From a phage: DNA of 64,000 nucleotides. The stretch lies in the sequence record PZ027503.1, one strand, 5' to 3'. Below the pieces are notes generated by a model that worked only from the letters and a program-made list of their open reading frames with translations, did not search any database and was not told where the DNA came from. The position numbers were made by a program, and so were the translations under genes. Positions 1-64,000 of the stretch are shown piece by piece; within the stretch, counting starts at the first letter, position 1, and each line of letters opens with the position of its first letter.

Positions 1-16
1 GAAAACGTGGGAAGAA

Positions 17-298
17 ATGGAGAGACATGCGTATAGCATCAATGAAGCTTTAGATCGTAAAGCTTGGTTTATTGAGGCAGTAAAGGCGGCATACCCCCAA
101 TTCTCATTCTGTGATTTCACTGGTGGCCCAGGATACATTACACATACAGCCTCTTTTGAGTTTCCTGGTTCACGTTATAAGGGTAATGTTTATTGGGACT
201 GGGATGAAAATAAACAACCTTCGGCTCAAGACTTCCGTTGCTATGTTTGTCAAGGCGATCAAGAAGCCCTTGACAAATACCTACAAAGTCTGGTATAG
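17..298 (+). CDS. hypothetical protein (93 aa)
   Basis: ORF track; followed by hairpin plus T-run. Confidence 0.5.
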   Translation: MERHAYSINEALDRKAWFIEAVKAAYPQFSFCDFTGGPGYITHTASFEFPGSRYKGNVYWDWDENKQPSAQDFRCYVCQGDQEALDKYLQSLV

Positions 299-315
299 TG
301 CCAGCATCTGAACAA

Positions 316-345
316 AGCCTCCTGTTTCAGGGGGCTTTTCTTTTA
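316..345 (+). terminator. rho-independent terminator
   Basis: stem AGCCTCCTG/CAGGGGGCT followed by TTTTCTTTT. Confidence 0.5.
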
Positions 346-356
346 TAGGAGGGAAT

Positions 357-842
357 ATGTTTCAAGTAAATGTCAATGTGCATAATAGTTACTCTGATTG
401 TGAAACGTGTGGCTATAATTCATCTAATGTTATTCGTATTAGTGGCGATTTAGGAGAAGCTTCTTTTGGAGAAGAAGCAAGTTGCTTTAGTGGTATGGAT
501 GCAGAATGGAATGATATTGCACATTGGTTAGTGAGCAAACTAAAAGAAAAAGAGAAACCATTTCCTACTCTGCTTGATCGTTCTCTTGTGGAAGATGCAG
601 GTAAAGCATACGCAGACTATGCGTATGCAGACGGGAAATATTTGGAAGATGATAAGGCTAACCATTTGCTTTATGTTTACTATGAAGCTGAATCTGCCTA
701 CGATAATTATTACAGCATGTCTAACATCCTACGTCTGTTTGCAGAGTTTGATATTTATTTCGAAGTAGAATTTTCAGAAGATGATACTTACGAGTACAAT
801 TCTTATGATCCATTTGAGGAGGAAGAATGCCAAGACGAGTGA
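357..842 (+). CDS. strongly acidic D/E/Y-rich hypothetical protein (161 aa), coupled to Sir2 gene
   Basis: ORF track; AGGAGG 5 nt upstream; 16-nt overlap with downstream ORF. Confidence 0.6.
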   Translation: MFQVNVNVHNSYSDCETCGYNSSNVIRISGDLGEASFGEEASCFSGMDAEWNDIAHWLVSKLKEKEKPFPTLLDRSLVEDAGKAYADYAYADGKYLEDDKANHLLYVYYEAESAYDNYYSMSNILRLFAEFDIYFEVEFSEDDTYEYNSYDPFEEEECQDE

Positions 843-1642
843 TTTTTGTAAGCGGTGCAGGTTTAAGTGCAGACAGTGGGATTCGAACATTTAGAACAGA
901 CACAGATAGTGGTCGTGCTTTATGGGAAGAATATGATTTAGAAGAGGTCTGCGATATTGGAGCTTTCCAAGCAGGTTATCGTGTTAGAACATCTCCAGAT
1001 CTTCCAGTGGTCGGTGGTGTAGACGAGAACGGTATGGATTTGTATGCCAAAACACACGAATTTTATAACAAAAGACGTGTTGAGCTTAAAGATGTACAAC
1101 CTAATGCTGCACATATTCAAATAGCAAAGTGGTTTAAGGAATATCCTAACCAAATAGTAAACTTGACAACAAACGTTGATGATCTACTAGAGCGAGCAGG
1201 TGTAGACAGAGATTCTGTTATTCACGTACACGGCTATCTTCCTGAAGTAGTTTACCGTATGCATCCTGGAGATTACAAAACACTGGTAGATATTGGTTAC
1301 AATAGTATAAACATAGATGATTATAACTGGGTGAAGCCTAATGTTGTATTTTTTGGTGAGGCTGCACCTTTGTATGCAGATATGGCTCACTTGTTCGATA
1401 CTTTGACCATGCAAGATTTGGTTGTAGTAGTAGGATGTTCAAACCAAGTTATCAATTTTAATTGGGAATTATTTCCTGCACTTAGTATGGGTACAAAAAT
1501 GGTTGTAGTTAACCCTGGAGTTAATTACGAAGAAACACTTCTCTATGAAGATCGTGGAGTTTTTGTTTACCGAGAAAAAGCTGCAACAGCCTTCAGCAAT
1601 GAAGGTTTCATTAAAATGGTCGAAGACCACTTAAACAAATAA
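827..1642 (+). CDS. Sir2-family (sirtuin-like) NAD-dependent enzyme
   Basis: motifs GAGLSADSGIRTFR, TNVDDLLERAG, HVHG, VVFFGE, VVVGCS; no Zn-ribbon cysteines. Confidence 0.8.
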   Translation: MPRRVIFVSGAGLSADSGIRTFRTDTDSGRALWEEYDLEEVCDIGAFQAGYRVRTSPDLPVVGGVDENGMDLYAKTHEFYNKRRVELKDVQPNAAHIQIAKWFKEYPNQIVNLTTNVDDLLERAGVDRDSVIHVHGYLPEVVYRMHPGDYKTLVDIGYNSINIDDYNWVKPNVVFFGEAAPLYADMAHLFDTLTMQDLVVVVGCSNQVINFNWELFPALSMGTKMVVVNPGVNYEETLLYEDRGVFVYREKAATAFSNEGFIKMVEDHLNK

Positions 1643-1649
1643 ACCACTC

Positions 1650-1675
1650 AAGGGGCTTCGGCCCCTTTCTTATTA
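1650..1675 (+). terminator. rho-independent terminator
   Basis: AAGGGGCTTCGGCCCCTT hairpin then TCTTATT. Confidence 0.55.
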
Positions 1676-1685
1676 GGAGAATAAA

Positions 1686-1958
1686 ATGACTGAAGAAATC
1701 CGTGATTACTACCTTGCACATTACGTTTACTACTTTGCCAATGCTACACAAAAAGGGGAAGGTAATCTTTACTTGGCAACAGGACATGGAACAGGCGTTA
1801 GGAAATCAAATATTGATAATGCCTTGGCTCAAGTGGCTGCGGGGCTAGAAGATAAACTTCAAACACCTGTAGTTGTAGTGATGCAAAATATAAGTTACTT
1901 AGCAAGTTGTACTGAAACCGAATTTAACGCGTCTGAGACGCAATCTAACGAAGAATAA
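1686..1958 (+). CDS. hypothetical protein (90 aa)
   Basis: ORF track; AGGAGA RBS. Confidence 0.55.
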   Translation: MTEEIRDYYLAHYVYYFANATQKGEGNLYLATGHGTGVRKSNIDNALAQVAAGLEDKLQTPVVVVMQNISYLASCTETEFNASETQSNEE

Positions 1959-1963
1959 AACAA

Positions 1964-1992
1964 AGGCACCCACTTGGGTGCCTTTTCTATTT
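1964..1992. terminator. bidirectional terminator between convergent units
   Basis: AGGCACCCACTTGGGTGCCT hairpin with T-runs on both strands. Confidence 0.55.
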
Positions 1993-2027
1993 TAGAGCGT
2001 CTCTGTTCGATTTAGGTGGGTTCTAGC

Positions 2028-2258
2028 TTACTTGTGTAGTGCTCTCTCGTATAACTCAATGATCAATTCATCCTCTACTGTAATACGCGCCATTTGATCC
2101 GTCTTAAGTATTGTTGGTTGGTAGTGGTGCATTTCACTATTGATACTACAATCCCATTCGTCATAACCTAAATACTCTCCTACATGGACCTTAACCATAA
2201 AGGGAAACGGGTTATCTACCAAAAATGCCATACAACCTTCTTCGATTTTATTTAACAC
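2028..2258 (-). CDS. hypothetical protein (76 aa, GTG start)
   Basis: ORF track; AGGAGG-like RBS. Confidence 0.5.
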   Translation of the reverse strand: MLNKIEEGCMAFLVDNPFPFMVKVHVGEYLGYDEWDCSINSEMHHYQPTILKTDQMARITVEDELIIELYERALHK

Positions 2259-2285
2259 ACGACCTCCTATTGCTACAGATATGAA

Positions 2286-2307
2286 AAAACCCGCCGAAGC
2301 GGGTTCT
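2286..2307 (-). terminator. intrinsic terminator or attenuator
   Basis: AAACCCGCCGAAGCGGGTT hairpin followed by T6 on minus strand; identical hairpin at 36238. Confidence 0.45.
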
Positions 2308-2349
2308 ATTGCTACGATAGGATCACTATCCTATAGTATTGTTTCTGTG

Positions 2350-2631
2350 TCAAGCCTTAGCGTAGAAAAACTTCTCATATTCAGATTTTGTTACGATTGT
2401 GGGGCAACCTTTTGTTCCATCCTCGATAACAGGGGCTTCTACCATTCTGGTGTTGAATAAGCAATAAGTTCCACGCATGTAAATACCCAGTTTTGTTTCT
2501 ACGATGTGCTCTTTACTTACGCTTGAAAACTTAATCTCACCATCGGAGTCTCTTATAGCAATAAGCGCATGTTCGGGCCAATCTTTTCCTTTTGCTCCTA
2601 AAGCATTATACAATTCTTGAACGAGTTCCAT
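2350..2631 (-). CDS. hypothetical protein (93 aa)
   Basis: ORF track; same-strand tiling. Confidence 0.55.
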   Translation of the reverse strand: MELVQELYNALGAKGKDWPEHALIAIRDSDGEIKFSSVSKEHIVETKLGIYMRGTYCLFNTRMVEAPVIEDGTKGCPTIVTKSEYEKFFYAKA

Positions 2632-2643
2632 GTGACCTCCTTA

Positions 2644-2817
2644 TTAAATAACAAATTTTTCTTCTTCTGGCTTATCGTAATCTGGAGAATAAACATGTGC
2701 GGGATTAAAACCTTTAAAATTTCCGCGACCTTTACGTGGACAGTTGAATGTGCGAGCTTGATGATCCCCAAAAGATTTCCCACAATGCATACATTTAAAA
2801 TCAGTGCGTTTAGTCAT
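2644..2817 (-). CDS. small Cys-rich (CxxC) protein (57 aa)
   Basis: ORF track frame; start moved to internal ATG with AGGAGA RBS. Confidence 0.5.
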   Translation of the reverse strand: MTKRTDFKCMHCGKSFGDHQARTFNCPRKGRGNFKGFNPAHVYSPDYDKPEEEKFVI

Positions 2818-2869
2818 GCCATATCTCCTTTTAAAAGGCTGCACCTATTGAAGATGCAGCTTTGATAGA

Positions 2870-2971
2870 TTATTTAGATGAGTCTAAAATGTCTTTTACT
2901 TTTGCCGTGATAACGTCTTGATATTTGTTAATAAGATAGCCTACAACTACACCTACGATAAATGAAACCAT
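2870..2971 (-). CDS. small hydrophobic peptide (33 aa)
   Basis: hand-translated MVSFIVGVVVGYLINKYQDVITAKVKDILDSSK; AAGGAG RBS; below ORF-track size cutoff. Confidence 0.4.
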   Translation of the reverse strand: MVSFIVGVVVGYLINKYQDVITAKVKDILDSSK

Positions 2972-2980
2972 TATTTCTCC

Positions 2981-3589
2981 TTATTTAAGTGGTGAGAGAA
3001 CAATCTCTCGGTTTTTTAAGAACCAAAGCATGTCATCTTGATCATAATCTGATCCCTCTGTAGTAGAATTTTTGATAGAATCAAAAAACCAACGAGGTAT
3101 ACCAAAACAACTTCCAGATGACTGCATGTCTTTCTGCGACATTTTAAATGTGATTGGAAAATCACAATTATCAATCTCTCGGATATCTGCTGAAGATAAG
3201 ATTGTAACTTCAACCAGTTCGTCGTTAGATGTAGTATCGTTGTCTTCCTGAATAATGTCAAATGCTTTTTGCACATCTTTTGCATCTAATGTTAAACCTG
3301 TGGCTTTCTGAAAAGCCGAAACAAAAATTAGAGCTTCTTCAGAGCAAGGGGCTTCCAGCAAATGAGCCATAATAGGTGACAAGCAAATGTTAAGATCTTT
3401 GTCATACCAACGAACAATCCACACAGGCGTTGCTCCGTTTTGTTTGTCACGAGCCAAAATTGTAACGTGCTGACCTTCTTCTGGTATATGATACCAACCA
3501 GAAAAACCAGGACCTGTAGTAGATTTTTTGACACGTGCTACGTGTCCAACTTCTAAAGGATCTTTACCATCCCAAATCTTCTCTTCCAT
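2981..3589 (-). CDS. hypothetical protein (202 aa)
   Basis: ORF track; AGGAGG RBS. Confidence 0.6.
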   Translation of the reverse strand: MEEKIWDGKDPLEVGHVARVKKSTTGPGFSGWYHIPEEGQHVTILARDKQNGATPVWIVRWYDKDLNICLSPIMAHLLEAPCSEEALIFVSAFQKATGLTLDAKDVQKAFDIIQEDNDTTSNDELVEVTILSSADIREIDNCDFPITFKMSQKDMQSSGSCFGIPRWFFDSIKNSTTEGSDYDQDDMLWFLKNREIVLSPLK

Positions 3590-3597
3590 ATAACCTC

Positions 3598-3861
3598 CTA
3601 AATAACATCTTTGAAATAGTGAATCACTTCAATATTATGGTACAAAGTGCTTCGCTCTTTTGTGTACTCTGTTTTAGTAACAAACACTTTTGCAATACCG
3701 TACTTATGTGCTGGTAGGTTTGGATTGGTTTGCATAATTTCTTTCACTACACTTATAGTTTCGTGCTCGGATTCCCAATAAGTGAAGTAACCCTCACTAT
3801 CAACGATTAAAGACTCGTTTTCAAGATCTACAAAACAGAAAAATATTGACGGATGGCTCAT
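3598..3861 (-). CDS. hypothetical protein (87 aa)
   Basis: ORF track. Confidence 0.55.
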   Translation of the reverse strand: MSHPSIFFCFVDLENESLIVDSEGYFTYWESEHETISVVKEIMQTNPNLPAHKYGIAKVFVTKTEYTKERSTLYHNIEVIHYFKDVI

Positions 3862-4025
3862 TCTTTTTCTTCAACCTTCCTCAAAGCTTTTTGATCGAAT
3901 ATGGCGTGTTGCAATTCCCCGTTTTCATCGAACCAAGTTACTTTACAAGATTCACCATAACTTTCTATTACTGTCATTTGTTTGTTTGCACCTTTAAGAC
4001 AAACCACATCACCTACTTGCATCAT
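3858..4025 (-). CDS. small protein (55 aa) resembling DUF2158/YodC-like family
   Basis: hand-translated MMQVGDVVCLKGANKQMTVIES...; GDVVxLKxGxxxMTV motif; ATGA overlaps both neighbours. Confidence 0.45.
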   Translation of the reverse strand: MMQVGDVVCLKGANKQMTVIESYGESCKVTWFDENGELQHAIFDQKALRKVEEKE

Positions 4026-4471
4026 GATTGAGTTCCTTTTTGTTTTTCAATGGCTGCACGAATTTCTGCTAAAGGCTCTGCTACCAGATCTTCAACTTCT
4101 TGGATTTGTTCATTCATTACGTCACGAACCATTTGAATCCGCTCTTCAAGGGAAACAGCAAGTTCATCTGCATAAGCCATATTAAGAACGTGGTAGAAAT
4201 TTTCTTGTGCACTTAAAGCACCAGATAACAAATAATCCTGATCTTCCTCTGGTAAAAGCATGTGTTGCTCATATTCAGCAAAAGTGTTTTTGTTAATCTC
4301 AAGCAAAGCACCCATCATAACATCATACTGATAATCTTTATGGCCAGGGTTGTTTAAAATAACATCTTCAAAGATATTAAGAAGAATCTTAGTAACAAAA
4401 GCATTGTTTTCGGCACCTTCCATCTGACGGATTACCGTGATTACTTCTTTTTCTTTAGCGTTTTGGCTCAT
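4022..4471 (-). CDS. hypothetical protein (149 aa)
   Basis: ORF track. Confidence 0.6.
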   Translation of the reverse strand: MSQNAKEKEVITVIRQMEGAENNAFVTKILLNIFEDVILNNPGHKDYQYDVMMGALLEINKNTFAEYEQHMLLPEEDQDYLLSGALSAQENFYHVLNMAYADELAVSLEERIQMVRDVMNEQIQEVEDLVAEPLAEIRAAIEKQKGTQS

Positions 4472-4661
4472 AGTGTTTCTCCTCTGATTCTATTTGGATA
4501 TAACCTGTGGTTTTGCACGGGTTACACTCGTAAATTTGACCTACATCCGCCATAACATATCCTGCACCACCACAATAGGGGCAAGGCATAGGAGAACAAG
4601 GTGTGGACGTAGTGATTGTTACGACATTATCAATTTCCAACATTTTCGCCATTATTACCAT
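4455..4661 (-). CDS. small zinc-ribbon-like protein (68 aa)
   Basis: ORF track; CPYCGG...CNPC. Confidence 0.5.
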   Translation of the reverse strand: MVIMAKMLEIDNVVTITTSTPCSPMPCPYCGGAGYVMADVGQIYECNPCKTTGYIQIESEEKHYEPKR

Positions 4662-4903
4662 TCCGCTATTAACGTCAAACCAAGTGCATCGTTAAAACGC
4701 TCAACATTTGAGTATAGGTATGGAGGGGTTATTTGCTCTAAAATTTGTGCTGCTTCCACTTGGTGTTCTATGTTTTGAGAAGTTCGGGCATAAACTAAGA
4801 CACCCATTTTATTCAAAATAAAAACAGAATCAGACCCATCCAGCTTATCAACGGCTGCATACATTTTAGTCATATTTTCTCCTGGATTACCATTCAGCAA
4901 CAA
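4655..4903 (-). CDS. hypothetical protein (82 aa)
   Basis: ORF track. Confidence 0.5.
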   Translation of the reverse strand: MLLNGNPGENMTKMYAAVDKLDGSDSVFILNKMGVLVYARTSQNIEHQVEAAQILEQITPPYLYSNVERFNDALGLTLIAEW

Positions 4904-5102
4904 GACTGGGATTCATTGCAAAAGCTTTGAAAGTTGTTATGTCATGACTAACATTAAAACTAACACCTTTTACTTTCTCCAGTATTTGAACTTTTGTCTC
5001 TCCGTCCCACGGTAGGATGATAACACCATCTCCTGTGATCAACCACCAATGTTTCTCTCCATCTCGTGAATCTTTTGCTTTGTATAGAAAATTGGAACTC
5101 AT
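4887..5102 (-). CDS. hypothetical protein (71 aa)
   Basis: ORF track; GGAGG RBS. Confidence 0.5.
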   Translation of the reverse strand: MSSNFLYKAKDSRDGEKHWWLITGDGVIILPWDGETKVQILEKVKGVSFNVSHDITTFKAFAMNPSLVAEW

Positions 5103-5304
5103 TCTTCCTCCTGTTCGGTATTATTCACCTGTGAGACACAATGTAACACAAGTTTTGTGAGTTTGTCAAGGATCTAATTACATTCTATAGAAGAAGAGGG
5201 TTAATAACCATAGGAATAATCTTACTATAGGTGCAATACTAGTTAAGAGTTAGATTGATAGGTAAGACTTATCTTAAACAGATAATTGATAGGTGAATCA
5301 GCAT

Positions 5305-5361
5305 TGACTTTTTCAAAAAAATATGGTACCCTAAACATATGTTTACGAGCGATAGCGAGTA
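5305..5361 (+). promoter_or_regulatory. conserved element copy 1 (TTGACT...TACCCT...GAGCGATAGCGAGTA)
   Basis: near-identical to 42177-42234; followed by inverted-repeat hairpin 5382-5416. Confidence 0.4.
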
Positions 5362-5462
5362 GTAGATTTCTATATAATAATGTTTCATGTTACTCACGAT
5401 AGTGAGGTATGAAACGTAAGTGAAGGTAGATAAACTATGATCATCTATCTACCATCTATTAA

Positions 5463-5672
5463 TCAATATAGATCTAATGTTAGACTAACAGTTATCCAAC
5501 AAACAATAGCAGTCCATATAACAAGTAATGATCTACAAACTACATCCCATTCAAATACATTGTATGTTAACCATTCTCCCATCACAACAGAAGAACCCAA
5601 CCAACATCCAACAACAACTATAATCCAATAAAAGAATCCTACAGTAGAGTATACAGCAAAAGCTTTTAACAT
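5463..5672 (-). CDS. small membrane protein (69 aa)
   Basis: ORF track; hydrophobic; GGAGG RBS. Confidence 0.5.
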   Translation of the reverse strand: MLKAFAVYSTVGFFYWIIVVVGCWLGSSVVMGEWLTYNVFEWDVVCRSLLVIWTAIVCWITVSLTLDLY

Positions 5673-6085
5673 CTTTCCTCCAGAAGTTGTTCAACAGTTT
5701 GACGAGTATGATTGTCCCAGTAAACCTTAGTGAAGTCAAGAGTTCCTTGTTCGTTTCTCTTAGTTTCGAAGAAGTATCCGCCTTCTCTTTCTACTCTGTC
5801 TCTAATGTGCTCTATAAGGTGCTTTTTACAAGATGCTGATAAACAATAGTCATACTCCCCACGAAGCAATGCTATAGCTGCAAGTCTGTTATCACCAACT
5901 TGAGATATTGTCCAAGAAAGCATACTACCTTTTATACCTAAAGGTGTTTGTCGAATGGAATATCCACCATGCCGACTGATAGAAATTATGGCAAGTGGTT
6001 CTCCTGTTAGGGATCTTCCTAATGCACCTTCTGTTGGACTTCCTTCAATAACACGTTTGAAAAAAGCTTTGATCTTACCTAACAT
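5666..6085 (-). CDS. hypothetical protein (139 aa)
   Basis: ORF track. Confidence 0.55.
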   Translation of the reverse strand: MLGKIKAFFKRVIEGSPTEGALGRSLTGEPLAIISISRHGGYSIRQTPLGIKGSMLSWTISQVGDNRLAAIALLRGEYDYCLSASCKKHLIEHIRDRVEREGGYFFETKRNEQGTLDFTKVYWDNHTRQTVEQLLEERC

Positions 6086-6103
6086 AAGTCCCCCCTTAAA
6101 AAC

Positions 6104-6238
6104 TTACTTGTTTAAAGTATCTCTTACTTGTTCTGCTTGACGTTTAGTAATAAAAGTCCCAACCGAAACGTTAAATTCATTGACTACAGAGAACGATCCA
6201 TCACGATTCTCACGAATATTAAACAATTTCTTACTCAT
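6104..6238 (-). CDS. small protein (44 aa)
   Basis: hand-translated MSKKLFNIRENRDGSFSVVNEF...; GGAGG RBS. Confidence 0.4.
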   Translation of the reverse strand: MSKKLFNIRENRDGSFSVVNEFNVSVGTFITKRQAEQVRDTLNK

Positions 6239-6434
6239 TTCTACCTCCTTCGATGCTTTGTGCCGTACCATCCCAAGCCATTAGAATATTTGCCAATAGT
6301 TCACGAGGCTCTTTAAACCAAACTTCCATTTCATCAAGAATCTCGTCCGTGTCGTAAGTATAACCTGGAACACCAAGTTCGCATTTCTTAAGATAGCTTT
6401 CTAACCAGCGGTGATAATTCTTAACCCCATTCAT
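6231..6434 (-). CDS. hypothetical protein (67 aa)
   Basis: ORF track. Confidence 0.5.
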   Translation of the reverse strand: MNGVKNYHRWLESYLKKCELGVPGYTYDTDEILDEMEVWFKEPRELLANILMAWDGTAQSIEGGRNE

Positions 6435-6759
6435 ACTGTGCTACCTTTTCTTTTACCCAATCTACACGATCTTTATCATAATGTTGAGTGCCAAGGAAAA
6501 GACCATTGTGGAAACTTTCCTCACCGAAAGGATAAATCGGATCTAAACCATCTTCTTCAAATAACATTTTTAGTCTCTGTGATGTAGATTTCTTAGTTTC
6601 TGAGTTGTAGTTTGTGGTTATAAGCCAATCTTCCAAACAACGACACAAACCTTGACGAGAATCCCAAGGAAAAACGCAATCTCCGACAGGAGCTTGTTCA
6701 GCCCATTTCAACCAGCCTTTAAAAAAGTTATACAGTATGTAGTCTTCAGTGTAATACAT
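6421..6759 (-). CDS. paralog family A member (GLC ... RVDWVKEK motif)
   Basis: ORF track frame; start at internal ATG with AAGGAGG RBS; shared motifs with 6 other ORFs. Confidence 0.6.
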   Translation of the reverse strand: MYYTEDYILYNFFKGWLKWAEQAPVGDCVFPWDSRQGLCRCLEDWLITTNYNSETKKSTSQRLKMLFEEDGLDPIYPFGEESFHNGLFLGTQHYDKDRVDWVKEKVAQYEWG

Positions 6760-6810
6760 TAGCGCCTCCTTTACGTATACAATAACACCCCGAAGAACGG
6801 GGTGCAACTG

Positions 6811-7422
6811 TTATTTAATCTGTTTGAAAATTTCGTTTGGAACGGTACCGTTTAAAATACCTTCTACGATCTCCTGTGCAGACGTGTAAGAGAGTCCAAA
6901 AGAAGCTACGCCTAAAATTGCCTCCTTCAAAGGATCTGGCAGGGGTTCAAAATTACCTGCAACAAAGCCACCTGCACAAGCAGCGCCTTCATCATCCCAG
7001 AAAACAACTGCTACATCGTTACCATGCGAAGTTGTGCGATGTGCAATAACTTCAACTTCGGTGCCTTCTTTAGGAACAGAATAAGAACTGTCCCAAGAAT
7101 ATCTTTCCAAATCAGGAACAAAGATAACCTTTTCACCTACTGGTGGCAGTTCACAACGATAGTACCAAGAATTTTTTTCGTTCATTGTTTTATTTTCCTC
7201 CACGTCTTCAAAAGTAACGATCCAATCGTAGCCGTAAGAAAACGGATATTTTAGATCTAAAGAATAAGTTTGACCTAGATCATCCTCAACAAGAACCATC
7301 CTGTCAAAGTTTGCGATGTTAGGATTATGTTTAATGATAGGGTATGTTTCCCCTACAGTAAATTGTCCCAAATGGTAAAGTTCATCTCTCCAAGTAATTT
7401 GGATATGAGTGCATTGAATCAT
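6811..7422 (-). CDS. hypothetical protein (203 aa)
   Basis: ORF track. Confidence 0.6.
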   Translation of the reverse strand: MIQCTHIQITWRDELYHLGQFTVGETYPIIKHNPNIANFDRMVLVEDDLGQTYSLDLKYPFSYGYDWIVTFEDVEENKTMNEKNSWYYRCELPPVGEKVIFVPDLERYSWDSSYSVPKEGTEVEVIAHRTTSHGNDVAVVFWDDEGAACAGGFVAGNFEPLPDPLKEAILGVASFGLSYTSAQEIVEGILNGTVPNEIFKQIK

Positions 7423-7426
7423 AAAA

Positions 7427-7702
7427 TCACCCCCAAGAAATATTTATATATCTTACAATGTTTGCACTGTCTAAAGCCATGTTTGCACCACACCCACGCT
7501 CGCGCCAGTAACTAACAATACCTTCGCAGATACTTTCTTGTATCTTCTTATCACTTGGCATTTCTAGTATAAGACTTGGGTTGTGGATGTTTATGTTATA
7601 ATATCCTTCCTCTGCGGCTTGAGCTACCAACTTACTTACTTTTTCAAAGTACGGGGAATTAGTAGCATCTGCCATTGTTTTTAAGGTTTGTCTATCCATC
7701 AT
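7427..7702 (-). CDS. hypothetical protein (91 aa)
   Basis: ORF track. Confidence 0.55.
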   Translation of the reverse strand: MMDRQTLKTMADATNSPYFEKVSKLVAQAAEEGYYNINIHNPSLILEMPSDKKIQESICEGIVSYWRERGCGANMALDSANIVRYINISWG

Positions 7703-8064
7703 TCTACCTCATCATAGAAGAAATCCAACTCTTGTTCCAGTTGTTTAACTCGATCCTTAACCCACTGTACACGTTTTTCATTAAACATACAACGTTTTTC
7801 CTTACACTCTTGCTCAAAAGATTTTGCTGTGTTAAATGGGAAAGTTGTATCTAAGCCAGCGTTTTCAAAACTGGCTAATTGCATACCATAAACAGAATAT
7901 GCTAAAGAATGCTCTGCCCGAAATTCATCACTTATATACATACGCAGACCTCGGCATAAGCCAACATCAGCGTAACCACTTTCTCTTGGAAAGAGACGGA
8001 GGTGTTCTAACCAATTATTATAGAAATCTAAAAGAATCCTCTTACACTTCAAATCAATTGTCAT
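7699..8064 (-). CDS. paralog family A member (GLC ... RVQWVKDR motif)
   Basis: ORF track frame; start at internal ATG with GAAGGAG RBS. Confidence 0.6.
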   Translation of the reverse strand: MTIDLKCKRILLDFYNNWLEHLRLFPRESGYADVGLCRGLRMYISDEFRAEHSLAYSVYGMQLASFENAGLDTTFPFNTAKSFEQECKEKRCMFNEKRVQWVKDRVKQLEQELDFFYDEVE

Positions 8065-8464
8065 AAAAAGTTTCTCCTTCATCAAACAAGTTGGCAAGAT
8101 TGTTCATGGCAATCTGGGTGGAAAGAAGACAACTGTTTGCAGACACATAAGCACGAGCTATTTTGTAAACATAGACTTTCGTATTACAATTGTCTAGGAT
8201 CGGAAGGCTTTCGTCGATAGCATCTATAACACTAAACATCACATCTAAAACTTTAATGGTGAGTGTTGTATTTGTATCTTCGTAACCTTTTTCAATCAGA
8301 CCTGAATAGAAGGTATAGTCCTCAACAGTTCGTCGTTTAAATTGGCGCATAAAATCGGAACCATCTGTAGCAGAATTGAACAAATTTTCAAAAAATACGT
8401 CCCATCCGGCAAAAAGGGCTGACAGCATGATTAAGTGATCTACAGATTCATTTTCTTGTTTCAT
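8054..8464 (-). CDS. hypothetical protein (136 aa)
   Basis: ORF track. Confidence 0.55.
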   Translation of the reverse strand: MKQENESVDHLIMLSALFAGWDVFFENLFNSATDGSDFMRQFKRRTVEDYTFYSGLIEKGYEDTNTTLTIKVLDVMFSVIDAIDESLPILDNCNTKVYVYKIARAYVSANSCLLSTQIAMNNLANLFDEGETFYDN

Positions 8465-8472
8465 ATCCTCTC

Positions 8473-9144
8473 CTATTTAATGTTAAGTCTGGCACACAAA
8501 CGAGAAACAGTTTTAGCATCCCATTTACCACCACGTGCTGTTGCTATTTTCTTACTGTTGAATTTTTCAGCAATAGTTTTGTAAGGTGTATTTAAATCTC
8601 TAAGGATCTCCAAACGTTCACGGAATGTCTCTGCAAAAGCATCTGCTTTAACAGAGTTGTATTCCATTTTTCCTTTTCTACGCGCAGCGGCAGTTTTAGG
8701 ATTAGCACTGCCTAATAAAACACCTTTGCTTTTTGCTACAGCAAGACCCTTTTTAATACGATCAGCAATACCTCTAACCTCTTGTTCAGCCAGAACAGAC
8801 AGAAGCTGTATAACCATTTTATCTGCATCTGGCATAATGGCTATCTTAACATCAATCATTTCTAGAAGAGTTGCTACGGAGGCGTTGTTACGACCCAAGC
8901 GGTCAACTTTAGCTACCAATAAAGTTGCTCCGGTAGCTTTACACATTTCAACCGCTTTAACCAGTTCCTTACGTTGCTTCCAATCGCCCTTACCCGAATA
9001 GTATTCAGAAAATTGACCAATAACTTCCGCATCAGGCACAGAGTCTAAGAAGTAACGGATATCGTTCTCTTGGCTCTCCATACCATATTGTGCCTCGCCT
9101 TTTTTCTGTTTAGAAAGACGACTGTAAACAACAAACTTTTTCAT
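8473..9144 (-). CDS. serine recombinase (resolvase/invertase family)
   Basis: VYSRLSKQ catalytic-Ser motif, VAKVDRLGRN motif, C-terminal HTH-like segment; AGGAG RBS; sigma70-like promoter upstream. Confidence 0.75.
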   Translation of the reverse strand: MKKFVVYSRLSKQKKGEAQYGMESQENDIRYFLDSVPDAEVIGQFSEYYSGKGDWKQRKELVKAVEMCKATGATLLVAKVDRLGRNNASVATLLEMIDVKIAIMPDADKMVIQLLSVLAEQEVRGIADRIKKGLAVAKSKGVLLGSANPKTAAARRKGKMEYNSVKADAFAETFRERLEILRDLNTPYKTIAEKFNSKKIATARGGKWDAKTVSRLCARLNIK

Positions 9145-9214
9145 AACCACTCCTAAACCATTGCTGTATTCTCACTTTACAAAATGAATAAACACTTGTC
9201 AAGGTATTTATTAT

Positions 9215-9427
9215 TTACAGCCATTCTACTCTTAAGCAGTATTCCTCGACATGTTGTTTACGCTTGTTTTTGTCTATGTAAGTGTATTCAACAAATGTCC
9301 CAAGATAGTCCTTGTCTACATTGTGTGGGCTATTGATTGGACATTTAGTACGACAAACCCGTTGCCACTGACGAAGAATTACGGCTTTGTTTTTAGGATC
9401 AAACGGATGAGGGTAATATACCTTCAT
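9215..9427 (-). CDS. hypothetical protein (70 aa)
   Basis: ORF track. Confidence 0.5.
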   Translation of the reverse strand: MKVYYPHPFDPKNKAVILRQWQRVCRTKCPINSPHNVDKDYLGTFVEYTYIDKNKRKQHVEEYCLRVEWL

Positions 9428-9751
9428 TCACGCCCCCTGTTTTAGTCGAAAAATATTTTGAATAACTAGAGATGTATAGTTATCACCTAGTCCCATAAGT
9501 TCTACTTCCAAGTTTCGAATATCTTCCACCGTAGGAGGATATGTTGGTAAAAATGCTTGAGCATTGCCAGATCCAACCTCATTGCTGTAAGCAGTTGTAA
9601 AATTGTAAGATACAAAACATGAAACACCTTTTTGTCGGTACCCGATTAATCGACGAATACACCAGATAAGAGCCAAACCTATGAGAACACCTCCTAAACC
9701 AGCTAACAAGAAGGATAAGTTCATAATAGCTTCGTTAACAACTGCTTGCAT
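9428..9751 (-). CDS. membrane protein (107 aa)
   Basis: ORF track; N-terminal TM helix. Confidence 0.5.
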   Translation of the reverse strand: MQAVVNEAIMNLSFLLAGLGGVLIGLALIWCIRRLIGYRQKGVSCFVSYNFTTAYSNEVGSGNAQAFLPTYPPTVEDIRNLEVELMGLGDNYTSLVIQNIFRLKQGA

Positions 9752-9761
9752 TCTTTTCTCC

Positions 9762-10061
9762 TTAGTTATGTAAACCCAAATGTGCTACAACTTCTCTACG
9801 ATAAGATAACTGCATAGCGATTTTATAGCCAGGATGAAAACCATTTACATCAATGTCATCAAACCAAACCTCAAACGAACCGTGCTTAAGAGTCATTAAG
9901 TTGATATACCATTCGATAGTATAATGATCGTCAGCAATACCTTCGATGTAAAACTCTCGGCAACAATGAGATAAATCTTCACTTGTTTCACGTTTCCAGT
10001 CTTTGATAGCACCCTTCTCTTTAGCTTTATTCAGAATGTGGATCAGGTCTTCAACTTGCAT
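9762..10061 (-). CDS. hypothetical protein (99 aa)
   Basis: ORF track. Confidence 0.55.
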   Translation of the reverse strand: MQVEDLIHILNKAKEKGAIKDWKRETSEDLSHCCREFYIEGIADDHYTIEWYINLMTLKHGSFEVWFDDIDVNGFHPGYKIAMQLSYRREVVAHLGLHN

Positions 10062-10113
10062 ATTCTCTCCTTTGTGGTTAATCTTTATATTTTAAATATT
10101 GTACCGTCTTCTG

Positions 10114-10527
10114 TCAAATAGTCTCTTTCTCTAAAACAACTCTTTGGATCACAACATCTTCAATGTTTGCCAAACAATGACCCAAAGTCAATCCCGCCTT
10201 GAAAGGTGCTTGTAGTTTGGATTCGGCTTCTACGCGAACAGAATGTTCCGCTCCGCACATGGTGTAATCTACACGGTAAACGTTTAAACCTAAGAACATA
10301 GATTCTTCTTCCTCACAACAAGGATGAAGTTCAGCCCAGTCCCAAGCATCTCCTTCTAAAGCAAATGGAGTATTGTAATTGAAGAAAGTGCAGCGCGGAT
10401 ATTCCCCGTTGAAAGAATCTTTCAGCAGAATATATTTCTTACCGTTTGCATGGAAGAGTTCTCCTTTGATAACTTTACCTACAAGGATATCACTGTTAGT
10501 GGAACGGGTGCAAATAAACTTTTTCAT
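10114..10527 (-). CDS. hypothetical protein (137 aa)
   Basis: ORF track. Confidence 0.55.
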   Translation of the reverse strand: MKKFICTRSTNSDILVGKVIKGELFHANGKKYILLKDSFNGEYPRCTFFNYNTPFALEGDAWDWAELHPCCEEEESMFLGLNVYRVDYTMCGAEHSVRVEAESKLQAPFKAGLTLGHCLANIEDVVIQRVVLEKETI

Positions 10528-10581
10528 GATTTTCTCCTCTCTGTTTCGATGAGATGATTATGACAAAGACAGATCCTTCTG

Positions 10582-10908
10582 TCAACCAATTATTTCTTCT
10601 GCTACACGTTCTTTTACCCAGTTCACACGATCCACATTCAAATGACAACGGCCTTTTTCCGCTTCTAAGGTGTACTTTCCAAAATTACTGTTGAAAGGCA
10701 ACACCATAACCAAACCTTTGAGGTAGAACTGCTCATGCATTTCATCCAGTACAGGTTCGTATCGTTCGCTTTCTCCTATGTCGTAAAAATCATAGAGGTT
10801 CGTGCACAAACCTGTGCAACGGGTGAACGGTTCACCTTCAGGAGCACCAGCTTCCAACCATGCCAAATACGTGCGGTAAAATGTTAATAGCTCTTCGCTC
10901 ATTTCCAC
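10582..10908 (-). CDS. paralog family A member
   Basis: ORF track; FYRTYLAWL, GLC, VDRVNWVKERV motifs. Confidence 0.6.
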   Translation of the reverse strand: MEMSEELLTFYRTYLAWLEAGAPEGEPFTRCTGLCTNLYDFYDIGESERYEPVLDEMHEQFYLKGLVMVLPFNSNFGKYTLEAEKGRCHLNVDRVNWVKERVAEEIIG

Positions 10909-11111
10909 TCTCCTTCGTGATAGTAAACCTCAAAAGAATAGTAAGTGAACATGCTCATTGTAACACCTGCCATTTCTGGATCAAAGGGGGTGTTGTTATA
11001 CATGTCAACTACTGCCTGACCCGCTGCTTTGGCATGTGCTGCTGAATCACAGGCACAAACATCTTTCTCCCACGGAAACTTGCCATCATACTTAAGACGG
11101 ACAATCCACAT
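10899..11111 (-). CDS. hypothetical protein (70 aa)
   Basis: ORF track. Confidence 0.5.
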   Translation of the reverse strand: MWIVRLKYDGKFPWEKDVCACDSAAHAKAAGQAVVDMYNNTPFDPEMAGVTMSMFTYYSFEVYYHEGEWK

Positions 11112-11113
11112 GC

Positions 11114-11341
11114 TTATTCCTCCATCTCAAACCATTCAGGGAACACTTTATGGAAGACACGGGTTGTTTCCAAAAGGAATTCCAATTCTTTTTCCAGATC
11201 TGCGTTCCAATCGTGCACTTTAACATTGATTGCCAATGCACTTGCACGGCGACTCAATTCTTGACAGATTGGATCACGCAGAACTATTGAGTCATAAAAC
11301 TGACAAACAGCCTCAAGTTCATACCAGTTATAATCCGACAT
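11114..11341 (-). CDS. hypothetical protein (75 aa)
   Basis: ORF track. Confidence 0.5.
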   Translation of the reverse strand: MSDYNWYELEAVCQFYDSIVLRDPICQELSRRASALAINVKVHDWNADLEKELEFLLETTRVFHKVFPEWFEMEE

Positions 11342-11667
11342 TATTCATCCTCCTCTGCAATACGATCTCTTACCCAATTAATCCTGTCCACGTTCAGGTG
11401 ACATACCTCTGCATCTGATTCTAAGACATATGCATCGTAGTTCTCATTGAAAGGGAGTTCTTGACTCAACCCTTTGTGGTAAAACTGTGAGTGCATTTCA
11501 TCTGACAAGGTTGTTATAAGAGGATTGTAGCCATCCGCGTGCACATAGTCGAATAAGTTGGCACACAAACCGCAATCCCGCCGAAAAGGTTTACCATCAG
11601 GAGCACCAACATCAATCCACGCTAGATAAATTTTATAAAACTCCATCAACCTTGCACTTGTTTTCAT
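11341..11667 (-). CDS. paralog family A member
   Basis: ORF track; FYKIYLAWI, GLC, VDRINWVRDRI motifs; GAGGTGG RBS. Confidence 0.6.
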   Translation of the reverse strand: MKTSARLMEFYKIYLAWIDVGAPDGKPFRRDCGLCANLFDYVHADGYNPLITTLSDEMHSQFYHKGLSQELPFNENYDAYVLESDAEVCHLNVDRINWVRDRIAEEDE

Positions 11668-11905
11668 TTAGCCACCTCGTTAGTTTTTCTTGCTCTTTGT
11701 TTGCGCGTTCTAAGCTTCTGAACTTTAAACAGAGGGAACGAGAATCCCTACCCATGCACAAGCTTTCATCTAAGCTGTGCTCCCCAACCAACCAAAGAGA
11801 GTATGTTTGAACATCTAACCCATAGTTTCTGTCTTTCCATAATCTCACCCCAAGAACATCAAAAGGCGCTTCCGCGACTAAAGAAAGAAACCGATCTTTA
11901 TTCAT
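11633..11905 (-). CDS. hypothetical protein (90 aa)
   Basis: ORF track; 35-nt overlap with downstream gene. Confidence 0.45.
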   Translation of the reverse strand: MNKDRFLSLVAEAPFDVLGVRLWKDRNYGLDVQTYSLWLVGEHSLDESLCMGRDSRSLCLKFRSLERANKEQEKLTRWLNENKCKVDGVL

Positions 11906-11967
11906 ATTACACCACCTTGCTCACGTTGATAATGTATGTATACCATACATAAAATAAATGTCAAGGC

Positions 11968-12168
11968 TTATCGACACAGATAGTTGTAACGATCTGCTTT
12001 ATCCTCTGCTTCAGCAAAGTCAGCAATCAAGGAAGTTTTGAGTTCTTCCAACTCTTTCACCCAAGAGTCGTAATCGTTCTGTGTTTCTCCAATAGTTTGG
12101 AGAAAACAATCGTCGTAGCCAATAGACATGGCTAACTCGATAATACGTTCCAGTTTTTCTTCCATCAT
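11968..12168 (-). CDS. hypothetical protein (66 aa)
   Basis: ORF track. Confidence 0.5.
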   Translation of the reverse strand: MMEEKLERIIELAMSIGYDDCFLQTIGETQNDYDSWVKELEELKTSLIADFAEAEDKADRYNYLCR

Positions 12169-12527
12169 TTCTCTCCTTCTACAGGCTTCTGTTTAACATA
12201 AAAGTAAGCACCACGAGCAAGATACAAATCATGTTCAATATCGCTCACAGGAAAACCATCTGGATTTTTAAAACCATCTTCTACAGCCAAAATGAGAGAT
12301 CGTAAACTGATAGCTAACAACTCCATTTGATCTTGTAGTTTTCTATTTTCTGCGTAAAGGTTTTTGCATTTTTGTTCTGCATTTTTCCATTGTTCTAATG
12401 CATGATCATAGCGGTGCATAAGAATAGCTTTTTCTTGTTCACGCTTAAAAGTTTCTTCGCAAATGAAACCTGTGCCTAAACCAGTTTCTTCGTCTTTGAC
12501 AAACACTTCAACAAAATCTTTAGACAT
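12165..12527 (-). CDS. hypothetical coiled-coil protein (120 aa)
   Basis: ORF track frame; start at internal ATG with AGGAGA RBS. Confidence 0.55.
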   Translation of the reverse strand: MSKDFVEVFVKDEETGLGTGFICEETFKREQEKAILMHRYDHALEQWKNAEQKCKNLYAENRKLQDQMELLAISLRSLILAVEDGFKNPDGFPVSDIEHDLYLARGAYFYVKQKPVEGEK

Positions 12528-12528
12528 A

Positions 12529-12819
12529 TTATCTCCTATTTGCTTTAGGATACTCCCAACCCTCTGGGAGATCTTCTTTACACATCCACTCAAAAGGCCA
12601 GCGACAATAACTGTGCCATTTTCCATTGAGATACAAACAATCTTCATCTACTGGTCCACAAGGGTTGATAACTACAACACACCCTTTCGCTCGCCAATAT
12701 TGAACTATTTCAGGGTAAAAACAAGAAACGTCGGTCCACTCCCAAATACGTTCATCATTCAGACGGTAGGCTGCTGGTAATGTTTCTTTCATAGTATTAA
12801 ACCTGAGCCAAGGAGTCAC
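12529..12819 (-). CDS. hypothetical protein (96 aa)
   Basis: ORF track. Confidence 0.55.
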   Translation of the reverse strand: MTPWLRFNTMKETLPAAYRLNDERIWEWTDVSCFYPEIVQYWRAKGCVVVINPCGPVDEDCLYLNGKWHSYCRWPFEWMCKEDLPEGWEYPKANRR

Positions 12820-13252
12820 GCCAATTACGGCTATCTCCTTCTCCTAAATACCAGTAATCCGCAGCATTAAAAACTTGATAAGGAATACGCCACGCATAAG
12901 CGAAATCTGGAATCTCCGGTTTATGACTGTAACCATAACGCTCGCCATTCGAATCTGTTGCAATATAATTAACAAATTCAGGAACCTCTAAAGTTTCACC
13001 TTGATACTCTACACGCTTGAAGCCATCTTCCACTTGTTCCTCCCCTTCTACCAGAAGGGCAAGAAGTTTGATGTGAGGGCAAGTGAAATCTTGTCCTGGA
13101 TAACGTGAACGGATATCAGTTAACAATGCGATCACAGCATCCGATAACTCTTTATAATCCTCATATCTTACAAATGTGCCTTCTGTCGGATCATCAGGAC
13201 ATAAACGCCAAACATCGTTGCAGTTTACAGCATAATGTCGCATTTTAGTCAT
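12797..13252 (-). CDS. hypothetical protein (151 aa)
   Basis: ORF track. Confidence 0.55.
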   Translation of the reverse strand: MTKMRHYAVNCNDVWRLCPDDPTEGTFVRYEDYKELSDAVIALLTDIRSRYPGQDFTCPHIKLLALLVEGEEQVEDGFKRVEYQGETLEVPEFVNYIATDSNGERYGYSHKPEIPDFAYAWRIPYQVFNAADYWYLGEGDSRNWRDSLAQV

Positions 13253-13262
13253 AAATACCCCC

Positions 13263-13661
13263 TTATCGTTGCGTACAATCAGCTTCTAGAGTAAGAACAT
13301 TCGTTATTGTTTTATCATTTTTTAGAAATGCAAACCAAGCCAAAGTGTCTCGATACTCTGTGCGCATCATTACTACTTCAGTAGTGCCAATAAACTGTTG
13401 TGAACCGTACATAGCACTACCATCTTTACTTTTTTCTCCTGTGTATTGCAGAATGCCACTCATCAAAGCACCACCTGAATTTTTAAGGATAAAGGAGTTA
13501 TCTTTGTTAATGACAACAGAAGCCATTTTCTTAGGACCAGAAATAACTTCACCTTTCAGATTTTTAACAACCACCTCTGACACACACTCATAAACTTGAG
13601 ACGCATTTGCTGTTCCAAGTGATGCAATGAGTAACAATAAACCTACAATGATCTTTTTCAT
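13263..13661 (-). CDS. secreted protein with signal peptide (132 aa)
   Basis: ORF track; MKKIIVGLLLLIASLGTANA. Confidence 0.6.
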   Translation of the reverse strand: MKKIIVGLLLLIASLGTANASQVYECVSEVVVKNLKGEVISGPKKMASVVINKDNSFILKNSGGALMSGILQYTGEKSKDGSAMYGSQQFIGTTEVVMMRTEYRDTLAWFAFLKNDKTITNVLTLEADCTQR

Positions 13662-13756
13662 ATAAACTCTCCTCTTTATTTACCCGACGCGCCCCTGTTG
13701 GGCGGAAAGGGTTGTACGCAAAATTTTTAGCTCCAATCGTCGGGTGTCCCGACTCC

Positions 13757-13963
13757 TTACGCTTTTAATGTTTTAACAGAATGACAAGCTTTGCAAACCA
13801 TAACCGGAACAAGTTCATCTCCATTATCCGCATAAATCACTGTTTTCTTCATTCTGCCACCACATGAACAATACTCCGTATGATCCACTGGAATATTAAA
13901 TATTCCGTAATCACTTTCATACTGTTTCTTACATATGGACACTGCTTTTGTAAAACAAGACAT
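13757..13963 (-). CDS. small zinc-ribbon-like protein (68 aa)
   Basis: ORF track; CSCGG...CKAC. Confidence 0.5.
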   Translation of the reverse strand: MSCFTKAVSICKKQYESDYGIFNIPVDHTEYCSCGGRMKKTVIYADNGDELVPVMVCKACHSVKTLKA

Positions 13964-13965
13964 AC

Positions 13966-14187
13966 CTACTCCGAAAGAACATTCACTTCATCAGAGAAAA
14001 ATACGTAATCACAACCTTCCCAAACATCTTCTTCAAACCACTCCCATCCCTCAACTTTGGACATTTCTTCTATCGTAACAAAGAATGTTGTCATGTCATC
14101 GCTAACAAGATGTGCTTCAACAACAAAAGGAATCTGAACATTCTCAAAACCAACATAACCCAATACATCGCAAACTCTAATTTTCAT
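13966..14187 (-). CDS. hypothetical protein (73 aa)
   Basis: ORF track. Confidence 0.5.
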   Translation of the reverse strand: MKIRVCDVLGYVGFENVQIPFVVEAHLVSDDMTTFFVTIEEMSKVEGWEWFEEDVWEGCDYVFFSDEVNVLSE

Positions 14188-14188
14188 A

Positions 14189-14389
14189 TTATGCTCCTTT
14201 GTAGATTATGTTGGTGCGTTCACACTCTGCCACCAGCAAGCGATTAGCAATGTTGTCCATAGGAACATCAATCTCTACGCTCCAGGCATTGATATACACT
14301 TCTTCAATCTTTGCTCCAAGCGTTTGTGCGATCAGAGCAACAGCCCCAGCATATTCAAGTTTAATCTCAATTACCATTTTGCACCTCAA
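14189..14389 (-). CDS. hypothetical protein (66 aa)
   Basis: ORF track. Confidence 0.5.
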   Translation of the reverse strand: MRCKMVIEIKLEYAGAVALIAQTLGAKIEEVYINAWSVEIDVPMDNIANRLLVAECERTNIIYKGA

Positions 14390-14391
14390 GG

Positions 14392-14592
14392 TTATTTATC
14401 TTGCTTGTATCTTACAAGGCGATCACACTCTAGGTCAAGAAATTTCTCCGCATTTCGTTCATGTTTGAGCACAATACATTGTTCTTTCCAGTCTGTAGCT
14501 CTTTGCTGCGCTGCTCCTGGGTCAAAATCCCAAAGCCATGCCGCGAAAAGAACTACCATAACAATTACTAAGAAACTAAACACTATTGGCAT
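14392..14592 (-). CDS. small membrane protein (66 aa)
   Basis: ORF track frame; start at internal ATG with AGGAGG RBS; TM helix. Confidence 0.5.
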   Translation of the reverse strand: MPIVFSFLVIVMVVLFAAWLWDFDPGAAQQRATDWKEQCIVLKHERNAEKFLDLECDRLVRYKQDK

Positions 14593-14897
14593 TGCACATC
14601 CTCCTGTGTGGCATGGTCTTTTACCCATTTTATACGGGCAGCATTCAAATGCAATAGCCCGTTTCTTTGTGCAAAATCATATTTAAACCAGTCTCCGTCA
14701 TCAAACGGGTATTCTTCAGACAATCCTGCCTCACGGAATTGCATTTGCATTTCATAATTTAGATCATCATAACCTCCAGTCCAAAGGTAGAGGCAACTAC
14801 ATAATCCTTTATCATGCCAGAAAGGATTATTATCTGGAGCACCAGCTAACAGCCAGTTATGATATGCTTGATAAAATTCTTTAAGTTCTTCTGACAT
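14583..14897 (-). CDS. paralog family A member
   Basis: ORF track; FYQAYHNWL, GLC, ARIKWVKDH motifs. Confidence 0.6.
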   Translation of the reverse strand: MSEELKEFYQAYHNWLLAGAPDNNPFWHDKGLCSCLYLWTGGYDDLNYEMQMQFREAGLSEEYPFDDGDWFKYDFAQRNGLLHLNAARIKWVKDHATQEDVQCQ

Positions 14898-15074
14898 TTA
14901 ACCTCCTGTGTACAGGGTTGAAAGATACACAGCAAACGCATTCTCGGCTGTTTTCACCTCCTCTTCAAGATCTTCACGCTCTGCTGGCGTTAATGCATTC
15001 CGCACAGCAGCGTCTGCTTCTCGGATTTTTCTTACTAAACGTGAAACATCTTTCAATTGTTGAAAAGTAGCCAT
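14898..15074 (-). CDS. small protein (58 aa)
   Basis: hand-translated MATFQQLKDVSRLVRKIREADAAV...; AGGAGA RBS. Confidence 0.4.
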   Translation of the reverse strand: MATFQQLKDVSRLVRKIREADAAVRNALTPAEREDLEEEVKTAENAFAVYLSTLYTGG

Positions 15075-15088
15075 AATTTTCTCCTGTT

Positions 15089-15448
15089 TTAGTGAGTATC
15101 ACGCCATTCGGCAATCTCTTCGGCTAAACGATCACAAGAATCGAAAGCCACTTTACCTTCACCAGGGTAGTTCCAGAAGACACCCCGTGAATCTGTAATG
15201 TTTATATGATACTTGTCCCACATCTCTTTTGCAAGTGGTCGATCAACATATCCTTCAAAATATATTTCAGTTTCTGCTGAATATGGAGTGTAATCACTGG
15301 CAGCAAAAGCATCCTGGAAGATCACCATCACGTTACGTGTTGTGCTTGGGTACATCAATTGGTGAAATTTCAACAACCTTCCGTTGATCCTAACAACATC
15401 TCCTTCAAACAAGGAGATATCTTTTACTTTACGAAATTCTCCGCTCAT
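15089..15448 (-). CDS. hypothetical protein (119 aa)
   Basis: ORF track. Confidence 0.55.
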   Translation of the reverse strand: MSGEFRKVKDISLFEGDVVRINGRLLKFHQLMYPSTTRNVMVIFQDAFAASDYTPYSAETEIYFEGYVDRPLAKEMWDKYHINITDSRGVFWNYPGEGKVAFDSCDRLAEEIAEWRDTH

Positions 15449-15457
15449 TTTACCCCC

Positions 15458-15649
15458 TTAATACACATCTCCTACAAACCAGATTTCTGGATCGCCATAC
15501 TGATCCTTCTCGTAAGATTTATAGACATTACAGCAATATTTCAAAACACCATCGACAAAGATTGTTGATCTTTCTTCTGGAATCTCTGTGATTTCACCTT
15601 TACGGGTTTCGAAGATGGTATCACCATTTTCAATTAGTCTGATTTTCAT
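15458..15649 (-). CDS. hypothetical protein (63 aa)
   Basis: ORF track. Confidence 0.5.
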   Translation of the reverse strand: MKIRLIENGDTIFETRKGEITEIPEERSTIFVDGVLKYCCNVYKSYEKDQYGDPEIWFVGDVY

Positions 15650-15848
15650 ATCGTACTTCCTTCAATGCGAGTAATGCATTCACCAGATTATCAACACCTT
15701 GATCATCCAGTGCAATAACATCAAAGTTAAACCCTGTATCAGTTGGGACTTTACGTTTTATGGTGTAATAGTCTCCTTCATGACGTTCAACATCCGCGTA
15801 TGGGTAACTGCTGTTTGGATCATGTTTTACGCGAATAGATGTTTTCAT
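15630..15848 (-). CDS. hypothetical protein (72 aa)
   Basis: ORF track. Confidence 0.5.
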   Translation of the reverse strand: MKTSIRVKHDPNSSYPYADVERHEGDYYTIKRKVPTDTGFNFDVIALDDQGVDNLVNALLALKEVRYENQTN

Positions 15849-16318
15849 GTTTTGTTCTCCTCTTTAATTGCAACACGGAACTTATTAGCTTCTCTCACCT
15901 GGTGCATGAAGTCTTTCTTCTTCATAATCCAGATGGACATTTCATCCAGTTCTTCTGGGTGAATCTGAAGATTACGGCGATCAGACAGGAACCAAGTTTT
16001 CTCCCACCAGAAGCGTTGATCCTCCTCTTCGTGATATTTATATGTCTCTTTTTCTTCTTCTGTGAGAAGTTTGAATCGGTTTTTCGCTTCGTACCTCATT
16101 GGGGTATGAAAAGGAATGCCATTATCACCATTATACACCGCAGACGTACCCAGACAATAACCAGTTTCTGCGTCGATCATTTGGTAGTGAAACTCACACT
16201 CCAGTTCAACATACTCTAAATCCCCATAAAAATCACTAATCAAGAAAGCAATGTAAGTTTCACCGTGTTCGGGAACAAATTCTTGCTTTGTCAACATCTC
16301 CAGTTTCAAACCTGCCAT
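15845..16318 (-). CDS. hypothetical protein (157 aa)
   Basis: ORF track. Confidence 0.55.
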   Translation of the reverse strand: MAGLKLEMLTKQEFVPEHGETYIAFLISDFYGDLEYVELECEFHYQMIDAETGYCLGTSAVYNGDNGIPFHTPMRYEAKNRFKLLTEEEKETYKYHEEEDQRFWWEKTWFLSDRRNLQIHPEELDEMSIWIMKKKDFMHQVREANKFRVAIKEENKT

Positions 16319-16330
16319 TGCTTTTTCCTT

Positions 16331-16582
16331 TTAGTCAAACCAGTTGTATTCAGAAGGGTAACGAGCGTAGTTTGGCTTGTACCCCAGCCTTTTCATCTTA
16401 ACAGACATACGAGTGAAGCCAAAGGTTGTTTTGCCCTTAGACATAAACTTCTTCCCACTCTTCATTGGCTTCTTAGGGTCTTTGATCGTCTGGTGTAACG
16501 CTCGCGCAAGCCATAAAGTGTATGCGCTCGGCACTTGATTAACTTTCATCTTGTTACCTTTCATCATTTCACCTCGGACCAA
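16331..16582 (-). CDS. small basic protein (83 aa)
   Basis: ORF track; K/R-rich. Confidence 0.5.
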   Translation of the reverse strand: MVRGEMMKGNKMKVNQVPSAYTLWLARALHQTIKDPKKPMKSGKKFMSKGKTTFGFTRMSVKMKRLGYKPNYARYPSEYNWFD

Positions 16583-16863
16583 TCAATAGTGATCCACTCA
16601 TATGCTCCGTTTAGGTCCATTTCTTTATAAACAACAAGCCCACGCTCACGAAGAATTGCTACTGCTTCATCCATCCACTTCACCTGATTGTAGATCTGCT
16701 CTGGGTGGGTGGGAGAATTATTCAGACCAAAATCAGATGGCGTGAAATTTCTTGAAGAGTTTCCCGCTCGTGCTTCAGCAAAACATGTCTCGATCACTTC
16801 TTCAACAGGGAAGTTGAAGGAAGCTTCTTTTGCAATACGGCGTAACTGTTCGGTCAGATTCAT
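16564..16863 (-). CDS. hypothetical protein (99 aa)
   Basis: ORF track. Confidence 0.55.
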   Translation of the reverse strand: MNLTEQLRRIAKEASFNFPVEEVIETCFAEARAGNSSRNFTPSDFGLNNSPTHPEQIYNQVKWMDEAVAILRERGLVVYKEMDLNGAYEWITIDWSEVK

Positions 16864-16890
16864 CTTATTCTCCTTTCGTTGTGCGAAACA

Positions 16891-17328
16891 TTACAGCAGA
16901 TCTAATGCTTTCAACTCTTCTTTCAATGATTCAGGCAGGTCACATTCAATGTCAATCAGAGATAACAAGTGACCAACAATGCCTTCCAGATGTTGATACT
17001 CACTATAACTTATAAATTCAGAATTGTAAACAGAAACATCCTTAGTTTCTTTCACAACTTCCCCCGCAGACACGCACATAAAAAAGTTACGCTCTCCGCG
17101 AGCTAACAATATCTCCCAACTCCTGAACGGATACTGTCCAGCTTCAATAATATCCCCGCTGTCCAATAAAGTCAATGAGCAAACAGACCCTGATTCACTA
17201 ACATCTTCGACGCGGAAACAAGACCCTTCAATCAAAGCTGCCATTTTGAAATTTTCATCAGAGATCATAGAGAAAGCTTCACATGCAGCTTTACTTTTGA
17301 AACAGTAAACAGCATTAACTTTAAACAT
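16891..17328 (-). CDS. paralog family B member
   Basis: ORF track; MFKVNAVYCF N-terminus shared with two neighbours. Confidence 0.55.
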   Translation of the reverse strand: MFKVNAVYCFKSKAACEAFSMISDENFKMAALIEGSCFRVEDVSESGSVCSLTLLDSGDIIEAGQYPFRSWEILLARGERNFFMCVSAGEVVKETKDVSVYNSEFISYSEYQHLEGIVGHLLSLIDIECDLPESLKEELKALDLL

Positions 17329-17340
17329 AACATTCCCCTT

Positions 17341-17796
17341 TTAAACAAAAGATACGCCGATGGTAGCAACAACCAAACGTTTATAAACTTCAACCTCTTC
17401 TGTAGGATTAGCCATTTTATGCTCTGCTGCTTCTTTCAAAGCTTCTTCATAACTTTCAAATCCAGAAATACAGGTGTCATCAGTCATTACAACATACCAC
17501 TCTTCTTTTGTTGTATCAACAGGTTCTTCTTGGGGTTTTCCACGACCACCACGAATACCACCGTCAACAAAATAATCTATATGAGCAGAATTGATTATGT
17601 AACGATCCCCATCACTAGCAGTGATAATACCGTCTCTCCCTATCACAACAATTGACAAGATATTACCATTTGCATCAGTGCTCAACACCTCGAAAAAATT
17701 CTCTCCAATGATAGCAGCCATACTGTTATCAAAGGTAGAATATAATTGCATATAATCTTCATCCTGGAAACGGTAGACATGACCTTCTTTGAACAT
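17341..17796 (-). CDS. paralog family B member
   Basis: ORF track; MFKEGHVYRF; C-terminal domain shared with 17802-18257. Confidence 0.55.
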   Translation of the reverse strand: MFKEGHVYRFQDEDYMQLYSTFDNSMAAIIGENFFEVLSTDANGNILSIVVIGRDGIITASDGDRYIINSAHIDYFVDGGIRGGRGKPQEEPVDTTKEEWYVVMTDDTCISGFESYEEALKEAAEHKMANPTEEVEVYKRLVVATIGVSFV

Positions 17797-17801
17797 TGGC
17801 T

Positions 17802-18257
17802 TTACTCCTTATCAATAGTGATTGTGGCGTTTGCTACTGCAACACGAGCGTAAATCTCAACCGTCTTCGACGGATAATCCTTCTTAGCTTTTGTAGCGAC
17901 TTCAGAAGCTTTTTCAAAACTAGAACAAACATCTACACACTCTGATCCTACGATCACAACATGCCATTGTGGTTCTGCTTTACCCATTGTTTCCTCCTTT
18001 ACTTCTTCAAAATATTTAAATTCTTCGTTATCAATCAAATAAGTATACGAATTAAACCCTGGGGTAACACCTGCTGTATAGAGGGTACCATTGATATAAA
18101 ACTCAAGAACATGACCATACTTATCATCTGTATTCATAACTTTGAAAACTTCGTTTCCAATTGCTTGACAAACAGCAATATTTGCTTTGTCCTGTGTTGC
18201 CATAGCTCCTTGGTCAGCAACGCTTTTGAATTTATAAGTAAACCCTACTTTAAACAC
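17802..18257 (-). CDS. paralog family B member (GTG start)
   Basis: ORF track frame; start moved to GTG after AAGGAG RBS giving (M)FKVGFTYKF. Confidence 0.5.
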   Translation of the reverse strand: MFKVGFTYKFKSVADQGAMATQDKANIAVCQAIGNEVFKVMNTDDKYGHVLEFYINGTLYTAGVTPGFNSYTYLIDNEEFKYFEEVKEETMGKAEPQWHVVIVGSECVDVCSSFEKASEVATKAKKDYPSKTVEIYARVAVANATITIDKE

Positions 18258-18444
18258 GATGTGCTCCTTCTTGTTCAAGAGTAAAAGGAATGATTTCACC
18301 GTAGCTGTATCGCATAGCATCCACTTCTTCTTCTGCACGTTGTGCTAGTTCTAATGTTGCACAGATTTTGTAAGGGACAGTGCTGCATTGGCTCCAGCCT
18401 GGGGTATTCTTTGTTACTAAATATACAGTAGTTCCTTTATTCAT
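18250..18444 (-). CDS. hypothetical protein (64 aa)
   Basis: ORF track. Confidence 0.5.
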   Translation of the reverse strand: MNKGTTVYLVTKNTPGWSQCSTVPYKICATLELAQRAEEEVDAMRYSYGEIIPFTLEQEGAHRV

Positions 18445-18898
18445 AACTTTCTCCTCCTAGTTCATCATACCATTTCAAAGCGTCTTTTGGAAGCATACCA
18501 AAATCTTCTTTCAGTTCTTTTTCAATCTCTTCTTGCATTTCCATCAGCGTTTTCAGTTGACGGACTTTTTTGTGCATAGCCACATTCCTTTCATTAAGGT
18601 TTGTCACTACATTATTTGCACGACTCGGTGGAAATGACAAAGGTTTCACGGGAAGATAATCTTCGATATTATCTAGTGCGTTACGAAAATTATGATCCAA
18701 GAAACGCACATCTACACGATTGTAATCAGCAGCTACAACAGTGAACACTTTAAACGGCACGTTGGATAAAGTATGTTGCACACAGACAGTACCCATATTA
18801 CCTTCAATTTTACTGGTAACTTCCAGCAAACCTGTATGAGCACTAACATAATCGTGAACACATTGCACATAAGCTGCCAGTATAGTGAATTGTCTCAT
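18437..18898 (-). CDS. hypothetical protein (153 aa)
   Basis: ORF track. Confidence 0.55.
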   Translation of the reverse strand: MRQFTILAAYVQCVHDYVSAHTGLLEVTSKIEGNMGTVCVQHTLSNVPFKVFTVVAADYNRVDVRFLDHNFRNALDNIEDYLPVKPLSFPPSRANNVVTNLNERNVAMHKKVRQLKTLMEMQEEIEKELKEDFGMLPKDALKWYDELGGESYE

Positions 18899-19143
18899 TT
18901 TCTACCTCCCCATAATGCTAACATTTTATTGAAAATGGAAACGCGTCGTGCGCGAGATGCCATATCATAGTTCATTCTTTCCGTCTCTGCAAGAAATTGA
19001 TCTACTGTAATCAACGCTTCTGTTTTCTCTTTCAGAGTTTGCATATTCATCCATTCACATTCGGAGTACCAATTATCGAAATACAAACTATCAAGAAGAT
19101 CCATTGCTGCTTCGTTCTGTTGTGGTGTGATCATTGCACACAA
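18895..19143 (-). CDS. hypothetical protein (82 aa)
   Basis: ORF track. Confidence 0.5.
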   Translation of the reverse strand: MCAMITPQQNEAAMDLLDSLYFDNWYSECEWMNMQTLKEKTEALITVDQFLAETERMNYDMASRARRVSIFNKMLALWGGRK

Positions 19144-19146
19144 CCT

Positions 19147-19377
19147 TTAATAGACAATTTCATATTCGTGAGGAAAGAAAACATAATCTTCCCCTTCTCG
19201 TGCATCTATCTCGTCCCAAAACCACTCCTGCACTTCCATCATCTTCGAGAATCGCACATGAGCAAGCCCACTGTATTCCACTGTAGCTTCCAACACAAGT
19301 GGAAATTTTGCATGTGCCAATCCTTTATAACCACCATCATTCTCAATACGAATTTTCATACGTTTCATGTTATGCAT
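19147..19377 (-). CDS. hypothetical protein (76 aa)
   Basis: ORF track. Confidence 0.5.
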   Translation of the reverse strand: MHNMKRMKIRIENDGGYKGLAHAKFPLVLEATVEYSGLAHVRFSKMMEVQEWFWDEIDAREGEDYVFFPHEYEIVY

Positions 19378-19579
19378 CTTTCATATTCTCCACGAAGTGA
19401 CGAGCAACAGGATTCCCGTGGAAATATTCATTGATGAAATCGATCACACACGTTTCACTGCCTGTCACAACGGACGGTGCGAAGTTTCGGAACTGCACGA
19501 GTACACGACTTGCATTAGCAAGGGTGTGCACACGATCAGTGTTAGCTAAATACAAGGATACAGTTTTCATATTTGACAT
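19370..19579 (-). CDS. hypothetical protein (69 aa)
   Basis: ORF track. Confidence 0.5.
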   Translation of the reverse strand: MSNMKTVSLYLANTDRVHTLANASRVLVQFRNFAPSVVTGSETCVIDFINEYFHGNPVARHFVENMKDA

Positions 19580-19638
19580 TTCAATCTCCTCATTGGCTAT
19601 CTGTTATGTGCGGTATGCAAACCACTATACAGACATTT

Positions 19639-20022
19639 TTATTCAATGCAAGCATTATTTGCATCTTCAATGCGATCTTTCACCCATTGAAGACGTAACG
19701 TGTTGGTATGACACGCCAAGTTTATACACTCTGAAAGGTAATCCATGCAATCTGCATTGAACGGAAGATTGTAGTCCAGCCCTGCACATGTAAATTGTTT
19801 CCTCATTTCATATTTCAAACGGTCTAACAAACTATCCCGCCATCTTCTATCTTCTTCTCTAGTTGTCTCACCAACAAAATCATCTACATAATCTACCAGA
19901 CAACCACATAAGCCACTCGTTGTGCGATTCATTGCAGGATAGTTGGCAATCCATGCTTTATAGAAGCGAAGCAATGTTGCACTACTCAACGGAATATTAT
20001 TTGTCATTTTTCTCTCCTTCAT
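19639..20022 (-). CDS. paralog family A member
   Basis: ORF track; FYKAWI, GLC, RLQWVKDRI motifs. Confidence 0.55.
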   Translation of the reverse strand: MKERKMTNNIPLSSATLLRFYKAWIANYPAMNRTTSGLCGCLVDYVDDFVGETTREEDRRWRDSLLDRLKYEMRKQFTCAGLDYNLPFNADCMDYLSECINLACHTNTLRLQWVKDRIEDANNACIE

Positions 20023-20341
20023 AATCCTGAATTCTATCTAACACCCATTGTATACGATGTTTGTTTTTATGGCAAATATGTTTTTTATGTTCGAAGGTGT
20101 ATTCTTCATAACCACCTTCATTAAACGGGAAATTGTAATCTAGTCCTGCACTAATAAACTGTGATTTCATCTCCTGTTGTAGACGAGGTAACAGTTCATC
20201 AGGGTATGTTCCCTCTACATACTTAATCAAACATATGCACAAACCACTCGTTGTGTGACCTTCTACCTCACCAGTAAGCCAAGCTTTGTAAAACTTCATT
20301 AGACGTAAGCTACTCAACGGAACATTTCTACTCTCTTGCAT
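19997..20341 (-). CDS. paralog family A member
   Basis: ORF track; FYKAWL, GLC, RIQWVLDRI motifs. Confidence 0.55.
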   Translation of the reverse strand: MQESRNVPLSSLRLMKFYKAWLTGEVEGHTTSGLCICLIKYVEGTYPDELLPRLQQEMKSQFISAGLDYNFPFNEGGYEEYTFEHKKHICHKNKHRIQWVLDRIQDYEGEKNDK

Positions 20342-20680
20342 GATAATCTCCTCTCATTCTTAGCCATCTTTCATGGCAATCATCAATCACCAACATCATA
20401 CGATCAATCTTAGGGAATTACAATCGAATTATCATAGGGGATTCCTATCAATTATCCCATATATACCGATTATTTTTGACACCCCACTCTTGTATAAAAA
20501 GTAACCCAAAATATCTACGGGGAGAGATTATTTCGGGACACCCTGTTTCATGGCAATCATGGCAAGAATATCTAATAGAATCAATATGATATGGCAAAAA
20601 TCATGGCGCATACGTAAGAAGTGCTTAACGCGAACTTTCGGGCCGTCAGGTCCACGCAGCGACAATTCCCAAATATCATG

Positions 20681-20703
20681 CGAATGAGAATAATTATCAT
20701 TCG
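20681..20703. promoter_or_regulatory. operator-like palindrome CGAATGA-N9-TCATTCG
   Basis: inverted repeat seen in sequence; related motifs at 20863, 33553, 33625. Confidence 0.4.
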
Positions 20704-21117
20704 TATTCAATGACTTATGCAAGGCTCATGCCAACATAGCGACAAGGTGGGCCACTTGATTATAAATCACACAAACACTTATTTATCAATAGGTTGGCAA
20801 CTTCATCATATGACGGAACAATGTCAACTAATCCCGCTCATAACAGACAGACTATTATTTATATGAGAATGATTATTATTTAAACGTTTATTAACATAAA
20901 ACCAGAATAAATCAAGAATTTTCTGATTTTATTTACGTTTAAGAGAAGATGCTCAACATCCTACCGGATCGCCGTTGGCAATCCTGCGGATATTTACGCC
21001 CCCATGATTAAGGTTTATCTCTTTTCTTAGTGCTCAACATTCCCGCCCGTGGCGGTAACATTTCGCCCCCAAAATTATTGACTTTTATTCTATTATGTGC
21101 ATAGTGTGCAATGTATC

Positions 21118-21136
21118 GGAATGATGATAATCATCC
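21118..21136. promoter_or_regulatory. Fur-box-like palindrome (AATGATGATAATCATC)
   Basis: close match to TGATAATCATT core of enterobacterial Fur boxes. Confidence 0.35.
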
Positions 21137-21928
21137 TCCCATTGCCCCCAATAATTATTGCCATGCTAATGATCTCATATTGTAATTATTACAATGATTA
21201 TTGTTATTGCGCTAATGTTATGATCTTGGTAATTACATATAATGCTAATAATAAGCCAGCGCAATGAGTGTAAGCGTAATTACGCTTGCAATTATTGCAA
21301 GCTACGCAATAACAAGAAATAACCGTCACCGATGGTTATGATTGTTGGGGTGTAGTTGGCTTATTATTAGCTCGCTATGTGTCCGGCATAGCGTGCTAAT
21401 GATGATCCTGGGAATGATTCGTTTTGTAATGATTTCATTCAGTCACTATTATGGCAATAGTTATTATTTTAATGGTTTCGTTTGTTATTGTTCGTTAGTT
21501 GGTTGTTTTGTCGTGTTATCGTTATTTTGCTTAGTATTCATCATGGTTTGATTGTTTGTCGTTATCAATCATCTTGCTATTATTCCTTTGATTATGATTA
21601 GTTTGCTTATTGTTTTATGTTGTTTGTTGGTTAGTTGTTGCGAACTATTATCAACATTATAATTATGCGCTTATATTGCATAGATAATCATGGGTAGATG
21701 ATAATGGTTATCATTGCACTAGAAAGGAGGTAGAAGGGTGTTTTTGATGGTTTGTTGTTGGTTGTTGATCGATTTTAACCGCTATAAATGGCTCTCTAAC
21801 AGCCTGTTACCCTGGGAGGTATGGTTATTCGTTTAATGGTTGATTAGCTCGATACCGCGATTTATTCAATTTTGTTCTGTGTCGGTTTTTCATAGGCGAA
21901 AGCTATCAACATTGTTCGGGCAAAAAGA

Positions 21929-21949
21929 AAGGGCGCTTGGTGCGCCCTT
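21929..21949 (-). terminator. terminator at distal end of island
   Basis: AAGGGCGCTTGGTGCGCCCTT hairpin flanked by T-runs. Confidence 0.5.
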
Positions 21950-21962
21950 GTTTTGTTGTCAA

Positions 21963-22382
21963 TTATAACGCTTCATAGATTGAGTAGATCCGGTTTGCCA
22001 GGTCATTACGAAAGCGGAATTTTTCATCACGTTTGATCATCAGATCCTTAAAACCGCATTCTTTCAGTGCTTCATTAACTTTACTGCGGCATACTTTCAT
22101 ATTGTCCTGCGCGTCACCAATAAACTTGTTACTATGATGCATTGCTTTGATCTCTTCTTCCAGGACCAGGGCAACTACACGGATCGGATCAAGCTGATAC
22201 GCGGTAACATCCATGCGGCATTGTAAACGGCTTTTAACGTCTGCCACCGGATATACTGCAACCTCTTCCCCGTCAACGTTCACAATAACCAATTTACCAT
22301 CGATTTCGAAGCCTTTAGCGGCGCTACCGTGACAAAAAGCGTTGTCGAAGGAGTAAGCTGGATTATTTGATTTAATGTTCAT
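21963..22382 (-). CDS. hypothetical protein (139 aa)
   Basis: ORF track; promoter TTGACA inside hairpin at 22440-22470. Confidence 0.6.
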   Translation of the reverse strand: MNIKSNNPAYSFDNAFCHGSAAKGFEIDGKLVIVNVDGEEVAVYPVADVKSRLQCRMDVTAYQLDPIRVVALVLEEEIKAMHHSNKFIGDAQDNMKVCRSKVNEALKECGFKDLMIKRDEKFRFRNDLANRIYSIYEAL

Positions 22383-22492
22383 GGTGTTGTCCTTTGTTTC
22401 GTTTCGTTGTTTGCTGCCAGTGAGTTAAATATAATATAACGCCGATCCCCTGTCAATAGGGGATAGCGCATTATTTACATTTCTTTACGTTA

Positions 22493-22513
22493 AAGGGCGC
22501 TTAGTGCGCCCCT
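22493..22513 (-). terminator. stem-loop, weak terminator
   Basis: AAGGGCGCTTAGTGCGCCCCTT hairpin after stop at 22523. Confidence 0.4.
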
Positions 22514-22522
22514 TGTACAATC

Positions 22523-22891
22523 TTACTTTGTGCGGTTGTGAACGTTATCGCGTTCAACCATCAGGGCAAGGCGGATCAGTTGATCAGTTGTATCGCGTAA
22601 ATTGTCGGGCCATGTTTTACTGTTCCAGCTATCCATGTTTGATTGTATATAGGTTTCAATGGCTTGATCCATATTATCAAACAAGTTTTCCTCCAGGCTC
22701 TCGGCTGTTTCACACTGGAAAGCATTAGCGACACTATTAATCAATAAGCAAGCCAGTAAATCAGCATTACGCCAATTTTTACGGATAGTTTCATCTGTCA
22801 GATAACCAACGAGATTAACCTTTGCGCCAGTGGTTGACGTTGCGATCACTTCTTGTGCTTTTTCAAGTGCTTTAATTGCTGATTTGCTCAT
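22523..22891 (-). CDS. hypothetical protein (122 aa)
   Basis: ORF track frame; start at internal ATG with AGAGGAAAA RBS downstream of cassette. Confidence 0.55.
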   Translation of the reverse strand: MSKSAIKALEKAQEVIATSTTGAKVNLVGYLTDETIRKNWRNADLLACLLINSVANAFQCETAESLEENLFDNMDQAIETYIQSNMDSWNSKTWPDNLRDTTDQLIRLALMVERDNVHNRTK

Positions 22892-22906
22892 TTTATTTTC
22901 CTCTTT

Positions 22907-22969
22907 GTGGGCTTGCTGTATTGCTCGCCCTACGTGATAAATAATAATGTAAGCGTGATCCGGTGTCAA
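22907..22969 (-). promoter_or_regulatory. promoter plus degenerate 5' stem-loop cassette
   Basis: minus-strand TTGACA-N17-TATTAT then CCCTACGTGATA block. Confidence 0.45.
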
Positions 22970-23144
22970 TAGGTAGCATTGTAAAGATTTGATAGTTTAT
23001 TCCTTTGATGTTTTGTTGTTTGATAGATGTTAGCTATCAATATATGGCGGGGTCGTCCGGTGATTATCTTCCCCTGCTCCCAGGTGCCGCCCGTTCAATA
23101 AGTATAACAAAAAACAGGACAAAAACAAGCCCTGTTTATTTATC

Positions 23145-23264
23145 TTAAAACCAGTTGCCAACCGTTTCCAATAGGTCACTGACTACCAGGACAACATTGA
23201 TCAGCACATATTTAATCAGGAAGGGGATTAGCGCCAGCGCCGCTACTATGATCCCCATTGTCAT
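23145..23264 (-). CDS. membrane micro-protein (39 aa)
   Basis: hand-translated MTMGIIVAALALIPFLIKYVLINVVLVV...; GAGAAAGG RBS. Confidence 0.35.
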   Translation of the reverse strand: MTMGIIVAALALIPFLIKYVLINVVLVVSDLLETVGNWF

Positions 23265-23275
23265 GATTACCTTTC

Positions 23276-23566
23276 TCATTGTTGGCGGTTTACGTAAGCT
23301 TTACCGTTTACGGTCATCTGTATGGCTTCAAGGTCTGGATCTTCCTTAAGGTCGCGTGCAAGCTCACCGCAGCGGATACCCTCGAATCCGTAGTATTCTG
23401 TTTCCCCGTCCTTAAAAGTTTTAGCGGCAAGGCATAGGCGATAATTAACGCCGATCCGGTTTACCGCGTTGATATCGGTTAACGCGATGGATTCAGGCAA
23501 ATCATTAGCCATTACAGGCGCGTTAATACCAACAACCAGGGCAACTACTGCGATCATCTTTTTCAT
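23276..23566 (-). CDS. secreted protein with signal peptide (96 aa)
   Basis: ORF track; MKKMIAVVALVVGINAPVMA; hairpin 23597-23612 upstream. Confidence 0.6.
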   Translation of the reverse strand: MKKMIAVVALVVGINAPVMANDLPESIALTDINAVNRIGVNYRLCLAAKTFKDGETEYYGFEGIRCGELARDLKEDPDLEAIQMTVNGKAYVNRQQ

Positions 23567-23621
23567 GCTTTCTAGCCTCTTCCTATTGCGTTTAATGGGG
23601 CGTTACCGCCCCGCTTATGGT

Positions 23622-23858
23622 TTATTGATTGATGTTATAATGAAAATTATTTTCTTCAATAGCTTTTAAAATAAAAGCCGTGATCGCTTTCGTGTCTACT
23701 TGTTCGAACGTATCGGAATAGCACCAATAATGATCATCCCCTACTTTCGGCGGGTAAACCTGGACAAGGAGATCGCCACCTGGTTGATCTATAAGCTCAA
23801 CATGTAAGCCGGATGATTCAGCGGTTTTAACGGCGTTTAATACTGTTGCAATACTCAT
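23622..23858 (-). CDS. hypothetical protein (78 aa)
   Basis: ORF track; hairpin 23879-23894 upstream of RBS. Confidence 0.55.
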   Translation of the reverse strand: MSIATVLNAVKTAESSGLHVELIDQPGGDLLVQVYPPKVGDDHYWCYSDTFEQVDTKAITAFILKAIEENNFHYNINQ

Positions 23859-23902
23859 AATCTTTTCCTTTCTGATGTGGGGCGTTGCCGCCCCTTTGTT
23901 GA

Positions 23903-24202
23903 TTAGATCGCTGTTTCCAGTAGTTCGGCTAACGTCTTACCGCCTGATAGTTGGTCTAACGTTTGCTCTTCTGGCAAGAAATTAGCTGATATTAATCCGA
24001 CTTGATTCCCTTTGTGCCAATTGGCTTGACGGATGATTCCATCCTTTAAAGATTTTACCGCCATTGTGCAACCGTCGCCAAATGATTCATTTTTATGATC
24101 CATTACTTCATAAGCGCCCAGCTTGCTGCTGTTAGGCACCATCAACGCGAATACATCACCAACAACCAGTTTTTCTACGGTAACAATAGCGATAGTTTCC
24201 AT
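23903..24202 (-). CDS. hypothetical protein (99 aa)
   Basis: ORF track. Confidence 0.55.
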   Translation of the reverse strand: METIAIVTVEKLVVGDVFALMVPNSSKLGAYEVMDHKNESFGDGCTMAVKSLKDGIIRQANWHKGNQVGLISANFLPEEQTLDQLSGGKTLAELLETAI

Positions 24203-24219
24203 TTTACTTTCCTCATTAT

Positions 24220-24278
24220 CGGCGGCACCATTGCCGCCCTACGCATTAAATATAAGTTATCTAAGAGATTAGATCAAG
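24220..24278 (-). promoter_or_regulatory. promoter plus 5' stem-loop cassette
   Basis: hairpin GGCGGCACCATTGCCGCC 24221-24238; minus-strand TTGATC-N17-TATATT. Confidence 0.55.
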
Positions 24279-24280
24279 GA

Positions 24281-24472
24281 TTATTTTGTAAAGATTACAG
24301 CTTCATCAAAATTTTCAACATAGTAAGCAAGCTCCTCATTTGCTGCAACCATTCCTAAAAGTTGGCTATAAGATAAACCTTTGATCCCTTCCTCGTTGTT
24401 TAATGCTTCGATGATTTCATCAACGGGCGCAAAAAACATGTTATTCGATTCCAGGTAGGAGATGGTTTTCAT
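24281..24472 (-). CDS. hypothetical protein (63 aa)
   Basis: ORF track. Confidence 0.5.
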   Translation of the reverse strand: MKTISYLESNNMFFAPVDEIIEALNNEEGIKGLSYSQLLGMVAANEELAYYVENFDEAVIFTK

Positions 24473-24492
24473 AATGTTTACCTTTTTCGGGG

Positions 24493-24549
24493 AGCGGCAC
24501 CATTGCCGCCCTACGTGGTAAATATTAGCACACTGGCGATCTGTGTCAA
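24493..24549 (-). promoter_or_regulatory. promoter plus 5' stem-loop cassette
   Basis: hairpin GCGGCACCATTGCCGC 24494-24509; TTGACA-N16-TAATAT on minus strand. Confidence 0.6.
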
Positions 24550-24555
24550 TACTTT

Positions 24556-24942
24556 TTATTCAATATAAATCAAATTATCTTCACCAATGTAAGCCGACAC
24601 GTTCGGCATAAACTTAGCTGCATTGGTTAGGCGGTTCGCCGTGTTAGTGGTGTATATTTCAGGGCGATCCCAAAAGCCTACGCCGTGACTGTTACGGGTA
24701 AAATGTAAATCATTCCCGATCTGGTTGGCTGTTGCGCCGTCGCTCATTGCCTCAGAGATAGCGGCAAGATTAGCATTAATAAAGGCTGTTACATCCTGGG
24801 CGATCCGTTGATCCGCACTAGGAGAAAAATCATAATCGTCTAAGTTATCAATAAAATTACCTTCATAATCCCTTGCTGATTCAGCAAAAATAAAGGCTTC
24901 TTTATAGCCGTTGATGATTTCAATAATGATTTCTGTTTTCAT
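24556..24942 (-). CDS. hypothetical protein (128 aa)
   Basis: ORF track. Confidence 0.55.
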   Translation of the reverse strand: MKTEIIIEIINGYKEAFIFAESARDYEGNFIDNLDDYDFSPSADQRIAQDVTAFINANLAAISEAMSDGATANQIGNDLHFTRNSHGVGFWDRPEIYTTNTANRLTNAAKFMPNVSAYIGEDNLIYIE

Positions 24943-25154
24943 GCTGTACGCTCGACAATAATAATAGTTTGCGGGATCTCGTTTTCTACTACTAACAAGG
25001 CTTTTTTCTGTGTGATAGATATTTTAACACGTTGTAAAGTAGCGGTAAAATCTTTCATTTCATTATGCGCGGATTTAGTACAATGCCAGATCTCAGGTTT
25101 ACCAACTTGCAAGCCGCGTAAAAATTCCGTTTTACCTGTCTTATTCGTGATCAT
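24939..25154 (-). CDS. hypothetical protein (71 aa)
   Basis: ORF track frame; start at ATG 25154 with AAGGTG RBS. Confidence 0.5.
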   Translation of the reverse strand: MITNKTGKTEFLRGLQVGKPEIWHCTKSAHNEMKDFTATLQRVKISITQKKALLVVENEIPQTIIIVERTA

Positions 25155-25164
25155 TTGTTTCACC

Positions 25165-25269
25165 TTAACCGATACCGTGGGAAGATAGGATCATATTAGC
25201 CATAGTTGCAACTACTCCAACCGATAACGCCAGGCCAACCACTGCAACCGTGAAAATTTTCTCTAACAT
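25165..25269 (-). CDS. membrane micro-protein (34 aa)
   Basis: hand-translated MLEKIFTVAVVGLALSVGVVATMANMILSSHGIG; follows cassette. Confidence 0.35.
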   Translation of the reverse strand: MLEKIFTVAVVGLALSVGVVATMANMILSSHGIG

Positions 25270-25286
25270 GATTCTACCCTCATTAA

Positions 25287-25349
25287 TGGGCGTTGCACCA
25301 TTGCCCCGCCCTACGTAATACACTTTACCAGATAACAAACCATTGTCAA
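25287..25349 (-). promoter_or_regulatory. promoter plus 5' stem-loop cassette (variant)
   Basis: hairpin 25288-25311; TTGACA at 25343-25349 (minus). Confidence 0.5.
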
Positions 25350-25407
25350 GGTTTATTTACTACATCTTTTAAGCTGTATTTTTAAAATACAGCTTTCAGG
25401 CTGTCAA

Positions 25408-25578
25408 TTACTCTTCATCGTCGCCGTTATAGTATTCAATGCCGTTTTCATCGGTTACGGTGATGTTAACGCCACCGATAGCAACACGATCACGGGCAAA
25501 CGTCATAGCTTCGTTTAAATCTTCAGACCAAAAAATATTGTGACCTTTGCGCGATACATAAAACATAGTTGGGATCAT
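25408..25578 (-). CDS. hypothetical protein (56 aa)
   Basis: ORF track frame; start at internal ATG after cassette and AGAAGAGAAA RBS. Confidence 0.5.
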   Translation of the reverse strand: MIPTMFYVSRKGHNIFWSEDLNEAMTFARDRVAIGGVNITVTDENGIEYYNGDDEE

Positions 25579-25600
25579 GATTTGTTTCTCTTCTGTTGTG

Positions 25601-25662
25601 AGCGGTGGACCATTCCGCCGCTCTATGTAATAAACTTTACTACGTTGTTTGCCTACTGTCAA
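25601..25662 (-). promoter_or_regulatory. promoter plus 5' stem-loop cassette
   Basis: hairpin GCGGTGGACCATTCCGCCGC; TTGACA 25657-25662 (minus). Confidence 0.55.
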
Positions 25663-25663
25663 A

Positions 25664-25948
25664 TTATTTTTTAATGTTTTGCCCTACAAAATTGATCACT
25701 TCCTTAAGCTGTCTCTCTGTCATGATCGTACCTGGTAACTCTTCTTTAATTTCTTCCGGTAAATAAATATTACCGCGCCAGGTTAACAAACAACCGTTTT
25801 GATCTTCGCAGATAGAATAAGAAAACATCCACTCGCAATCATTCTCAAGCTCCCAAAAACACAAAAAGTCTTCTTTCCCTAAGTTTTCAACGGTTAAACA
25901 TAATCCGCGACGTGCTGCATAATTAGTTAGGCTTTTTGTGATTTTCAT
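25664..25948 (-). CDS. hypothetical protein (94 aa)
   Basis: ORF track frame; start at internal ATG downstream of hairpin. Confidence 0.55.
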   Translation of the reverse strand: MKITKSLTNYAARRGLCLTVENLGKEDFLCFWELENDCEWMFSYSICEDQNGCLLTWRGNIYLPEEIKEELPGTIMTERQLKEVINFVGQNIKK

Positions 25949-25970
25949 GATTTTTCTCTCTTCTGTTGTG

Positions 25971-26027
25971 AGCGGCACCATTGCCGCCCTACAAGATACA
26001 TATTATCAGACTACGCGGACTTGTCAA
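25971..26027 (-). promoter_or_regulatory. promoter plus 5' stem-loop cassette
   Basis: hairpin GCGGCACCATTGCCGC 25972-25987; TTGACA 26021-26027 (minus). Confidence 0.6.
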
Positions 26028-26028
26028 A

Positions 26029-26139
26029 CTATTTTTTCTTTTTCTTTGCTTCCAACCGTCTAAGGTTACGGCTTGACTTATTGCGCAAGGCGCTTAGATC
26101 GTCGTACCCTTTCCATGCTTGCATATCTTTCGGATTCAT
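26029..26139 (-). CDS. small basic protein (36 aa)
   Basis: ORF track frame; start at internal ATG with GGGGGATAAC RBS; K-rich C-terminus. Confidence 0.35.
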   Translation of the reverse strand: MNPKDMQAWKGYDDLSALRNKSSRNLRRLEAKKKKK

Positions 26140-26149
26140 GTTATCCCCC

Positions 26150-26428
26150 TTAACGATTATAAACATTATGGATGGCTTCAAAGGCAAGATGACCATAAGC
26201 CGCCAAATCGGGATTGATCCAAGCGTTATCCAACATCGTTTCAAGGACTGTGGAATCATCGTATAAAGCATCATAGAAATCTGCACGGATGATCGTTTCA
26301 ATGTCGTCCGGTGTTAGTTTGTCGTTCAACTTGCACACTGTTTCAACGTCAACACCAATTTTCCAATTTTGTAAATTAGTGGTTAACATTGTTTTCATTT
26401 CTTCGGTTGTTAATTTAACGATGGTCAT
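26150..26428 (-). CDS. hypothetical protein (92 aa)
   Basis: ORF track; cassette upstream. Confidence 0.55.
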   Translation of the reverse strand: MTIVKLTTEEMKTMLTTNLQNWKIGVDVETVCKLNDKLTPDDIETIIRADFYDALYDDSTVLETMLDNAWINPDLAAYGHLAFEAIHNVYNR

Positions 26429-26451
26429 GATTTTTTCTCTCTTCTGTTAGG

Positions 26452-26507
26452 CGGGGCGCTTGTCGCCCCTATGTGATACATCTTATCAGGTTGATTCAGC
26501 TTGTCAA
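26452..26507 (-). promoter_or_regulatory. promoter plus 5' stem-loop cassette
   Basis: hairpin GGGGCGCTTGTCGCCCC; TTGACA-N16-TAAGAT (minus). Confidence 0.6.
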
Positions 26508-26508
26508 A

Positions 26509-26670
26509 CTATTTGTTAGCCGGATTATATGCCAGGACCGCGCCGCTTGCTTTCACGCTTTCCGCTTCATAGTTGCGCAGATCGTTTTCTGTAAGATTGA
26601 GCGCGATCACTTCCTCAATCTCAACACCAGCGGCAATGGCGATCTCTTTGATAATGTCTGCTGTTTTCAT
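26509..26670 (-). CDS. hypothetical protein (53 aa)
   Basis: ORF track frame; start at internal ATG (MKTADIIKEI). Confidence 0.5.
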   Translation of the reverse strand: MKTADIIKEIAIAAGVEIEEVIALNLTENDLRNYEAESVKASGAVLAYNPANK

Positions 26671-26680
26671 GGTATGTACC

Positions 26681-26800
26681 TTATAAGATGATTGATAAGA
26701 TAGTGACAACGAAAGCGATTATACTGATGGCAAATGTCATCTTTTTACCTTCGGATACTGCCGGATTTTCTACCGTGTATTCTACTGTGTACTTGCTCAT
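26681..26800 (-). CDS. membrane-anchored micro-protein (39 aa)
   Basis: hand-translated MSKYTVEYTVENPAVSEGKKMTFAISIIAFVVTILSIIL. Confidence 0.35.
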   Translation of the reverse strand: MSKYTVEYTVENPAVSEGKKMTFAISIIAFVVTILSIIL

Positions 26801-26822
26801 CGTGTAATCCTCTCGTTTGCTT

Positions 26823-26880
26823 TGGGAACTATTCCCGCCGCCCTATGAATTAAATATACACTATCTCAAAATGATTGCAA
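26823..26880 (-). promoter_or_regulatory. promoter plus 5' stem-loop cassette (short stem)
   Basis: hairpin GGGAACTATTCCC; TTGCAA at 26875-26880 (minus). Confidence 0.5.
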
Positions 26881-26898
26881 GCCTTTTTCTAAATTATT

Positions 26899-27183
26899 TT
26901 ATGCAGTAAACAAACCATCATTTACAACGGCGGCGATGATCTCCCGTGCCATTGATTCAGGGAAAGGGGCGCTATAGTCCTGGCTTGTCTCATCGGTATC
27001 GGTGATCCAATGATAAGCTAACGAGTAAAAGCCTTTACTAACTGTTTTCAGTGAGATGATGATCACTCGGTCAAGCTTATTGGTGAATGTTGCCGTTAAT
27101 GTGTCACCCTCCTGCGTCATGTTGGACAAGTAAGCGGGATCATTAATCAGGGAAAACATTAGCACGGTGTTAGCTTTACTCAT
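26899..27183 (-). CDS. hypothetical protein (94 aa)
   Basis: ORF track frame; start at internal ATG with GAGGATG RBS. Confidence 0.55.
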   Translation of the reverse strand: MSKANTVLMFSLINDPAYLSNMTQEGDTLTATFTNKLDRVIIISLKTVSKGFYSLAYHWITDTDETSQDYSAPFPESMAREIIAAVVNDGLFTA

Positions 27184-27203
27184 GATTGCATCCTCAAAGG
27201 GGG

Positions 27204-27260
27204 CGCGGCACCATTGCCGCCCTACACGATAACTATAACACAATATAAAACAGGATCAAC
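27204..27260 (-). promoter_or_regulatory. promoter plus 5' stem-loop cassette
   Basis: hairpin GCGGCACCATTGCCGC 27205-27220; TTGATC-N16-TATAGT (minus). Confidence 0.55.
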
Positions 27261-27462
27261 CTTTATTTTTCCACGGTGTCAGCTTGTTAATCATTGGTGA
27301 TAAATAGCGTTTACCAACGTAAAACAGCACGCCAACTGATGCAACGGCGGCGACCTCATGCATAGCCGACGGGAAACGGGTATCATAATAAGATCCAATA
27401 ATAGCAATAGCGGCAACGGCTGCAACGTCGATAATGATTTTTTCTTGTTTTGCGGTGATCAT
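27256..27462 (-). CDS. small membrane protein (68 aa)
   Basis: ORF track; hydrophobic. Confidence 0.5.
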   Translation of the reverse strand: MITAKQEKIIIDVAAVAAIAIIGSYYDTRFPSAMHEVAAVASVGVLFYVGKRYLSPMINKLTPWKNKG

Positions 27463-27481
27463 AATATTTACCTTTTTGTAT

Positions 27482-27541
27482 GGTGGGGAACTATTCCCCG
27501 CCTGATGTAATACAGTTTAACAGGTCCGGTTATGGTGTCAA
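27482..27541 (-). promoter_or_regulatory. promoter plus 5' stem-loop cassette
   Basis: hairpin GGTGGGGAACTATTCCCCGCC; TTGACA 27536-27541 (minus). Confidence 0.55.
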
Positions 27542-27547
27542 CCACTT

Positions 27548-27733
27548 TTAAAGATATTTTATGTTAATGATGTTTTCAGGTTTTACCTTGTTATGATGTG
27601 CATCAACATAGATCAAACCATCGTCAGAAAAGCCCAGGATCACGCCCTGCGCAATAAAACCGTATTCGTCACGGTAACGCACGGCTATTTTTAATGTTGC
27701 GCTGTAGGCTGTTTTAAGCTCGTTTAAAGTCAT
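27548..27733 (-). CDS. hypothetical protein (61 aa)
   Basis: ORF track; GAGGAT RBS. Confidence 0.5.
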   Translation of the reverse strand: MTLNELKTAYSATLKIAVRYRDEYGFIAQGVILGFSDDGLIYVDAHHNKVKPENIINIKYL

Positions 27734-27753
27734 TTTTGTTTATCCTCTACATG

Positions 27754-27774
27754 TAAAAAGAAAGGGCGCTTGGT
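27754..27774 (-). terminator. intra-island terminator
   Basis: AAGGGCGCTTGGTGCGCCCTT hairpin followed by CTTTTTAC on minus strand. Confidence 0.45.
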
Positions 27775-27788
27775 GCGCCCTTGTTATG

Positions 27789-27935
27789 TTAATCCTCTAA
27801 ATCCATCCAATTATATTTGTCACTCTTCCCGCGCTTTGTTTTATTGCGCTTGTCGCCTTTGCGGATCACTTCCTCGTTCCAGGCCTTGCGGATCTTGGAA
27901 GATTGAATTTTTTCTGCGCGATTAGATGTATTCAT
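27789..27935 (-). CDS. small basic protein (48 aa)
   Basis: hand-translated MNTSNRAEKIQSSKIRKAWNEEVIRKGDKRNKTKRGKSDKYNWMDLED; AGAGGAAACA RBS. Confidence 0.4.
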   Translation of the reverse strand: MNTSNRAEKIQSSKIRKAWNEEVIRKGDKRNKTKRGKSDKYNWMDLED

Positions 27936-27954
27936 TTTGTTTCCTCTTTATATG

Positions 27955-28008
27955 AGCGGCACTATTGCCGCTATATTGTTAATTTAAACTGTTTTGTAAA
28001 ATTGTCAA
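27955..28008 (-). promoter_or_regulatory. promoter plus 5' stem-loop cassette
   Basis: hairpin GCGGCACTATTGCCGC 27956-27971; TTGACA 28002-28008 (minus). Confidence 0.55.
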
Positions 28009-28014
28009 GGTTTA

Positions 28015-28368
28015 TCATTCATAAGAGCAAGCAAGGATCACGCCTGCAATATAAAGCCAATAATTTTCCCTTTCTCGTTGGATTTTATCATCGCTGCTAT
28101 TCTCTTTAATGTATCCCCAGGATGTTAACAACCGATCTACTTCCCAATACTCGAAAGCTATATTAATATTTGACGGTAAACCTTGTAACCATGATGCTAT
28201 TGCTCTGATAATGTTATGATCGTAACGTTTTTGATTATCGGTGTACCAATATTCAGATTTAAAACAGCGCATCAATTCCGCGATCTTCTCTTTCTCTTCT
28301 GTGATGCCATACTCGCTATAATCAATTGAGGCCAGAATATAAAGTTTAATTGCATTTTGTGCTTTCAT
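28015..28368 (-). CDS. hypothetical protein (117 aa)
   Basis: ORF track. Confidence 0.55.
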   Translation of the reverse strand: MKAQNAIKLYILASIDYSEYGITEEKEKIAELMRCFKSEYWYTDNQKRYDHNIIRAIASWLQGLPSNINIAFEYWEVDRLLTSWGYIKENSSDDKIQRERENYWLYIAGVILACSYE

Positions 28369-28387
28369 GGTGTCTCTCTTCTGTTGT

Positions 28388-28445
28388 TGGCGGCACCATT
28401 GCCGCCCTATGTGTTACATCTTACCGGATTTTTAAAACTTGTCAA
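28388..28445 (-). promoter_or_regulatory. promoter plus 5' stem-loop cassette
   Basis: hairpin GGCGGCACCATTGCCGCC 28389-28406; TTGACA 28439-28445 (minus). Confidence 0.6.
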
Positions 28446-28667
28446 TCATTTTTCTACTATCATTTGATACCCTGTTTCCAGGTTAGTAAACACCGTGATC
28501 CCGTCCTGGCGTTCACTCATTAGCATACAAGGCGCTAACATCCTTTCTACTGCCTTGCACTCATTGTAAACGGCGGTTATGTCTCCTGCGGCCTTGTCTT
28601 CTGTGGTGAATGTATCGTTTACGTAAACCTGACCAGCGACAACGGCGACAATAGCGAAAGTGATCAT
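28446..28667 (-). CDS. hypothetical protein (73 aa)
   Basis: ORF track; MITFA N-terminus shared with next small ORF. Confidence 0.5.
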   Translation of the reverse strand: MITFAIVAVVAGQVYVNDTFTTEDKAAGDITAVYNECKAVERMLAPCMLMSERQDGITVFTNLETGYQMIVEK

Positions 28668-28700
28668 GGTGTTTCCTTGTTAGTAGTGGTTTCTCTTCTC

Positions 28701-28726
28701 TATAGCGCCCATTGTAAGGCGCTATA
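28701..28726 (-). promoter_or_regulatory. variant 5' stem-loop (TATAGCGCC/GGCGCTATA)
   Basis: inverted repeat immediately upstream of RBS of 28446-28667. Confidence 0.4.
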
Positions 28727-28734
28727 ACGAAAAG

Positions 28735-28908
28735 TCAACGATTATTTTTAAGGCTTAAAGTACCTAACTTGTCAGCATGACGCAGACCAGGGAAGATCCA
28801 TTTGCCTGATTCATCTTTTACAGGTGCTTTAAACGTAGCGCCCAGGTTGGCGGCGTTAATTTTACGGGCAACGTTGCGAGCGGCTTCACGGGTAGCGAAA
28901 GTGATCAT
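28735..28908 (-). CDS. small protein (57 aa)
   Basis: hand-translated MITFATREAARNVARKINAANLGATFKAPVKDESGKWIFPGL... Confidence 0.4.
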   Translation of the reverse strand: MITFATREAARNVARKINAANLGATFKAPVKDESGKWIFPGLRHADKLGTLSLKNNR

Positions 28909-28932
28909 GGTGTTTTCCTCTTCTCTTTGTTA

Positions 28933-28994
28933 GGCGGTGGACCATTCCGCCGCCTTGATGTAATACAGTTTACTTTATTTTTGCAGTATTGCAA
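28933..28994 (-). promoter_or_regulatory. promoter plus 5' stem-loop cassette
   Basis: hairpin GGCGGTGGACCATTCCGCCGCC; TTGCAA 28989-28994 (minus). Confidence 0.45.
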
Positions 28995-29000
28995 GCGGTT

Positions 29001-29213
29001 TTATGAAATAATCGTCAAAGTAAAATTGTAATCACCTGATTGATACAATACTTTATCACCGAACGTTCCAACACGTTTAACATTGCAATATATACCCATA
29101 ACACTTTTTACATCTTTGATATTCTTCACGCCTGTAATATCTTTATTAAAATGATCGTGATCAGAAAATAAAACTTGACTTGCATTTTTTAACAGTGTGC
29201 GGATATTAGCCAT
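29001..29213 (-). CDS. hypothetical protein (70 aa)
   Basis: ORF track. Confidence 0.5.
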   Translation of the reverse strand: MANIRTLLKNASQVLFSDHDHFNKDITGVKNIKDVKSVMGIYCNVKRVGTFGDKVLYQSGDYNFTLTIIS

Positions 29214-29237
29214 CGTAATAATCTCTCTTCTGTTGTG

Positions 29238-29294
29238 AGCGGCACCATTGCCGCCCTACGTAATATAGTTTACTCTTTTTCTTTCCCGTGTCAA
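29238..29294 (-). promoter_or_regulatory. promoter plus 5' stem-loop cassette
   Basis: hairpin GCGGCACCATTGCCGC 29239-29254; TTGACA 29289-29294 (minus). Confidence 0.6.
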
Positions 29295-29303
29295 CAATCT
29301 TTT

Positions 29304-29531
29304 TCAGATTAATTCATCCAGGCATAACAGGCGATCAACGTTGAGATCGGTTAGGCTGATGGTTGGCACCTGGTAGGATTCGATGTACTCGACGCTTGCA
29401 TATTCCCCAAAATTAGCAATAGCCCACTTATTCAAGATCTCACATACATCATTAATCTTTTTGTTTGTTACGACTGCAATAACCTGGGAAGTGCCAACGG
29501 TGCCGGATACGCGAACAATATTGATAGCCAT
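29304..29531 (-). CDS. hypothetical protein (75 aa)
   Basis: ORF track. Confidence 0.5.
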   Translation of the reverse strand: MAINIVRVSGTVGTSQVIAVVTNKKINDVCEILNKWAIANFGEYASVEYIESYQVPTISLTDLNVDRLLCLDELI

Positions 29532-29551
29532 AATCTTTAATCTCTCTGTTT

Positions 29552-29612
29552 TGGCGGGAAACCACTTCCCGCCCTATGTGATACATCTTACACTAATTTT
29601 AAACGTTGTCAA
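29552..29612 (-). promoter_or_regulatory. promoter plus 5' stem-loop cassette
   Basis: hairpin GGCGGGAAACCACTTCCCGCC; TTGACA-N-TAAGAT (minus). Confidence 0.6.
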
Positions 29613-29621
29613 CTGTTTTTA

Positions 29622-29861
29622 TTACATTCCAACCATCGCGGCACGGATCGCAGTAGTGCTATATTTGAAACCGTCTGGCGTTTTATCTTGTCCAGTTTGT
29701 TCCAGAAAAAGCATCATATCCCGCGCCGCATCATTACGATTAGCATTAGCGTTAATAAAATCTTGGGCCAACCGGTATAACGATTCATCGTTATTAATCC
29801 AAAGGCTTACATTCCAATGAGTTTTGTTTTTGTGACCGTTGTACATTTTAGATTTAGCCAT
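29622..29861 (-). CDS. hypothetical protein (79 aa)
   Basis: ORF track. Confidence 0.5.
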   Translation of the reverse strand: MAKSKMYNGHKNKTHWNVSLWINNDESLYRLAQDFINANANRNDAARDMMLFLEQTGQDKTPDGFKYSTTAIRAAMVGM

Positions 29862-29884
29862 GATTTTTCTCTCTTTTTCAGTGA

Positions 29885-29944
29885 GGCGGGAAGTGTTCCC
29901 GCTCTCTATGTAATACAGTTTACTCTTTTTATTCGTGCTGTCAA
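29885..29944 (-). promoter_or_regulatory. promoter plus 5' stem-loop cassette
   Basis: hairpin GCGGGAAGTGTTCCCGC 29886-29902; TTGACA 29939-29944 (minus). Confidence 0.55.
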
Positions 29945-29950
29945 TGCTTT

Positions 29951-30316
29951 TTATAAATCTTTTTTACGTTTTACATCGCTCGCATGACTGTATACAGTGA
30001 TCCCATTGTCACGGCAAAAACGGGAAAGGTAGGCATAATTTGAAAACTCTTTACCTTCCAGGTTGATAACCTTGCTAAACTCTTCTAGGGCAACGGTATC
30101 AAAATGATCACCATAGCCATATTGAAACGGAACGTTAACCACCTCGATCAGTTTACCGCCGATCTCAACGTCAACCATTAAAGAGAAATATGTGTTACCG
30201 TAGGACCGTTGAAACCAGCGACGGGCGCTAATGTGCACCGCTTCAATGCTGGATAATTCAATTTTAGCCGTGTTAGCCAGGGTAGCATAAGCGGAAACAT
30301 TGATATTAATAGCCAT
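29951..30316 (-). CDS. hypothetical protein (121 aa)
   Basis: ORF track. Confidence 0.55.
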   Translation of the reverse strand: MAININVSAYATLANTAKIELSSIEAVHISARRWFQRSYGNTYFSLMVDVEIGGKLIEVVNVPFQYGYGDHFDTVALEEFSKVINLEGKEFSNYAYLSRFCRDNGITVYSHASDVKRKKDL

Positions 30317-30341
30317 GATGATAATCTCTCTTTTTGGTTAG

Positions 30342-30394
30342 TGGGAAGTATTCCCGATAAAAGTTATTATGCTTATACTATCACTCATTGTCAA
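30342..30394 (-). promoter_or_regulatory. promoter plus 5' stem-loop cassette (short stem)
   Basis: hairpin GGGAAGTATTCCC; TTGACA 30389-30394 (minus). Confidence 0.5.
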
Positions 30395-30413
30395 TAGTAT
30401 AAGACTAAAACTT

Positions 30414-30593
30414 TTAACGATAATCGTTATAGGCTTTATTGACCTGGCGAATGTAACATTCGAAAGCAAGATCAATGTATTCGTATTCACGCACATAATC
30501 ACCATAGGTCACTACATACATTTTTAAAGTTTCCTCATAAGCCAGGAGGATCGAATCTAAACCTATAATCTCAGTTTTTGCAATGATAGCCAT
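30414..30593 (-). CDS. small protein (59 aa)
   Basis: hand-translated MAIIAKTEIIGLDSILLAYEETLKMYVVTYGDYVREYEYIDLAFECYIRQVNKAYNDYR. Confidence 0.4.
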   Translation of the reverse strand: MAIIAKTEIIGLDSILLAYEETLKMYVVTYGDYVREYEYIDLAFECYIRQVNKAYNDYR

Positions 30594-30612
30594 GATGTTA
30601 ACCTTTTATTGT

Positions 30613-30670
30613 TGGCGGCACCATTGCCGCCCTACGTGATAAACTATACCAGAAGTTTAAACAGTGTCAA
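30613..30670 (-). promoter_or_regulatory. promoter plus 5' stem-loop cassette
   Basis: hairpin GGCGGCACCATTGCCGCC 30614-30631; TTGACA 30665-30670 (minus). Confidence 0.6.
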
Positions 30671-30676
30671 CCGTTT

Positions 30677-31039
30677 TTATTCGTAAATTTTACCGCTTTC
30701 GGCCCATACCATAACGCGGCGCATACTATCCCAAGTGTTTTGATCCAGGTTTAAGCCGTGCAACTCTTCGGTACTTCCCAGACCAGGTACCGCTTTGTTG
30801 TAAGTCGCATATAAGCGCCCTTGATACTCATACGCCAGAGTAAGATCCGTTTGAATCATCTTTTTAAGCATAGCATTAAGCATCATATTAGCGGCATGTT
30901 GATCACGTTTTAGCGGTAACATATCAATAAGGGCGCGATAAGCTGAAACATGGATATCAACCGTTTCACGTGGTAAATTTTTCATATCATCGCGGAAAGA
31001 TACCAGATTAAATATGATAGTATTGATTTGCTTGCTCAT
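30677..31039 (-). CDS. hypothetical protein (120 aa)
   Basis: ORF track. Confidence 0.55.
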   Translation of the reverse strand: MSKQINTIIFNLVSFRDDMKNLPRETVDIHVSAYRALIDMLPLKRDQHAANMMLNAMLKKMIQTDLTLAYEYQGRLYATYNKAVPGLGSTEELHGLNLDQNTWDSMRRVMVWAESGKIYE

Positions 31040-31059
31040 TGTGTTACCCTTTTTTGTTT

Positions 31060-31121
31060 TGGCGGGGAAGTATTCCGCCGCCCTATGTGATACATCTTAT
31101 CAGATTAAAAAACGTTGTCAA
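31060..31121 (-). promoter_or_regulatory. promoter plus 5' stem-loop cassette
   Basis: hairpin GGCGGGGAAGTATTCCGCCGCC; TTGACA-N-TAAGAT (minus). Confidence 0.6.
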
Positions 31122-31129
31122 GAATATTT

Positions 31130-31225
31130 TTAGAAAATAATATCCGCTACTACAACCCAAAATGGAACGGCTAGAATGATAGCGTTAATCGTTCCAACCG
31201 TCAAGCTATTTTCTTTATTAATCAT
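31130..31225 (-). CDS. membrane micro-protein (31 aa)
   Basis: hand-translated MINKENSLTVGTINAIILAVPFWVVVADIIF; sits between two cassettes. Confidence 0.3.
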   Translation of the reverse strand: MINKENSLTVGTINAIILAVPFWVVVADIIF

Positions 31226-31253
31226 TGTAAGCCTCTTGCATAATTTCACTATG

Positions 31254-31311
31254 AGCGGCACCATTGCCGCCCTACGTGGTAAATATTATGCCAGTGGCGG
31301 CGATATGTCAA
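31254..31311 (-). promoter_or_regulatory. promoter plus 5' stem-loop cassette
   Basis: hairpin GCGGCACCATTGCCGC 31255-31270; TTGACA 31306-31311 (minus). Confidence 0.6.
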
Positions 31312-31865
31312 AGACTATTTTCAAAGTTTTCTAGTGCGATCCTTTTTTCTTCCTCTGTCGGCTGATAATCAGGAAAAGCATCAACACACAACAACGGCGG
31401 GATCTCTTCGTACTCTTCCTCTTCCGTTGTCTCCTCGTCTTCCTCCTGGGCTATGGCTGCAATTTTGGCTAATTTTCTTTCGGCTTGAATCAATTTACCA
31501 TCAAGTACGTTTTTTGCCATGTTGTAAGCGGTCCAGGTGATGCGCTTACTTTCCAACGCTTCATCAAGCGCCGCTATCTTGCTGGGGTATTCATCCAGGA
31601 CACGAAAAGCCGGATCAATTTTGTACAAAGGATTATCTTTCGCGCCGTCGCTTGCATCTTCCGCACTGGATAAATCAGCGTTACCATTTGCCAGCCAGCC
31701 AGGGCGCACATAACGCGCTTTTACGTTGCCGTTACTACGTGCTAATCTGTTACCTATTTGCTCACCGCTATATCCCGTGGATTCATCGATAAGATGATCG
31801 GGAATGATGCGCGGATCATCTGCTTCATGTTTTACCCAAGACTGGATCACATATTCGCGGCCCAT
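31308..31865 (-). CDS. hypothetical protein with acidic C-terminus (185 aa)
   Basis: ORF track frame; start at ATG 31865 with AAGGTGG RBS. Confidence 0.6.
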   Translation of the reverse strand: MGREYVIQSWVKHEADDPRIIPDHLIDESTGYSGEQIGNRLARSNGNVKARYVRPGWLANGNADLSSAEDASDGAKDNPLYKIDPAFRVLDEYPSKIAALDEALESKRITWTAYNMAKNVLDGKLIQAERKLAKIAAIAQEEDEETTEEEEYEEIPPLLCVDAFPDYQPTEEEKRIALENFENSL

Positions 31866-31866
31866 A

Positions 31867-32124
31867 TTAACCACCTTTTTTCAACAATTGGCATACTTTA
31901 AAAAGACTTGCTGAATCCTTGCAAGGGTAGAAAGATGTACGATAATCACGTACGCCAACCTTGCGGATCTCGATGTTCTCGCATGTTGTTTGATCAAAGA
32001 TATTTATTTCATCACGCCCCCTTATATAAACATAGTGGGGATGTATTAACGCATATTTTGCTAATCTGTAAAAAGCGTTATCTTTGAACGCGATCACGTG
32101 ACCTTTTAATTTGATGTAAAACAT
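31867..32124 (-). CDS. hypothetical protein (85 aa)
   Basis: ORF track. Confidence 0.5.
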   Translation of the reverse strand: MFYIKLKGHVIAFKDNAFYRLAKYALIHPHYVYIRGRDEINIFDQTTCENIEIRKVGVRDYRTSFYPCKDSASLFKVCQLLKKGG

Positions 32125-32141
32125 TCTACCACCTTACAAAT

Positions 32142-32197
32142 AGCGGGAACTATTCCCGCTTTATGTAACATATTAACAAATTATTCGTTAATGTCAA
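32142..32197 (-). promoter_or_regulatory. promoter plus 5' stem-loop cassette
   Basis: hairpin AGCGGGAACTATTCCCGCT; TTGACA 32192-32197 (minus). Confidence 0.55.
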
Positions 32198-32200
32198 GCC

Positions 32201-32473
32201 TTAAAGCAAAAACGCTACATCTTGCGCTTTTAGTGTAGTATCAACCATTTTCGGGCTTTTATAATCAACAAAGCGCGCGGTTTTTTCAATAGCGAAACCG
32301 AGATAATCTTGCTTGTTGAAATTACACTCTTTCTTAAATGTTTCCCGTGCAATGGCAATCGCTGCGTCCAGGGATAAACGCCCGTCAATATTGATATTAG
32401 CGAAAGATCCGCCACCGCTCATAGGTTTACCAGTTGTGCCAGCTACGATCATTGTTGCGCTATATGATGCCAT
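32201..32473 (-). CDS. hypothetical protein (90 aa)
   Basis: ORF track. Confidence 0.55.
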   Translation of the reverse strand: MASYSATMIVAGTTGKPMSGGGSFANINIDGRLSLDAAIAIARETFKKECNFNKQDYLGFAIEKTARFVDYKSPKMVDTTLKAQDVAFLL

Positions 32474-32497
32474 GATGATAATCTCTCTTCTGTTACG

Positions 32498-32557
32498 AGC
32501 GGGAAACCACTTCCCGCCCTATGTGATACATCTTATCAGGTTGTTGTTTGTTGTCAA
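32498..32557 (-). promoter_or_regulatory. promoter plus 5' stem-loop cassette
   Basis: hairpin GCGGGAAACCACTTCCCGC; TTGACA-N-TAAGAT (minus). Confidence 0.6.
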
Positions 32558-32563
32558 TACTTT

Positions 32564-32761
32564 TTATTCTATCCCTGCAATTTGATTAACGCGCTTGCAT
32601 TTTGTAGCGTGCTGGTCTTCTGTAATGACTCCCATTTCTAACAGGGAATCAATGAAAGATAAAACCGTTTCATGATCATCCTGGGGATGACTGAACTCAG
32701 TAAAACCGTTTACCACGACGCTGATTTGTCCTGCTTTCGCCACAATGTGCAATGTTGCCAT
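32564..32761 (-). CDS. hypothetical protein (65 aa), first gene of island
   Basis: ORF track; GGAG RBS. Confidence 0.5.
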   Translation of the reverse strand: MATLHIVAKAGQISVVVNGFTEFSHPQDDHETVLSFIDSLLEMGVITEDQHATKCKRVNQIAGIE

Positions 32762-33036
32762 GATTTTAACTCCAGGTGATGAATGATGTTTTTTGTTGGT
32801 GGACGGTGGATTATGGAGATCCTCACCTTTGCCCGTCCTGCATTGCGCCCCTCCTGTTGTTTATTGTCGTTGTGCCGCGCCCCCCTCGACAAGATGAATA
32901 CTACGCCACCAGGTGAGGAACGTCAACCACTTTTTCAATCTTTTTTATTTTCTTTTTTGCTTGCTGTATATGAAGGAAACGGCTATCATCTTTCTACCGC
33001 GCCAACCAGGGCGCACAACAAAGAAAGGGCGATACC

Positions 33037-33303
33037 ATGACAAATACTACATTACACCTTATGCACTCATTGGGCTGGCAAGGCGGCACGGTGCACCAGG
33101 TAGCAAGCGCAACGGGCTTAAAGGTTGAAACAGTTCTCAACCTGGGCGATCATAAGGTGGAAGAGATAGATCATTTTGATTCGTTCGCTGATGGTTATTT
33201 ATGGGCTTGCAGTGGCGGCGGGGAAAGCAAGATACCGCCAGGGGAGCGGGGTAATATGTATTTTTGGTTAGGTGTCCTATCCTGGCAAGAAGATAAAAAA
33301 TAA
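33037..33303 (+). CDS. hypothetical protein (88 aa)
   Basis: ORF track; isolated rightward ORF in hub, weak RBS. Confidence 0.35.
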   Translation: MTNTTLHLMHSLGWQGGTVHQVASATGLKVETVLNLGDHKVEEIDHFDSFADGYLWACSGGGESKIPPGERGNMYFWLGVLSWQEDKK

Positions 33304-33552
33304 TCTTGACAAGCCCAGGGATCGGGCTTATACTGTTTTACATACAGAAGAGGAAGCGCCACCCCACGGCGTAAAGGCGGGGCTAACATACCAGGGCGCT
33401 GGTTGGAAGGTTGATCGCCGGTAGGCTGGGCGCTATATATTTGTAAAGAAATGTAAAGATAAAATAATCGCTTGCTTTCCTGGCTGGATCTGTTATTCTT
33501 ATTACATGGCGAGGGGACACGGGAGCGCGAGACAAACACCACCCCTGCGCGT

Positions 33553-33670
33553 CATTCTCTAGATGAGAATGATTATCATTCACCTTATTAAATAAGAATC
33601 AATCTCATTTATAAACTTAAATGCGAATCATTATCATTTGCATTTCCATATGAGAACTCTTCTCATTCTC
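33553..33670. promoter_or_regulatory. cluster of operator-like palindromes (TCATTCTC/GAGAATGA, GAATGATTATCATTC, GAATCATTATCATT)
   Basis: overlapping inverted repeats seen in sequence; same motif family as 20681 and 20863. Confidence 0.45.
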
Positions 33671-33686
33671 ACCTGCATAAATTTTT

Positions 33687-33863
33687 GTAAACTTTAAATT
33701 TTGCTTTTGTACTTTCATTTTTGTAAAAGCAAAAAAACTTTAAATACTGTGGGCGCGCAAAATTTTTAAAATTTTCCTTGACTTTTGAGTTTTGTTTTGT
33801 ATCTAACATTTTAAGATAATTTTCCTAAACTTTAAATTTTGGTTTTCAACTTTCACTTTTGTA
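33687..33863. repeat. two 39-bp direct repeats (35/39 identical) plus partial copies, iteron-like
   Basis: AAACTTTAAATTTTGCTTTTGTACTTTCATTTTTGTAAA at 33687 and 33825; AT-rich. Confidence 0.5.
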
Positions 33864-34024
33864 AATTCTTAAAAAGTTTAAATAATTTGAGGGATTTTTG
33901 AGATAATGGATAGTGGGAATTTGATATAACCTTTAATCTTATTAGTAGACCTTCAGGAACCCACTTAGATCGAATCCTAGTGATGCAAACTGAAAAAGAT
34001 AAGGGTTTGTATAGGACAAAATAA

Positions 34025-34055
34025 CAGGCTCTCTACGGTGCTGTAGGAGCCTTAT
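34025..34055. terminator. bidirectional terminator
   Basis: GGCTCTCTACGGTGCTGTAGGAGCC hairpin with T-rich flanks. Confidence 0.5.
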
Positions 34056-34107
34056 TTCTATGCTACAAAGTGACACCTTTGTTCTAAAAATGAAAAAAGT
34101 TAAAATA

Positions 34108-34650
34108 TCACAAATATCGTCTTTGCGGTATTTTGTCTGGGAAAAGTATTTCGATCAGTTTATTATGATATTTACCTAAAAGATTCTGCCCTTTCCAGGT
34201 GGCAGGGTTTAGCACCCCTGGTTCATACATCCCCATTCCAATTCCGTAAACCTTATCGTAGGGGCTTGCTTCAACAAACGTTTTGTATTGGTAAAGGTGT
34301 AAGTCTGCATACAAATCTGGATTCTGTACATATTTCAAGCATAAACCTCGCATAACAATACGCTCACGGTTCTCTTCCCATACGTTGTTATCAAAATCCG
34401 ACACTGCCCTACCCATACGTTTGTAATAAGCTTGGATCTTCTCATCTTTCCGTATCAAACTATGAGTCAGAATAGCCTGTGCAGTGTTGTGATCATTAAA
34501 AAGCAAAGCTTTACGCCACATCATGTATTGTTCGACACAATTAAATGTCTGATTGTAACCTGGTTCGGTTTCTGTAAAGGGTGCAATATACCAATTACTA
34601 AAAACATCTTTATGTGAAAAGAAGAATACATAATCATCAGTTATTCGCAT
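34108..34650 (-). CDS. NADAR (YbiA-like) domain protein
   Basis: FFFSHKDVFSNWYIAPF and CVEQYMMWRKALLF motifs typical of YbiA/NADAR. Confidence 0.75.
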   Translation of the reverse strand: MRITDDYVFFFSHKDVFSNWYIAPFTETEPGYNQTFNCVEQYMMWRKALLFNDHNTAQAILTHSLIRKDEKIQAYYKRMGRAVSDFDNNVWEENRERIVMRGLCLKYVQNPDLYADLHLYQYKTFVEASPYDKVYGIGMGMYEPGVLNPATWKGQNLLGKYHNKLIEILFPDKIPQRRYL

Positions 34651-34861
34651 TTTTCATACTCTCCAAAATTTCACGTTGCCCTTGCTGATAGGCTTTCATC
34701 AGAACTACTTTAAGGTTTGTCTCCAAGAGGTCTTCATTGTAATTATACCGCTCCACAACATATGTCAATTCATCATAAAGATCAAGAACGGGGTAGAATA
34801 CAGGGTTATCTGCTAAACGTGCCATAATTTCTCCTTTGTTAGTCCATCCACCAGTAGCCAT
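34637..34861 (-). CDS. hypothetical protein (74 aa)
   Basis: ORF track. Confidence 0.5.
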   Translation of the reverse strand: MATGGWTNKGEIMARLADNPVFYPVLDLYDELTYVVERYNYNEDLLETNLKVVLMKAYQQGQREILESMKNANN

Positions 34862-35204
34862 AAACTGCGTCTGCGTCGATGAGTTTGTGTTTGTTGTTTC
34901 GCATGTAGTCTAAGATAAGTAGACGTTTATTGTATCTGGAGAGATTATGACCCTCTTTTCCGCCATAGTCAAAATATTTTGCAAGATCTTTGCACTCAAA
35001 CAAAATTAGTTCGGGAGTTTCTTCACACTGGTCTGTCTGGTACACTTGACGAATGATCATGTATACATCATCGTCTTCCGCTAAATGCTCTACTGGTCCA
35101 CATCCAGCAGGAACAAATTCATAGTCCCATCTGATCAGATGTTTCTCTACTGCTTCAAAGAAGTCCATTCTTTCGTTGCGCATAATTTGAACGTCAACTA
35201 ACAT
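34839..35204 (-). CDS. hypothetical protein (121 aa)
   Basis: ORF track. Confidence 0.55.
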   Translation of the reverse strand: MLVDVQIMRNERMDFFEAVEKHLIRWDYEFVPAGCGPVEHLAEDDDVYMIIRQVYQTDQCEETPELILFECKDLAKYFDYGGKEGHNLSRYNKRLLILDYMRNNKHKLIDADAVYGYWWMD

Positions 35205-36205
35205 GTTTCCTCCTGTAATATTCCACCATAAAGTTTATAAATGTTTTGTATTGATGCCAGACAAGATAGCTCCACTGTTTCTGTGTAGCCGTCTGGCATA
35301 GCATATTTGCTCACTGCTTCTGTGTCTAACACCTTTTTGCAATACTTTTCTGAATTTTTGCACTGCTTCACAGTGGGGAACTGCCACACTTGAACTTGTC
35401 TCATAGTAAACACATTGCGGCTATTCTGTTCTTTGATACGGCGATCACTACTATTGGCAATACCAAACTTCAGTGCACAAAGAATACCATCTTCATCATA
35501 AATATGATTAATGTAACATTGTTGTTGGTTTTGGCCCCCGCACTGCGGACACCCACTCCCCTTATGTAGCAAACCATCTGCACGCCCTATCTGTTCCCCG
35601 TGCTCCTTACATCCATATTTAAACTTACCCATTGTTGAAGGTTTACCGATCCATCCTACCCATATATATCCTCTCCTTTCTACTTCCTTTCTTGTTCTAT
35701 AGGTGGTCTGATCCTCTGTGTATTTGTAACTTGTAGAACAGCGGCAAGGGAGACACCCACGTTTAAGATGACTTCCGGTAGCATAGAATTTACCATCACA
35801 CACCCCAGCTTCCACATATTCATCATGAGAGCAAACAGGACATTCAACCATCCATACTATATCACACCCTTTACGTTCCCCTGTATTGGTGAAAATAGTG
35901 CCTTCCTTAAATTTACCTACCTTCATAAAATCTTGTATGTGTTGCTGGTCTGGAATAGTGATAGCTTTGCTTCTCTTTTTCGAACGTTCCCTGTAGGCGC
36001 ACTTAGGACAACCTCGACCATCTTTAAAACTGTGAAACGTTGTAGTATTCCATTCATGACCATGCTCACAACGATTGATCATCTTCGTATGCACACCTTT
36101 ATCTTCTCCATACGTGCCGAGAATGGTAATCCCTTTAGCCTCAGCTATCGGCTTACATTCTTCCATATATGTTTCAATACTCTTCTTTACTGGCATATCT
36201 AACAA
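35198..36205 (-). CDS. protein with three zinc-ribbon repeats and C-terminal GIY-YIG/T5orf172-like segment (possible nuclease)
   Basis: three CxxHG...GxGCPxC repeats; C-terminal HIY...KFGIANSSDRRIKEQN. Confidence 0.5.
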   Translation of the reverse strand: MLDMPVKKSIETYMEECKPIAEAKGITILGTYGEDKGVHTKMINRCEHGHEWNTTTFHSFKDGRGCPKCAYRERSKKRSKAITIPDQQHIQDFMKVGKFKEGTIFTNTGERKGCDIVWMVECPVCSHDEYVEAGVCDGKFYATGSHLKRGCLPCRCSTSYKYTEDQTTYRTRKEVERRGYIWVGWIGKPSTMGKFKYGCKEHGEQIGRADGLLHKGSGCPQCGGQNQQQCYINHIYDEDGILCALKFGIANSSDRRIKEQNSRNVFTMRQVQVWQFPTVKQCKNSEKYCKKVLDTEAVSKYAMPDGYTETVELSCLASIQNIYKLYGGILQEETC

Positions 36206-36237
36206 TTCTCTTCCTATTAAACTGAAATCAATATAAC

Positions 36238-36257
36238 AAAACCCGCCGAAGCGGGTT
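36238..36257 (-). terminator. intrinsic terminator or attenuator
   Basis: AAACCCGCCGAAGCGGGTTT hairpin, identical stem to 2286-2307. Confidence 0.45.
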
Positions 36258-36274
36258 TAGCTATTTGTGCTGTA

Positions 36275-37414
36275 TCAGAATACGCTACCCAGTGTGGTAG
36301 ATCGCTGCGTTACAGGCTCCAGCACCACTCGCAGAGTGTTTCCTGGTGTAGTGCTCATCACCAGGATCTTACCACCTTCAATCAGATCACAAGTTAGACC
36401 ATCAGCAGTTGCACATAGATCAATATGTGGGTCGCCATCTTCGTCTAGGATAACATAACTATTGGTTTCCATTGCTTCCACTTCATCATCTTTCAAGCTT
36501 TGTAGATAGATGTTCAAGGAACAAGCACCCGACAAAAACTTAGTAGGGGTAAAGTCGTGCCAGTTATTGATCCAATTCACCTTCAAGGTTTTACCATTAG
36601 CTACAATAGAAGCCACATTCCATTTAGCATCATTGCCTAAAGAAATACCCATCATTTCAAGACATTCTTTAAAAGTCATTTTTGGATAGAAATTCAATTC
36701 TTCTACAATGCCTTGAATAACATCGAAAGACAACTCTGTGCTAACATCCCATAAACGTTGGAAGTTATCTACGTGTTTTTTATTTACCAAGTTCTTATCC
36801 AAGTAATCTAACATAGTTTCACTAGACAGTTTATCGTAATTGAAACTGTAGTAGATACGACTAGGACGGTTTACAAAATATTCCGAGATATAGCCACTAT
36901 TTTTAGTGAGGATGTAAAGTTTATTCCCACTTCCTGTTCCATCCAACAAGGTCAACAGTGCTTCCTGATCTTCTTTCTTAGCGTACACTTTATCAAATTC
37001 GTCAAATAAAACAACAGCACGATCTGTAATTTTACTCATAAATTCTAAGAAGCCAGCATCTGTGTAAGGCTGTGTAACCAAAATGGTTGGAATACCTAAA
37101 CCTTCTGTGGACATTAGAGACATGCTAATCAGTTTAGCTAACATCGTCTTACCACTGCCTTTTGTCCCTGTCAGTAACACCCCAGTATTTTTACCTTCTT
37201 TACTACGACGAGCAAATGTTTTAATAACATGTGCGGCGCGATCTTTAGTTTCCCCATAAAGAGTGTTCGGAAGAGAGAAACTTTCGCCACGCACTAAAGA
37301 GTAGTTACCGTGCGGATCGCAGTTGACAACCCAAACTCCAGCAGGAAGTTTATTAGCTTCAACACCATATTCCTTATTTACAACAGCCACATCTCCAAAA
37401 ATAGTGTATTTCAT
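36275..37414 (-). CDS. P-loop NTPase (AAA-type ATPase)
   Basis: Walker A LLTGTKGSGKT; Walker B AVVLFDEFDK. Confidence 0.7.
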   Translation of the reverse strand: MKYTIFGDVAVVNKEYGVEANKLPAGVWVVNCDPHGNYSLVRGESFSLPNTLYGETKDRAAHVIKTFARRSKEGKNTGVLLTGTKGSGKTMLAKLISMSLMSTEGLGIPTILVTQPYTDAGFLEFMSKITDRAVVLFDEFDKVYAKKEDQEALLTLLDGTGSGNKLYILTKNSGYISEYFVNRPSRIYYSFNYDKLSSETMLDYLDKNLVNKKHVDNFQRLWDVSTELSFDVIQGIVEELNFYPKMTFKECLEMMGISLGNDAKWNVASIVANGKTLKVNWINNWHDFTPTKFLSGACSLNIYLQSLKDDEVEAMETNSYVILDEDGDPHIDLCATADGLTCDLIEGGKILVMSTTPGNTLRVVLEPVTQRSTTLGSVF

Positions 37415-37770
37415 TAGAACGTTTCTCCTTTTAAAATAATTACTGTAAACTTTGCAGTTTTTTCACTCTTAATATTCTTGATTAATAAGTACTCTCCTCC
37501 AGGGGCATCTTTGTATTGTTTAATAGCTACTATTTCATTTTTGCAAGTAGCTATAATCGAATAAAAAGGACGTTCCGTGTTATCTTCTTTTCCTGTATAT
37601 GCCTCAACATCTTGGCACTCTTCTAGAACACCATTTCCAGGTGTATAGTAAAATTTGTTGCCTGTGATCACAACATCTTTACCAATATCTGTTTTAACTG
37701 CTACAAATTTTTGAGCGTAAGTGGTGAAGCTTACGGTAGCCAGCAATGTGGCTAAGATTAATTTTTTCAT
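37414..37770 (-). CDS. secreted protein with signal peptide (118 aa)
   Basis: ORF track frame; start at ATG with GGAGGG RBS; MKKLILATLLATVSFTTYA. Confidence 0.6.
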   Translation of the reverse strand: MKKLILATLLATVSFTTYAQKFVAVKTDIGKDVVITGNKFYYTPGNGVLEECQDVEAYTGKEDNTERPFYSIIATCKNEIVAIKQYKDAPGGEYLLIKNIKSEKTAKFTVIILKGETF

Positions 37771-37781
37771 AAACTTCCCTC

Positions 37782-37946
37782 CTATTCCCACAACATACAA
37801 ATCGCAGCGACAAACATATTAGCAATAGCTGCACCAAGAACTATAAACATCGCCAGTTCAGAACAATATTCACCAACCAGAGGGGATACTATTGCACAGA
37901 GTAGTCCCAATGTCAAACACAAGTTGATGATGAAGTTTAAAATCAT
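37782..37946 (-). CDS. membrane micro-protein (54 aa)
   Basis: hand-translated MILNFIINLCLTLGLLCAIVSPLVGEYCSELAMFIVLGAAIANMFVAAICMLWE; AAGGAG RBS. Confidence 0.4.
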   Translation of the reverse strand: MILNFIINLCLTLGLLCAIVSPLVGEYCSELAMFIVLGAAIANMFVAAICMLWE

Positions 37947-37955
37947 ATTCTCTCC

Positions 37956-38147
37956 TTACAACCAACCCTTTGCCTGGTAGCCTTTAGAAAATCCATTTTC
38001 CCATTCTTCGAATTCCTTTTTGTGTGTCATTGGACAGTATGGATTTACTTTATTAAACATACCAAACTTGAACCCTGCGGTATACCCTTTCTTAAAAGCT
38101 ATTGATTCTAAAGAGATCATATTCTTTCTCCTCTTAGAACTCGACAA
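37956..38147 (-). CDS. hypothetical protein (63 aa)
   Basis: ORF track. Confidence 0.5.
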   Translation of the reverse strand: MSSSKRRKNMISLESIAFKKGYTAGFKFGMFNKVNPYCPMTHKKEFEEWENGFSKGYQAKGWL

Positions 38148-38385
38148 TGATTTTGTCTAAGTGTTCTGCTTCAACTTGGGATAATGTTAACACCTGCACC
38201 AAACCTCTGTCAATGCCTAATTTGATCACTTGCAAATAATCACCGAAAAGATCAGAGATTTCAATCTGGTGTTCAGTAACCACCACGACCTCGTTACCCT
38301 TGGTATACTCTCTCCAGATTCGTCCACACTTGTAAATGAAATCTTTCTGGTCTTCACTGATCATCTTAGGCTTAACGCTTAACAT
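38134..38385 (-). CDS. hypothetical protein (83 aa)
   Basis: ORF track. Confidence 0.5.
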   Translation of the reverse strand: MLSVKPKMISEDQKDFIYKCGRIWREYTKGNEVVVVTEHQIEISDLFGDYLQVIKLGIDRGLVQVLTLSQVEAEHLDKIIVEF

Positions 38386-38741
38386 TACATACTCCCGTAT
38401 TCTGGTTCAATATTATGTTTACGACAAATGGTATCCCAACGTTCATTACCAAAACTTCTTCCATGTAGAGCGTTAAATGCGAAATGCTCTGCCAACCACA
38501 ATACTACATCATCAGGATCTGTGTCAAGAGGAATTCTAAACTCTCGATCATAACGCATACGCAGAATAAAATCCTTATCATCTTCAAGGAGATACATGTG
38601 ACTTTTAGCCCGTGATGCCAAATCAAAGAAAGGAGGCTCATCTTTCCAAACGTGACGCTCAACTTCAACACCATGATCAACTACCAGAGTAGCGATTACC
38701 TCTCTCATTTCTTTACTAAACATATTACCTCCATTAACCAA
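38385..38741 (-). CDS. hypothetical protein (118 aa)
   Basis: ORF track. Confidence 0.55.
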   Translation of the reverse strand: MVNGGNMFSKEMREVIATLVVDHGVEVERHVWKDEPPFFDLASRAKSHMYLLEDDKDFILRMRYDREFRIPLDTDPDDVVLWLAEHFAFNALHGRSFGNERWDTICRKHNIEPEYGSM

Positions 38742-38922
38742 TTAGTTCAACCGATTTGCAAATGTAAATCCAAACTGGAGTGAGCATAAGAGCTATACCG
38801 AATGCACAATTCCACTTAATTCCCATTTCCTCTATTAGAGACATGATTAAGCCAACAGCACTAATAATCAGATAGATCCCTAAGAAAGCCATTGTGAAGA
38901 ATTCAGACATATTTAGCTCCAA
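38734..38922 (-). CDS. small membrane protein (62 aa)
   Basis: ORF track; two TM helices. Confidence 0.5.
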   Translation of the reverse strand: MELNMSEFFTMAFLGIYLIISAVGLIMSLIEEMGIKWNCAFGIALMLTPVWIYICKSVELIG

Positions 38923-39269
38923 AGATTATCAAAATAACTAGCGAATAAAAGACGGCCCTCTAACCGTGCCTTCCTTTGATCTTCAGCATACACGATTTCT
39001 GGATTACCACTATCAATAAAAGCATTCTCCATCTTTTCTAAAATATTTAACCACTCTCTTCTACCTGTCTCCTCTTCTTCATCTGTATACGGCGCACTTC
39101 TATTTGGATACAAAACACGCATCAGTTTAGTGGGGATCATGACAAACGTGCTATTGTTTGCCTTCTCACGGAAGGCTTTAATTCCTGCATAGATTACCTT
39201 CCCCAAAGCTGCATCCAAATCCATCAGGTCACTTTCTTCTATTTGAATTTCATCGTGTACAATTTTCAT
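38913..39269 (-). CDS. hypothetical protein (118 aa)
   Basis: ORF track. Confidence 0.55.
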   Translation of the reverse strand: MKIVHDEIQIEESDLMDLDAALGKVIYAGIKAFREKANNSTFVMIPTKLMRVLYPNRSAPYTDEEEETGRREWLNILEKMENAFIDSGNPEIVYAEDQRKARLEGRLLFASYFDNLWS

Positions 39270-39553
39270 CGTGCCTTCTCCCGATCTGCATCTAATTTCA
39301 ACAAGAAAGCTGTATACTCTTCCGAACCTTGGTGTAAAAACATGTGATAAGAGCTTACCAGTTTCTTCGTTGTCGTATAACGTTCCATTTCCCCAACAAC
39401 ACCTCCACCTAGTGTGTAGAGCACAATACCTTCAACTCCAACATAGGTTACTACTTCAACCAAGTCTGTGTTATCCCAATAGTAGTTAGGTGACACAATA
39501 AGATCGCCAACTGCCAGTTTAATGTTTGCTACTTCATCTTGTGAATAATACAT
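39266..39553 (-). CDS. hypothetical protein (95 aa)
   Basis: ORF track frame; start at internal ATG with GAGAGGAGAA RBS. Confidence 0.55.
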   Translation of the reverse strand: MYYSQDEVANIKLAVGDLIVSPNYYWDNTDLVEVVTYVGVEGIVLYTLGGGVVGEMERYTTTKKLVSSYHMFLHQGSEEYTAFLLKLDADREKAR

Positions 39554-39590
39554 TTGGTTCTCCTCTCTTAATTGATGGAAATAGTATACC

Positions 39591-40082
39591 TTACCACATA
39601 ATCTCGCGCAACTCTTTTTCTTCTTTAAAATTACGCAAGTTTTCCAGTGCACGGTTTAGGTCTTCTTCCGTCTCTGCTTTCTGGACTTTTTCCATCATTT
39701 TCGCAACAATATTTTTCTTAACTTGCAAATCTGGAACAGGCATACGTTTTTCCATTTCATAAACTTCTCGTTTATGACGTTCCTCCATCTCTGCTTTTTC
39801 TTTTACCCAATCCGCCTCGTCCATTGCACCTTTGCAGACACAAGTGTAACCTTTAATAGTATAATCACCATGTTCAATACCAGGTTGAAGAGCTAAGGCT
39901 TCATTACCACAATACGCGCACAACGGACGACCTGGCATTTTCAAAGTTTTGGTAGCCTTAGCGCCACATTGACTATCCCAGCTTGTTTTATAACTGGAAC
40001 CGTTGTCTCCGTGAGAACGACCAACCAAGAAGTTACGGAAGAAACCCATAGCACGTTCGTCAATGTAATCAGGGTAAGCCAT
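39591..40082 (-). CDS. Cys-rich protein with coiled-coil C-terminus (163 aa)
   Basis: ORF track; CAYCG...CVCKG. Confidence 0.55.
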   Translation of the reverse strand: MAYPDYIDERAMGFFRNFLVGRSHGDNGSSYKTSWDSQCGAKATKTLKMPGRPLCAYCGNEALALQPGIEHGDYTIKGYTCVCKGAMDEADWVKEKAEMEERHKREVYEMEKRMPVPDLQVKKNIVAKMMEKVQKAETEEDLNRALENLRNFKEEKELREIMW

Positions 40083-40094
40083 TATATTCTCCTT

Positions 40095-40388
40095 TCACAT
40101 TAAGACACGTTTTGTGTCGATGGGTGCATTATCAAACATGTTAAGAACATTGTCAAGCAGTTTTACTAATTCGTTTGTAATTTGTTCCTTTGAACGGGAG
40201 GAAGTGAGCACTTTGCTTTCACCAACAATATGCATAACTTTTATAGGAGCGTCTAAAATGATGTTGTGCTGACGATCCTCTTCAAAAGAAGCCAACCATT
40301 TCTCATTGTTACCGTGCAAGGCTATAATCACACCAAAACCGTTAATTGTTTCAGAAATATTCTTAGTTGCTAAAGTAATGTTCATCAT
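40095..40388 (-). CDS. hypothetical protein (97 aa)
   Basis: ORF track. Confidence 0.55.
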   Translation of the reverse strand: MMNITLATKNISETINGFGVIIALHGNNEKWLASFEEDRQHNIILDAPIKVMHIVGESKVLTSSRSKEQITNELVKLLDNVLNMFDNAPIDTKRVLM

Positions 40389-40443
40389 CTACCTCTCTTG
40401 TTAATGTTCATACATGATACCTGAAAATAATTTCAGATCAAGT

Positions 40444-40471
40444 GTTGACATGCTTTTTAGTCCTGTTAAGA
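40444..40471 (+). promoter_or_regulatory. sigma70-like promoter for rightward operon
   Basis: TTGACA-N16-TAAGAT, then GAGGAG RBS and ATG 40503. Confidence 0.55.
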
Positions 40472-40502
40472 TCAACTCATACAAAACGAGAGGAGAAAAC
40501 AA

Positions 40503-40931
40503 ATGCAAAACATGACTTGGACCGAAGCTAAAGAAGCGATGCAGAATGGCAAACGTGTGAAGCACGAATACTTCTGTAGTGATGAGTGGTTTGAGATGCA
40601 ATACGGTGTTATTCTGGATGAGCATGGCTACAATATGTCAAACTGGTTCCGAGGGGAAGCTTGGCAGGAACAGGGTTGGTTTGTAATTGAAAAAGAAGAC
40701 AGTAAGGAAGAAGGCGTGTTGTCTAATGTAGAACGCGAGATGAGGGAAACAAAGATACCTGCTTTGGATTTTGTATACCTGGAAGAACTTGTGGCAGCAT
40801 CTTTTGTAGCAGGAAACCTTTGGAATACACCTGTTAGCCGACTGGAGAACCAAAATAACCCGTCTGCTCGTAATCACAAGCTTTATAAGGGTAAAGGTCA
40901 CAACAAATTAAAGAAAGGAAAGAAGAAATGA
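40503..40931 (+). CDS. protein with DUF2829-like (Tad2-like) N-terminal domain and basic tail
   Basis: WTEAKEAMQNGKRVKHEYF...WFRGEAWQEQGWFVIE pattern; function call tentative. Confidence 0.45.
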   Translation: MQNMTWTEAKEAMQNGKRVKHEYFCSDEWFEMQYGVILDEHGYNMSNWFRGEAWQEQGWFVIEKEDSKEEGVLSNVEREMRETKIPALDFVYLEELVAASFVAGNLWNTPVSRLENQNNPSARNHKLYKGKGHNKLKKGKKK

Positions 40932-41074
40932 TCTACAAAAACAAGTTCACTGGTTGTCTCCGTAAATTTATCGATAAGAAAGGGTATGTTTCTCTTGACA
41001 ACGGGGCTACATGGATAGAGAATGGTGCTTCAGAACAATTGATTAAAGCTTTGCCTTACTACGAGGAGGTTTAA
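40928..41074 (+). CDS. small protein (48 aa)
   Basis: hand-translated MIYKNKFTGCLRKFIDKKGYVSLDNGATWIENGASEQLIKALPYYEEV; ATGA overlap upstream. Confidence 0.4.
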   Translation: MIYKNKFTGCLRKFIDKKGYVSLDNGATWIENGASEQLIKALPYYEEV

Positions 41075-41398
41075 ATGTCAAACAGCCTGTTTAGCGTGTC
41101 AATTGCACCACGTGTCAACATCCGTTGTCAGTTTGTTACTTTACCTGGTGTAACGCATATCACATTAGAATACGATCCTCGTTCACGAGAGAACCCAATT
41201 ACAGGTAAGATTGATTCAGCCTACGGCGACTTCCTGATGGATCACCAAGCGATCTTATGTTGTGTGCAACGCTTACAGGCAGGGTCTTTATACATCTTTA
41301 AGAAAACGGTGTTCCAAGAGATTGCTCAAGCAGTTGAAAGTGGTATGGAGACTCTTAACGCTATGATTGAAGCAGCCAACAAGAAGGAGGTTTTATGA
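41075..41398 (+). CDS. hypothetical protein (107 aa)
   Basis: ORF track. Confidence 0.55.
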   Translation: MSNSLFSVSIAPRVNIRCQFVTLPGVTHITLEYDPRSRENPITGKIDSAYGDFLMDHQAILCCVQRLQAGSLYIFKKTVFQEIAQAVESGMETLNAMIEAANKKEVL

Positions 41399-41655
41399 CA
41401 CTTTATCACGTAACTACAGAAGGCGACTGTGAAGGCCGCACTACAAAAGATTTGGGGTATGTTGAAGCAGATTCACCTGAACATGCTATCAAATACCTGC
41501 ATTCCATCGGGAAGTATGCGGGTTATGAGTATACTATCTACGAGGTTGAAATTATTAACCTTATACAAGTGGCAACTCCTATGGCAGAGTTGAAACATCT
41601 TAAGGCAAAAGTAAGACCTGGTATAGTGTCCGATTACAAAGGGGAAGTAAAGTGA
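41395..41655 (+). CDS. hypothetical protein (86 aa)
   Basis: ORF track. Confidence 0.55.
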   Translation: MTLYHVTTEGDCEGRTTKDLGYVEADSPEHAIKYLHSIGKYAGYEYTIYEVEIINLIQVATPMAELKHLKAKVRPGIVSDYKGEVK

Positions 41656-41864
41656 GTGGATGGATTAAAGTATCTGGTACTGAGGATGTTCCTATCGGAG
41701 AGTGGCTTGTAATCATGGCAAACGGCAAGAAGGGATTCTGTGAGGTTAACAAAACACGCAATGGCACGATAGCTGTTATCAATGGTCATTTTTATTTTGA
41801 CTTGGCACCTGTGATCGCATACCATGAACTACCAACATATGAAGAGGAGATTAACAATGGCTAA
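41652..41864 (+). CDS. hypothetical protein (70 aa)
   Basis: ORF track. Confidence 0.5.
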   Translation: MSGWIKVSGTEDVPIGEWLVIMANGKKGFCEVNKTRNGTIAVINGHFYFDLAPVIAYHELPTYEEEINNG

Positions 41865-41866
41865 CA

Positions 41867-42180
41867 AAGAACCACATGTATATACTGCACTGGTAAAACA
41901 TTTGAACAAAGAACGTAACAGGATCATTGCAGATTATCGTAAATTTAAACGTAGTAGTCTAAATCGTAAATACATGCCACATGCAGCTTTTGACGCTACA
42001 CGTGCAGTATTTCGTGCAAAGATTGCGGAAATGGATAATCTGCTTAAGCTTGCACGATTATCTATTCATGCATCCAAAGTAACAGGAGTCACTCACTTCT
42101 TTGACTTCGATACTAAAGCACTATATGCACCAGAAGCAGGTGAACAATTGATTTATCTACTTACCAAAAATAAGTGTTGA
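41867..42180 (+). CDS. hypothetical protein (104 aa)
   Basis: ORF track frame; start at ATG after GAGGAG RBS. Confidence 0.55.
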
Positions 42181-42234
42181 CTTTTTTCAAAAAATATGCT
42201 ACCCTAACCCCGAAGGGTCGAGCGATAGCGAGTA
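42177..42234 (+). promoter_or_regulatory. conserved element copy 2 (TTGACT...TACCCT...GAGCGATAGCGAGTA)
   Basis: near-identical to 5305-5361; followed by ~115-nt inverted-repeat-rich leader. Confidence 0.4.
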
Positions 42235-42349
42235 TAGATTATGTAATAGATTAATCTCTATCGTTAGATGTTCGAAGAACAGAGATTTAAGTACTTGTTC
42301 TTATCGGTAGATGATCGTAAGATCAAGAACAATAATAGGAGAGTGTGTT

Positions 42350-42547
42350 ATGTTAGTCAGTGAAATACTACCTGACTCTAATGGTAATCAGATCACTGTT
42401 GATTGGTTTCCTGGTACTGGTACACTAGATCTAACTGCTGAATGGTCTGGTGATATTTATGGAGAAGGTGTATTATCATTGTCTACAGAACAAATGATCA
42501 TCCTTCGTGACTTCTTAATTAGTTTAGATCTAGGAGAAAACAAATGA
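42350..42547 (+). CDS. hypothetical protein (65 aa)
   Basis: ORF track frame; start at ATG with AGGAGAG RBS. Confidence 0.5.
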   Translation: MLVSEILPDSNGNQITVDWFPGTGTLDLTAEWSGDIYGEGVLSLSTEQMIILRDFLISLDLGENK

Positions 42548-42813
42548 GTAAAACTTCTGTCGAGTTTATCGAGAAATCCCCTGTTCCAAAGTTATACCGT
42601 TTATCTGAAATTGAACCTATGTCTGTTTTCTACTACTACGATTCAGAAGTAAGTGAACAAGAACGGGACTACTACTTAGCTACAGATACAGGTGCAGTGT
42701 GCTTAACAGGTTCTCGTGCAGGAGAATACATTGTGACTAGTCGTTTTAATGAAGCAGATTACTGTTGGGCTAAGGTTGAAACTAAGATTGTCATCAACAT
42801 CACTAATCATTAA
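42544..42813 (+). CDS. hypothetical protein (89 aa)
   Basis: ORF track. Confidence 0.55.
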   Translation: MSKTSVEFIEKSPVPKLYRLSEIEPMSVFYYYDSEVSEQERDYYLATDTGAVCLTGSRAGEYIVTSRFNEADYCWAKVETKIVINITNH

Positions 42814-42835
42814 GACTAATCTGACAAAGAGTTAC

Positions 42836-42865
42836 TTGACATGTGCAAAGCTCTTTGTGTAGAAT
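42836..42865 (+). promoter_or_regulatory. sigma70-like promoter
   Basis: TTGACA-N18-TAGAAT upstream of AAGGAG RBS. Confidence 0.45.
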
Positions 42866-42895
42866 AAAGATTCACTTACTAAGGAGATTTTATAA

Positions 42896-43093
42896 ATGGC
42901 TACAAAGAAACAGAAAATGAAATGTCTTACTCTCACTGAACTGGGTCAAGCTTCCAACTGCGTTACTGTTGGTAAGATTTATTCTACAGTTTTTGATAAA
43001 GACAACAACAGTTTTACTTTCAAAGATGATAACGGAAACCCTCAAGTTGGAATCTACCCTTCCTGTGCTTTTGGTACTTGGGAAAAAGTGTAA
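42896..43093 (+). CDS. hypothetical protein (65 aa)
   Basis: ORF track. Confidence 0.5.
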   Translation: MATKKQKMKCLTLTELGQASNCVTVGKIYSTVFDKDNNSFTFKDDNGNPQVGIYPSCAFGTWEKV

Positions 43094-43136
43094 CTAATTA
43101 GAGGGTATACTTGTAAACAAGATTAAGGAGGCATTT

Positions 43137-43310
43137 ATGGGAGATAAACAAAGTAACATCCGTTACGCGCTTTATGGAAGAATGGGTGCAGATTGTGAAT
43201 GGATGCTTCTGTCGCAACGTATACCCTCTTACAAAGAGGCTCTTGAAAAAAGAGACTATTATAAACAAACATGGCGTTTTGTCATTTGTAAACACTATTT
43301 GGAGGCGTGA
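43137..43310 (+). CDS. small protein (57 aa)
   Basis: hand-translated MGDKQSNIRYALYGRMGADCEWMLLSQRIPSYKEALEKRDYYKQTWRFVICKHYLEA; AAGGAGG RBS. Confidence 0.45.
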   Translation: MGDKQSNIRYALYGRMGADCEWMLLSQRIPSYKEALEKRDYYKQTWRFVICKHYLEA

Positions 43311-43618
43311 TGAGTACATTATCATTAGCAGTTACGGTGCACCAGTATTACGAAGAAGCTGTAAAAGATTCAGAAAACCCATCTACATTGGTGTTTGAAG
43401 ATCGGACTGGTCTTAAATGGGTAGAATCTGGGGATGAACTCTACTTTTGGTATCCACAAGGTTGCACAAGTAATTCTAATTTGTATAGTTATGAACTGGA
43501 GTATCGTGCGCCTGTAGACGAAGATGACAATTACATCATGTATTATGTTAATAATGGTTGCGGTGAAACGTTTAATGTAGTATTCTCTAAAGCCTTGAAG
43601 TCCGACGAGGAGATGTAA
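43310..43618 (+). CDS. paralog family C member (102 aa)
   Basis: ORF track; TLSLAV...EDD.(F/Y)IM(F/Y) shared with next ORF. Confidence 0.55.
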   Translation: MSTLSLAVTVHQYYEEAVKDSENPSTLVFEDRTGLKWVESGDELYFWYPQGCTSNSNLYSYELEYRAPVDEDDNYIMYYVNNGCGETFNVVFSKALKSDEEM

Positions 43619-43923
43619 TGCGGCACAATACGACTTTAAGTTTGGCAGTTGCAGCCCACACGCTGTACAATGATTCTGTGAAGGATGAGTTGTCGCCTGT
43701 GAGTTTAGCTTTCTATCTGATAGATAGGGATTGGATGTTCTCTGGTGAGGATGAAATCTACTACGTAAATTCACGCGGTTTTATTGAAAGTTTTGAACTT
43801 GAACATCGCGCACCAACAGCAGAAGATGATCGTTTTATTATGTTCTGTGTAAATGATGGTTACGGAGAGGTGTATGACGTAGTATTCTTCAAAAACCGAC
43901 AGAAGACTGAAGAGGAATTCTAA
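43618..43923 (+). CDS. paralog family C member (101 aa)
   Basis: ORF track; tandem duplicate of 43310-43618. Confidence 0.55.
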   Translation: MRHNTTLSLAVAAHTLYNDSVKDELSPVSLAFYLIDRDWMFSGEDEIYYVNSRGFIESFELEHRAPTAEDDRFIMFCVNDGYGEVYDVVFFKNRQKTEEEF

Positions 43924-44286
43924 ATGAAAAGGCTACTTTGTATCCTGATGTTGATGATTGCCACCAATGCTACAGCCGCCCGTGATGGTTTCAAGATTGG
44001 GGTGGAAGGTAGCCAATTCTTCACTTGGTATGGTGGTGAAGCTGTCTACCAGGTGGATGATAAAAAGTATAACTGCAAGTTTGATCGTATAGATCGTGGA
44101 GTGGATAATTGGGGTGACGCTTACAAAGCCACAGGTTTCTATTGCACAAAAGATTTATATATTACAGTCAAAGAACCACAAGACAATAGAAAGGTGTTGT
44201 TCATTGTGGTAAACCCTGCTAAATTTGAAGAACGTAAAGCTTACTATGCAGATATGTTCATTGAATACAAAAAGGAGGAAAAATGA
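43924..44286 (+). CDS. secreted protein with signal peptide (120 aa)
   Basis: ORF track; MKRLLCILMLMIATNATA. Confidence 0.6.
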   Translation: MKRLLCILMLMIATNATAARDGFKIGVEGSQFFTWYGGEAVYQVDDKKYNCKFDRIDRGVDNWGDAYKATGFYCTKDLYITVKEPQDNRKVLFIVVNPAKFEERKAYYADMFIEYKKEEK

Positions 44287-44645
44287 GAGAAACAATCGTA
44301 GATGTTGTTATTAATGGTCAACGTTATGTGCCTGTTGTAGAGAAAGCTGAACCAGATGCTTTAGATGTTGTTTTTGAAGACGATGATCTTGGCACTGTTA
44401 CTGTGCGTGAATATTTCAGACGACTGCTCTCTACGCTTTGGGAAGAAGAAGATAGTTTCAGTGGAAAACGCCCTTTCGGTAACTCTTGCTGGCAGTTCGA
44501 TTTGATTATTGGTTTGATCGATGCTGGGTACCTGGAAGGTAAAGTTTATCGTGACGAAGATGGTGGTATAGAAGATACCGACTATGATCGGGAAGAAGCA
44601 GATAAACTCATCCAGGGTCTGATCGCACGTATGTGTTTAGGTTAA
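44283..44645 (+). CDS. hypothetical acidic protein (120 aa)
   Basis: ORF track. Confidence 0.55.
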   Translation: MRETIVDVVINGQRYVPVVEKAEPDALDVVFEDDDLGTVTVREYFRRLLSTLWEEEDSFSGKRPFGNSCWQFDLIIGLIDAGYLEGKVYRDEDGGIEDTDYDREEADKLIQGLIARMCLG

Positions 44646-44646
44646 T

Positions 44647-45015
44647 ATGAAGGTATTAAACTTTTACCATTTAGGCAAAACAATCCCAGAAGGTGCTGTT
44701 TATATTGGTAGAGCAATGCCACACATGGGATTAAAAGCCTCTAAGTTTGCAAACCCTTTTAAGTTAAAAGATGATGAACCACGAGGATCAACTATACAAA
44801 GGTATAAAGAGTGGTTGTGGGAGCAAATTCGTTGTGGTAAGATCACTCTTGAAGATTTATTAGAGTTAGAAGGGAAAGATTTAGTTTGCTTCTGCTCACC
44901 TCAACCTTGTCATGGAGATGTATTGGTAGCAGCCGTAGCTTGGGCTAGAAAAGAGTGGGACAAAAGGCATCCTACTTATGTAGACAATTATTGGATTTGG
45001 GAGGAGAATTTTTGA
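44647..45015 (+). CDS. conserved protein with CFCSPQPCHGD motif (possibly DUF4326-like)
   Basis: ORF track; family assignment from memory only. Confidence 0.5.
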   Translation: MKVLNFYHLGKTIPEGAVYIGRAMPHMGLKASKFANPFKLKDDEPRGSTIQRYKEWLWEQIRCGKITLEDLLELEGKDLVCFCSPQPCHGDVLVAAVAWARKEWDKRHPTYVDNYWIWEENF

Positions 45016-45365
45016 AAAATATTATTGATGTAGATGTGTTTGGTATCACAGCACTACAAGACAAACAAGCAACATTATACTACCATAAAAAAGAGGACCA
45101 AGCTTACATCTACATCGGGGCAGAAAAGTTTGGTGTCGGAGATATGGTTTTAAATGTTGAAGGAGATCTTCCTTTAGAACAAAAGTTGAAAGTTTTTCGT
45201 TTCACAGGAGATGTTAAACTAGACGGCGTTATCGCAATCCTACAAGAAGACCATTATTATATGGTAACTTTCGTTACTCCTGCTTTCTCTGGCCTTAATG
45301 GAGAAGACGCTCTTAATGATGTTATTATCTTAAAGATTGGTAATGCTCTAAACGATGTAAACTAA
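45012..45365 (+). CDS. hypothetical protein (~117 aa, TTG start uncertain)
   Basis: ORF track frame; GGAGGAG RBS then TTG. Confidence 0.45.
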   Translation: MKNIIDVDVFGITALQDKQATLYYHKKEDQAYIYIGAEKFGVGDMVLNVEGDLPLEQKLKVFRFTGDVKLDGVIAILQEDHYYMVTFVTPAFSGLNGEDALNDVIILKIGNALNDVN

Positions 45366-45378
45366 AGGGGGAGTGAGT

Positions 45379-45888
45379 ATGTTTTTTGATGCAAATTCTC
45401 TTTTTGTATCTACAGCAGGGCAGTCTGCTGTTAATGCAGAATTTGAGGAAAGAGAAGAATGGATTGATAATCACAACTACGATCCAAGTAATTTAAACTG
45501 GTGCAGTTTGGATGTTGGTAATCTTAGTAGAGATAATGCACTTAGAGCATACTACTCTGTATATACTGTTGACAATCTTTATCAATACTACGTGTTTCGT
45601 AGTCTTATTGTTAATCTTAATTTAGCTGGACGTTTAAAGAACAATAAGGCATTCACATTGGGACATTATATTCCCTTCCGTAAAGGTGGTGTGCATTTTC
45701 CATGTAATTGGATCATTCAAACACGAAAAGAAAACAGTTTAGCAGGAGACACCATGCCAAGATTTAAAGATAAGTGGACATGGGAAAAACAAATGGGGTA
45801 CATTAATGCACATTTGCCACCTAATCTAAAAGAACCTTACGCCAGCAGAGCTAAGGAAATGATGAGGATTGTCAAGAGTTTTTATTAA
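45379..45888 (+). CDS. hypothetical protein (169 aa)
   Basis: ORF track frame; ATG after AAGGGGGAG. Confidence 0.55.
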   Translation: MFFDANSLFVSTAGQSAVNAEFEEREEWIDNHNYDPSNLNWCSLDVGNLSRDNALRAYYSVYTVDNLYQYYVFRSLIVNLNLAGRLKNNKAFTLGHYIPFRKGGVHFPCNWIIQTRKENSLAGDTMPRFKDKWTWEKQMGYINAHLPPNLKEPYASRAKEMMRIVKSFY

Positions 45889-45902
45889 GAGAGGAGAAAT
45901 AC

Positions 45903-47495
45903 GTGTCTACACAATTGAGTTTTACACCTACCGAGGAACAATACGCTATTGAAAGCGGGTATAAAGAAAATCGTTTCGTTACAATTCAAGCTAAATCTGG
46001 ATCAGGTAAAACGTCAACACTGTATATGTTGGCTAATGGCACAAATGATAGTATTCTATACTTGGCGTTTAACAAAAGTATGGCAGAGGAAGCTCGACGT
46101 AAAATGCCGCCTAACGTTATGTGCCGAACGCTACATTCAATCTGTTACCAGCGTCTTCCACAAAACCTTCGACACAAATTGTCTCGTCCAGAAGGTCAAT
46201 ATGTTAACGTAGCTGGAACTGGTAGTGAGATTGCCAAAAAATTCAAGATTCAGAACTTGATTGATAAGAATGGTAAAGTGCTACTGACTCGTGCAATGAT
46301 CGGGTTAATGGTAAAACAAACTTTAGCTAAATATGAGTTTTCTGACGATGAACATATTGGACATAAACATTTTCCTAAAGTGCATATGTCAGATCTTAAA
46401 CGTAAGAACATCAACGAACAAAAACTTATTAACGAAGTTGTTAAATATGCGAAGCAACTTTGGCGTGAGCGTATTGATCCTAAATCAGAAACCATTATGA
46501 CTCATGACACCTATGTGAAACTCTTTGAATTGAGCAAAGAAGACTTAGGATATGATATTATTTTTGGAGATGAATTCCAGGATGTTAACCCTGCATTCCT
46601 GTCTATCCTTCGCAATGCTAAATCGGCTAAACGTATTGTTGTTGTGGGTGATGAATTTCAGAGTATTTATCAGTTCCGTGGAAGCCAGAACATGATGAAG
46701 CAAACGGCTACATATGGGGTTGAGTTGCCTCTGACAGCTTGTTTTCGCTTTGGTCCTAAAGTTGCGGACATTGCTAATGCGATCCTTTCTGATCGCTCAC
46801 CTCTGAAGCATCCGCTGGTAGGCAAAGGTTATGATACTGTCACTGGAAGTTTTCATTCTGATGTGGTAGATTATAGTAAACCTTACACCATTATTTTCCG
46901 TAAGAATTTGACTCTGTTGCTCGAAGCTATGGACCGAATCGCTAACGGAGAAGAGATTATTATTAACGTAGATACCAAAGATTTCATTTCTATGGTTGAT
47001 AGTGTTAATGCTTTACGTAGAGGTGATTTGGACAAAGTTAAGCATGAGACAGTTCTCCCTTACACTTCTTGGGAAGAATTTGTAGAGTGTGCAGAATCAG
47101 ATCCTGATGCAAAACGACTTTTAAACATTGTTGTTTCTGGTAAAGCTAATAATATTGCATACACTTTACGTATGCACCGTAACTCTCCAACGGCTAAAGT
47201 TACTTTAACTACAGCCCACAAATCAAAAGGTTTGGAATGGGATCAGGTTATTGTTGCAAATGACTTTCCTTCTAATTATGATAAGAAGGGTGAGTGGGTA
47301 GGTCTTGAAGAATCAGAACGAAATCTTCTGTATGTTGCACATACACGTTGTATTAAATGTCTACAATGGAACCGAACTGTTCAAGAGATTTTAGACATGC
47401 ATCGTTTAGGTAAGAGCACGGCTCCTGTGTCTGAAGAAGATAAGCTTATAGCTGCCCTTGCTCGTAAGATTAATCAAATCAGAGAGGATCGTTAA
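45903..47495 (+). CDS. UvrD/Rep-type superfamily 1 DNA helicase
   Basis: motif I AKSGSGKTS, motif II FGDEFQDV, motif III VVVGDEFQSIYQFRGS, motif VI TTAHKSKGLEWDQV; GTG start with GAGGAG RBS. Confidence 0.8.
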   Translation: MSTQLSFTPTEEQYAIESGYKENRFVTIQAKSGSGKTSTLYMLANGTNDSILYLAFNKSMAEEARRKMPPNVMCRTLHSICYQRLPQNLRHKLSRPEGQYVNVAGTGSEIAKKFKIQNLIDKNGKVLLTRAMIGLMVKQTLAKYEFSDDEHIGHKHFPKVHMSDLKRKNINEQKLINEVVKYAKQLWRERIDPKSETIMTHDTYVKLFELSKEDLGYDIIFGDEFQDVNPAFLSILRNAKSAKRIVVVGDEFQSIYQFRGSQNMMKQTATYGVELPLTACFRFGPKVADIANAILSDRSPLKHPLVGKGYDTVTGSFHSDVVDYSKPYTIIFRKNLTLLLEAMDRIANGEEIIINVDTKDFISMVDSVNALRRGDLDKVKHETVLPYTSWEEFVECAESDPDAKRLLNIVVSGKANNIAYTLRMHRNSPTAKVTLTTAHKSKGLEWDQVIVANDFPSNYDKKGEWVGLEESERNLLYVAHTRCIKCLQWNRTVQEILDMHRLGKSTAPVSEEDKLIAALARKINQIREDR

Positions 47496-47747
47496 ATGGC
47501 AGGGTATCACATAACAGACATTAAGAAACAACCTTATGGCAGCATAGAAAAGATTAAAGAGGAAGTAGAAGAACTTTTTGATGCTGTTGAACAGGATTGC
47601 AAAATAATGCAACTTGTTGAATTATCAGATATTATAGGTGCTGTTGAGGGAGTTTTAGAACAACAGTTCCCAGATATGACTTTACAAGACTTAATCATTA
47701 TGTCCAACATTACTAAACGCGCTTTCCGCACAGGAGGAAGATCATGA
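47496..47747 (+). CDS. MazG-like nucleotide pyrophosphohydrolase domain protein
   Basis: EEVEELFDAV ... ELSDIIGAV pattern. Confidence 0.45.
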   Translation: MAGYHITDIKKQPYGSIEKIKEEVEELFDAVEQDCKIMQLVELSDIIGAVEGVLEQQFPDMTLQDLIIMSNITKRAFRTGGRS

Positions 47748-48298
47748 ACGTAGCTGTTATTGCTCAAGCTATTGATTACTACGGGCGATTTGCGGAGATG
47801 TTGGAAGTCCCTTATCTTGTAGATGCGGATATCCTTGCATATACATTACCAGAAGGTAAAGAGGATCGCCCCTTGGGGCATCCTAATGGTAAGTTCTACG
47901 TAGCCAGTGCAGAGCAGTCTTTCCTCCAGATGGAGAAAGATGGGTTTGAATTTTCAACAGATCATCCTTATATGGCTCTAACACCTTGCTACCGAACAGA
48001 AGAAGAGTTGGATGATGCTCATTTTAACATTTTCTTAAAGTTGGAAATTATTGAGTTTTATCCAGGAGCGTCCGTCAAAGAATATGCCGAAACTATGCGC
48101 TATTTCTTTTGGACGTATTACAAAGTTCAAACTCAAATCATAGAGACAGATATTGGTCTTGACGTGGAAGATATGTATGGGTTAGAATTAGGTTCGTTTG
48201 GGATGAGAACTTCTCCACAAGGTCATCCATATTTATACGCCACTGGTATCGCAGAGCCTAGGGCATCTATTGCAATAAAACGAGGAGGGTTATTATGA
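47744..48298 (+). CDS. hypothetical protein (184 aa)
   Basis: ORF track. Confidence 0.55.
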   Translation: MNVAVIAQAIDYYGRFAEMLEVPYLVDADILAYTLPEGKEDRPLGHPNGKFYVASAEQSFLQMEKDGFEFSTDHPYMALTPCYRTEEELDDAHFNIFLKLEIIEFYPGASVKEYAETMRYFFWTYYKVQTQIIETDIGLDVEDMYGLELGSFGMRTSPQGHPYLYATGIAEPRASIAIKRGGLL

Positions 48299-49641
48299 AT
48301 GTATATGCACATAAGCAAGATTTGGTAACAGCGGCAAACAATCGGGGCTTGTTCGATAGGCTTTGCAAAGCTATTGAGATTGCATATGGTTGGACTAAAG
48401 AGACAGATCCTAAACTTACAGGACAATATGCTCTTTTACACGGTTGCACAAATTTTCCATACATCTGTCACACAGTCGGGACCGATGAATTTACTGGAGA
48501 GCCGACAGTAGGAGATAATGAACTACGTTTTACAGGAGATGCAATGCTAGATTTAATTTTTAAGAAAACTAAAATGCTAAAAATTGAAGATGTTTACACA
48601 GACACTAGTAACCTTTCTGAAGAAGAAATTGGAGAAATGATTACTACTTTCAATAATACAACAGGGAAGAGTTTTTGGACTAAAAGCGATGCTTCCCGTC
48701 TTAAACGAGTAGACCCTGCTATTCCAGAAGACGGTAAGAAGTATCGAAAAGTTATCTTTTACGATAAAATGGCAGGTCTGGATGCTCTACATCTTGAGTG
48801 TGGAAGCCTTGTGCCTCCGGCTGTTAGAGAACATGAATTTGCAGTTGAGGTTGAAGCACAGGAGTTTAAAGATATGTTTTATACTAAGCATGTAAGAAAA
48901 GTGGAAGATGTGGAACAACAAAAAGAGACTTTTGAACCAGAAGACACAGAGCCTACCTATATTCCTAATACAGGTATTCAACCTTGTGAGGACTTTGTTC
49001 AAGTCCGTTACAAAAATGGTGTTTTAGAAGTATGCAAAGCCAACCACTTCGAATGGGAGAAATACGACAGTGAATGGCAGATTGAAGAATATTTTGTTCT
49101 CCCAAGAACAGCAAAATACCAAGCCCACATCGGAGGTAGACGCCCTTGTGATGGTCCTGTTAATGTCCTTTTTCGAAATGGGGACAAAGGAAAAGGTTTG
49201 GCAGAGACGTTTTATTGGAGCCACTCTGGAGATGGGTCAGATATTGTAGGTTATATTCAACTTAACCCGTCTCCACGTTACCGCAAGCGTCGTCAGAAGC
49301 CGCCAGTAGGTAAGAAGAGTGTCGTTCGTGTCCTTTACACTACACAGCAGACATACACATTTAAAAATGTGGTAGACGTGCAAGTGACCGAGGAGCGAGT
49401 TTATATCCAATATGATCGTGAAGTTACAGAGGGTATTAAAGAATCGGTTACTACCGAAATTGAAAATAAGCTTGTTATGGCAATCATTGTGGAAGAAAGT
49501 AAAGTAGAGAACGGTAAAGCCTACATTGTTCGTGATAGCTTCTTGCGTAACATTGATGGAACTTGGGATTATAATGGACACGATGGGACCGCTGTAAAGA
49601 ACGGTAAGATCATGGGAAGACAATTCCTCTCCAAACGATAA
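48295..49641 (+). CDS. hypothetical protein (448 aa)
   Basis: ORF track; no recognised motif. Confidence 0.6.
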   Translation: MNVYAHKQDLVTAANNRGLFDRLCKAIEIAYGWTKETDPKLTGQYALLHGCTNFPYICHTVGTDEFTGEPTVGDNELRFTGDAMLDLIFKKTKMLKIEDVYTDTSNLSEEEIGEMITTFNNTTGKSFWTKSDASRLKRVDPAIPEDGKKYRKVIFYDKMAGLDALHLECGSLVPPAVREHEFAVEVEAQEFKDMFYTKHVRKVEDVEQQKETFEPEDTEPTYIPNTGIQPCEDFVQVRYKNGVLEVCKANHFEWEKYDSEWQIEEYFVLPRTAKYQAHIGGRRPCDGPVNVLFRNGDKGKGLAETFYWSHSGDGSDIVGYIQLNPSPRYRKRRQKPPVGKKSVVRVLYTTQQTYTFKNVVDVQVTEERVYIQYDREVTEGIKESVTTEIENKLVMAIIVEESKVENGKAYIVRDSFLRNIDGTWDYNGHDGTAVKNGKIMGRQFLSKR

Positions 49642-49647
49642 AACTTA

Positions 49648-49675
49648 AAGGCGCACTTTGCGCCTTTTTTGATTT
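49648..49675 (+). terminator. rho-independent terminator
   Basis: AAGGCGCACTTTGCGCCTT hairpin then TTTTTGATTTT. Confidence 0.6.
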
Positions 49676-49741
49676 TCCTCAAAGCTTTTTTCGGTTGGAA
49701 GAGGTAGAATAATAGTTCTACTCACAAAATAAGGATTAATA

Positions 49742-51556
49742 ATGAAAGATTTGTACCAAGATGTTTTTTCTTTTTTAGATCGCACTTCAGAAACATACAC
49801 TAGAGAGAATGCAAACAAACCTTCCCACCTCGTTAACACGCACAGGGATCTCTTGGCGGGGATTTTAAGCAAACATATGGCAATGACACAGATACTGCCA
49901 AAAAACTTGTCAGAATGGCATACAGAAGGTTTTGGACATATTCACGACTTGGATTATCTACTCTCTCCTCTTACAAACTGTTGTCTTGTTAATTATCAAG
50001 ATATGTTAGAGAATGGTTTTAAGATCGGAGCCGCACAGATAGAAAAACCAAAATCTATTGGGGTAGCTACTACAGTGCTAACTCAAATCATTCAAGCTGT
50101 TGCCTCCAGTCAGTATGGAGGTCAAACGTGTGCGCACATTGATAAAGGTCTTAGTCCTTATGTTGAAGCTAGTTTCCTTAAAAACATGGAGATAACCAAA
50201 CGTCGCTACGGTTGTTATGCAAGGAAAGAAGCCCTGGAAATGACCGAACAAGATGTATATGATGCTATGCAAACTCTCTTGTATCAGGTTAATACTTTAA
50301 TGAGTGTTAATGGACAATCTCCTTTTATTACAATCAGTATGGGTCTGGATACCTCTGTTTTTGGCAGAATGATCACAGCTAACTATCTTAAAGTGCATAG
50401 TAACGGTCTAGGCAAAGATCATGTAACACCTGTATTCCCTAAAGTTATTTTCTTTTTACAAGAAGGTGTTAACATGAAACCTAATGATCCTAACTATGAC
50501 CTTAAGCAACAAGCTTTGGCATGTTGTGCTGATCGTATTTATCCAGACTTTATTTCTGTTCCTTTGAACAAAGAAGTTACGGGATCAGCAGATGGTACTG
50601 TTACGAGTATGGGTTGTCGTTCCTTTTTGTCGTACTATGCCACCGAGCAAGGAGAAAAATATGATGGACGATTCAACCTTGGAGTAGTTTCTATCAACTT
50701 GCCTCTGATTGCTGCGGAAGCGAGAAGTAAAGGAGAATCTTTCACCGATCTTCTTAATAAACATATGGAGATAGCCTACGATGCTCACATGCTACGTGTA
50801 AACCGTATCAGACATACCAAAGCATCTGAAAACCCTATTCTTTTCATGGAAGGGGCTTTAGCGCGTTTAAATGCCAACGATGAAATTGGTGTTTTGTTTG
50901 AAGGTGGTTATGCTTCTATTAGTATTGGTTATGTAGGTCTTGCCGAAGCTTTGGAAATCCTTTATCCAGAAGAAAAAGATAAAAAGGAACTTGGTAAAAA
51001 CATTCTGCAACATATGAAAGATGTGTGTGCTGTGTTTAAAGAACGATCTAATTTGGCGTTTAGTCTCTATGGAACTCCAGCAGAATCTTTGTGCTATAAG
51101 TTTGCAACAGCTTTAAATGAAAAATACCCAGGTTTGGTAGAAAGAGACTATCTTACCAACTCTTTTCACCAACCTGTATGGTTGGTAACAAATCCTTTTG
51201 AAAAATGGGATTATGAAGCAGGTTTTGCACAGATTAGCAATGGTGGTAACATAAGTTATGTCGAAACACCAAACTTAAAGAATAACTTAGAAGCTTTGGA
51301 GACTTTAGTAGACTACGCTTATGAACATATTCACTATTTTGGTATTAATCAGCCCGTGGATCAATGCTTTAAGTGTGGTTTTCATGGAGAATTTAAGGCA
51401 ACGGCTAAAGGGTTTGAGTGTCCTGATTGTGGCAATCATGAAGAAGAAACTATTTCTGTAGTTAGACGTGTATCAGGGTATCTTTCTGCCCCTAATTCAC
51501 GGCCTTACAACAAAGGTAAAATGCAGGAAGTTTTGCAAAGGGAGAAACATCTTTGA
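49742..51556 (+). CDS. nrdD: anaerobic ribonucleoside-triphosphate reductase (class III RNR)
   Basis: 604 aa; C-terminal Zn ribbon CFKCG...CPDCG and glycyl-radical motif RRVSGYL. Confidence 0.85.
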   Translation: MKDLYQDVFSFLDRTSETYTRENANKPSHLVNTHRDLLAGILSKHMAMTQILPKNLSEWHTEGFGHIHDLDYLLSPLTNCCLVNYQDMLENGFKIGAAQIEKPKSIGVATTVLTQIIQAVASSQYGGQTCAHIDKGLSPYVEASFLKNMEITKRRYGCYARKEALEMTEQDVYDAMQTLLYQVNTLMSVNGQSPFITISMGLDTSVFGRMITANYLKVHSNGLGKDHVTPVFPKVIFFLQEGVNMKPNDPNYDLKQQALACCADRIYPDFISVPLNKEVTGSADGTVTSMGCRSFLSYYATEQGEKYDGRFNLGVVSINLPLIAAEARSKGESFTDLLNKHMEIAYDAHMLRVNRIRHTKASENPILFMEGALARLNANDEIGVLFEGGYASISIGYVGLAEALEILYPEEKDKKELGKNILQHMKDVCAVFKERSNLAFSLYGTPAESLCYKFATALNEKYPGLVERDYLTNSFHQPVWLVTNPFEKWDYEAGFAQISNGGNISYVETPNLKNNLEALETLVDYAYEHIHYFGINQPVDQCFKCGFHGEFKATAKGFECPDCGNHEEETISVVRRVSGYLSAPNSRPYNKGKMQEVLQREKHL

Positions 51557-52023
51557 ATTTTGCAGGATATGAACCTGTAGATCTTATTAATGGTGAGGGA
51601 GTTAGGTGCTCCCTCTGGGTTAGTGGTTGTAGCCACGGTTGTCGTGGCTGTTTTAACCAAAAAGCCTGGTCTTATTCTTATGGGAAACCGTTTACTCACG
51701 AAAATGTAGAGCAAGTTTTAAAAGATTTGTCAAGACCGTTTGTAAAAGGTTTAACAATTTTAGGAGGAGAGCCATTAGATCCGCAGAATATTTACAATGT
51801 TAAAAACCTTATAGAAAAGGTGAGAGACGTTTATGGGTCAAGCAAAGATATAATGGTGTATACAGGATATACTTTTGAGGAAGTGCCTTTGTATATTAAA
51901 AATCTTGTTGACATTATTGTAGACGGAAAGTATGAAATAAACAATCCAACTACAAAACCTTTCAGAGGGTCAGATAATCAAAGATTATGGACCAAAACGG
52001 CAAGTGGTTGGCAGTCAGATTAA
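51553..52023 (+). CDS. nrdG: anaerobic RNR activating radical-SAM enzyme
   Basis: CSHGCRGC (Cx3Cx2C) motif; ATGA-coupled to nrdD. Confidence 0.85.
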   Translation: MNFAGYEPVDLINGEGVRCSLWVSGCSHGCRGCFNQKAWSYSYGKPFTHENVEQVLKDLSRPFVKGLTILGGEPLDPQNIYNVKNLIEKVRDVYGSSKDIMVYTGYTFEEVPLYIKNLVDIIVDGKYEINNPTTKPFRGSDNQRLWTKTASGWQSD

Positions 52024-52036
52024 CTTAGGAGGTTTC

Positions 52037-52228
52037 ATGGTTACATATTTTGCTGTAGGAGATAGAGTAGGGACGGCAGGAGAACTTTTGAAGAACAGTG
52101 ATCGGGACGTTAAGGACATTCTTGCAACCCTTGTGGATATTTTACAAAGAAAAGAGTTGCTTTCTGATCGAGATGTTGCTAAATTACTTGATATCGGAGG
52201 AGATGAACTTCAAAGACTTCCATTTTAA
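52037..52228 (+). CDS. hypothetical protein (63 aa)
   Basis: ORF track frame; ATG after TTAGGAGG. Confidence 0.45.
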   Translation: MVTYFAVGDRVGTAGELLKNSDRDVKDILATLVDILQRKELLSDRDVAKLLDIGGDELQRLPF

Positions 52229-52243
52229 GTGAGGAGATAAGTA

Positions 52244-52849
52244 ATGCAACATAGTGTAGTAGTCAACATGCCGAATAGTGGGGATAAATCTTTTGGTGCC
52301 CCTGCTAAAAAAGTGTGGAAAGCCCATTTTCATCTTACTTTATCTAACGTTAGTTCTGAAGAGTTGATGAAAGCAGCTAAGATTATTGGTGCCAAATGCA
52401 CAACAATTGATTTACATCGGGATACAAAGTCTCAACGTGATCGTATGTTAACAAAGTATCAAAGCGATCTCGACACTACTTTAATGTTGCAGTGTGTAGA
52501 AAAACTTGAGAAGGCAGGTTTCAATGTTGTTCGTTACAAACTGGAACGAATGTTTAAACATGTTGCCTGTGTTCTTTTCATGGATCTAAGCAAAGAAAAT
52601 TATGGAGAAGTTCACATTAAGACTTCAGCAAGTGATCCCGAAGTAGAAACAAACTTCTTCCGTATTTCTTCTAATGCTGAAGAAATTGATTACCGATTTT
52701 ATAATGCTCGCTTATATTCCGCAGAAGATAAGTTGCGTTTCAATGAAGCGTATGAGATGCTCTTGAACAGTGGGATACAGATAAAAGGCTACCACATAGA
52801 ACAAGTGGTAGTGGACAGTAATCTTAATTTAGACGCATGGTGGGCTTAA
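52244..52849 (+). CDS. hypothetical protein (201 aa)
   Basis: ORF track. Confidence 0.55.
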   Translation: MQHSVVVNMPNSGDKSFGAPAKKVWKAHFHLTLSNVSSEELMKAAKIIGAKCTTIDLHRDTKSQRDRMLTKYQSDLDTTLMLQCVEKLEKAGFNVVRYKLERMFKHVACVLFMDLSKENYGEVHIKTSASDPEVETNFFRISSNAEEIDYRFYNARLYSAEDKLRFNEAYEMLLNSGIQIKGYHIEQVVVDSNLNLDAWWA

Positions 52850-52850
52850 T

Positions 52851-53507
52851 ATGACTATTAAACATATCTCTTTTGATGTATGGAACACACTGATCACAGC
52901 AAACTCCAATTACGCAGATATGCGAGCCTGGACTATCGCAAAATATGGAGATATTACGGAAGTGGAAGCAAGAGCAGCTTATAAGAAGATCAAAAAGGAA
53001 CTGGATAATGCAGCACTTCAAGGCAAAGCTGAGTGTGCAGCATACGCCTGGGAAAGACTTGGTTCTGAACTTGGGATAACCCCTTGGAAGTCTGCAAAGC
53101 TTCGTTTCGAGTGTGAACAGTGGTTCCTTAAGTTTCCACCACACGTAGCCGTGGATCTGCCGATGTACTTGCTGTATCTTTCGGGGCGTTATGATTTGAG
53201 TATTAAGAGCAATACCAACTTCATATCAGGGGATATCCTGCGTCGTGCTTGTAAGTTTGATAGTTGGAATTGTTTTGAGTTCACCCATTTCTCGGATGAA
53301 GCTTTACTTTGTAAACCAGATCCGCGATTCTTTGCTCGCACGCTCACGTATTCTCCGATCCCTCTGTTAGGGCACGAAGTATTGCACGTAGGCGATAGTG
53401 AAGAATATGATGGAAAATGTGTTGACTTAGGATTTAACTTCTGTCATATTAAGAACCCTAACGACTTACTAGAGAAACTTAAAAGAGGAGAAATTGTAAA
53501 TGCGTAA
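52851..53507 (+). CDS. HAD-superfamily hydrolase
   Basis: motif I FDVWNTLI, motif III CKPDPRFF, motif IV HVGDSEEYD. Confidence 0.65.
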   Translation: MTIKHISFDVWNTLITANSNYADMRAWTIAKYGDITEVEARAAYKKIKKELDNAALQGKAECAAYAWERLGSELGITPWKSAKLRFECEQWFLKFPPHVAVDLPMYLLYLSGRYDLSIKSNTNFISGDILRRACKFDSWNCFEFTHFSDEALLCKPDPRFFARTLTYSPIPLLGHEVLHVGDSEEYDGKCVDLGFNFCHIKNPNDLLEKLKRGEIVNA

Positions 53508-54327
53508 TCAAACTCAAATTTTTGCAAATAAATTTGATGACCTGGAAACTGCTACTTTTGATATTAAAGATTATTCAAAATTGAAATTTGGTAGTAACCA
53601 GGCTGCGCGTCGTATGGGTAAAGAATTGGCACTTCAGTTTTTTGCTCAAGTGGCAATGGAACATATTGGGGAACAATTTGTTATCATCCCTTCTCCTTAC
53701 AACCATGTGCATAATGCTGCAACAATGATGACAGATCATTTTATTAATTACTTTAATATGTTGCAATCACAATATGATCAAGGTCGTTCAGCAGAACTGG
53801 ATATTATTCATCGTAAAGTTAGCTATATCAACGATTATGGTTTCTTGGATAAAGCTAGTCGTAAGAAACTTATTGATGGGGATACATTCTACTGCAACAA
53901 AGAATTCTGGGGTGATAAGAAGCTTGTGTTTATTGATGATGTAAATATCACTGGAACTCATGAAGACAAACTGATTGAGATCCTTGATGAAAATCAAGTT
54001 AAAAATGATGTTTACTTCTTGTATTTTGCAAAATATGAAGGTAATCAAGCAGATACCGAAGCTAAACTGAATTTTAACTACATTAAGACACCAGAAGCGT
54101 TTGTTAAAATGATTAATGAAGAACGTGATGCACAGTGCCTTGTTCGTCCTATTAAGTATCTTATGGGCCAAAATCACGAAGACTTCAAAATCATTCTTAG
54201 CCAATTGCCACACTACTATGTAGAGCAACTTTTCTTCGGATGCTTGGGAGAAGGTTACAACCGAATTTCAAAGTATGCTGAAAACTTTGAATTCTTGGAT
54301 CGTTACACAAAACAACACATTCTGTAA
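53500..54327 (+). CDS. phosphoribosyltransferase (type I PRTase fold) family protein
   Basis: PRPP-binding loop LVFIDDVNITGTH. Confidence 0.65.
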   Translation: MRNQTQIFANKFDDLETATFDIKDYSKLKFGSNQAARRMGKELALQFFAQVAMEHIGEQFVIIPSPYNHVHNAATMMTDHFINYFNMLQSQYDQGRSAELDIIHRKVSYINDYGFLDKASRKKLIDGDTFYCNKEFWGDKKLVFIDDVNITGTHEDKLIEILDENQVKNDVYFLYFAKYEGNQADTEAKLNFNYIKTPEAFVKMINEERDAQCLVRPIKYLMGQNHEDFKIILSQLPHYYVEQLFFGCLGEGYNRISKYAENFEFLDRYTKQHIL

Positions 54328-54339
54328 TAAGGAGCTAAA

Positions 54340-54813
54340 ATGCTTAAAATGAAAACAGGTAATCTTATTGATGCCGCTAAAGCAGGTGAAGTAACTGTTA
54401 TTGCTCATTGTTGCAACTGTATGTGTAATATGGGGGCAGGTATTGCCCCACAAATCAAACAAGCATTTCCTTACGCATATGCAGCAGACTTAGACACAAT
54501 GGCTGGTGATCAAAGTAAACTAGGTTGTTTTAGTTTAGGGGTGCCAGACGAACAATCAGACCCTTTGGTATATAATCTATACGGGCAATACCGTTACGGA
54601 TACAATGCTAAAGGTCGTCAGTTGGACTATGATGCACTTTACGATGCACTAATAGCTATGGCTAATGATTTGCTTCTCCGTGACCAAAAATGTAAGATCG
54701 GCTTACCTATGATTGGCGCTGGATATGCTGGAGGTAATTGGGCTATCATCCAAGTGATGATTGAAGAAACTTTAGTAAAAACAGGTCACGATGTGACTAT
54801 TTATAAACTTTAA
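54340..54813 (+). CDS. macro-domain protein (ADP-ribose binding/processing)
   Basis: VIAHCCNCMCNMGAGIA and KIGLPMIGAGYAGG motifs. Confidence 0.7.
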   Translation: MLKMKTGNLIDAAKAGEVTVIAHCCNCMCNMGAGIAPQIKQAFPYAYAADLDTMAGDQSKLGCFSLGVPDEQSDPLVYNLYGQYRYGYNAKGRQLDYDALYDALIAMANDLLLRDQKCKIGLPMIGAGYAGGNWAIIQVMIEETLVKTGHDVTIYKL

Positions 54814-54825
54814 GAGGAGATTAGT

Positions 54826-55047
54826 ATGGGTGTTTTTGCAGGTATTGTTGCAGTGGTAAGCTTTTTTGTTATTGCTTTTATGCTTAGTTTGATTCCAGCT
54901 TGGTTACTGTTGCTGGCTTACAACTATGTTGCTGAAGTTATGGGTCATGCAGATATCACTGTCCCAGTAACCTTCTGGACCGTGGTTTGTGTTTCGTTTA
55001 TTCTGGCTGTATTACGAGGAATCTTTTCCTCTCATTCAACAAAATAA
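54826..55047 (+). CDS. small membrane protein (73 aa)
   Basis: ORF track; two TM helices. Confidence 0.5.
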   Translation: MGVFAGIVAVVSFFVIAFMLSLIPAWLLLLAYNYVAEVMGHADITVPVTFWTVVCVSFILAVLRGIFSSHSTK

Positions 55048-55050
55048 GTG

Positions 55051-55109
55051 TTGACATAGTTCTTAAAAAGAGTAAGATATATCACATGAAGCGGGGAATA
55101 GTTCCCCGC
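55051..55109 (+). promoter_or_regulatory. promoter plus 5' stem-loop cassette (same family as island cassettes, plus orientation)
   Basis: TTGACA-N16-TAAGAT, then hairpin GCGGGGAATAGTTCCCCGC, then GAGAGGAG RBS. Confidence 0.6.
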
Positions 55110-55126
55110 AAAGAGAGGAGAAAAGA

Positions 55127-56101
55127 ATGCAACTTGGTTTCCCAATTATTGATGTAGTTGTTTTAGTTGGTATTTTAGCATTGTCTATTGGTATCGATTT
55201 CTTTGGTCATAAAGAGAATAAAGAAATTGGAATTAAATCTGCTTTGCTTTGGTCTGTTTTTTGGATTGCTTTAGCTTTAGGATATTACGCATTCATTTGG
55301 GTAGAACATGGTAAAGAGTTTGCCGCGCTTTTCCTAAGTGGCTATGTGTTGGAAAAGAGTCTTTCTGTAGATAACCTGATGGTGTTCATGGCGATTTTTG
55401 CAAGCTTTGGAATTAAGAGCACACATCTCCAACATAAGATTCTACTTTGGGGGATTGCAGGAGCCATTGTCTTCCGAGGTATTTTTGTTGCAGCAGGGAC
55501 CGCTTTGTTTAACCTTCATTGGTCGGTCCAAGTGTTGTTCGGTTTGATTGTAGCTTGGTCTGCCGTGGCTATCATCAAAGGTGGTGACGAAGAAGAGGAT
55601 ATTGATTACTCTAAACATTGGGCTGTTCGTTTAGTAGGTAAAGTTCTGCCTGTGCACAATGCACTAGATGGTGAAAAGTTCATTACCATTAAGAATGGTA
55701 TTAAATATGCAACTCCTGCTCTTCTTTGTGTGTTTGTTATTGAGCTTACAGATATTGTCTTCTCTTTTGATTCAGTTCCGGCTGTGATCGGTGTGACACA
55801 AGAACCTCTGCTAGTTTATTCTGCAATGCTGATGGCTGTTCTTGGTTTACGTGCACTTTTCTTTGTGTTAAGTGTAGCTGTGAAATATCTGGTTCACTTA
55901 GAGAAAGCTGTTGCTGTGGTTCTGGTGTTTGTCGGTGCTAAACTTATGTATCACCCGTTCGGTGAAACACTTCATGCCAAGTGGTCATTCCTCCCGCATG
56001 ATATTTCCCCTAACGTAAGTCTGATGATTGTTCTAGGCACATTAGCTCTTGGTGTTATTGCAAGCTTTATCTTCCCTGAAAAAGAAGAAGCTGCTATTTA
56101 A
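55127..56101 (+). CDS. TerC-family integral membrane protein
   Basis: multi-TM; duplicated signature VLEKSLSVDNLMVF and IELTDIVFSFDSVPAV. Confidence 0.8.
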   Translation: MQLGFPIIDVVVLVGILALSIGIDFFGHKENKEIGIKSALLWSVFWIALALGYYAFIWVEHGKEFAALFLSGYVLEKSLSVDNLMVFMAIFASFGIKSTHLQHKILLWGIAGAIVFRGIFVAAGTALFNLHWSVQVLFGLIVAWSAVAIIKGGDEEEDIDYSKHWAVRLVGKVLPVHNALDGEKFITIKNGIKYATPALLCVFVIELTDIVFSFDSVPAVIGVTQEPLLVYSAMLMAVLGLRALFFVLSVAVKYLVHLEKAVAVVLVFVGAKLMYHPFGETLHAKWSFLPHDISPNVSLMIVLGTLALGVIASFIFPEKEEAAI

Positions 56102-56107
56102 TAGATG

Positions 56108-56130
56108 AGCCTCCTTCGGGAGGCTATTTT
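56108..56130 (+). terminator. rho-independent terminator
   Basis: AGCCTCCTTCGGGAGGCT hairpin then ATTTTAT. Confidence 0.6.
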
Positions 56131-56143
56131 ATAGGAGAGACTT

Positions 56144-56494
56144 ATGAATAATTTTGATGAAATTCAAGAACTTGTTTGGGATTTGCCTGGTGATGTGGAT
56201 TACATTTCAGATTATCTTTCAAAAGTTTACCCTGGGGTAAGCGTTATGATTGTGACCAAAGATCCGATTAATTTGCCTCCTAATGTGGTAGCTTGTTGTG
56301 GAAGTGGTTCAGGAGAAGTAGAGCCTGTATCTCGTTGGGAATTAACTAAAGCTGTTTCAAAACGAAACGGTGAAGTTTTGAATATTGATATTGAACAAAT
56401 ATGGACTTCTCCAGCAGCCAAATGGAATGATCCGAATGGTTGGGATTTGTTCTTCTGGGATAATGAAACTGATGATGAGGTATTTTTAAAATGA
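56144..56494 (+). CDS. hypothetical protein (116 aa)
   Basis: ORF track. Confidence 0.55.
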   Translation: MNNFDEIQELVWDLPGDVDYISDYLSKVYPGVSVMIVTKDPINLPPNVVACCGSGSGEVEPVSRWELTKAVSKRNGEVLNIDIEQIWTSPAAKWNDPNGWDLFFWDNETDDEVFLK

Positions 56495-56736
56495 AATACT
56501 TGTTGGTTGTGTTTGAAAATATCTGTTTTGCAATAGGGTTGTTTGTTGTAATTTTTGTATTGACAAGCGTAATCAACGGCAGTAAAGTGAGTTTATACCG
56601 AGATGGAGAGCAACTTTATTGCTTCTCTGGAGATTTCAAACACAGATGTATTAATAGCCAAAACGAGGAAAGCAAATATGAAAAAACTAGCCCTGATTTT
56701 AATTGGTTGTATCTTTTTAACAGCTTGCGAGGATGA
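56491..56736 (+). CDS. small membrane protein (81 aa)
   Basis: ORF track; overlaps start of next gene, end uncertain. Confidence 0.4.
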   Translation: MKYLLVVFENICFAIGLFVVIFVLTSVINGSKVSLYRDGEQLYCFSGDFKHRCINSQNEESKYEKTSPDFNWLYLFNSLRG

Positions 56737-57115
56737 AACAAATCCTGCACAATACCAACAACCTCCTCAACAATACGCTCAACAAAGATCTGACGGAGAT
56801 ACAACTATTATCAACAATGGTGGCGGTTCTAGTAGTAGCGGTGTTGGTGAGTTTGCTACAGGTATGTTGTTAGGGCATATGATGAGTGGCGGTAGTAATC
56901 GTAGCAGTGGGGATTATAACGATAACAGAACGATTATTAATAAGCATTATAATACACCTAAACCGAAAACTAATTTTTATGGTAAGCCTAAACAAGAGAT
57001 AAAAACTTATGAAAAGCCGAGACAAACTTTTAAAACAAATAGTAGCTATACAACTCGTAAATCTTACAATAGCCCTTTAAGTAAAAAGAGTTCATCTCGT
57101 AGCAAGCGACGTTAA
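56678..57115 (+). CDS. lipoprotein (145 aa), Q/P/G/S-rich
   Basis: ORF track frame; start MKKLALILIGCIFLTAC (lipobox) after GAGGAAAG RBS. Confidence 0.55.
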   Translation: MKKLALILIGCIFLTACEDETNPAQYQQPPQQYAQQRSDGDTTIINNGGGSSSSGVGEFATGMLLGHMMSGGSNRSSGDYNDNRTIINKHYNTPKPKTNFYGKPKQEIKTYEKPRQTFKTNSSYTTRKSYNSPLSKKSSSRSKRR

Positions 57116-57129
57116 TAAGGAGAAAAACA

Positions 57130-57723
57130 ATGACAATTTCTATCCGTACTTCCATTACAGGTGTTAAAAGTTTGCCTAATGCTTTGCAAATTACACGCGC
57201 TTTGAGGGATACGTTCTCTGCTGTGGATGAGCATAAGATGCTCGATAATCTCTCAAATTGGCCCTATTTTCATTATTTTAAAAATGAAGACGACGAGTTT
57301 ATAGATGCTGTTTCTTATGGTTATGATTTCGGTAAGGAGGTTTCTCCTGAAGAATTTGTAGCTACGGTATTTCCAAATGGTTTTCCTACTCGCAATAAGC
57401 GTAAAAAAGGACCAAAAAACAAGAAACGTGCTACTAATAAAGCTACCATTTTCTTTACTGATGGGACACAGTATACGATTAAAGATTTTGAAGAAGTATC
57501 TTATACAGCAGGTGGGAATCTTTCTTTCTACACCATCAAAAAACAAAACTATACGTTCAGCCATGTTTCTAACATGATTGAAATGTTAGTAGAAGATATT
57601 GAAAGCGTGGCTGTGTTAGGTATGCATAAAAGCTTTTTAATTACAAATATTTCAGATTTCAGTGCAAGTTTATCTGGCCCTGATTTTGAAGCCACGACCA
57701 CGCATTTCGCTTTTAAGGTGTAA
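57130..57723 (+). CDS. hypothetical protein (197 aa)
   Basis: ORF track. Confidence 0.55.
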   Translation: MTISIRTSITGVKSLPNALQITRALRDTFSAVDEHKMLDNLSNWPYFHYFKNEDDEFIDAVSYGYDFGKEVSPEEFVATVFPNGFPTRNKRKKGPKNKKRATNKATIFFTDGTQYTIKDFEEVSYTAGGNLSFYTIKKQNYTFSHVSNMIEMLVEDIESVAVLGMHKSFLITNISDFSASLSGPDFEATTTHFAFKV

Positions 57724-57725
57724 GT

Positions 57726-58316
57726 ATGCATACCGAGAGAGACTTGCAACTCTTGTGGTGGGAAGTGATGCAGGAAATAAAAGAAGATTTTCCTGTTTAC
57801 TACAACATGTTACGTGAAGCAGGATATAAAGCTTGTGTTAGAAACAAAGTGAATAACTCTTTCGGTTGGTGCAACTACCGAGATAAAATTGTTGTTGTAA
57901 ATTGGCACTTGCATAAGAACTCTACAAGAGATATGATCGTGGATACAATGAAGCACGAAATTGCTCACGCTATTGATGGTTGTATGGGTAAGTTTAGTAG
58001 GCACGGTGCTCATTGGCAAAAACTGGCAGCAGAGTTAGGGGCTAATCCTAAAGCCACTTCCAAAGAGCCGTTGAACCACGAGTATAAATATGTTCTTGTT
58101 CTGGTAGATAGGTTTGCGACAAGATGTGTTAGAGGTTATAATCGTAAACCTAATCGCATGTACCCAGGCAAGCAACCTAACATGTGGTTGAAATCAGATA
58201 AAGAAGGAACTGAAGGAAAATTATGGTTGTATAAATGGGATGATTGGGTTAAAGTAGCTAAAGAGTACGGTGTTTCACCATATATAAGAGATGCAGAAGA
58301 GGAGAATGAAGAATGA
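57726..58316 (+). CDS. SprT-like zinc metalloprotease domain protein
   Basis: HEIAHAIDG ... HGAHW motifs. Confidence 0.6.
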   Translation: MHTERDLQLLWWEVMQEIKEDFPVYYNMLREAGYKACVRNKVNNSFGWCNYRDKIVVVNWHLHKNSTRDMIVDTMKHEIAHAIDGCMGKFSRHGAHWQKLAAELGANPKATSKEPLNHEYKYVLVLVDRFATRCVRGYNRKPNRMYPGKQPNMWLKSDKEGTEGKLWLYKWDDWVKVAKEYGVSPYIRDAEEENEE

Positions 58317-59425
58317 CAAGTCCATTTTTAAAAGTAGCTACTGGTGGTCAGAAGAAGTCTGAAATGAGTGTATTCGCTGCAACAACAGATGCAAGTAAAT
58401 CTGTATTCGCTCCAAGCGTGTTAGATGCCAGTCCTGTTTATGCACCAGCGGCACCGCAAGAAGTTCCAGTTTTGCCTTCTATGACCCGACAAGAGATTGA
58501 AGAGATTGGGGCAGAGGCAGGAACAACCTTGCGTTCCTTGAATGCCGAGGTGTTAAAACATCAACGTAGTAATCAAGGCGATCAGATGAGTGAACGACTT
58601 ACAGCTTTGATTAAACAGGCAAAACAACTTGATCCAAACTCTATTAAACAAAGCAAGGGTATTACTAAACTCATTAAAAAAGTTATGGGTATGAAAGAAG
58701 ACCTGTTCGGGGAGTTTGATAATGTTAATAACCGTATTGAAGAGTTGGTAAAGAACCTTCAAATGGATATTCGCAAAGAAGAAGATTCCTTGGTATATCT
58801 TGAAAAGCTACATCAAGCTATTGGACAATATGCTGCAAGTTTGAACCGAGATATGCAGCTTCTAACAGCAACCTATGAAAAAGAAGAACAAGCTTTGGCT
58901 GCTCTTCCAGAAGATGCAGTAGAACAGCGACAAGTGATCCGAGATACTTTGGATCTTCTGGAGATTCGTATTGCAGATTTAAAAGCATTGCGCCTACTGT
59001 GTGTCCAAATGGGACCGCGTGTACAAGGTATGCAAAAAGTTTCTGCAAGCTTAATGCGATCTGCGCGTAACATAGTAAATAATGTTATTCCTGCTTACTC
59101 TGCTAACTTCTCAATGTATATCGAGAGCTTACGTCAAATGAAAGCAGCAGAGACGCAGAATAACGTTCTTGATGAATTTAACCTGGCAATTAAACTGGGT
59201 AGCGATCTTGCCACACAGAATCAGATCGAAGCAGCAGCACTGGCTAACCGTCAAGTGTTGGATATTGAAACTCTGCGTCACGATCAGGAAAACTTGGTTA
59301 AGATGCTGGAAGAAACTAACCGCATCAATACGGAAGCCCGTGCTGCTCGTGTTGATTATATTAATGAAGTTCAATCTCTGGAAGACGGGATGGTAGCTGC
59401 TGTGAAACGAGGGCTTGGTAAATGA
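58313..59425 (+). CDS. alpha-helical/coiled-coil protein (370 aa), possibly TelA-like
   Basis: ORF track; TelA suggestion from size and Ter context only. Confidence 0.5.
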   Translation: MTSPFLKVATGGQKKSEMSVFAATTDASKSVFAPSVLDASPVYAPAAPQEVPVLPSMTRQEIEEIGAEAGTTLRSLNAEVLKHQRSNQGDQMSERLTALIKQAKQLDPNSIKQSKGITKLIKKVMGMKEDLFGEFDNVNNRIEELVKNLQMDIRKEEDSLVYLEKLHQAIGQYAASLNRDMQLLTATYEKEEQALAALPEDAVEQRQVIRDTLDLLEIRIADLKALRLLCVQMGPRVQGMQKVSASLMRSARNIVNNVIPAYSANFSMYIESLRQMKAAETQNNVLDEFNLAIKLGSDLATQNQIEAAALANRQVLDIETLRHDQENLVKMLEETNRINTEARAARVDYINEVQSLEDGMVAAVKRGLGK

Positions 59426-59619
59426 GAATCCGTATCTATATAATTGATGAAGACATTGGTGTCCGTTATGATGACGAAAAACGATTCGCACCGATGGGAG
59501 GCATATATCCCCCAAGTGTTCTAGCAGTTTGTCGTGATTGTTATATTTATGAAGGTTGTCGTAACTTCCGTAAATTCGAACTCCTTGCAGATATTGACTT
59601 CAATGAGGAGGAGGAGTAA
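59422..59619 (+). CDS. hypothetical protein (65 aa)
   Basis: ORF track. Confidence 0.5.
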   Translation: MRIRIYIIDEDIGVRYDDEKRFAPMGGIYPPSVLAVCRDCYIYEGCRNFRKFELLADIDFNEEEE

Positions 59620-59791
59620 TGAAAATATTACGGGTGAATATTGAAACTGCTTGGTGTGGATGCAATGAGGTTGTGGATATCGAAATTGAAGATGATATGT
59701 CTCAAGAGGATATAGAAGATCTTGCACACGAAACCTTTCAGGATTATTGTAATTACGGGTTCCATATTTTAGAGGAGGAAGAAGATGTATA
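59619..59791 (+). CDS. small acidic protein (57 aa)
   Basis: hand-translated MKILRVNIETAWCGCNEVVDIEIEDDMSQEDIEDLAHETFQDYCNYGFHILEEEEDV. Confidence 0.4.
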
Positions 59792-60183
59792 ATCCAACAG
59801 GTATTCTTTTAAAACTTACAGTAACAGACCCTACTCTTTTCACTAATTTGGCAAGTGGTGAAGTTTATGAAGTAATGAAAGATGATGACGGTTGGTGTTA
59901 TCTTTGTGGCTACTTCCTCTGTGATGCAGAAGAGTTAGAATCCATTATAACTAAAGGTTTTTATGAAGAACCAGGGTTCCGTGTGGAAACTACGCAGAAA
60001 CCTGATACCATTACGTTGACTCGACAGGAACTGATCACAATCATTGAAGATGCTTTTATAGATGGCTGGAATACACAAGATAATGACTGGGGTGGACCCG
60101 AAGCTTTTCTGGAACATCATAAAGCTTATGGAGAATTTTGTGAAACCACTGTAGCTCTTGATAATCTGAAGGAGGGTTTGTAA
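59785..60183 (+). CDS. hypothetical protein (132 aa)
   Basis: ORF track. Confidence 0.55.
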   Translation: MYNPTGILLKLTVTDPTLFTNLASGEVYEVMKDDDGWCYLCGYFLCDAEELESIITKGFYEEPGFRVETTQKPDTITLTRQELITIIEDAFIDGWNTQDNDWGGPEAFLEHHKAYGEFCETTVALDNLKEGL

Positions 60184-60746
60184 TGGGTTGTTTTAGCTTT
60201 TTGTGCAAAGAATCGGGCAAAGCTGCCCTTTCTACTTCTTTCGACGGATCACCTTGCTACCTCTTTCTTTTGAAGGACGGTGTTGTTATTGAAGAGATGT
60301 ATGGCAACTATGATAGTTATGGTTGTGTTTTCTCTGGAAAGGAGGATGAAAATGGTGTTCGTGAACGATTTGAATGGGCTATGGATTGGAGTAAGGTTTG
60401 TGATTTGATGCATTCCTCAAATCCAAGGGACGGTATCGCTATGGTGCTGGAAGAGTACTTTACAGGTGAAATCCCTACAGAACAATCTGACGGAGATCCT
60501 AACCAAGGTTGGGGTGATGGTGAAGAAGATCCAGATTGTTTTTTCAGCACAGAAAAGAATAAGTTTAAACGTGTTGACAACCCTTATCACAAAGTGCATA
60601 ATACTCTCATTGAAACAGAAGATGACAAGATGGAAATTGAAGAAGATGATCCTCTTGTAACACTTCCTATAAGTGAGTTACAAAAGATCACTAAGGAAGC
60701 TTACGATTTGGGCTTCAAAATTGGTAGAGGAGGTATGCGTGTTTAG
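60183..60746 (+). CDS. hypothetical protein (187 aa)
   Basis: ORF track. Confidence 0.55.
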   Translation: MGCFSFLCKESGKAALSTSFDGSPCYLFLLKDGVVIEEMYGNYDSYGCVFSGKEDENGVRERFEWAMDWSKVCDLMHSSNPRDGIAMVLEEYFTGEIPTEQSDGDPNQGWGDGEEDPDCFFSTEKNKFKRVDNPYHKVHNTLIETEDDKMEIEEDDPLVTLPISELQKITKEAYDLGFKIGRGGMRV

Positions 60747-61017
60747 ATTCAATATTCAAGAAGAAAAAAGTCAGGATTTACCTATTGCTTTCGAAGATCT
60801 TGACGTAGGGGCCACATTCATGTATTATGATGCCTATGAAGACGCAGGGTTGGATACCTACCGTAACTTGGTGTTCATTAAAAATTCCACAAACAGTGCG
60901 ATTTGTATTAATGGATCACTAGCACAACGAGGCTATACTCATTGCATCCCACCAGATACAAATATGGTGGAAGTAGATTTAGAAGTTACCAATATTACAC
61001 TTAAGAAGGAGAAATAA
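60739..61017 (+). CDS. paralog family D member (92 aa, GTG start)
   Basis: ORF track frame; start set by alignment to 62039 paralog and GGAGG RBS. Confidence 0.45.
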   Translation: MFRFNIQEEKSQDLPIAFEDLDVGATFMYYDAYEDAGLDTYRNLVFIKNSTNSAICINGSLAQRGYTHCIPPDTNMVEVDLEVTNITLKKEK

Positions 61018-61018
61018 T

Positions 61019-61813
61019 ATGTCCGAGAAAATCAGCCTGAAAAAACGTCAAGAAAACCTTGCTTTCTCTCTGAAAAAGAATAAGAACCTGAATGAAGGTA
61101 AGATTGTTCTTCGTGTAGCATGTGCTCTAGATATTTCTGGTAGTATGCATGGTCTATATTCTAGTGGGGTAGTGAGTGATTTTGTAGGTAAACTGCTTCC
61201 TTTTGGTATGCTGTTCGACGATAATCAACAAATTGATATGTGGGCCTTCAATACGAGTTCCCAAGAGCTTACTCCAGCAACAGCAGACGTTTACGATGAC
61301 TATGTTGGTAAATGTATGCGCAATGTTCGTATCGGAGGTGGAACAAATTACGCCCCTGTAATGGCAGATATCTACGATGAGTATTTTGGCACTGTTACCA
61401 AATATATTACCACTAAACAAGTGGTACAAGAGGAGGCTCCAAAGAAAGGCTTCTTTAATCGTCTGCTTGGTAAAACTGAAACAGTGTCTGTAGAGCGTGA
61501 AAAAGTTGTAGCTGTATCTGAACCAGGTGCTGACGTTACCCCTGGTGTTGTATTCTTCCAGACGGATGGTGAGAATGGTGATCCTAGTGCTGTTCGTCGT
61601 CTTATTGAAGAGAATAAGAATAAACCTATTTATTGGTTCATGGTTGGCGTTGGTAATGAGAAGTTTGGCTTCCTGAAAGAACTGGCAAATGCTTATGATA
61701 ATGTTGGTTTTATTGGCATTAAAGATTTAGACTTGACAGATTCAGAGCTTTATGACAAACTTTTATCTGAAGAGTTCGGAGAGTGGGTTGTTAAAGTAGG
61801 TGCTAAAAAATGA
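61019..61813 (+). CDS. vWA-domain protein with KISLKK N-terminus
   Basis: MIDAS-like DISGSM motif. Confidence 0.65.
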   Translation: MSEKISLKKRQENLAFSLKKNKNLNEGKIVLRVACALDISGSMHGLYSSGVVSDFVGKLLPFGMLFDDNQQIDMWAFNTSSQELTPATADVYDDYVGKCMRNVRIGGGTNYAPVMADIYDEYFGTVTKYITTKQVVQEEAPKKGFFNRLLGKTETVSVEREKVVAVSEPGADVTPGVVFFQTDGENGDPSAVRRLIEENKNKPIYWFMVGVGNEKFGFLKELANAYDNVGFIGIKDLDLTDSELYDKLLSEEFGEWVVKVGAKK

Positions 61814-62058
61814 TCGACAAGCTTGCCTCTCAAGTCGTAGAAAATTATTGGCGCGAGAGAGAAGCTTTCATTATGCGCAGTCTCAAAGAGTATTTCATTG
61901 GGACTGTGCGAATGGAAGATATTGTAAGTAGAGTAGAGATTCATGTATGGCCCGATTATGAAGAATGGGTTGACAAAGAAAATGAAAATGCTATAATTCT
62001 TCGTATATACAAACCGGAGATAACATTAGGAGGAAGAAGTGTTAAACTTCGAAATTGA
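61810..62058 (+). CDS. hypothetical protein (82 aa)
   Basis: ORF track. Confidence 0.5.
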   Translation: MIDKLASQVVENYWREREAFIMRSLKEYFIGTVRMEDIVSRVEIHVWPDYEEWVDKENENAIILRIYKPEITLGGRSVKLRN

Positions 62059-62308
62059 TGAGCAAAAAGTAAATAAACGATGCCTTACCATTAAAGATTT
62101 GGATGTAGGAGATACTTTCGTCTATGAAAATGCATTTGATGAAAATGGTTTAGACCTTAGTGAAATCATTGTTTATTTAAAAGTAGACGATGGGGAGAAT
62201 GATTATTCCGCTGTAGAACTAAACCATCATGCACAATTAGTATCAATCCAAAACACATCTAAGCTTTTGGAAGTAGAATTGACTGTAACTGGTATTACAC
62301 TTAAATAA
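62039..62308 (+). CDS. paralog family D member (89 aa, GTG start)
   Basis: ORF track; LDVGDTF(V/M)Y motif shared with 60739. Confidence 0.5.
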   Translation: MLNFEIDEQKVNKRCLTIKDLDVGDTFVYENAFDENGLDLSEIIVYLKVDDGENDYSAVELNHHAQLVSIQNTSKLLEVELTVTGITLK

Positions 62309-62323
62309 TAGAGGAGACAAAAG

Positions 62324-62926
62324 ATGACTGATAAAATTTCCCTGAAAAAAGGCTCTAGCGAAAAAATTTCCCTGAAGAAAGTTGCTCCGGCTCTGAAAGA
62401 ACTGCGCCTGGAATTCTCTTGGAAATCTGATTCTAAACTGGATCTGGATGTAAGTGCACTGGTTTGTCGTCATAATGCCGCTGGCAATCCTGAAATGCTG
62501 TCTGCACGTCATCTGGTTTGCTACGCTAACAAGTTTGATCCTGAACGTTCTACCTTCGCTGGTGACGATGTTCGTGATGGGACTGGCAGCATGGAGCAGA
62601 TTGATATTACTCTGGCTAAAATTTCTCCTGATGCACAAGAGATTGCCTTTGTTCTGACCATTGATGATGATACAGGTCTGAAACGTTTTGGTCATGCTTC
62701 TGAAGGTATGCTTAAAATCTTTGACTCCGAACGCAATGTGGAAATTCTGGATTTTGACTTCCTGGCTCCTGAAGTAGCTGGTAACACAATCTGCCACGTG
62801 GCTTCCTTGGTTCGTGAAGATGGGGAATGGAAGCTGAAAGCATATGGTGTAGGTAAAGCTGGTCTGGATATTTGCGATGTGGTGATGGCCTTCGGTGGTA
62901 AAAAAGAATGGTATGAATGTCCATAA
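62324..62926 (+). CDS. TerD-family protein
   Basis: 200 aa; duplicated KISLKK N-terminus, LDLDVSALV, EIAFVLTID, C-terminal GEWKLKAYGVG. Confidence 0.7.
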   Translation: MTDKISLKKGSSEKISLKKVAPALKELRLEFSWKSDSKLDLDVSALVCRHNAAGNPEMLSARHLVCYANKFDPERSTFAGDDVRDGTGSMEQIDITLAKISPDAQEIAFVLTIDDDTGLKRFGHASEGMLKIFDSERNVEILDFDFLAPEVAGNTICHVASLVREDGEWKLKAYGVGKAGLDICDVVMAFGGKKEWYECP

Positions 62927-62944
62927 TAATTAACAAATGATTTT

Positions 62945-62964
62945 GAGGGGGAGAAATCCCCCTC
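62945..62964 (+). terminator. probable terminator hairpin
   Basis: GAGGGGGAGAAATCCCCCTC; weak T-run. Confidence 0.4.
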
Positions 62965-62993
62965 TTGCAATAAAGCCTCTATCGTGTTATACT
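62965..62993 (+). promoter_or_regulatory. sigma70-like promoter
   Basis: TTGCAA-N17-TATACT upstream of AAAGGAGG RBS. Confidence 0.45.
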
Positions 62994-63025
62994 AGAAATT
63001 CGTTAACTTAAAAAGGAGGCAAAAT

Positions 63026-63547
63026 TTGCTGATAAAAAACTTTGTAACAGTTGCGTTACTATCCTTAACTGCTTTTACATTTACACCTGTTGTGGCGAAA
63101 GCCGAAGCTGCAAACGTAAAAACCGCTAAAGTAGTTCACAAATGTACAAAGCAATATAATGATAAAATTCTATTAGCTTGTGCAATTTACGCAGAAGGTC
63201 GAGGTCTGGGTAAAAAAGGAATGAATGCCGTTGGGAATGTGGTAATCAACAGAAGAAATGATACCTACTTCCCTAACACAGTCAGAGGAGTCTTGTTCCA
63301 GAAAGGGCAATTCTCATATGCGAAAACTTTTAACGTAACAGAGAAAGATAAGTGGCAAGAAGCAAAAGCAATAGCGGAGCGTTTACTTTATTTAGAGAAA
63401 CATTTTCCTGAATTGCGGTCTGTTTTAGATGTTACTAAAGGTGCTCTATACTTCAAGAAACGGAATATAAGGACACACTGGGAACGTGATATGCGTCTTG
63501 TTTATCGAGATAAAGTGCATGGTTTCTATCTACCAAAGGGGAGTTAA
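63026..63547 (+). CDS. secreted SleB-like cell-wall hydrolase (TTG start)
   Basis: signal peptide; AIYAEGRG ... AVGNVVINR ... VRGVLFQKGQFS motifs. Confidence 0.65.
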   Translation: MLIKNFVTVALLSLTAFTFTPVVAKAEAANVKTAKVVHKCTKQYNDKILLACAIYAEGRGLGKKGMNAVGNVVINRRNDTYFPNTVRGVLFQKGQFSYAKTFNVTEKDKWQEAKAIAERLLYLEKHFPELRSVLDVTKGALYFKKRNIRTHWERDMRLVYRDKVHGFYLPKGS

Positions 63548-63548
63548 A

Positions 63549-63833
63549 ATGCAAGAAGATAATACTGTTGTTGTAGCAAGTTACCTGGTTGTCGGTCTTA
63601 CTGAAGAGGATGTATACTACACCCGTAAGCATTTAGAAGCATATGCTACTTTGTTTATGGAAGATGAAAAGGATGTAGATAAATATAGCATTGACATGAT
63701 CAACGACAGTATTTATCCTTGTATGGTTCTTAAAGTAGATGCTGTATTGTGGGAGCGTTTTGCAAGGACTCATGATGCTGTAGAATGCTCCGCAGTAATG
63801 TCTCAAAACAATATTTTAGGGGAGATTCACTGA
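63549..63833 (+). CDS. hypothetical protein (94 aa)
   Basis: ORF track frame; ATG after AAGGGGAG. Confidence 0.55.
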   Translation: MQEDNTVVVASYLVVGLTEEDVYYTRKHLEAYATLFMEDEKDVDKYSIDMINDSIYPCMVLKVDAVLWERFARTHDAVECSAVMSQNNILGEIH

Positions 63834-64000
63834 TGGGAGAAGTCATTGAAGTCAATTTTCGCACTAAACAGAAAGTGCAAAAATATGTCGTTATTAAAAA
63901 CATTTGCGTTGTCTGCTTCAATACAGTAATATACGACTCACGACGCGGAGAAAACGAAAATGAACCTTACATTGAAATTTCTAAGAACAAAGGTCAATGT
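63833..64000 (+). CDS. hypothetical protein, 3' end beyond window
   Basis: open frame from ATG 63833 to window edge. Confidence 0.4.
   Translation, partial: MGEVIEVNFRTKQKVQKYVVIKNICVVCFNTVIYDSRRGENENEPYIEISKNKGQC

Follow-up and report, generated by a model that had tools for sequence, protein, structure and literature searches.

A HAD hydrolase–phosphoribosyltransferase gene pair linked to Ter genes in a Phapecoctavirus

Based on profile comparisons and gene neighborhoods, we lean towards a reading in which two adjacent genes of a phAPEC8-like Escherichia coli myovirus (Phapecoctavirus; genome 150 kb), encoding a HAD-superfamily hydrolase and a ComF-like type I phosphoribosyltransferase (PRTase), form a translationally coupled two-enzyme unit that would serve as the small-molecule arm of the phage's own Ter system. 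Judged from the distribution of these genes among phages and bacteria, the HAD and PRTase genes are a conserved pair, and the macro-domain gene that follows them stands outside it.

Gene organization of the locus

The window, i.e., the whole stretch of 64,000 nucleotides analyzed from record PZ027503.1, carries on its plus strand the genes for a HAD-superfamily hydrolase of the DxWxT subfamily (52851–53507, 218 aa), for the PRTase of which it is the upstream partner (PRTase_3, 53500–54327, 275 aa), the putative core of a Ter-linked small-molecule module, and for a macro-domain protein of the SCO6735/BT1257/TARG1 clade (54340–54813, 157 aa). The HAD and PRTase ORFs overlap by 8 nt and a gap of 12 nt separates the PRTase from the macro gene, in agreement with the preliminary description of three tightly coupled genes. 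All three have strong matches to PHROG families (E = 3e-117, 5e-161, and 1e-53, respectively), and the region is 94–99% identical at the DNA level across approximately 70 phage genomes; because of these matches and this conservation, the ORFs are regarded as genes and not as chance ORFs. The nrdD (49742–51556) and nrdG (51553–52023) genes lie upstream and the gene for a TerC-family integral membrane protein (55127–56101, plus strand; Pfam TerC, E = 3e-40) lies downstream, both as previously described. Terminator-like hairpins at 49647–49667 and 56108–56125, the second directly 3' of TerC, flank the stretch from nrdD to TerC, which thus appears to be a single transcription unit.

Two small proteins are encoded on the plus strand at the borders of the three genes. 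A 201-aa protein (52244–52849; match to phrog_22504), whose gene is separated from the HAD gene by 1 nt, belongs to a narrow family of 34 proteins with invariant HxHxT and ExHxK motifs, and its predicted model, for which no structural match was convincing, consists of tandem ferredoxin-like repeats. It does not qualify as a 2H phosphoesterase, a class defined by a LigT-like fold and two HxT/S motifs. The gene is found upstream of HAD in loci L001, L008, and L017–L019 and is absent from phage phi92, and the protein could represent an accessory of the module that is specific to certain lineages. An almost wholly hydrophobic 73-aa protein (54826–55047; match to phrog_16065) is encoded between the macro gene and TerC, and its position is kept across the Stephanstirmvirinae.

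The phosphoribosyltransferase

The PRTase matches Pfam PRTase_3 (PF15610) over the full length of the profile (E = 9.9e-42; 143.6 bits, cut-off 28.7; positions 9–264 of 264), the ComF-like PRTase clade that was defined from Ter operons. It is a type I PRTase, as had been recognized in the preliminary description, and is not NadV-like; its PRPP-binding loop (VFIDDVNITGT) is intact, with two acidic residues preceding the TG of the type I signature; the acidic pair and the TGT are invariant in the family. The closest structural relative is ComF, and a conserved extra helical domain occupies the C-terminus (residues 186–275). It had been considered that the enzyme might prove to be an ordinary nucleotide-salvage PRTase; profile placement assigns it to the Ter-associated clade PF15610 only, and no NCBIfam family, salvage families included, was matched even at E ≤ 1. 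Homologues of PRTase_3 occur in 157 of 50,697 phage records (approximately 0.3%), and no biochemical data for members of the family were found in the literature searched. The flexible loop of the PRTase resembles the Ser-Tyr loop of HGPRT, and the position of the catalytic Asp of HGPRT is occupied by an invariant Ile in the PRTase_3 family; naming the acceptor from the sequence was therefore ruled out.

The HAD protein

As a single sequence, the HAD protein scores 21.2 bits against Pfam Hydrolase, under the cut-off of 26.4. A profile of eight family members retrieved 40 HAD structures from the PDB, with 2om6 as the best match (E = 3e-18), followed by HDHD3 and L-2-haloacid dehalogenases, and the HAD fold is assigned on this basis. 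The motifs are FD9VW11NT13, S120, K155-PDP, and G181-D182-SEEY-D187, within which D9, W11, T13, S120, K155, G181, D182, and D187 are invariant in the family; the DxxxT and KPDP motifs given in the preliminary description were correct, and the spacing of the third is GDSxxxD instead of GDSxxD. Motifs II (S/T), III (K), and IV (acidic, DxxxD-type) are provided by S120, K155, and D182 with D187, respectively. Motif I of HAD phosphatases is DxDx[TV] with a general-acid Asp at the +2 position, whereas the phage protein has FDVWNT, which retains the nucleophile D9 as well as T13 but carries Trp at +2, as do 100 of 101 homologues (Tyr in the remaining one); the same W-type motif I is carried by 2om6. 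Because Trp replaces the general-acid Asp, the annotation as a phosphatase is unproven and appears doubtful, although the assignment to the HAD superfamily stands, and the replacement argues against a plain nucleotide 5'-phosphatase.

Pairing of the two genes in phages and bacteria

The HAD gene is directly upstream of the PRTase_3 gene in all 30 of the fetched phage and bacterial loci with a recognizable HAD gene upstream, a count that covers only such loci, and the previously noted association of the PRTase with a phosphatase-type partner is thereby upheld. Among the pairs with both ORFs called, an overlap is seen in 18, a separation of 172–192 nt in three, and one of 40 nt or less in most of the rest. 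The arrangement was seen in the Stephanstirmvirinae, Xanthomonas phage XaC1, Rhizobium phages of the Kleczkowskaviridae, Brevundimonas phages of the Dolichocephalovirinae, many metagenomic phages, and two bacterial MAGs. The scan of bacterial genomes yielded four loci only, and the family is under-sampled in bacteria because the scan patterns were strict.

Linkage to Ter genes

The connection of the pair with Ter genes is closer than the adjacency to TerC first reported, since the window also encodes a TelA protein of the toxic anion resistance family (58313–59425; Pfam TelA, E = 3.2e-33), a vWA-TerF-like protein (61019–61813; PF10138, E = 1.6e-37), and a TerD-domain protein (62324–62926; Pfam TerD, E = 3.2e-28), all on the plus strand. 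The Ter core, namely TerC, TerD, TelA, and a vWA protein of the TerF/TerY type encoded together, is thus encoded within 9 kb, on the strand that also carries the pair. Ter genes also adjoin the pair in other phage lineages (L006, L007, L012, L013, L026, and L028), and in a bacterial cluster of Haliea, the order is TerC-TerD-TerY (three copies)-PP2C-TerD-HAD-PRTase_3, with a PRTase that is 38% identical to that of the phage. The phyletic pattern points in the same direction: the TerD domain occurs in 146 of the 50,697 phage records (approximately 0.3%) with an organism breakdown almost the same as that of PRTase_3, a sampled, genome-level correlation that is dominated by the subfamily Stephanstirmvirinae. 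In Brevundimonas phage Kikimora, PRTase_3 and TerD are both present, 33 kb apart. On the other hand, about half of the independent lineages have no Ter gene within 10 kb, and in these the pair is found near RNA ligase, DUF2828, and metallophosphatase genes or near NAD-salvage genes; the Rhizobium phages and XaC1 were not among the TerD matches at the sensitivity used. Pfam searches with conserved proteins of 390–430 aa and 310–390 aa from metagenomic Ter loci gave nothing informative. The resemblance to Ter-associated metabolite modules that had been proposed for all three genes consequently holds for the PRTase–HAD part, by its clade, several unrelated phage lineages, and the bacterial cluster, and fails for the macro part.

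The macro-domain protein

The identification of the third gene as a macro-domain gene was borne out by a match to Pfam Macro (22.4 bits, cut-off 22) and by matches to solved macrodomains (5e3b, E = 3.5e-12; 2fg1, E = 1e-8; TARG1, E = 3e-6). In alignments with these structures, the ADP-ribose-binding loops are kept (AHCCN...GAGIA and PMIGAGYAGG), and the protein is predicted to be an ADP-ribose hydrolase of the SCO6735/TARG1 type. In place of the catalytic Lys84/Asp125 dyad of TARG1, it has Gln and Ala, as do SCO6735 and BT1257, and because of this replacement, it is grouped by mechanism with the latter two. An identity as DarG was rejected, as the score for NCBIfam NF048014 is 35.2 bits (cut-off 250) and the match is limited to the N-terminal macro part; the 157-aa protein has no DarT-binding domain. 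The macro protein may remove ADP-ribose, by which it could counter ADP-ribosylation in host defense or handle products of the Sir2 encoded by the phage (827–1642).

With homologues in 2,920 phage records, among them T4 Tk.4, the macro family is approximately 20 times as widespread as PRTase_3, and its type is very common in large phages. The gene adjoins the pair in the Stephanstirmvirinae only and is not next to it in any of the approximately 20 other lineages, of which only L013/L025 has a macro gene, approximately 7 kb from the pair; even in loci L017 and L018, 0.6–1 kb of other DNA separates the PRTase from the macro gene. The conserved three-gene unit of the preliminary description is therefore not retained. 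Because the adjacency is limited to the Stephanstirmvirinae, the macro protein probably has a function separate from the pair and is a chance neighbor of it.

Proposed function and alternative explanations

In the proposed scheme, the PRTase may move the phosphoribosyl group of PRPP to a nucleophile, probably a base-like heterocycle, and the HAD protein would then process the product of the PRTase. This second step is usually assumed to remove the 5'-phosphate and so to yield a nucleoside-like compound, and the conserved Trp of the HAD protein is a ground against presuming this textbook succession of PRTase and phosphatase. The product could act on or through a membrane-associated complex of TerD, TerC, TelA, and the vWA protein in the infected cell, possibly for shutting out other phages or for stabilizing the envelope and the ion balance; that a lytic phage uses Ter proteins in this way is conjectural. 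A bolder form of the scheme, which is possible but on the unlikely side, holds that the pair makes a ribosylated small molecule by chemistry other than plain nucleotide dephosphorylation, and that this molecule is a ligand switching the phage TerD/TerC/TelA/vWA membrane complex, by which competitors are excluded or membrane collapse induced by the host is withstood during infection; the 201-aa and macro proteins of Phapecoctavirus would then tailor or recycle the compound.

Two alternatives tie the pair to ADP-ribose or NAD metabolism. The HAD, PRTase, and macro proteins might act in one three-step pathway to an ADP-ribose-related nucleoside connected with the O-acetyl-ADP-ribose derived from Sir2, with which the contiguity of the genes in one apparent transcription unit, the gene order kept in Phapecoctavirus and Justusliebigvirus, the Sir2 gene of the phage, and the homologous macro gene beside a Prs-like gene in Vibrio phages are consistent. 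Such a pathway is nevertheless quite unlikely, given that no lineage among the approximately 20 outside the Stephanstirmvirinae has the macro gene next to the pair, that it can be set apart from the PRTase by intervening DNA within the subfamily, that it is so much commoner than the PRTase (macro domains are present in 41% of myoviruses according to PMC9503650), that Sir2 is approximately 52 kb distant, and that no fusion proteins linking the domains were found. The pair could instead be part of an RNA-repair and NAD/ADP-ribose toolkit of large phages, in which it would handle either RNA ends or ribose-phosphate by-products, with the adjacency to Ter genes being secondary. In XaC1, L014, and L015, the pair is flanked by the genes for an RNA ligase and a DUF2828/DUF7788 protein; other loci have genes for RNA ligase, metallophosphatase, AAA_33 kinase, and NADAR in its vicinity; NAD-salvage genes (NadM, PnuC, or NAPRTase) are near it in L004, L007, and L034; and ComF, the nearest structural relative of the PRTase, is a nucleic-acid-associated protein of the PRTase fold. 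These neighbors, however, change between lineages and are of kinds often met in the auxiliary regions of large phage genomes, and the Ter cluster that harbors the bacterial homologue is a canonical one without RNA-repair genes. In OR786310, a 99%-identical genome used as a stand-in for the inspection of annotations, RNA ligase and phosphoesterase are located elsewhere (61–62.5 kb), and none of the NAD+ reconstitution genes of NARP1 or NARP2 (Adps with Namat, or a NadV-type NamPT with NMN adenylyltransferase) is annotated at 1–100 kb and 114–147 kb. A role in NAD reconstitution was rejected because no such genes are found in these inspected parts, and it is kept merely within the toolkit explanation, which we consider unlikely.

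The position of the pair next to nrdDG could also suggest ordinary salvage, in which an orotate or purine PRTase and a nucleotidase of the HAD type feed the dNTP supply. Some GenBank records indeed name the PRTase a "putative orotate phosphoribosyltransferase", and RNR or dCTP deaminase/dUTPase genes are near the pair in L007 and L012. The absence of any NCBIfam salvage match, the exclusive assignment to PRTase_3, the extra conserved C-terminal domain, and the futile cycle that a PRTase followed by a nucleotidase would constitute make this explanation highly improbable. A function in counter-defense independent of Ter is conceivable as well, in that the pair may make a nucleoside analogue that blocks an immune sensor or effector, or may use up PRPP or a base needed by a defense. 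Among phages, the pair is confined to large lytic ones, where it is located among early or middle auxiliary genes, and anti-defense genes are near some loci (Acb3 in L013, and NADAR). Such a function remains improbable in view of the homologues in bacterial chromosomes, both inside Ter clusters and beside unrelated genes, and no link to known defense systems was found.

What Ter systems do has remained obscure for decades, and an identification of the predicted "nucleoside-like metabolite" was not found in the literature searched. The phages described here carry a minimal version of the system, consisting of two enzymes together with TerC, TerD, TelA, and the vWA protein, and because several of them infect E. 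coli K-12, they offer a tractable model for seeking the metabolite and its target.

Comparison with known systems

The biosynthesis of toyocamycin follows the same logic as that assumed for the pair, in that ToyH and ToyI convert a base and PRPP into a nucleotide and then, by a phosphatase, into a nucleoside; the sequence kinship of ToyH/ToyI with the pair is at the superfamily level only. In the phage, genes for base biosynthesis were not identified beside the pair. ComFC/ComF of Helicobacter pylori (PDB 7p0h) is 9% identical to the phage PRTase and possesses an N-terminal zinc finger and a role in DNA uptake, whereas the phage protein possesses the C-terminal helical domain and a HAD partner. 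The macro protein falls by sequence (E = 3.5e-12 to 3e-6) into the same clade as SCO6735 (5e3b), BT1257 (2fg1), and TARG1/OARD1, and the Tk.4 protein of T4-like phages is homologous to it; unlike TARG1, it lacks the Lys/Asp pair.

According to PMC11994780, which summarizes Anantharaman et al. 2012, the Ter biosynthetic module comprises two or five enzymes, always including a PRTase and a HAD protein, and the two-enzyme form was predicted in 2012 by Anantharaman, Iyer and Aravind. Phage-borne Ter systems with a PRTase and a HAD protein were described in 2021 (Iyer et al., Viruses 13:63; PMC7824862, section 3.4.10), and that paper gives Acinetobacter phage vB_AbaM_ME3 and Caulobacter jumbo phages as examples, ascribes such components also to "certain other related smaller tailed phages", and proposes superinfection exclusion. 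As the result of a genome scan, the locus therefore rediscovers a published computational prediction, and the novelty that the preliminary description had attached to its phage-borne nature was overstated. The order of the Stephanstirmvirinae genes (nrdDG, HAD, PRTase, macro, transmembrane protein, TerC, then TelA, vWA-TerF, and TerD) and the DxWxT motif of the HAD protein were not found in term searches of PMC7824862. The phage pair resembles the bacterial two-enzyme module in its PF15610 family, its HAD partner, and its link to TerC, TerD, TelA, and vWA proteins, and differs from it in being carried by a lytic phage. Compared with the five-enzyme form as outlined in PMC11994780, it is minimal, being devoid of the ATP-grasp enzyme, the TIM-barrel lyase, and the second PRTase. 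With the systems of Iyer et al., it shares the combination of phage-encoded Ter components with a "signal biosynthesis" PRTase and HAD protein, and it is distinguished from their Caulobacter jumbo phages by residing in a genome of 150 kb, which is not of jumbo size.

Gene Organization of the HAD–PRTase Region

The window shares 99% identity with Escherichia phage ETEC-TG (4.2 kb compared) and 94–99% with approximately 70 other phAPEC8-like phages (Phapecoctavirus, Stephanstirmvirinae). E. coli Stephanstirmvirinae are also closely resembled by four records named as Campylobacter, Acinetobacter and Pseudomonas phages (MG065650, MG065645, OP562383 and OR584014), with 98–99% DNA identity for MG065650 and OP562383 over the regions searched; judged from these sequences, the four host labels may be wrong. 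On the plus strand, nrdD (49742–51556) and nrdG (51553–52023) are followed by a 74-aa ORF and by the genes for a 201-aa protein (52244–52849), the HAD protein (52851–53507), the PRTase (53500–54327), the macro protein (54340–54813), a 73-aa hydrophobic protein (54826–55047) and TerC (55127–56101). The HAD and PRTase ORFs overlap by 8 nt, and gaps of 1 and 12 nt precede HAD and follow PRTase, respectively. Terminator-like GC-rich hairpins with T runs lie at 49647–49667, where the hairpin can form on either strand, and at 56108–56125, and the genes that they flank, nrdD through TerC, plausibly form one transcription unit. The HAD, PRTase and macro ORFs of the preliminary description are thus all present, and its observation is accepted with small corrections on the basis of ORF and domain checks.

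In the window, nrdD is a single intact 604-aa ORF, unlike its annotation in phage phi92 (L002, 1218–3296; L-numbers denote the fetched loci) as two joined pieces, a “spliced variant”. Two overlapping plus-strand genes, 47744–48298 (184 aa) and 48295–49641 (448 aa), are labeled “histidyl tRNA synthetase” and “ribonucleotide reductase” in relatives; these labels look unsupported because a Pfam search gives no match at E ≤ 0.01 for either protein.

Conservation and Neighborhoods of the HAD–PRTase Pair

By tblastn, the PRTase is present in 157 of 50,697 phage records. The loci compared comprised phi92, Xanthomonas phage XaC1, Rhizobium phage TM61, Brevundimonas phage Kikimora, IMG/VR and other metagenomic contigs, and bacterial MAGs. 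A homologous HAD gene lies directly 5′ of the PRTase gene in all 30 loci with a recognizable HAD; in L010, where only 670 nt of upstream sequence exists, none was detected. Among pairs with both ORFs called, 18 overlap; in most of the rest the intervening gap does not exceed 40 nt, and in three it measures 172–192 nt. A search begun from the HAD instead recovered the same pairing. The conserved unit is therefore the HAD–PRTase pair. The three-gene unit proposed earlier does not hold: the macro gene directly follows the pair only in Stephanstirmvirinae among the loci compared, 0.6–1 kb of other DNA intervenes in two related lineages (L017 and L018), no adjacent macro gene was found in the other lineages compared, and macro homologues, including T4-type Tk.4 genes, occur in 2,920 phage records.

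The linkage to Ter genes is stronger than had been noted from TerC. Pfam matches on the plus strand of the window also identify TelA (58313–59425), a vWA-TerF-like protein (61019–61813) and a TerD protein (62324–62926). Among unrelated phage contigs, the order is TerC-x-TerD-x-vWA-TerF-HAD-PRTase in L006 and L007, and TelA-vWA-TerF-...-TerC-HAD-PRTase-TerD in L012 and L013; the pair is likewise flanked by Ter genes in L026 and L028, and a gammaproteobacterial Haliea contig carries TerC-TerD-TerY(vWA) ×3-PP2C-...-TerD-HAD-PRTase_3. TerD occurs in 146 phage records with an organism breakdown nearly that of the PRTase, a phyletic correlation in which Stephanstirmvirinae predominate; at the sensitivity used, the TerD matches include neither Rhizobium phages nor XaC1. 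In Kikimora the pair has no Ter neighbor, TerD being 33 kb away, and in about half of the independent lineages no Ter gene was found within 10 kb of the pair, the neighbors there being RNA ligase, DUF2828/DUF7788 or metallophosphatase genes, or NAD-salvage genes.

Several further arrangements were observed. In three unrelated large phages (XaC1 = L003, 3518–8527; L014, 2443–8825; L015, 5171–10562), the pair lies between or beside RNA ligase and DUF2828/DUF7788 protein genes, with CCA-adding enzyme, Nudix, YqeY and hibernation-factor genes further along. NAD-salvage genes lie a few kb from the pair in three lineages, namely NAPRTase, NadM-type NMNAT-Nudix, isochorismatase and NAD synthase (L034, 1–5000 and 9001–10532), NadM (L004, 5857–6420), and a PnuC-like transporter with an AAA_28 kinase (L007, 11029–12612). 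An SprT-like metallopeptidase-family gene (57726–58316, plus strand) overlaps the TelA start by 4 nt; the same order occurs in L018 and L019, and no such gene was detected in phi92.

Properties of the Encoded Proteins

As a single sequence, the HAD protein scores below the Pfam cut-off (21.2 versus 26.4 bits), and its HAD membership, claimed earlier and upheld here, is based on an eight-member family profile. This profile matched 40 solved HAD structures; 2om6 ranked first (E = 3e-18), ahead of HDHD3, PH0459 and L-2-haloacid dehalogenases. Motifs II–IV are intact, the final one reading GDSxxxD and not GDSxxD as described before. In HAD phosphatases, the residue two positions past the nucleophile is an Asp that acts as general acid/base. 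Here motif I is DxWxT: of the 101 family members, 100 carry Trp at this position and the other carries Tyr. The FDVWNT motif is shared with 2om6, an uncharacterized archaeal protein. The HAD is thus atypical, the expected general-acid Asp being replaced by Trp, and a phosphatase step from nucleotide to nucleoside is therefore an assumption not read from the sequence. A distant DxWxT-type HAD (DFWQT) occurs in a bacterial cluster without PRTase_3 (L036, 6411–8536 and 13270–14262), beside a second HAD, a LigT-type 2H phosphoesterase, a CYTH protein and an ATP-grasp protein also matching ATPgrasp_Ter.

The PRTase matches the whole Pfam PRTase_3 profile (PF15610, “PRTase ComF-like”; E = 9.9e-42). 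An NCBIfam search matched no family even at E ≤ 1, and the PRTase is therefore claimed by none of the curated salvage models. Across its homologues, the PRPP-loop residues D146, D147, T151, G152 and T153 are invariant, as are, or nearly so, about 50 further positions. In a confident AlphaFold model built from 45 homologues (pLDDT 92.9), residues 186–275 are predicted to form a helical domain without counterpart in salvage enzymes.

The family of the 201-aa protein is narrow, comprising 34 proteins, and its HxHxT and ExHxK motifs are invariant. In Phapecoctavirus and a subset of related phages the gene accompanies the pair, whereas phi92 lacks it. The predicted fold is tandem ferredoxin-like, and structure comparison of the model gave no convincing match. 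A 2H phosphoesterase identity was rejected.

The macro protein scores narrowly above the Pfam Macro cut-off and matches the solved macrodomains SCO6735 (5e3b, 3.5e-12), BT1257 and TARG1. Its ADP-ribose-binding loops are kept, whereas the positions of the catalytic Lys84 and Asp125 of TARG1 are Gln and Ala, as in SCO6735 and BT1257. DarG was ruled out, since the protein fails the DarG model. Macro domains are carried by 41% of myoviruses in a published survey (PMC9503650). The macro protein most likely serves a separate ADP-ribose-removing function, encoded beside the pair in Stephanstirmvirinae. A Sir2-family gene on the plus strand (827–1642), identified by Pfam at E = 1.9e-22, is separated from macro by about 52 kb.

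Comparison with Predicted Ter Modules

We lean slightly toward a reading in which the phage carries its own Ter system, the HAD and PRTase_3 would be the two enzymes of its small-molecule arm, and the macro protein would function separately; the earlier interpretation of a Ter-type nucleoside-like-metabolite module is thus retained for the Ter-linked pair and abandoned for macro membership. A Ter “biosynthetic module” was reportedly predicted by Anantharaman, Iyer and Aravind (2012). As summarized in a citing paper (PMC11994780), this module exists in two-enzyme and five-enzyme forms, each with a PRTase and a HAD among its members, and its guessed product is a pyrimidine-derived ribonucleoside. 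In Iyer et al. (PMC7824862), phage Ter-type PRTase and HAD genes are noted in some smaller tailed phages too, and use against superinfecting phages is proposed. Given this prediction and these phage descriptions, and with no biochemical work on PF15610 found in a literature search, the present locus is a genuine, well-supported instance of an already predicted kind of system, the function of the module being itself a prediction. To this are added a fuller Ter set in a phage, a strict HAD–PRTase coupling, a HAD without the general acid, and a macro gene independent of the pair.

Follow-up and report, generated by a model that had tools for sequence, protein, structure and literature searches.

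The TerC-family gene (hereafter terC) in the DNA analysed here, a 64,000-nucleotide stretch of the phage sequence record PZ027503.1 (hereafter the window), is preceded by a composite cassette that is a true member of a cassette family otherwise found, in this window, in an island of small genes on the opposite strand. The cassette can be read as four parts, namely an A-rich stretch, a near-consensus sigma-70 promoter, a start region with a GC-rich hairpin, and a purine-rich leader with the Shine-Dalgarno sequence and start codon (Table 1). The phage belongs to Phapecoctavirus (phAPEC8-like Escherichia coli myoviruses of ~150 kb, Stephanstirmvirinae), and at 54000-57000 the sequence is 98-99% identical to that of many Escherichia Phapecoctavirus phages, the best match being dw-ec (99.3%).

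Table 1. Positions in the window of the parts of the terC cassette, the gene it precedes and the island of related cassettes
Feature	Position	Strand	Basis or remark
A-rich stretch upstream of the -35 hexamer	55036..55050	+	Read directly; matching A-rich run before island copies
-35 hexamer TTGACA	55051..55056	+	(Nearly) invariant in the island alignment
-10 hexamer TAAGAT, after a 16-nt spacer	55073..55078	+	Read directly
Conserved start region ATATCACATGAA	55079..55090	+	Island consensus GTATCACATAGGGCGG
Hairpin GCGGGGAA-TAG-TTCCCCGC	55091..55109	+	Perfect 8-bp stem, 3-nt loop
Hairpin 5' arm GCGGGGAA	55091..55098	+	Read directly
Hairpin loop TAG	55099..55101	+	Read directly
Hairpin 3' arm TTCCCCGC	55102..55109	+	Read directly
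Purine-rich leader with Shine-Dalgarno AGGAG (55116..55120)	55110..55126	+	Shine-Dalgarno 6 nt from ATG
TerC-family membrane protein gene, 324 aa	55127..56101	+	Pfam PF03741, E=3e-40
Terminator-like hairpin AGCCTCC-TTCG-GGAGGCT, then ATTTTAT	56108..56132	+	Directly 3' of the terC stop codon
Island of ~24 paralogous cassettes, each before a small ORF (39-139 aa)	22428..32557	-	Profile and alignment

The terC cassette and its island relatives

An earlier note, made from the letters of the DNA, had described TTGACA-N16-TAAGAT followed by a hairpin at 55051-55109(+) in front of a TerC-family gene, and direct reading together with the match to Pfam PF03741 confirmed this arrangement. The promoter matches 10 of 12 consensus positions and has AACAAAATAAGTG upstream of TTGACA-N16-TAAGAT; the same -10 hexamer and 16-nt spacer are also found in the island copies at 32557, 31121, 29612, 28445 and 26507. 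The A-rich stretch, which overlaps the end of an upstream 73-aa ORF (stop codon TAA at 55045-55047), may act as an UP element. Transcription is predicted to start at A55086, the eighth nucleotide past the -10 hexamer and preceded by a C, which places the hairpin at positions +6 to +24 of the predicted transcript. Folded as RNA, the hairpin has a stability of -14.6 kcal/mol (z=-3.65) and is followed by the tail AAAGAGAG, with no U in 8 nt and no U-run, while the whole stretch between the hairpin and the ATG reads AAAGAGAGGAGAAAAGA. An upstream AUG at the predicted +1 (55086), opening a 23-codon leaderless ORF, was discarded as neither phi92 nor the Klebsiella relatives conserve it. The product of terC itself falls into PHROG 7180, in the category 'moron, auxiliary metabolic gene and host takeover'.

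Scanning for a promoter followed by a hairpin returned about 20 copies on the minus strand at 22.4-32.6 kb. In these, TTGACA is preceded by an A-rich run and separated by 16-17 nt from a TAAGAT-type -10 hexamer, after which come GTATCACATAGGGCGG, a GC-rich hairpin, a leader (for example CAACAGAAGAGAGA) and the ATG. Their purine-rich AGAAGAGAGA leaders resemble that of terC. All nine of the island ORFs tested match PHROG families of unknown function. The terC hairpin had been called the exact reverse-strand form of an island variant on the strength of two sites, which read GGCGGGGAATAGTTCCCCACC (27482-27502, minus strand) and AGCGGGAATAGTTCCCGCT (32142-32160, minus strand). Exact identity holds for the 13-mer GGGAATAGTTCCC, which is present in four copies at 26824(-), 27486(-), 32145(-) and 55094(+), and does not extend to the outer bases of the stem, which differ. 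Allowing up to two mismatches, this 13-mer has 9 matches in the window against 1.04 expected, and the composite TTGACA-N15-19-TANNNT-N5-15-GGGAATAGTTCCC has 3 against 0.00 expected (100 shuffles).

Membership of the terC copy in the family was supported by profile and covariance model in both directions. An nhmmer profile built from 18 island copies, from which the terC copy was excluded, matched 55051-55114 with E=3e-8 and 31 bits over profile positions 1-63, that is, from the promoter through the hairpin; reciprocally, a covariance model built from seven terC-upstream orthologues only recovered 34 island copies in three genomes. The resemblance therefore goes beyond generic promoter hexamers, the start region and hairpin being shared across the aligned copies. 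The remaining significant profile matches in the window all lie on the minus strand at 22.9-32.6 kb, and the sole other match on the plus strand, at 40445, covers the hexamers only (E=7.9), so that the claim that no other cassette of this window lies outside the island stands. Likewise, when the island profile was run on the complete genomes of phAPEC8 and Justusliebigvirus alia, each had exactly one match outside the island, before terC. The reciprocal model detected an additional promoter-plus-hairpin in phAPEC8 at 45695-45611, with a different stem and in a region outside the window.

Across 36 distinct cassettes, in an alignment that was fitted to the covariance model and so leans toward structure, 96.3% of the cells are paired and 8 of 8 pairs show double changes, a signal that collapses in controls with slid partner columns. 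RNAalifold, run on a MAFFT alignment of the island copies in which stems of unequal length were misaligned, returned no structure. Stems and loops vary widely among copies (GCGGCA/ATGG, GCGGGAA/TAG, GGGGCG/ACAAG, GCGGAGGA/TTG and AGAGGGAG/ATAGG), and the start region together with the 5' arm (ATCACATAGGGCGG) is conserved far above the spacer or the leader. The geometry is also regular: the stem starts 10-12 nt past the -10 hexamer in most copies, and the seventh and eighth bases past that hexamer are a C and a purine in 17 of the 19 folded copies. A C-purine step about 8 nt past the -10 hexamer is the usual place and sequence of transcription start in E. coli. With a start at this conserved step, 0-5 unpaired nucleotides are predicted ahead of the stem.

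All stems but one have stabilities of -11 to -16 kcal/mol. The tails after them mostly contain 0-1 U in 8 nt (2-4 in a few), and a terminator scan of the window flagged no sense-strand cassette hairpin, the terC copy included. In 25 of 34 distinct copies the sense strand folds more stably than the antisense strand and in 8 the reverse is true, these copies being paralogues and not independent observations; in addition, the outer pair recurrently alternates between G.U, A-U and G-C. Together, the strand bias and the alternation weakly favour a role as RNA on the coding strand.

Conservation, mosaicism and recurrence in other phages

The earlier note had proposed related phages as the place to see whether terC carries the cassette elsewhere. 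It does so across genera, being kept in Phapecoctavirus, in Justusliebigvirus (phi92 and alia) and in Klebsiella-infecting relatives, with one exception: compared at the terC locus, Klebsiella phage FBKp34 has no cassette before the gene. The cassette shows no change in phAPEC8_ev052 and tuntematon and small changes in phAPEC8 and phiWec188 (stem GCGGGGAG/TTCCCCGC, with a G.U pair), and it is diverged yet intact in phi92 and alia (TTGACT-N16-TATAGT, stem GCGGAGGA/TCCTCCGC). Klebsiella phage KP13-26 and two metagenomic contigs have very different stems, AGAGGGAG/CTCCCTCT and GGGAGAG/CTCTCCC, and in the Klebsiella copies the hairpin is kept while the start-region sequence is not. A search of IMG/VR with the TerC protein yielded only 4 loci.

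The terC orthologues, which come from four lineages, were aligned with checking by hand. Pairing is complete (100%) at the seven core pairs, and both sides have changed in 5 of 9 pairs; the pairing score was reached by none of 500 shuffles, and sliding the partner columns abolished the signal. The GGAG of the Shine-Dalgarno sequence is invariant among these orthologues. Since the cassette occupies the same place across genera and its stem has changed in a compensatory manner, the terC copy is old, fixed and selected for structure, and is no recent arrival. Concerted evolution of the terC and island hairpins was looked for in alia and not found, its terC stem (GCGGAGGA/TCCTCCGC) being unlike every island stem.

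All seven relatives compared (7/7), FBKp34 included, have the hairpin that follows terC, with its UUCG loop and U-rich tail, and show compensatory changes in its stem. Having a promoter cassette of its own and a conserved terminator, terC has the look of a self-contained unit of promoter, gene and terminator. The packed block of plus-strand genes around it includes those for anaerobic ribonucleotide reductase, a PRTase, a macro-domain protein and a small membrane protein. Read-through transcripts could be supplied by this long block. For the genes past terC (56144 onward), no promoter was found between 56101 and 56144.

Comparison with phAPEC8 supported the suggestion that the cassette is a portable expression module, the differences within the island being bounded by cassettes. 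In phAPEC8, ~540 bp take the place of the segment 31157-29612 (1.5 kb, four genes with cassettes), whose right edge coincides exactly with the TTGACA of a cassette. The gene at 24472-24281 is flanked by one full and one partial cassette; phAPEC8 has a single cassette at this place, and the alignment blocks on either side overlap by 35 bp within it. Around terC, differences between the window and phAPEC8 are confined to 54826-55125, which holds a small ORF and the cassette, with a mosaic edge at ~55125. Tuntematon is a nearly perfect match to the window on either side, and the match spans the cassette and reaches the first tens of bases of terC, whereas the main part of its terC is only 50-85% identical to that of the window.

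Portability also found support in a T1-like Cronobacter phage, in which a cassette-like element occurs together with a gene homologue. The 15-mer TATCACATAGGGCGG was scanned through IMG/VR and the hits were filtered with the cassette profile; most of the 26 matches were due to chance. Those confirmed by the profile were in Pectobacterium phage phiTE, Sortsnevirus siphoviruses (among them sortkaff and IME279), the T1-like Cronobacter phage ESP2949-1 and two unassigned contigs. In each of these distant phages the layout is the same, with a promoter, the start region, a GGGC...GCCC hairpin, a purine-rich leader and an ATG, and in ESP2949-1 and one of the contigs the protein encoded downstream is 47% identical to that of the island gene at 25664-25948. 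A 63-nt consensus query matched 166 phage records, among which the phages of 131-141 kb are probably rV5-like. Among 5,426 complete E. coli genomes, none matched the terC cassette. Recurrence across families would reflect either cassette-plus-gene modules moving between families or a shared host factor.

Comparison with known cassettes and leaders

The closest known counterparts are the promoter-early stem-loop (PeSL) cassettes of T4-like phages, described in RB49/phi1, PST/T4 and nt-1/KVP40 (PMC2839356; PMC4122927). The PeSL features found here comprise a promoter, an adjacent stem-loop, a Shine-Dalgarno sequence and start codon at the 3' end, repetition, and indels between close relatives that are bounded by cassettes. 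The likeness extends to the AT-rich upstream region, to the near-consensus sigma-70 type of the promoter, to the stable, GC-rich nature of the stem-loop and to the placing of the repeats, within a variable region, before numerous small genes without a known function, the terC copy being the exception outside this region. Further properties reported for PeSL are that the stem-loop lowered lacZ expression as strongly as rrnB T1 in the RB49 work, and that mini-circles of cassette plus gene were detected in infection by inverse PCR (PMC2839356).

Several differences can be named. The phage studied here is a Stephanstirmvirinae myovirus whereas PeSL phages are T4-like, a difference of where such cassettes have been described and not of mechanism. 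The stem-loop has a fixed position within the predicted transcript here, 10-12 nt past the -10 hexamer in most copies, whereas that of RB49/phi1 takes five positions, mostly within or overlapping the promoter, and that of PST lies upstream of the promoter (PMC2839356; PMC4122927). This is a difference of degree, because one of the subclasses given by Arbiol et al. has its stem downstream of the -10 hexamer (PMC2839356). Finally, the start region is itself conserved here.

The promoter half of the cassette has already been annotated in the GenBank record of phAPEC8 (JX561091), in which a 'putative host dependent promoter determined with MEME' at 121933-121971 corresponds to the -35 and -10 hexamers of the orthologous terC cassette. 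In the island of that record, 20-mers found with PHIRE are annotated directly after the MEME promoters, at the start region and hairpin. The record differs from our reading in that the two halves are not linked, the hairpin at terC is not annotated and the PHIRE motif is treated as a separate promoter.

Among RNA leaders, a parallel is offered by the 5'-terminal stem-loops that stabilise E. coli messages, as in the ompA and papA 5' UTRs (Emory, Bouvet and Belasco 1992; Bouvet and Belasco 1992; Arnold et al. 1998; all as listed in PMC3997798). In both cases a stable hairpin lies a few nucleotides from the 5' end (predicted, for the cassette) and is followed by an unstructured leader and the ribosome site. 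The sequences are unrelated, however, and a stabilising function for the cassette would follow by analogy from geometry alone. The yybP-ykoY Mn2+ riboswitch and the pH-responsive alx element resemble the cassette in being structured RNA leaders before a TerC-family gene, but the phage leader is a single short hairpin without an aptamer. Neither family had a match with E<=1 at 54700-56300, where two sub-threshold chance matches were the only ones, and Rfam at its gathering threshold gave no match in the whole window.

A moron is a gene that, equipped with a promoter and a terminator of its own, has been inserted between genes of a phage. With its own promoter cassette, its conserved terminator-like hairpin and its place in the 'moron' category of PHROGs, terC resembles these; in contrast to the classic morons, which are found in temperate phages and expressed from the prophage, it is carried by a phage that is virulent, and conservation of the unit extends across genera. 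The literature searched contained no description of Stephanstirmvirinae cassettes, nor the sequence string, and no transcript mapping in this subfamily.

Possible roles of the hairpin, and the meaning of the cassette

We consider it fairly probable that the cassette combines a sigma-70 early promoter, a transcribed 5'-terminal RNA hairpin and a strong ribosome site, with the hairpin shielding or insulating the mRNA. Host RNA polymerase would fire the promoter early in infection, and the transcript would begin at about A55086 with the hairpin at its extreme 5' end, 0-5 unpaired bases being left ahead of it. The hairpin would then act as RNA, most likely against 5'-end-dependent decay (RppH, RNase E), and would keep the ribosome site free of upstream context. 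Cassette and downstream terminator would together make terC a self-contained unit within a larger operon, and, at the level of DNA, the repeated cassettes may serve as homology patches for the gain, loss and swapping of genes. We infer the activity of the promoter, its exact start site, its early timing and the stabilising role of the hairpin, the last of these from the geometry of the predicted transcript. For 5'-end protection the terC copy is borderline, its predicted 5 unpaired nucleotides being the upper limit. Given the shared architecture of promoter and leader, it is reasonable to suppose, as the earlier note did, that terC is expressed together with the island genes.

Further observations count against a stabiliser. 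In RB49, the PeSL stem-loop cut reporter expression as strongly as rrnB T1, which leaves some probability for a blocking role of GC hairpins that have no obvious U-tail; and the start region is conserved beyond what a generic stabiliser needs, and recurs in unrelated phages. This conservation hints at a sequence-specific partner.

In the main rival reading, a promoter-terminator unit in the strict PeSL sense, the hairpin would stop or attenuate transcripts arriving from upstream, leaving each gene to be driven by its own promoter alone. The lacZ result fits such a function, for which Arbiol et al. proposed insulation of neighbouring genes; moreover, most island genes have no other sense-strand terminator-like hairpin between them, and the GC-rich stems resemble the G(n)-loop-C(n) stems of RB49. 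A terminator role is nevertheless doubtful here because there is no U-tail: the tails are mostly purine-rich with 0-1 U, rarely 2-4, no sense-strand hairpin passes the intrinsic-terminator scan, and the terC hairpin, with AAAGAGAG behind it, lacks the immediate U-run that accompanies the GC hairpin of an intrinsic terminator. A true terminator placed 3' of the cassette's own promoter would, in addition, abort the cassette's own transcript, and the genes past terC need read-through, there being no promoter of their own at 56101-56144. We therefore regard this explanation as unlikely. The start-region conservation could, instead, mark a site for a trans-acting factor, either an RNA-binding protein or nuclease or a DNA repressor at +6 to +24, which would control all the cassette genes, for example by early shut-off. 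Conservation of ATCACATAGGGCGG far above spacer and leader, its recurrence in the same arrangement in phiTE-like, Sortsnevirus and T1-like phages, which are unrelated, and the classic repressor position of an operator just past the start site all speak for it. On the other hand, stems differ too much in sequence and length, and loops vary too much, to suit a single dimeric protein that binds DNA sequence-specifically; in the Klebsiella terC copies the hairpin is kept without the start-region sequence; and no candidate factor was found, so that control by such a factor seems distinctly unlikely. A related and likewise unlikely reading takes YATCAC followed by AUAGGGCGG-loop-CCGCYC and the purine-rich leader as a distinct, sequence-specific RNA element of early-gene 5' UTRs, recognised by a common host factor and travelling between phage families with the genes it serves. 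The phages counted under this reading are Stephanstirmvirinae, rV5-like, phiTE-like and Sortsnevirus phages and the T1-like Cronobacter phage. The kinds of host factor that could be candidates are RNA polymerase, a ribonuclease and an RNA-binding protein.

An element acting as DNA, whether a cruciform or hairpin recombination site, an N4-like hairpin promoter or a phage-specific promoter formed by the 20-mer, is very improbable. Arbiol et al. did speculate on a recombinase acting at the stem-loop (PMC2839356). Island indels are here bounded by cassettes, but homologous recombination between 60-80-bp repeats accounts for them without a special site; the alternation of G.U, A-U and G-C and the sense-strand bias point towards RNA. 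As for the 20-mer, in the phAPEC8 record the label 'putative promoter determined with PHIRE' is given to the 20-nt motif that comes after the MEME promoters, and TAAGATGTATCACATAGGGCGG is loosely like T7-type promoter consensus sequences. A T7-type promoter for a phage polymerase, considered on account of ...TCAC-ATAGGG... and the PHIRE labels, was rejected, since no phage RNA polymerase gene is annotated in phAPEC8 and the likeness holds only if one nucleotide is deleted in the critical -5 to -1 region. The conserved TTATCACATAG was also compared by eye with the DnaA box, LexA box and IHF site, all of which were rejected: it is one base short of TTATNCACA, and neither a LexA box nor an IHF site fits. 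That an ordinary promoter merely happens to be followed by a short palindrome can be given practically no weight. Promoter-like hexamer pairs are indeed common in this AT-rich DNA (44 found against 39 expected at 50000-64000), but chance is refuted by the number of composite matches (3 against 0 expected), the profile match (E=3e-8), the two-way covariance searches and the compensatory changes in the orthologues.

With a transcribed 5' hairpin behind an early promoter as the preferred explanation, the terC cassette is of a known, PeSL-like kind with its promoter half already annotated: a tidy and well-supported example in a new phage lineage, and mostly an ordinary one. PeSL-type cassettes are not confined to T4-like phages. 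Each phAPEC8-like or phi92-like genome contains about 25 intergenic repeats, which can now be read as single composite units where the MEME and PHIRE labels split one unit into two, and many of these phages are candidates for therapy. The fixed, transcribed position of the hairpin offers a cleaner case for deciding between a terminator and a 5' RNA cap. The cassette may also be of use as a compact, strong part for E. coli that unites promoter, leader and ribosome site. Should the conservation of the start region across families reflect a host factor, it would constitute a new phage RNA motif. For the phages themselves, the presence of an island-type cassette and a terminator of its own at terC across several genera means that TerC appears to be needed independently of the surrounding operon, and probably early. 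Independent expression of TerC is a testable lead on the role of a common and unexplained phage gene.

Variant and partial cassettes in and around the island

In one island cassette, the -10 hexamer TACAAT sits in the loop of a perfect inverted repeat, so that this copy resembles the subclass of RB49 promoter-early stem-loops (PeSLs) in which the stem-loop overlaps the -10 hexamer, unlike the type with the hairpin downstream. Three further profile matches are partial or degraded, with the full -35 hexamer missing or the promoter weak, and are similar to what Comeau et al. 2014 (PMC4122927) call 'half PeSLs'. Cassettes also bound the differences between the island and its phAPEC8 counterpart: a four-gene replacement has an edge falling exactly on a TTGACA, and a one-gene insertion lies between one full and one partial cassette. 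Beyond the window, the model built from the terC-upstream orthologues, and only this model, picked up another unit in phAPEC8, flanked by the thymidylate synthase gene and gene 00112, which consists of TTGACT-N16-TATAAT, TGGGAGGA-GGTGAG-TCCTCCCA, AGGAG and ATG.

Coordinates of the features discussed (window numbering unless stated)
Feature	Position	Strand	Detail
Variant cassette	28738-28701	-	9-bp perfect inverted repeat TATAGCGCC/GGCGCTATA
Partial or degraded cassette	24253-24215	-	profile match
Partial or degraded cassette	27247-27200	-	profile match
Partial or degraded cassette	28991-28921	-	profile match
Promoter-plus-5'-hairpin unit	phAPEC8 45695-45611	-	beyond the window
Four-gene replacement	31157-29612	-	relative to phAPEC8
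One-gene insertion	24549-24256	-	relative to phAPEC8
Leaderless ORF	55086-55157	+	23 codons
Small upstream ORF and terC cassette	54826-55125		mosaic region
terC body	55175-56070		mosaic region
Terminator-like hairpin	56108-56132	+	AGCCTCC-TTCG-GGAGGCT + ATTTTAT, directly 3' of the terC stop codon
Island gene with foreign homologues	25664-25948	-	
CGCCGCCC-like spacer run	31305-31289	-	island copy m31311

The terC locus and its relatives

The terC locus shows allelic mosaicism. Phages of the tuntematon type match the window at ~100% identity on either side of terC, cassette included; in the terC body, DNA identity is only 50-85%, and protein identity is ~73% in closely related phages of this type. 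In phAPEC8, differences from the window at this locus are confined to the small upstream ORF and the cassette. The window's terC cassette reads CACATGA where the conserved sequence is CACATAG, so that an AUG falls exactly on the position predicted as the transcript start. From this AUG runs a leaderless ORF, which overlaps the beginning of terC in a different frame. This ORF is probably incidental, because its conservation does not extend to phi92 or the Klebsiella relatives. The terminator-like hairpin following terC is kept in phAPEC8, tuntematon, phiWec188, phi92, KP13-26 and FBKp34, where changes in its stem are compensatory, and it is not among the ARNold terminators given in the phAPEC8 record.

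Public records titled 'Campylobacter phage' or 'Acinetobacter phage' (MG065650, MG065645 and others; OP562383) are ~98% identical over 3 kb to this E. coli phage, and host labels for the group look unreliable.

The start region and hairpin in unrelated phages

The motif of start region plus hairpin (TATCACATAGGGCGG...) occurs in the same layout in Sortsnevirus, the T1-like Cronobacter phage ESP2949-1 and Pectobacterium phiTE; the loci outside the close relatives are L029, L034, L035, L038, L040 and L044. Both in ESP2949-1 and in contig L034, the gene behind it is a homologue of island gene 25664-25948 of the window, at 47% identity. Several foreign copies (L029, L034, L038 and L044) carry CGCCGCCC-like runs in the -35/-10 spacer, as does one window copy. 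The 5' arm of the hairpin downstream, GGGCGG, is complementary to such runs, which in read-through RNA would provide it with an alternative pairing partner.
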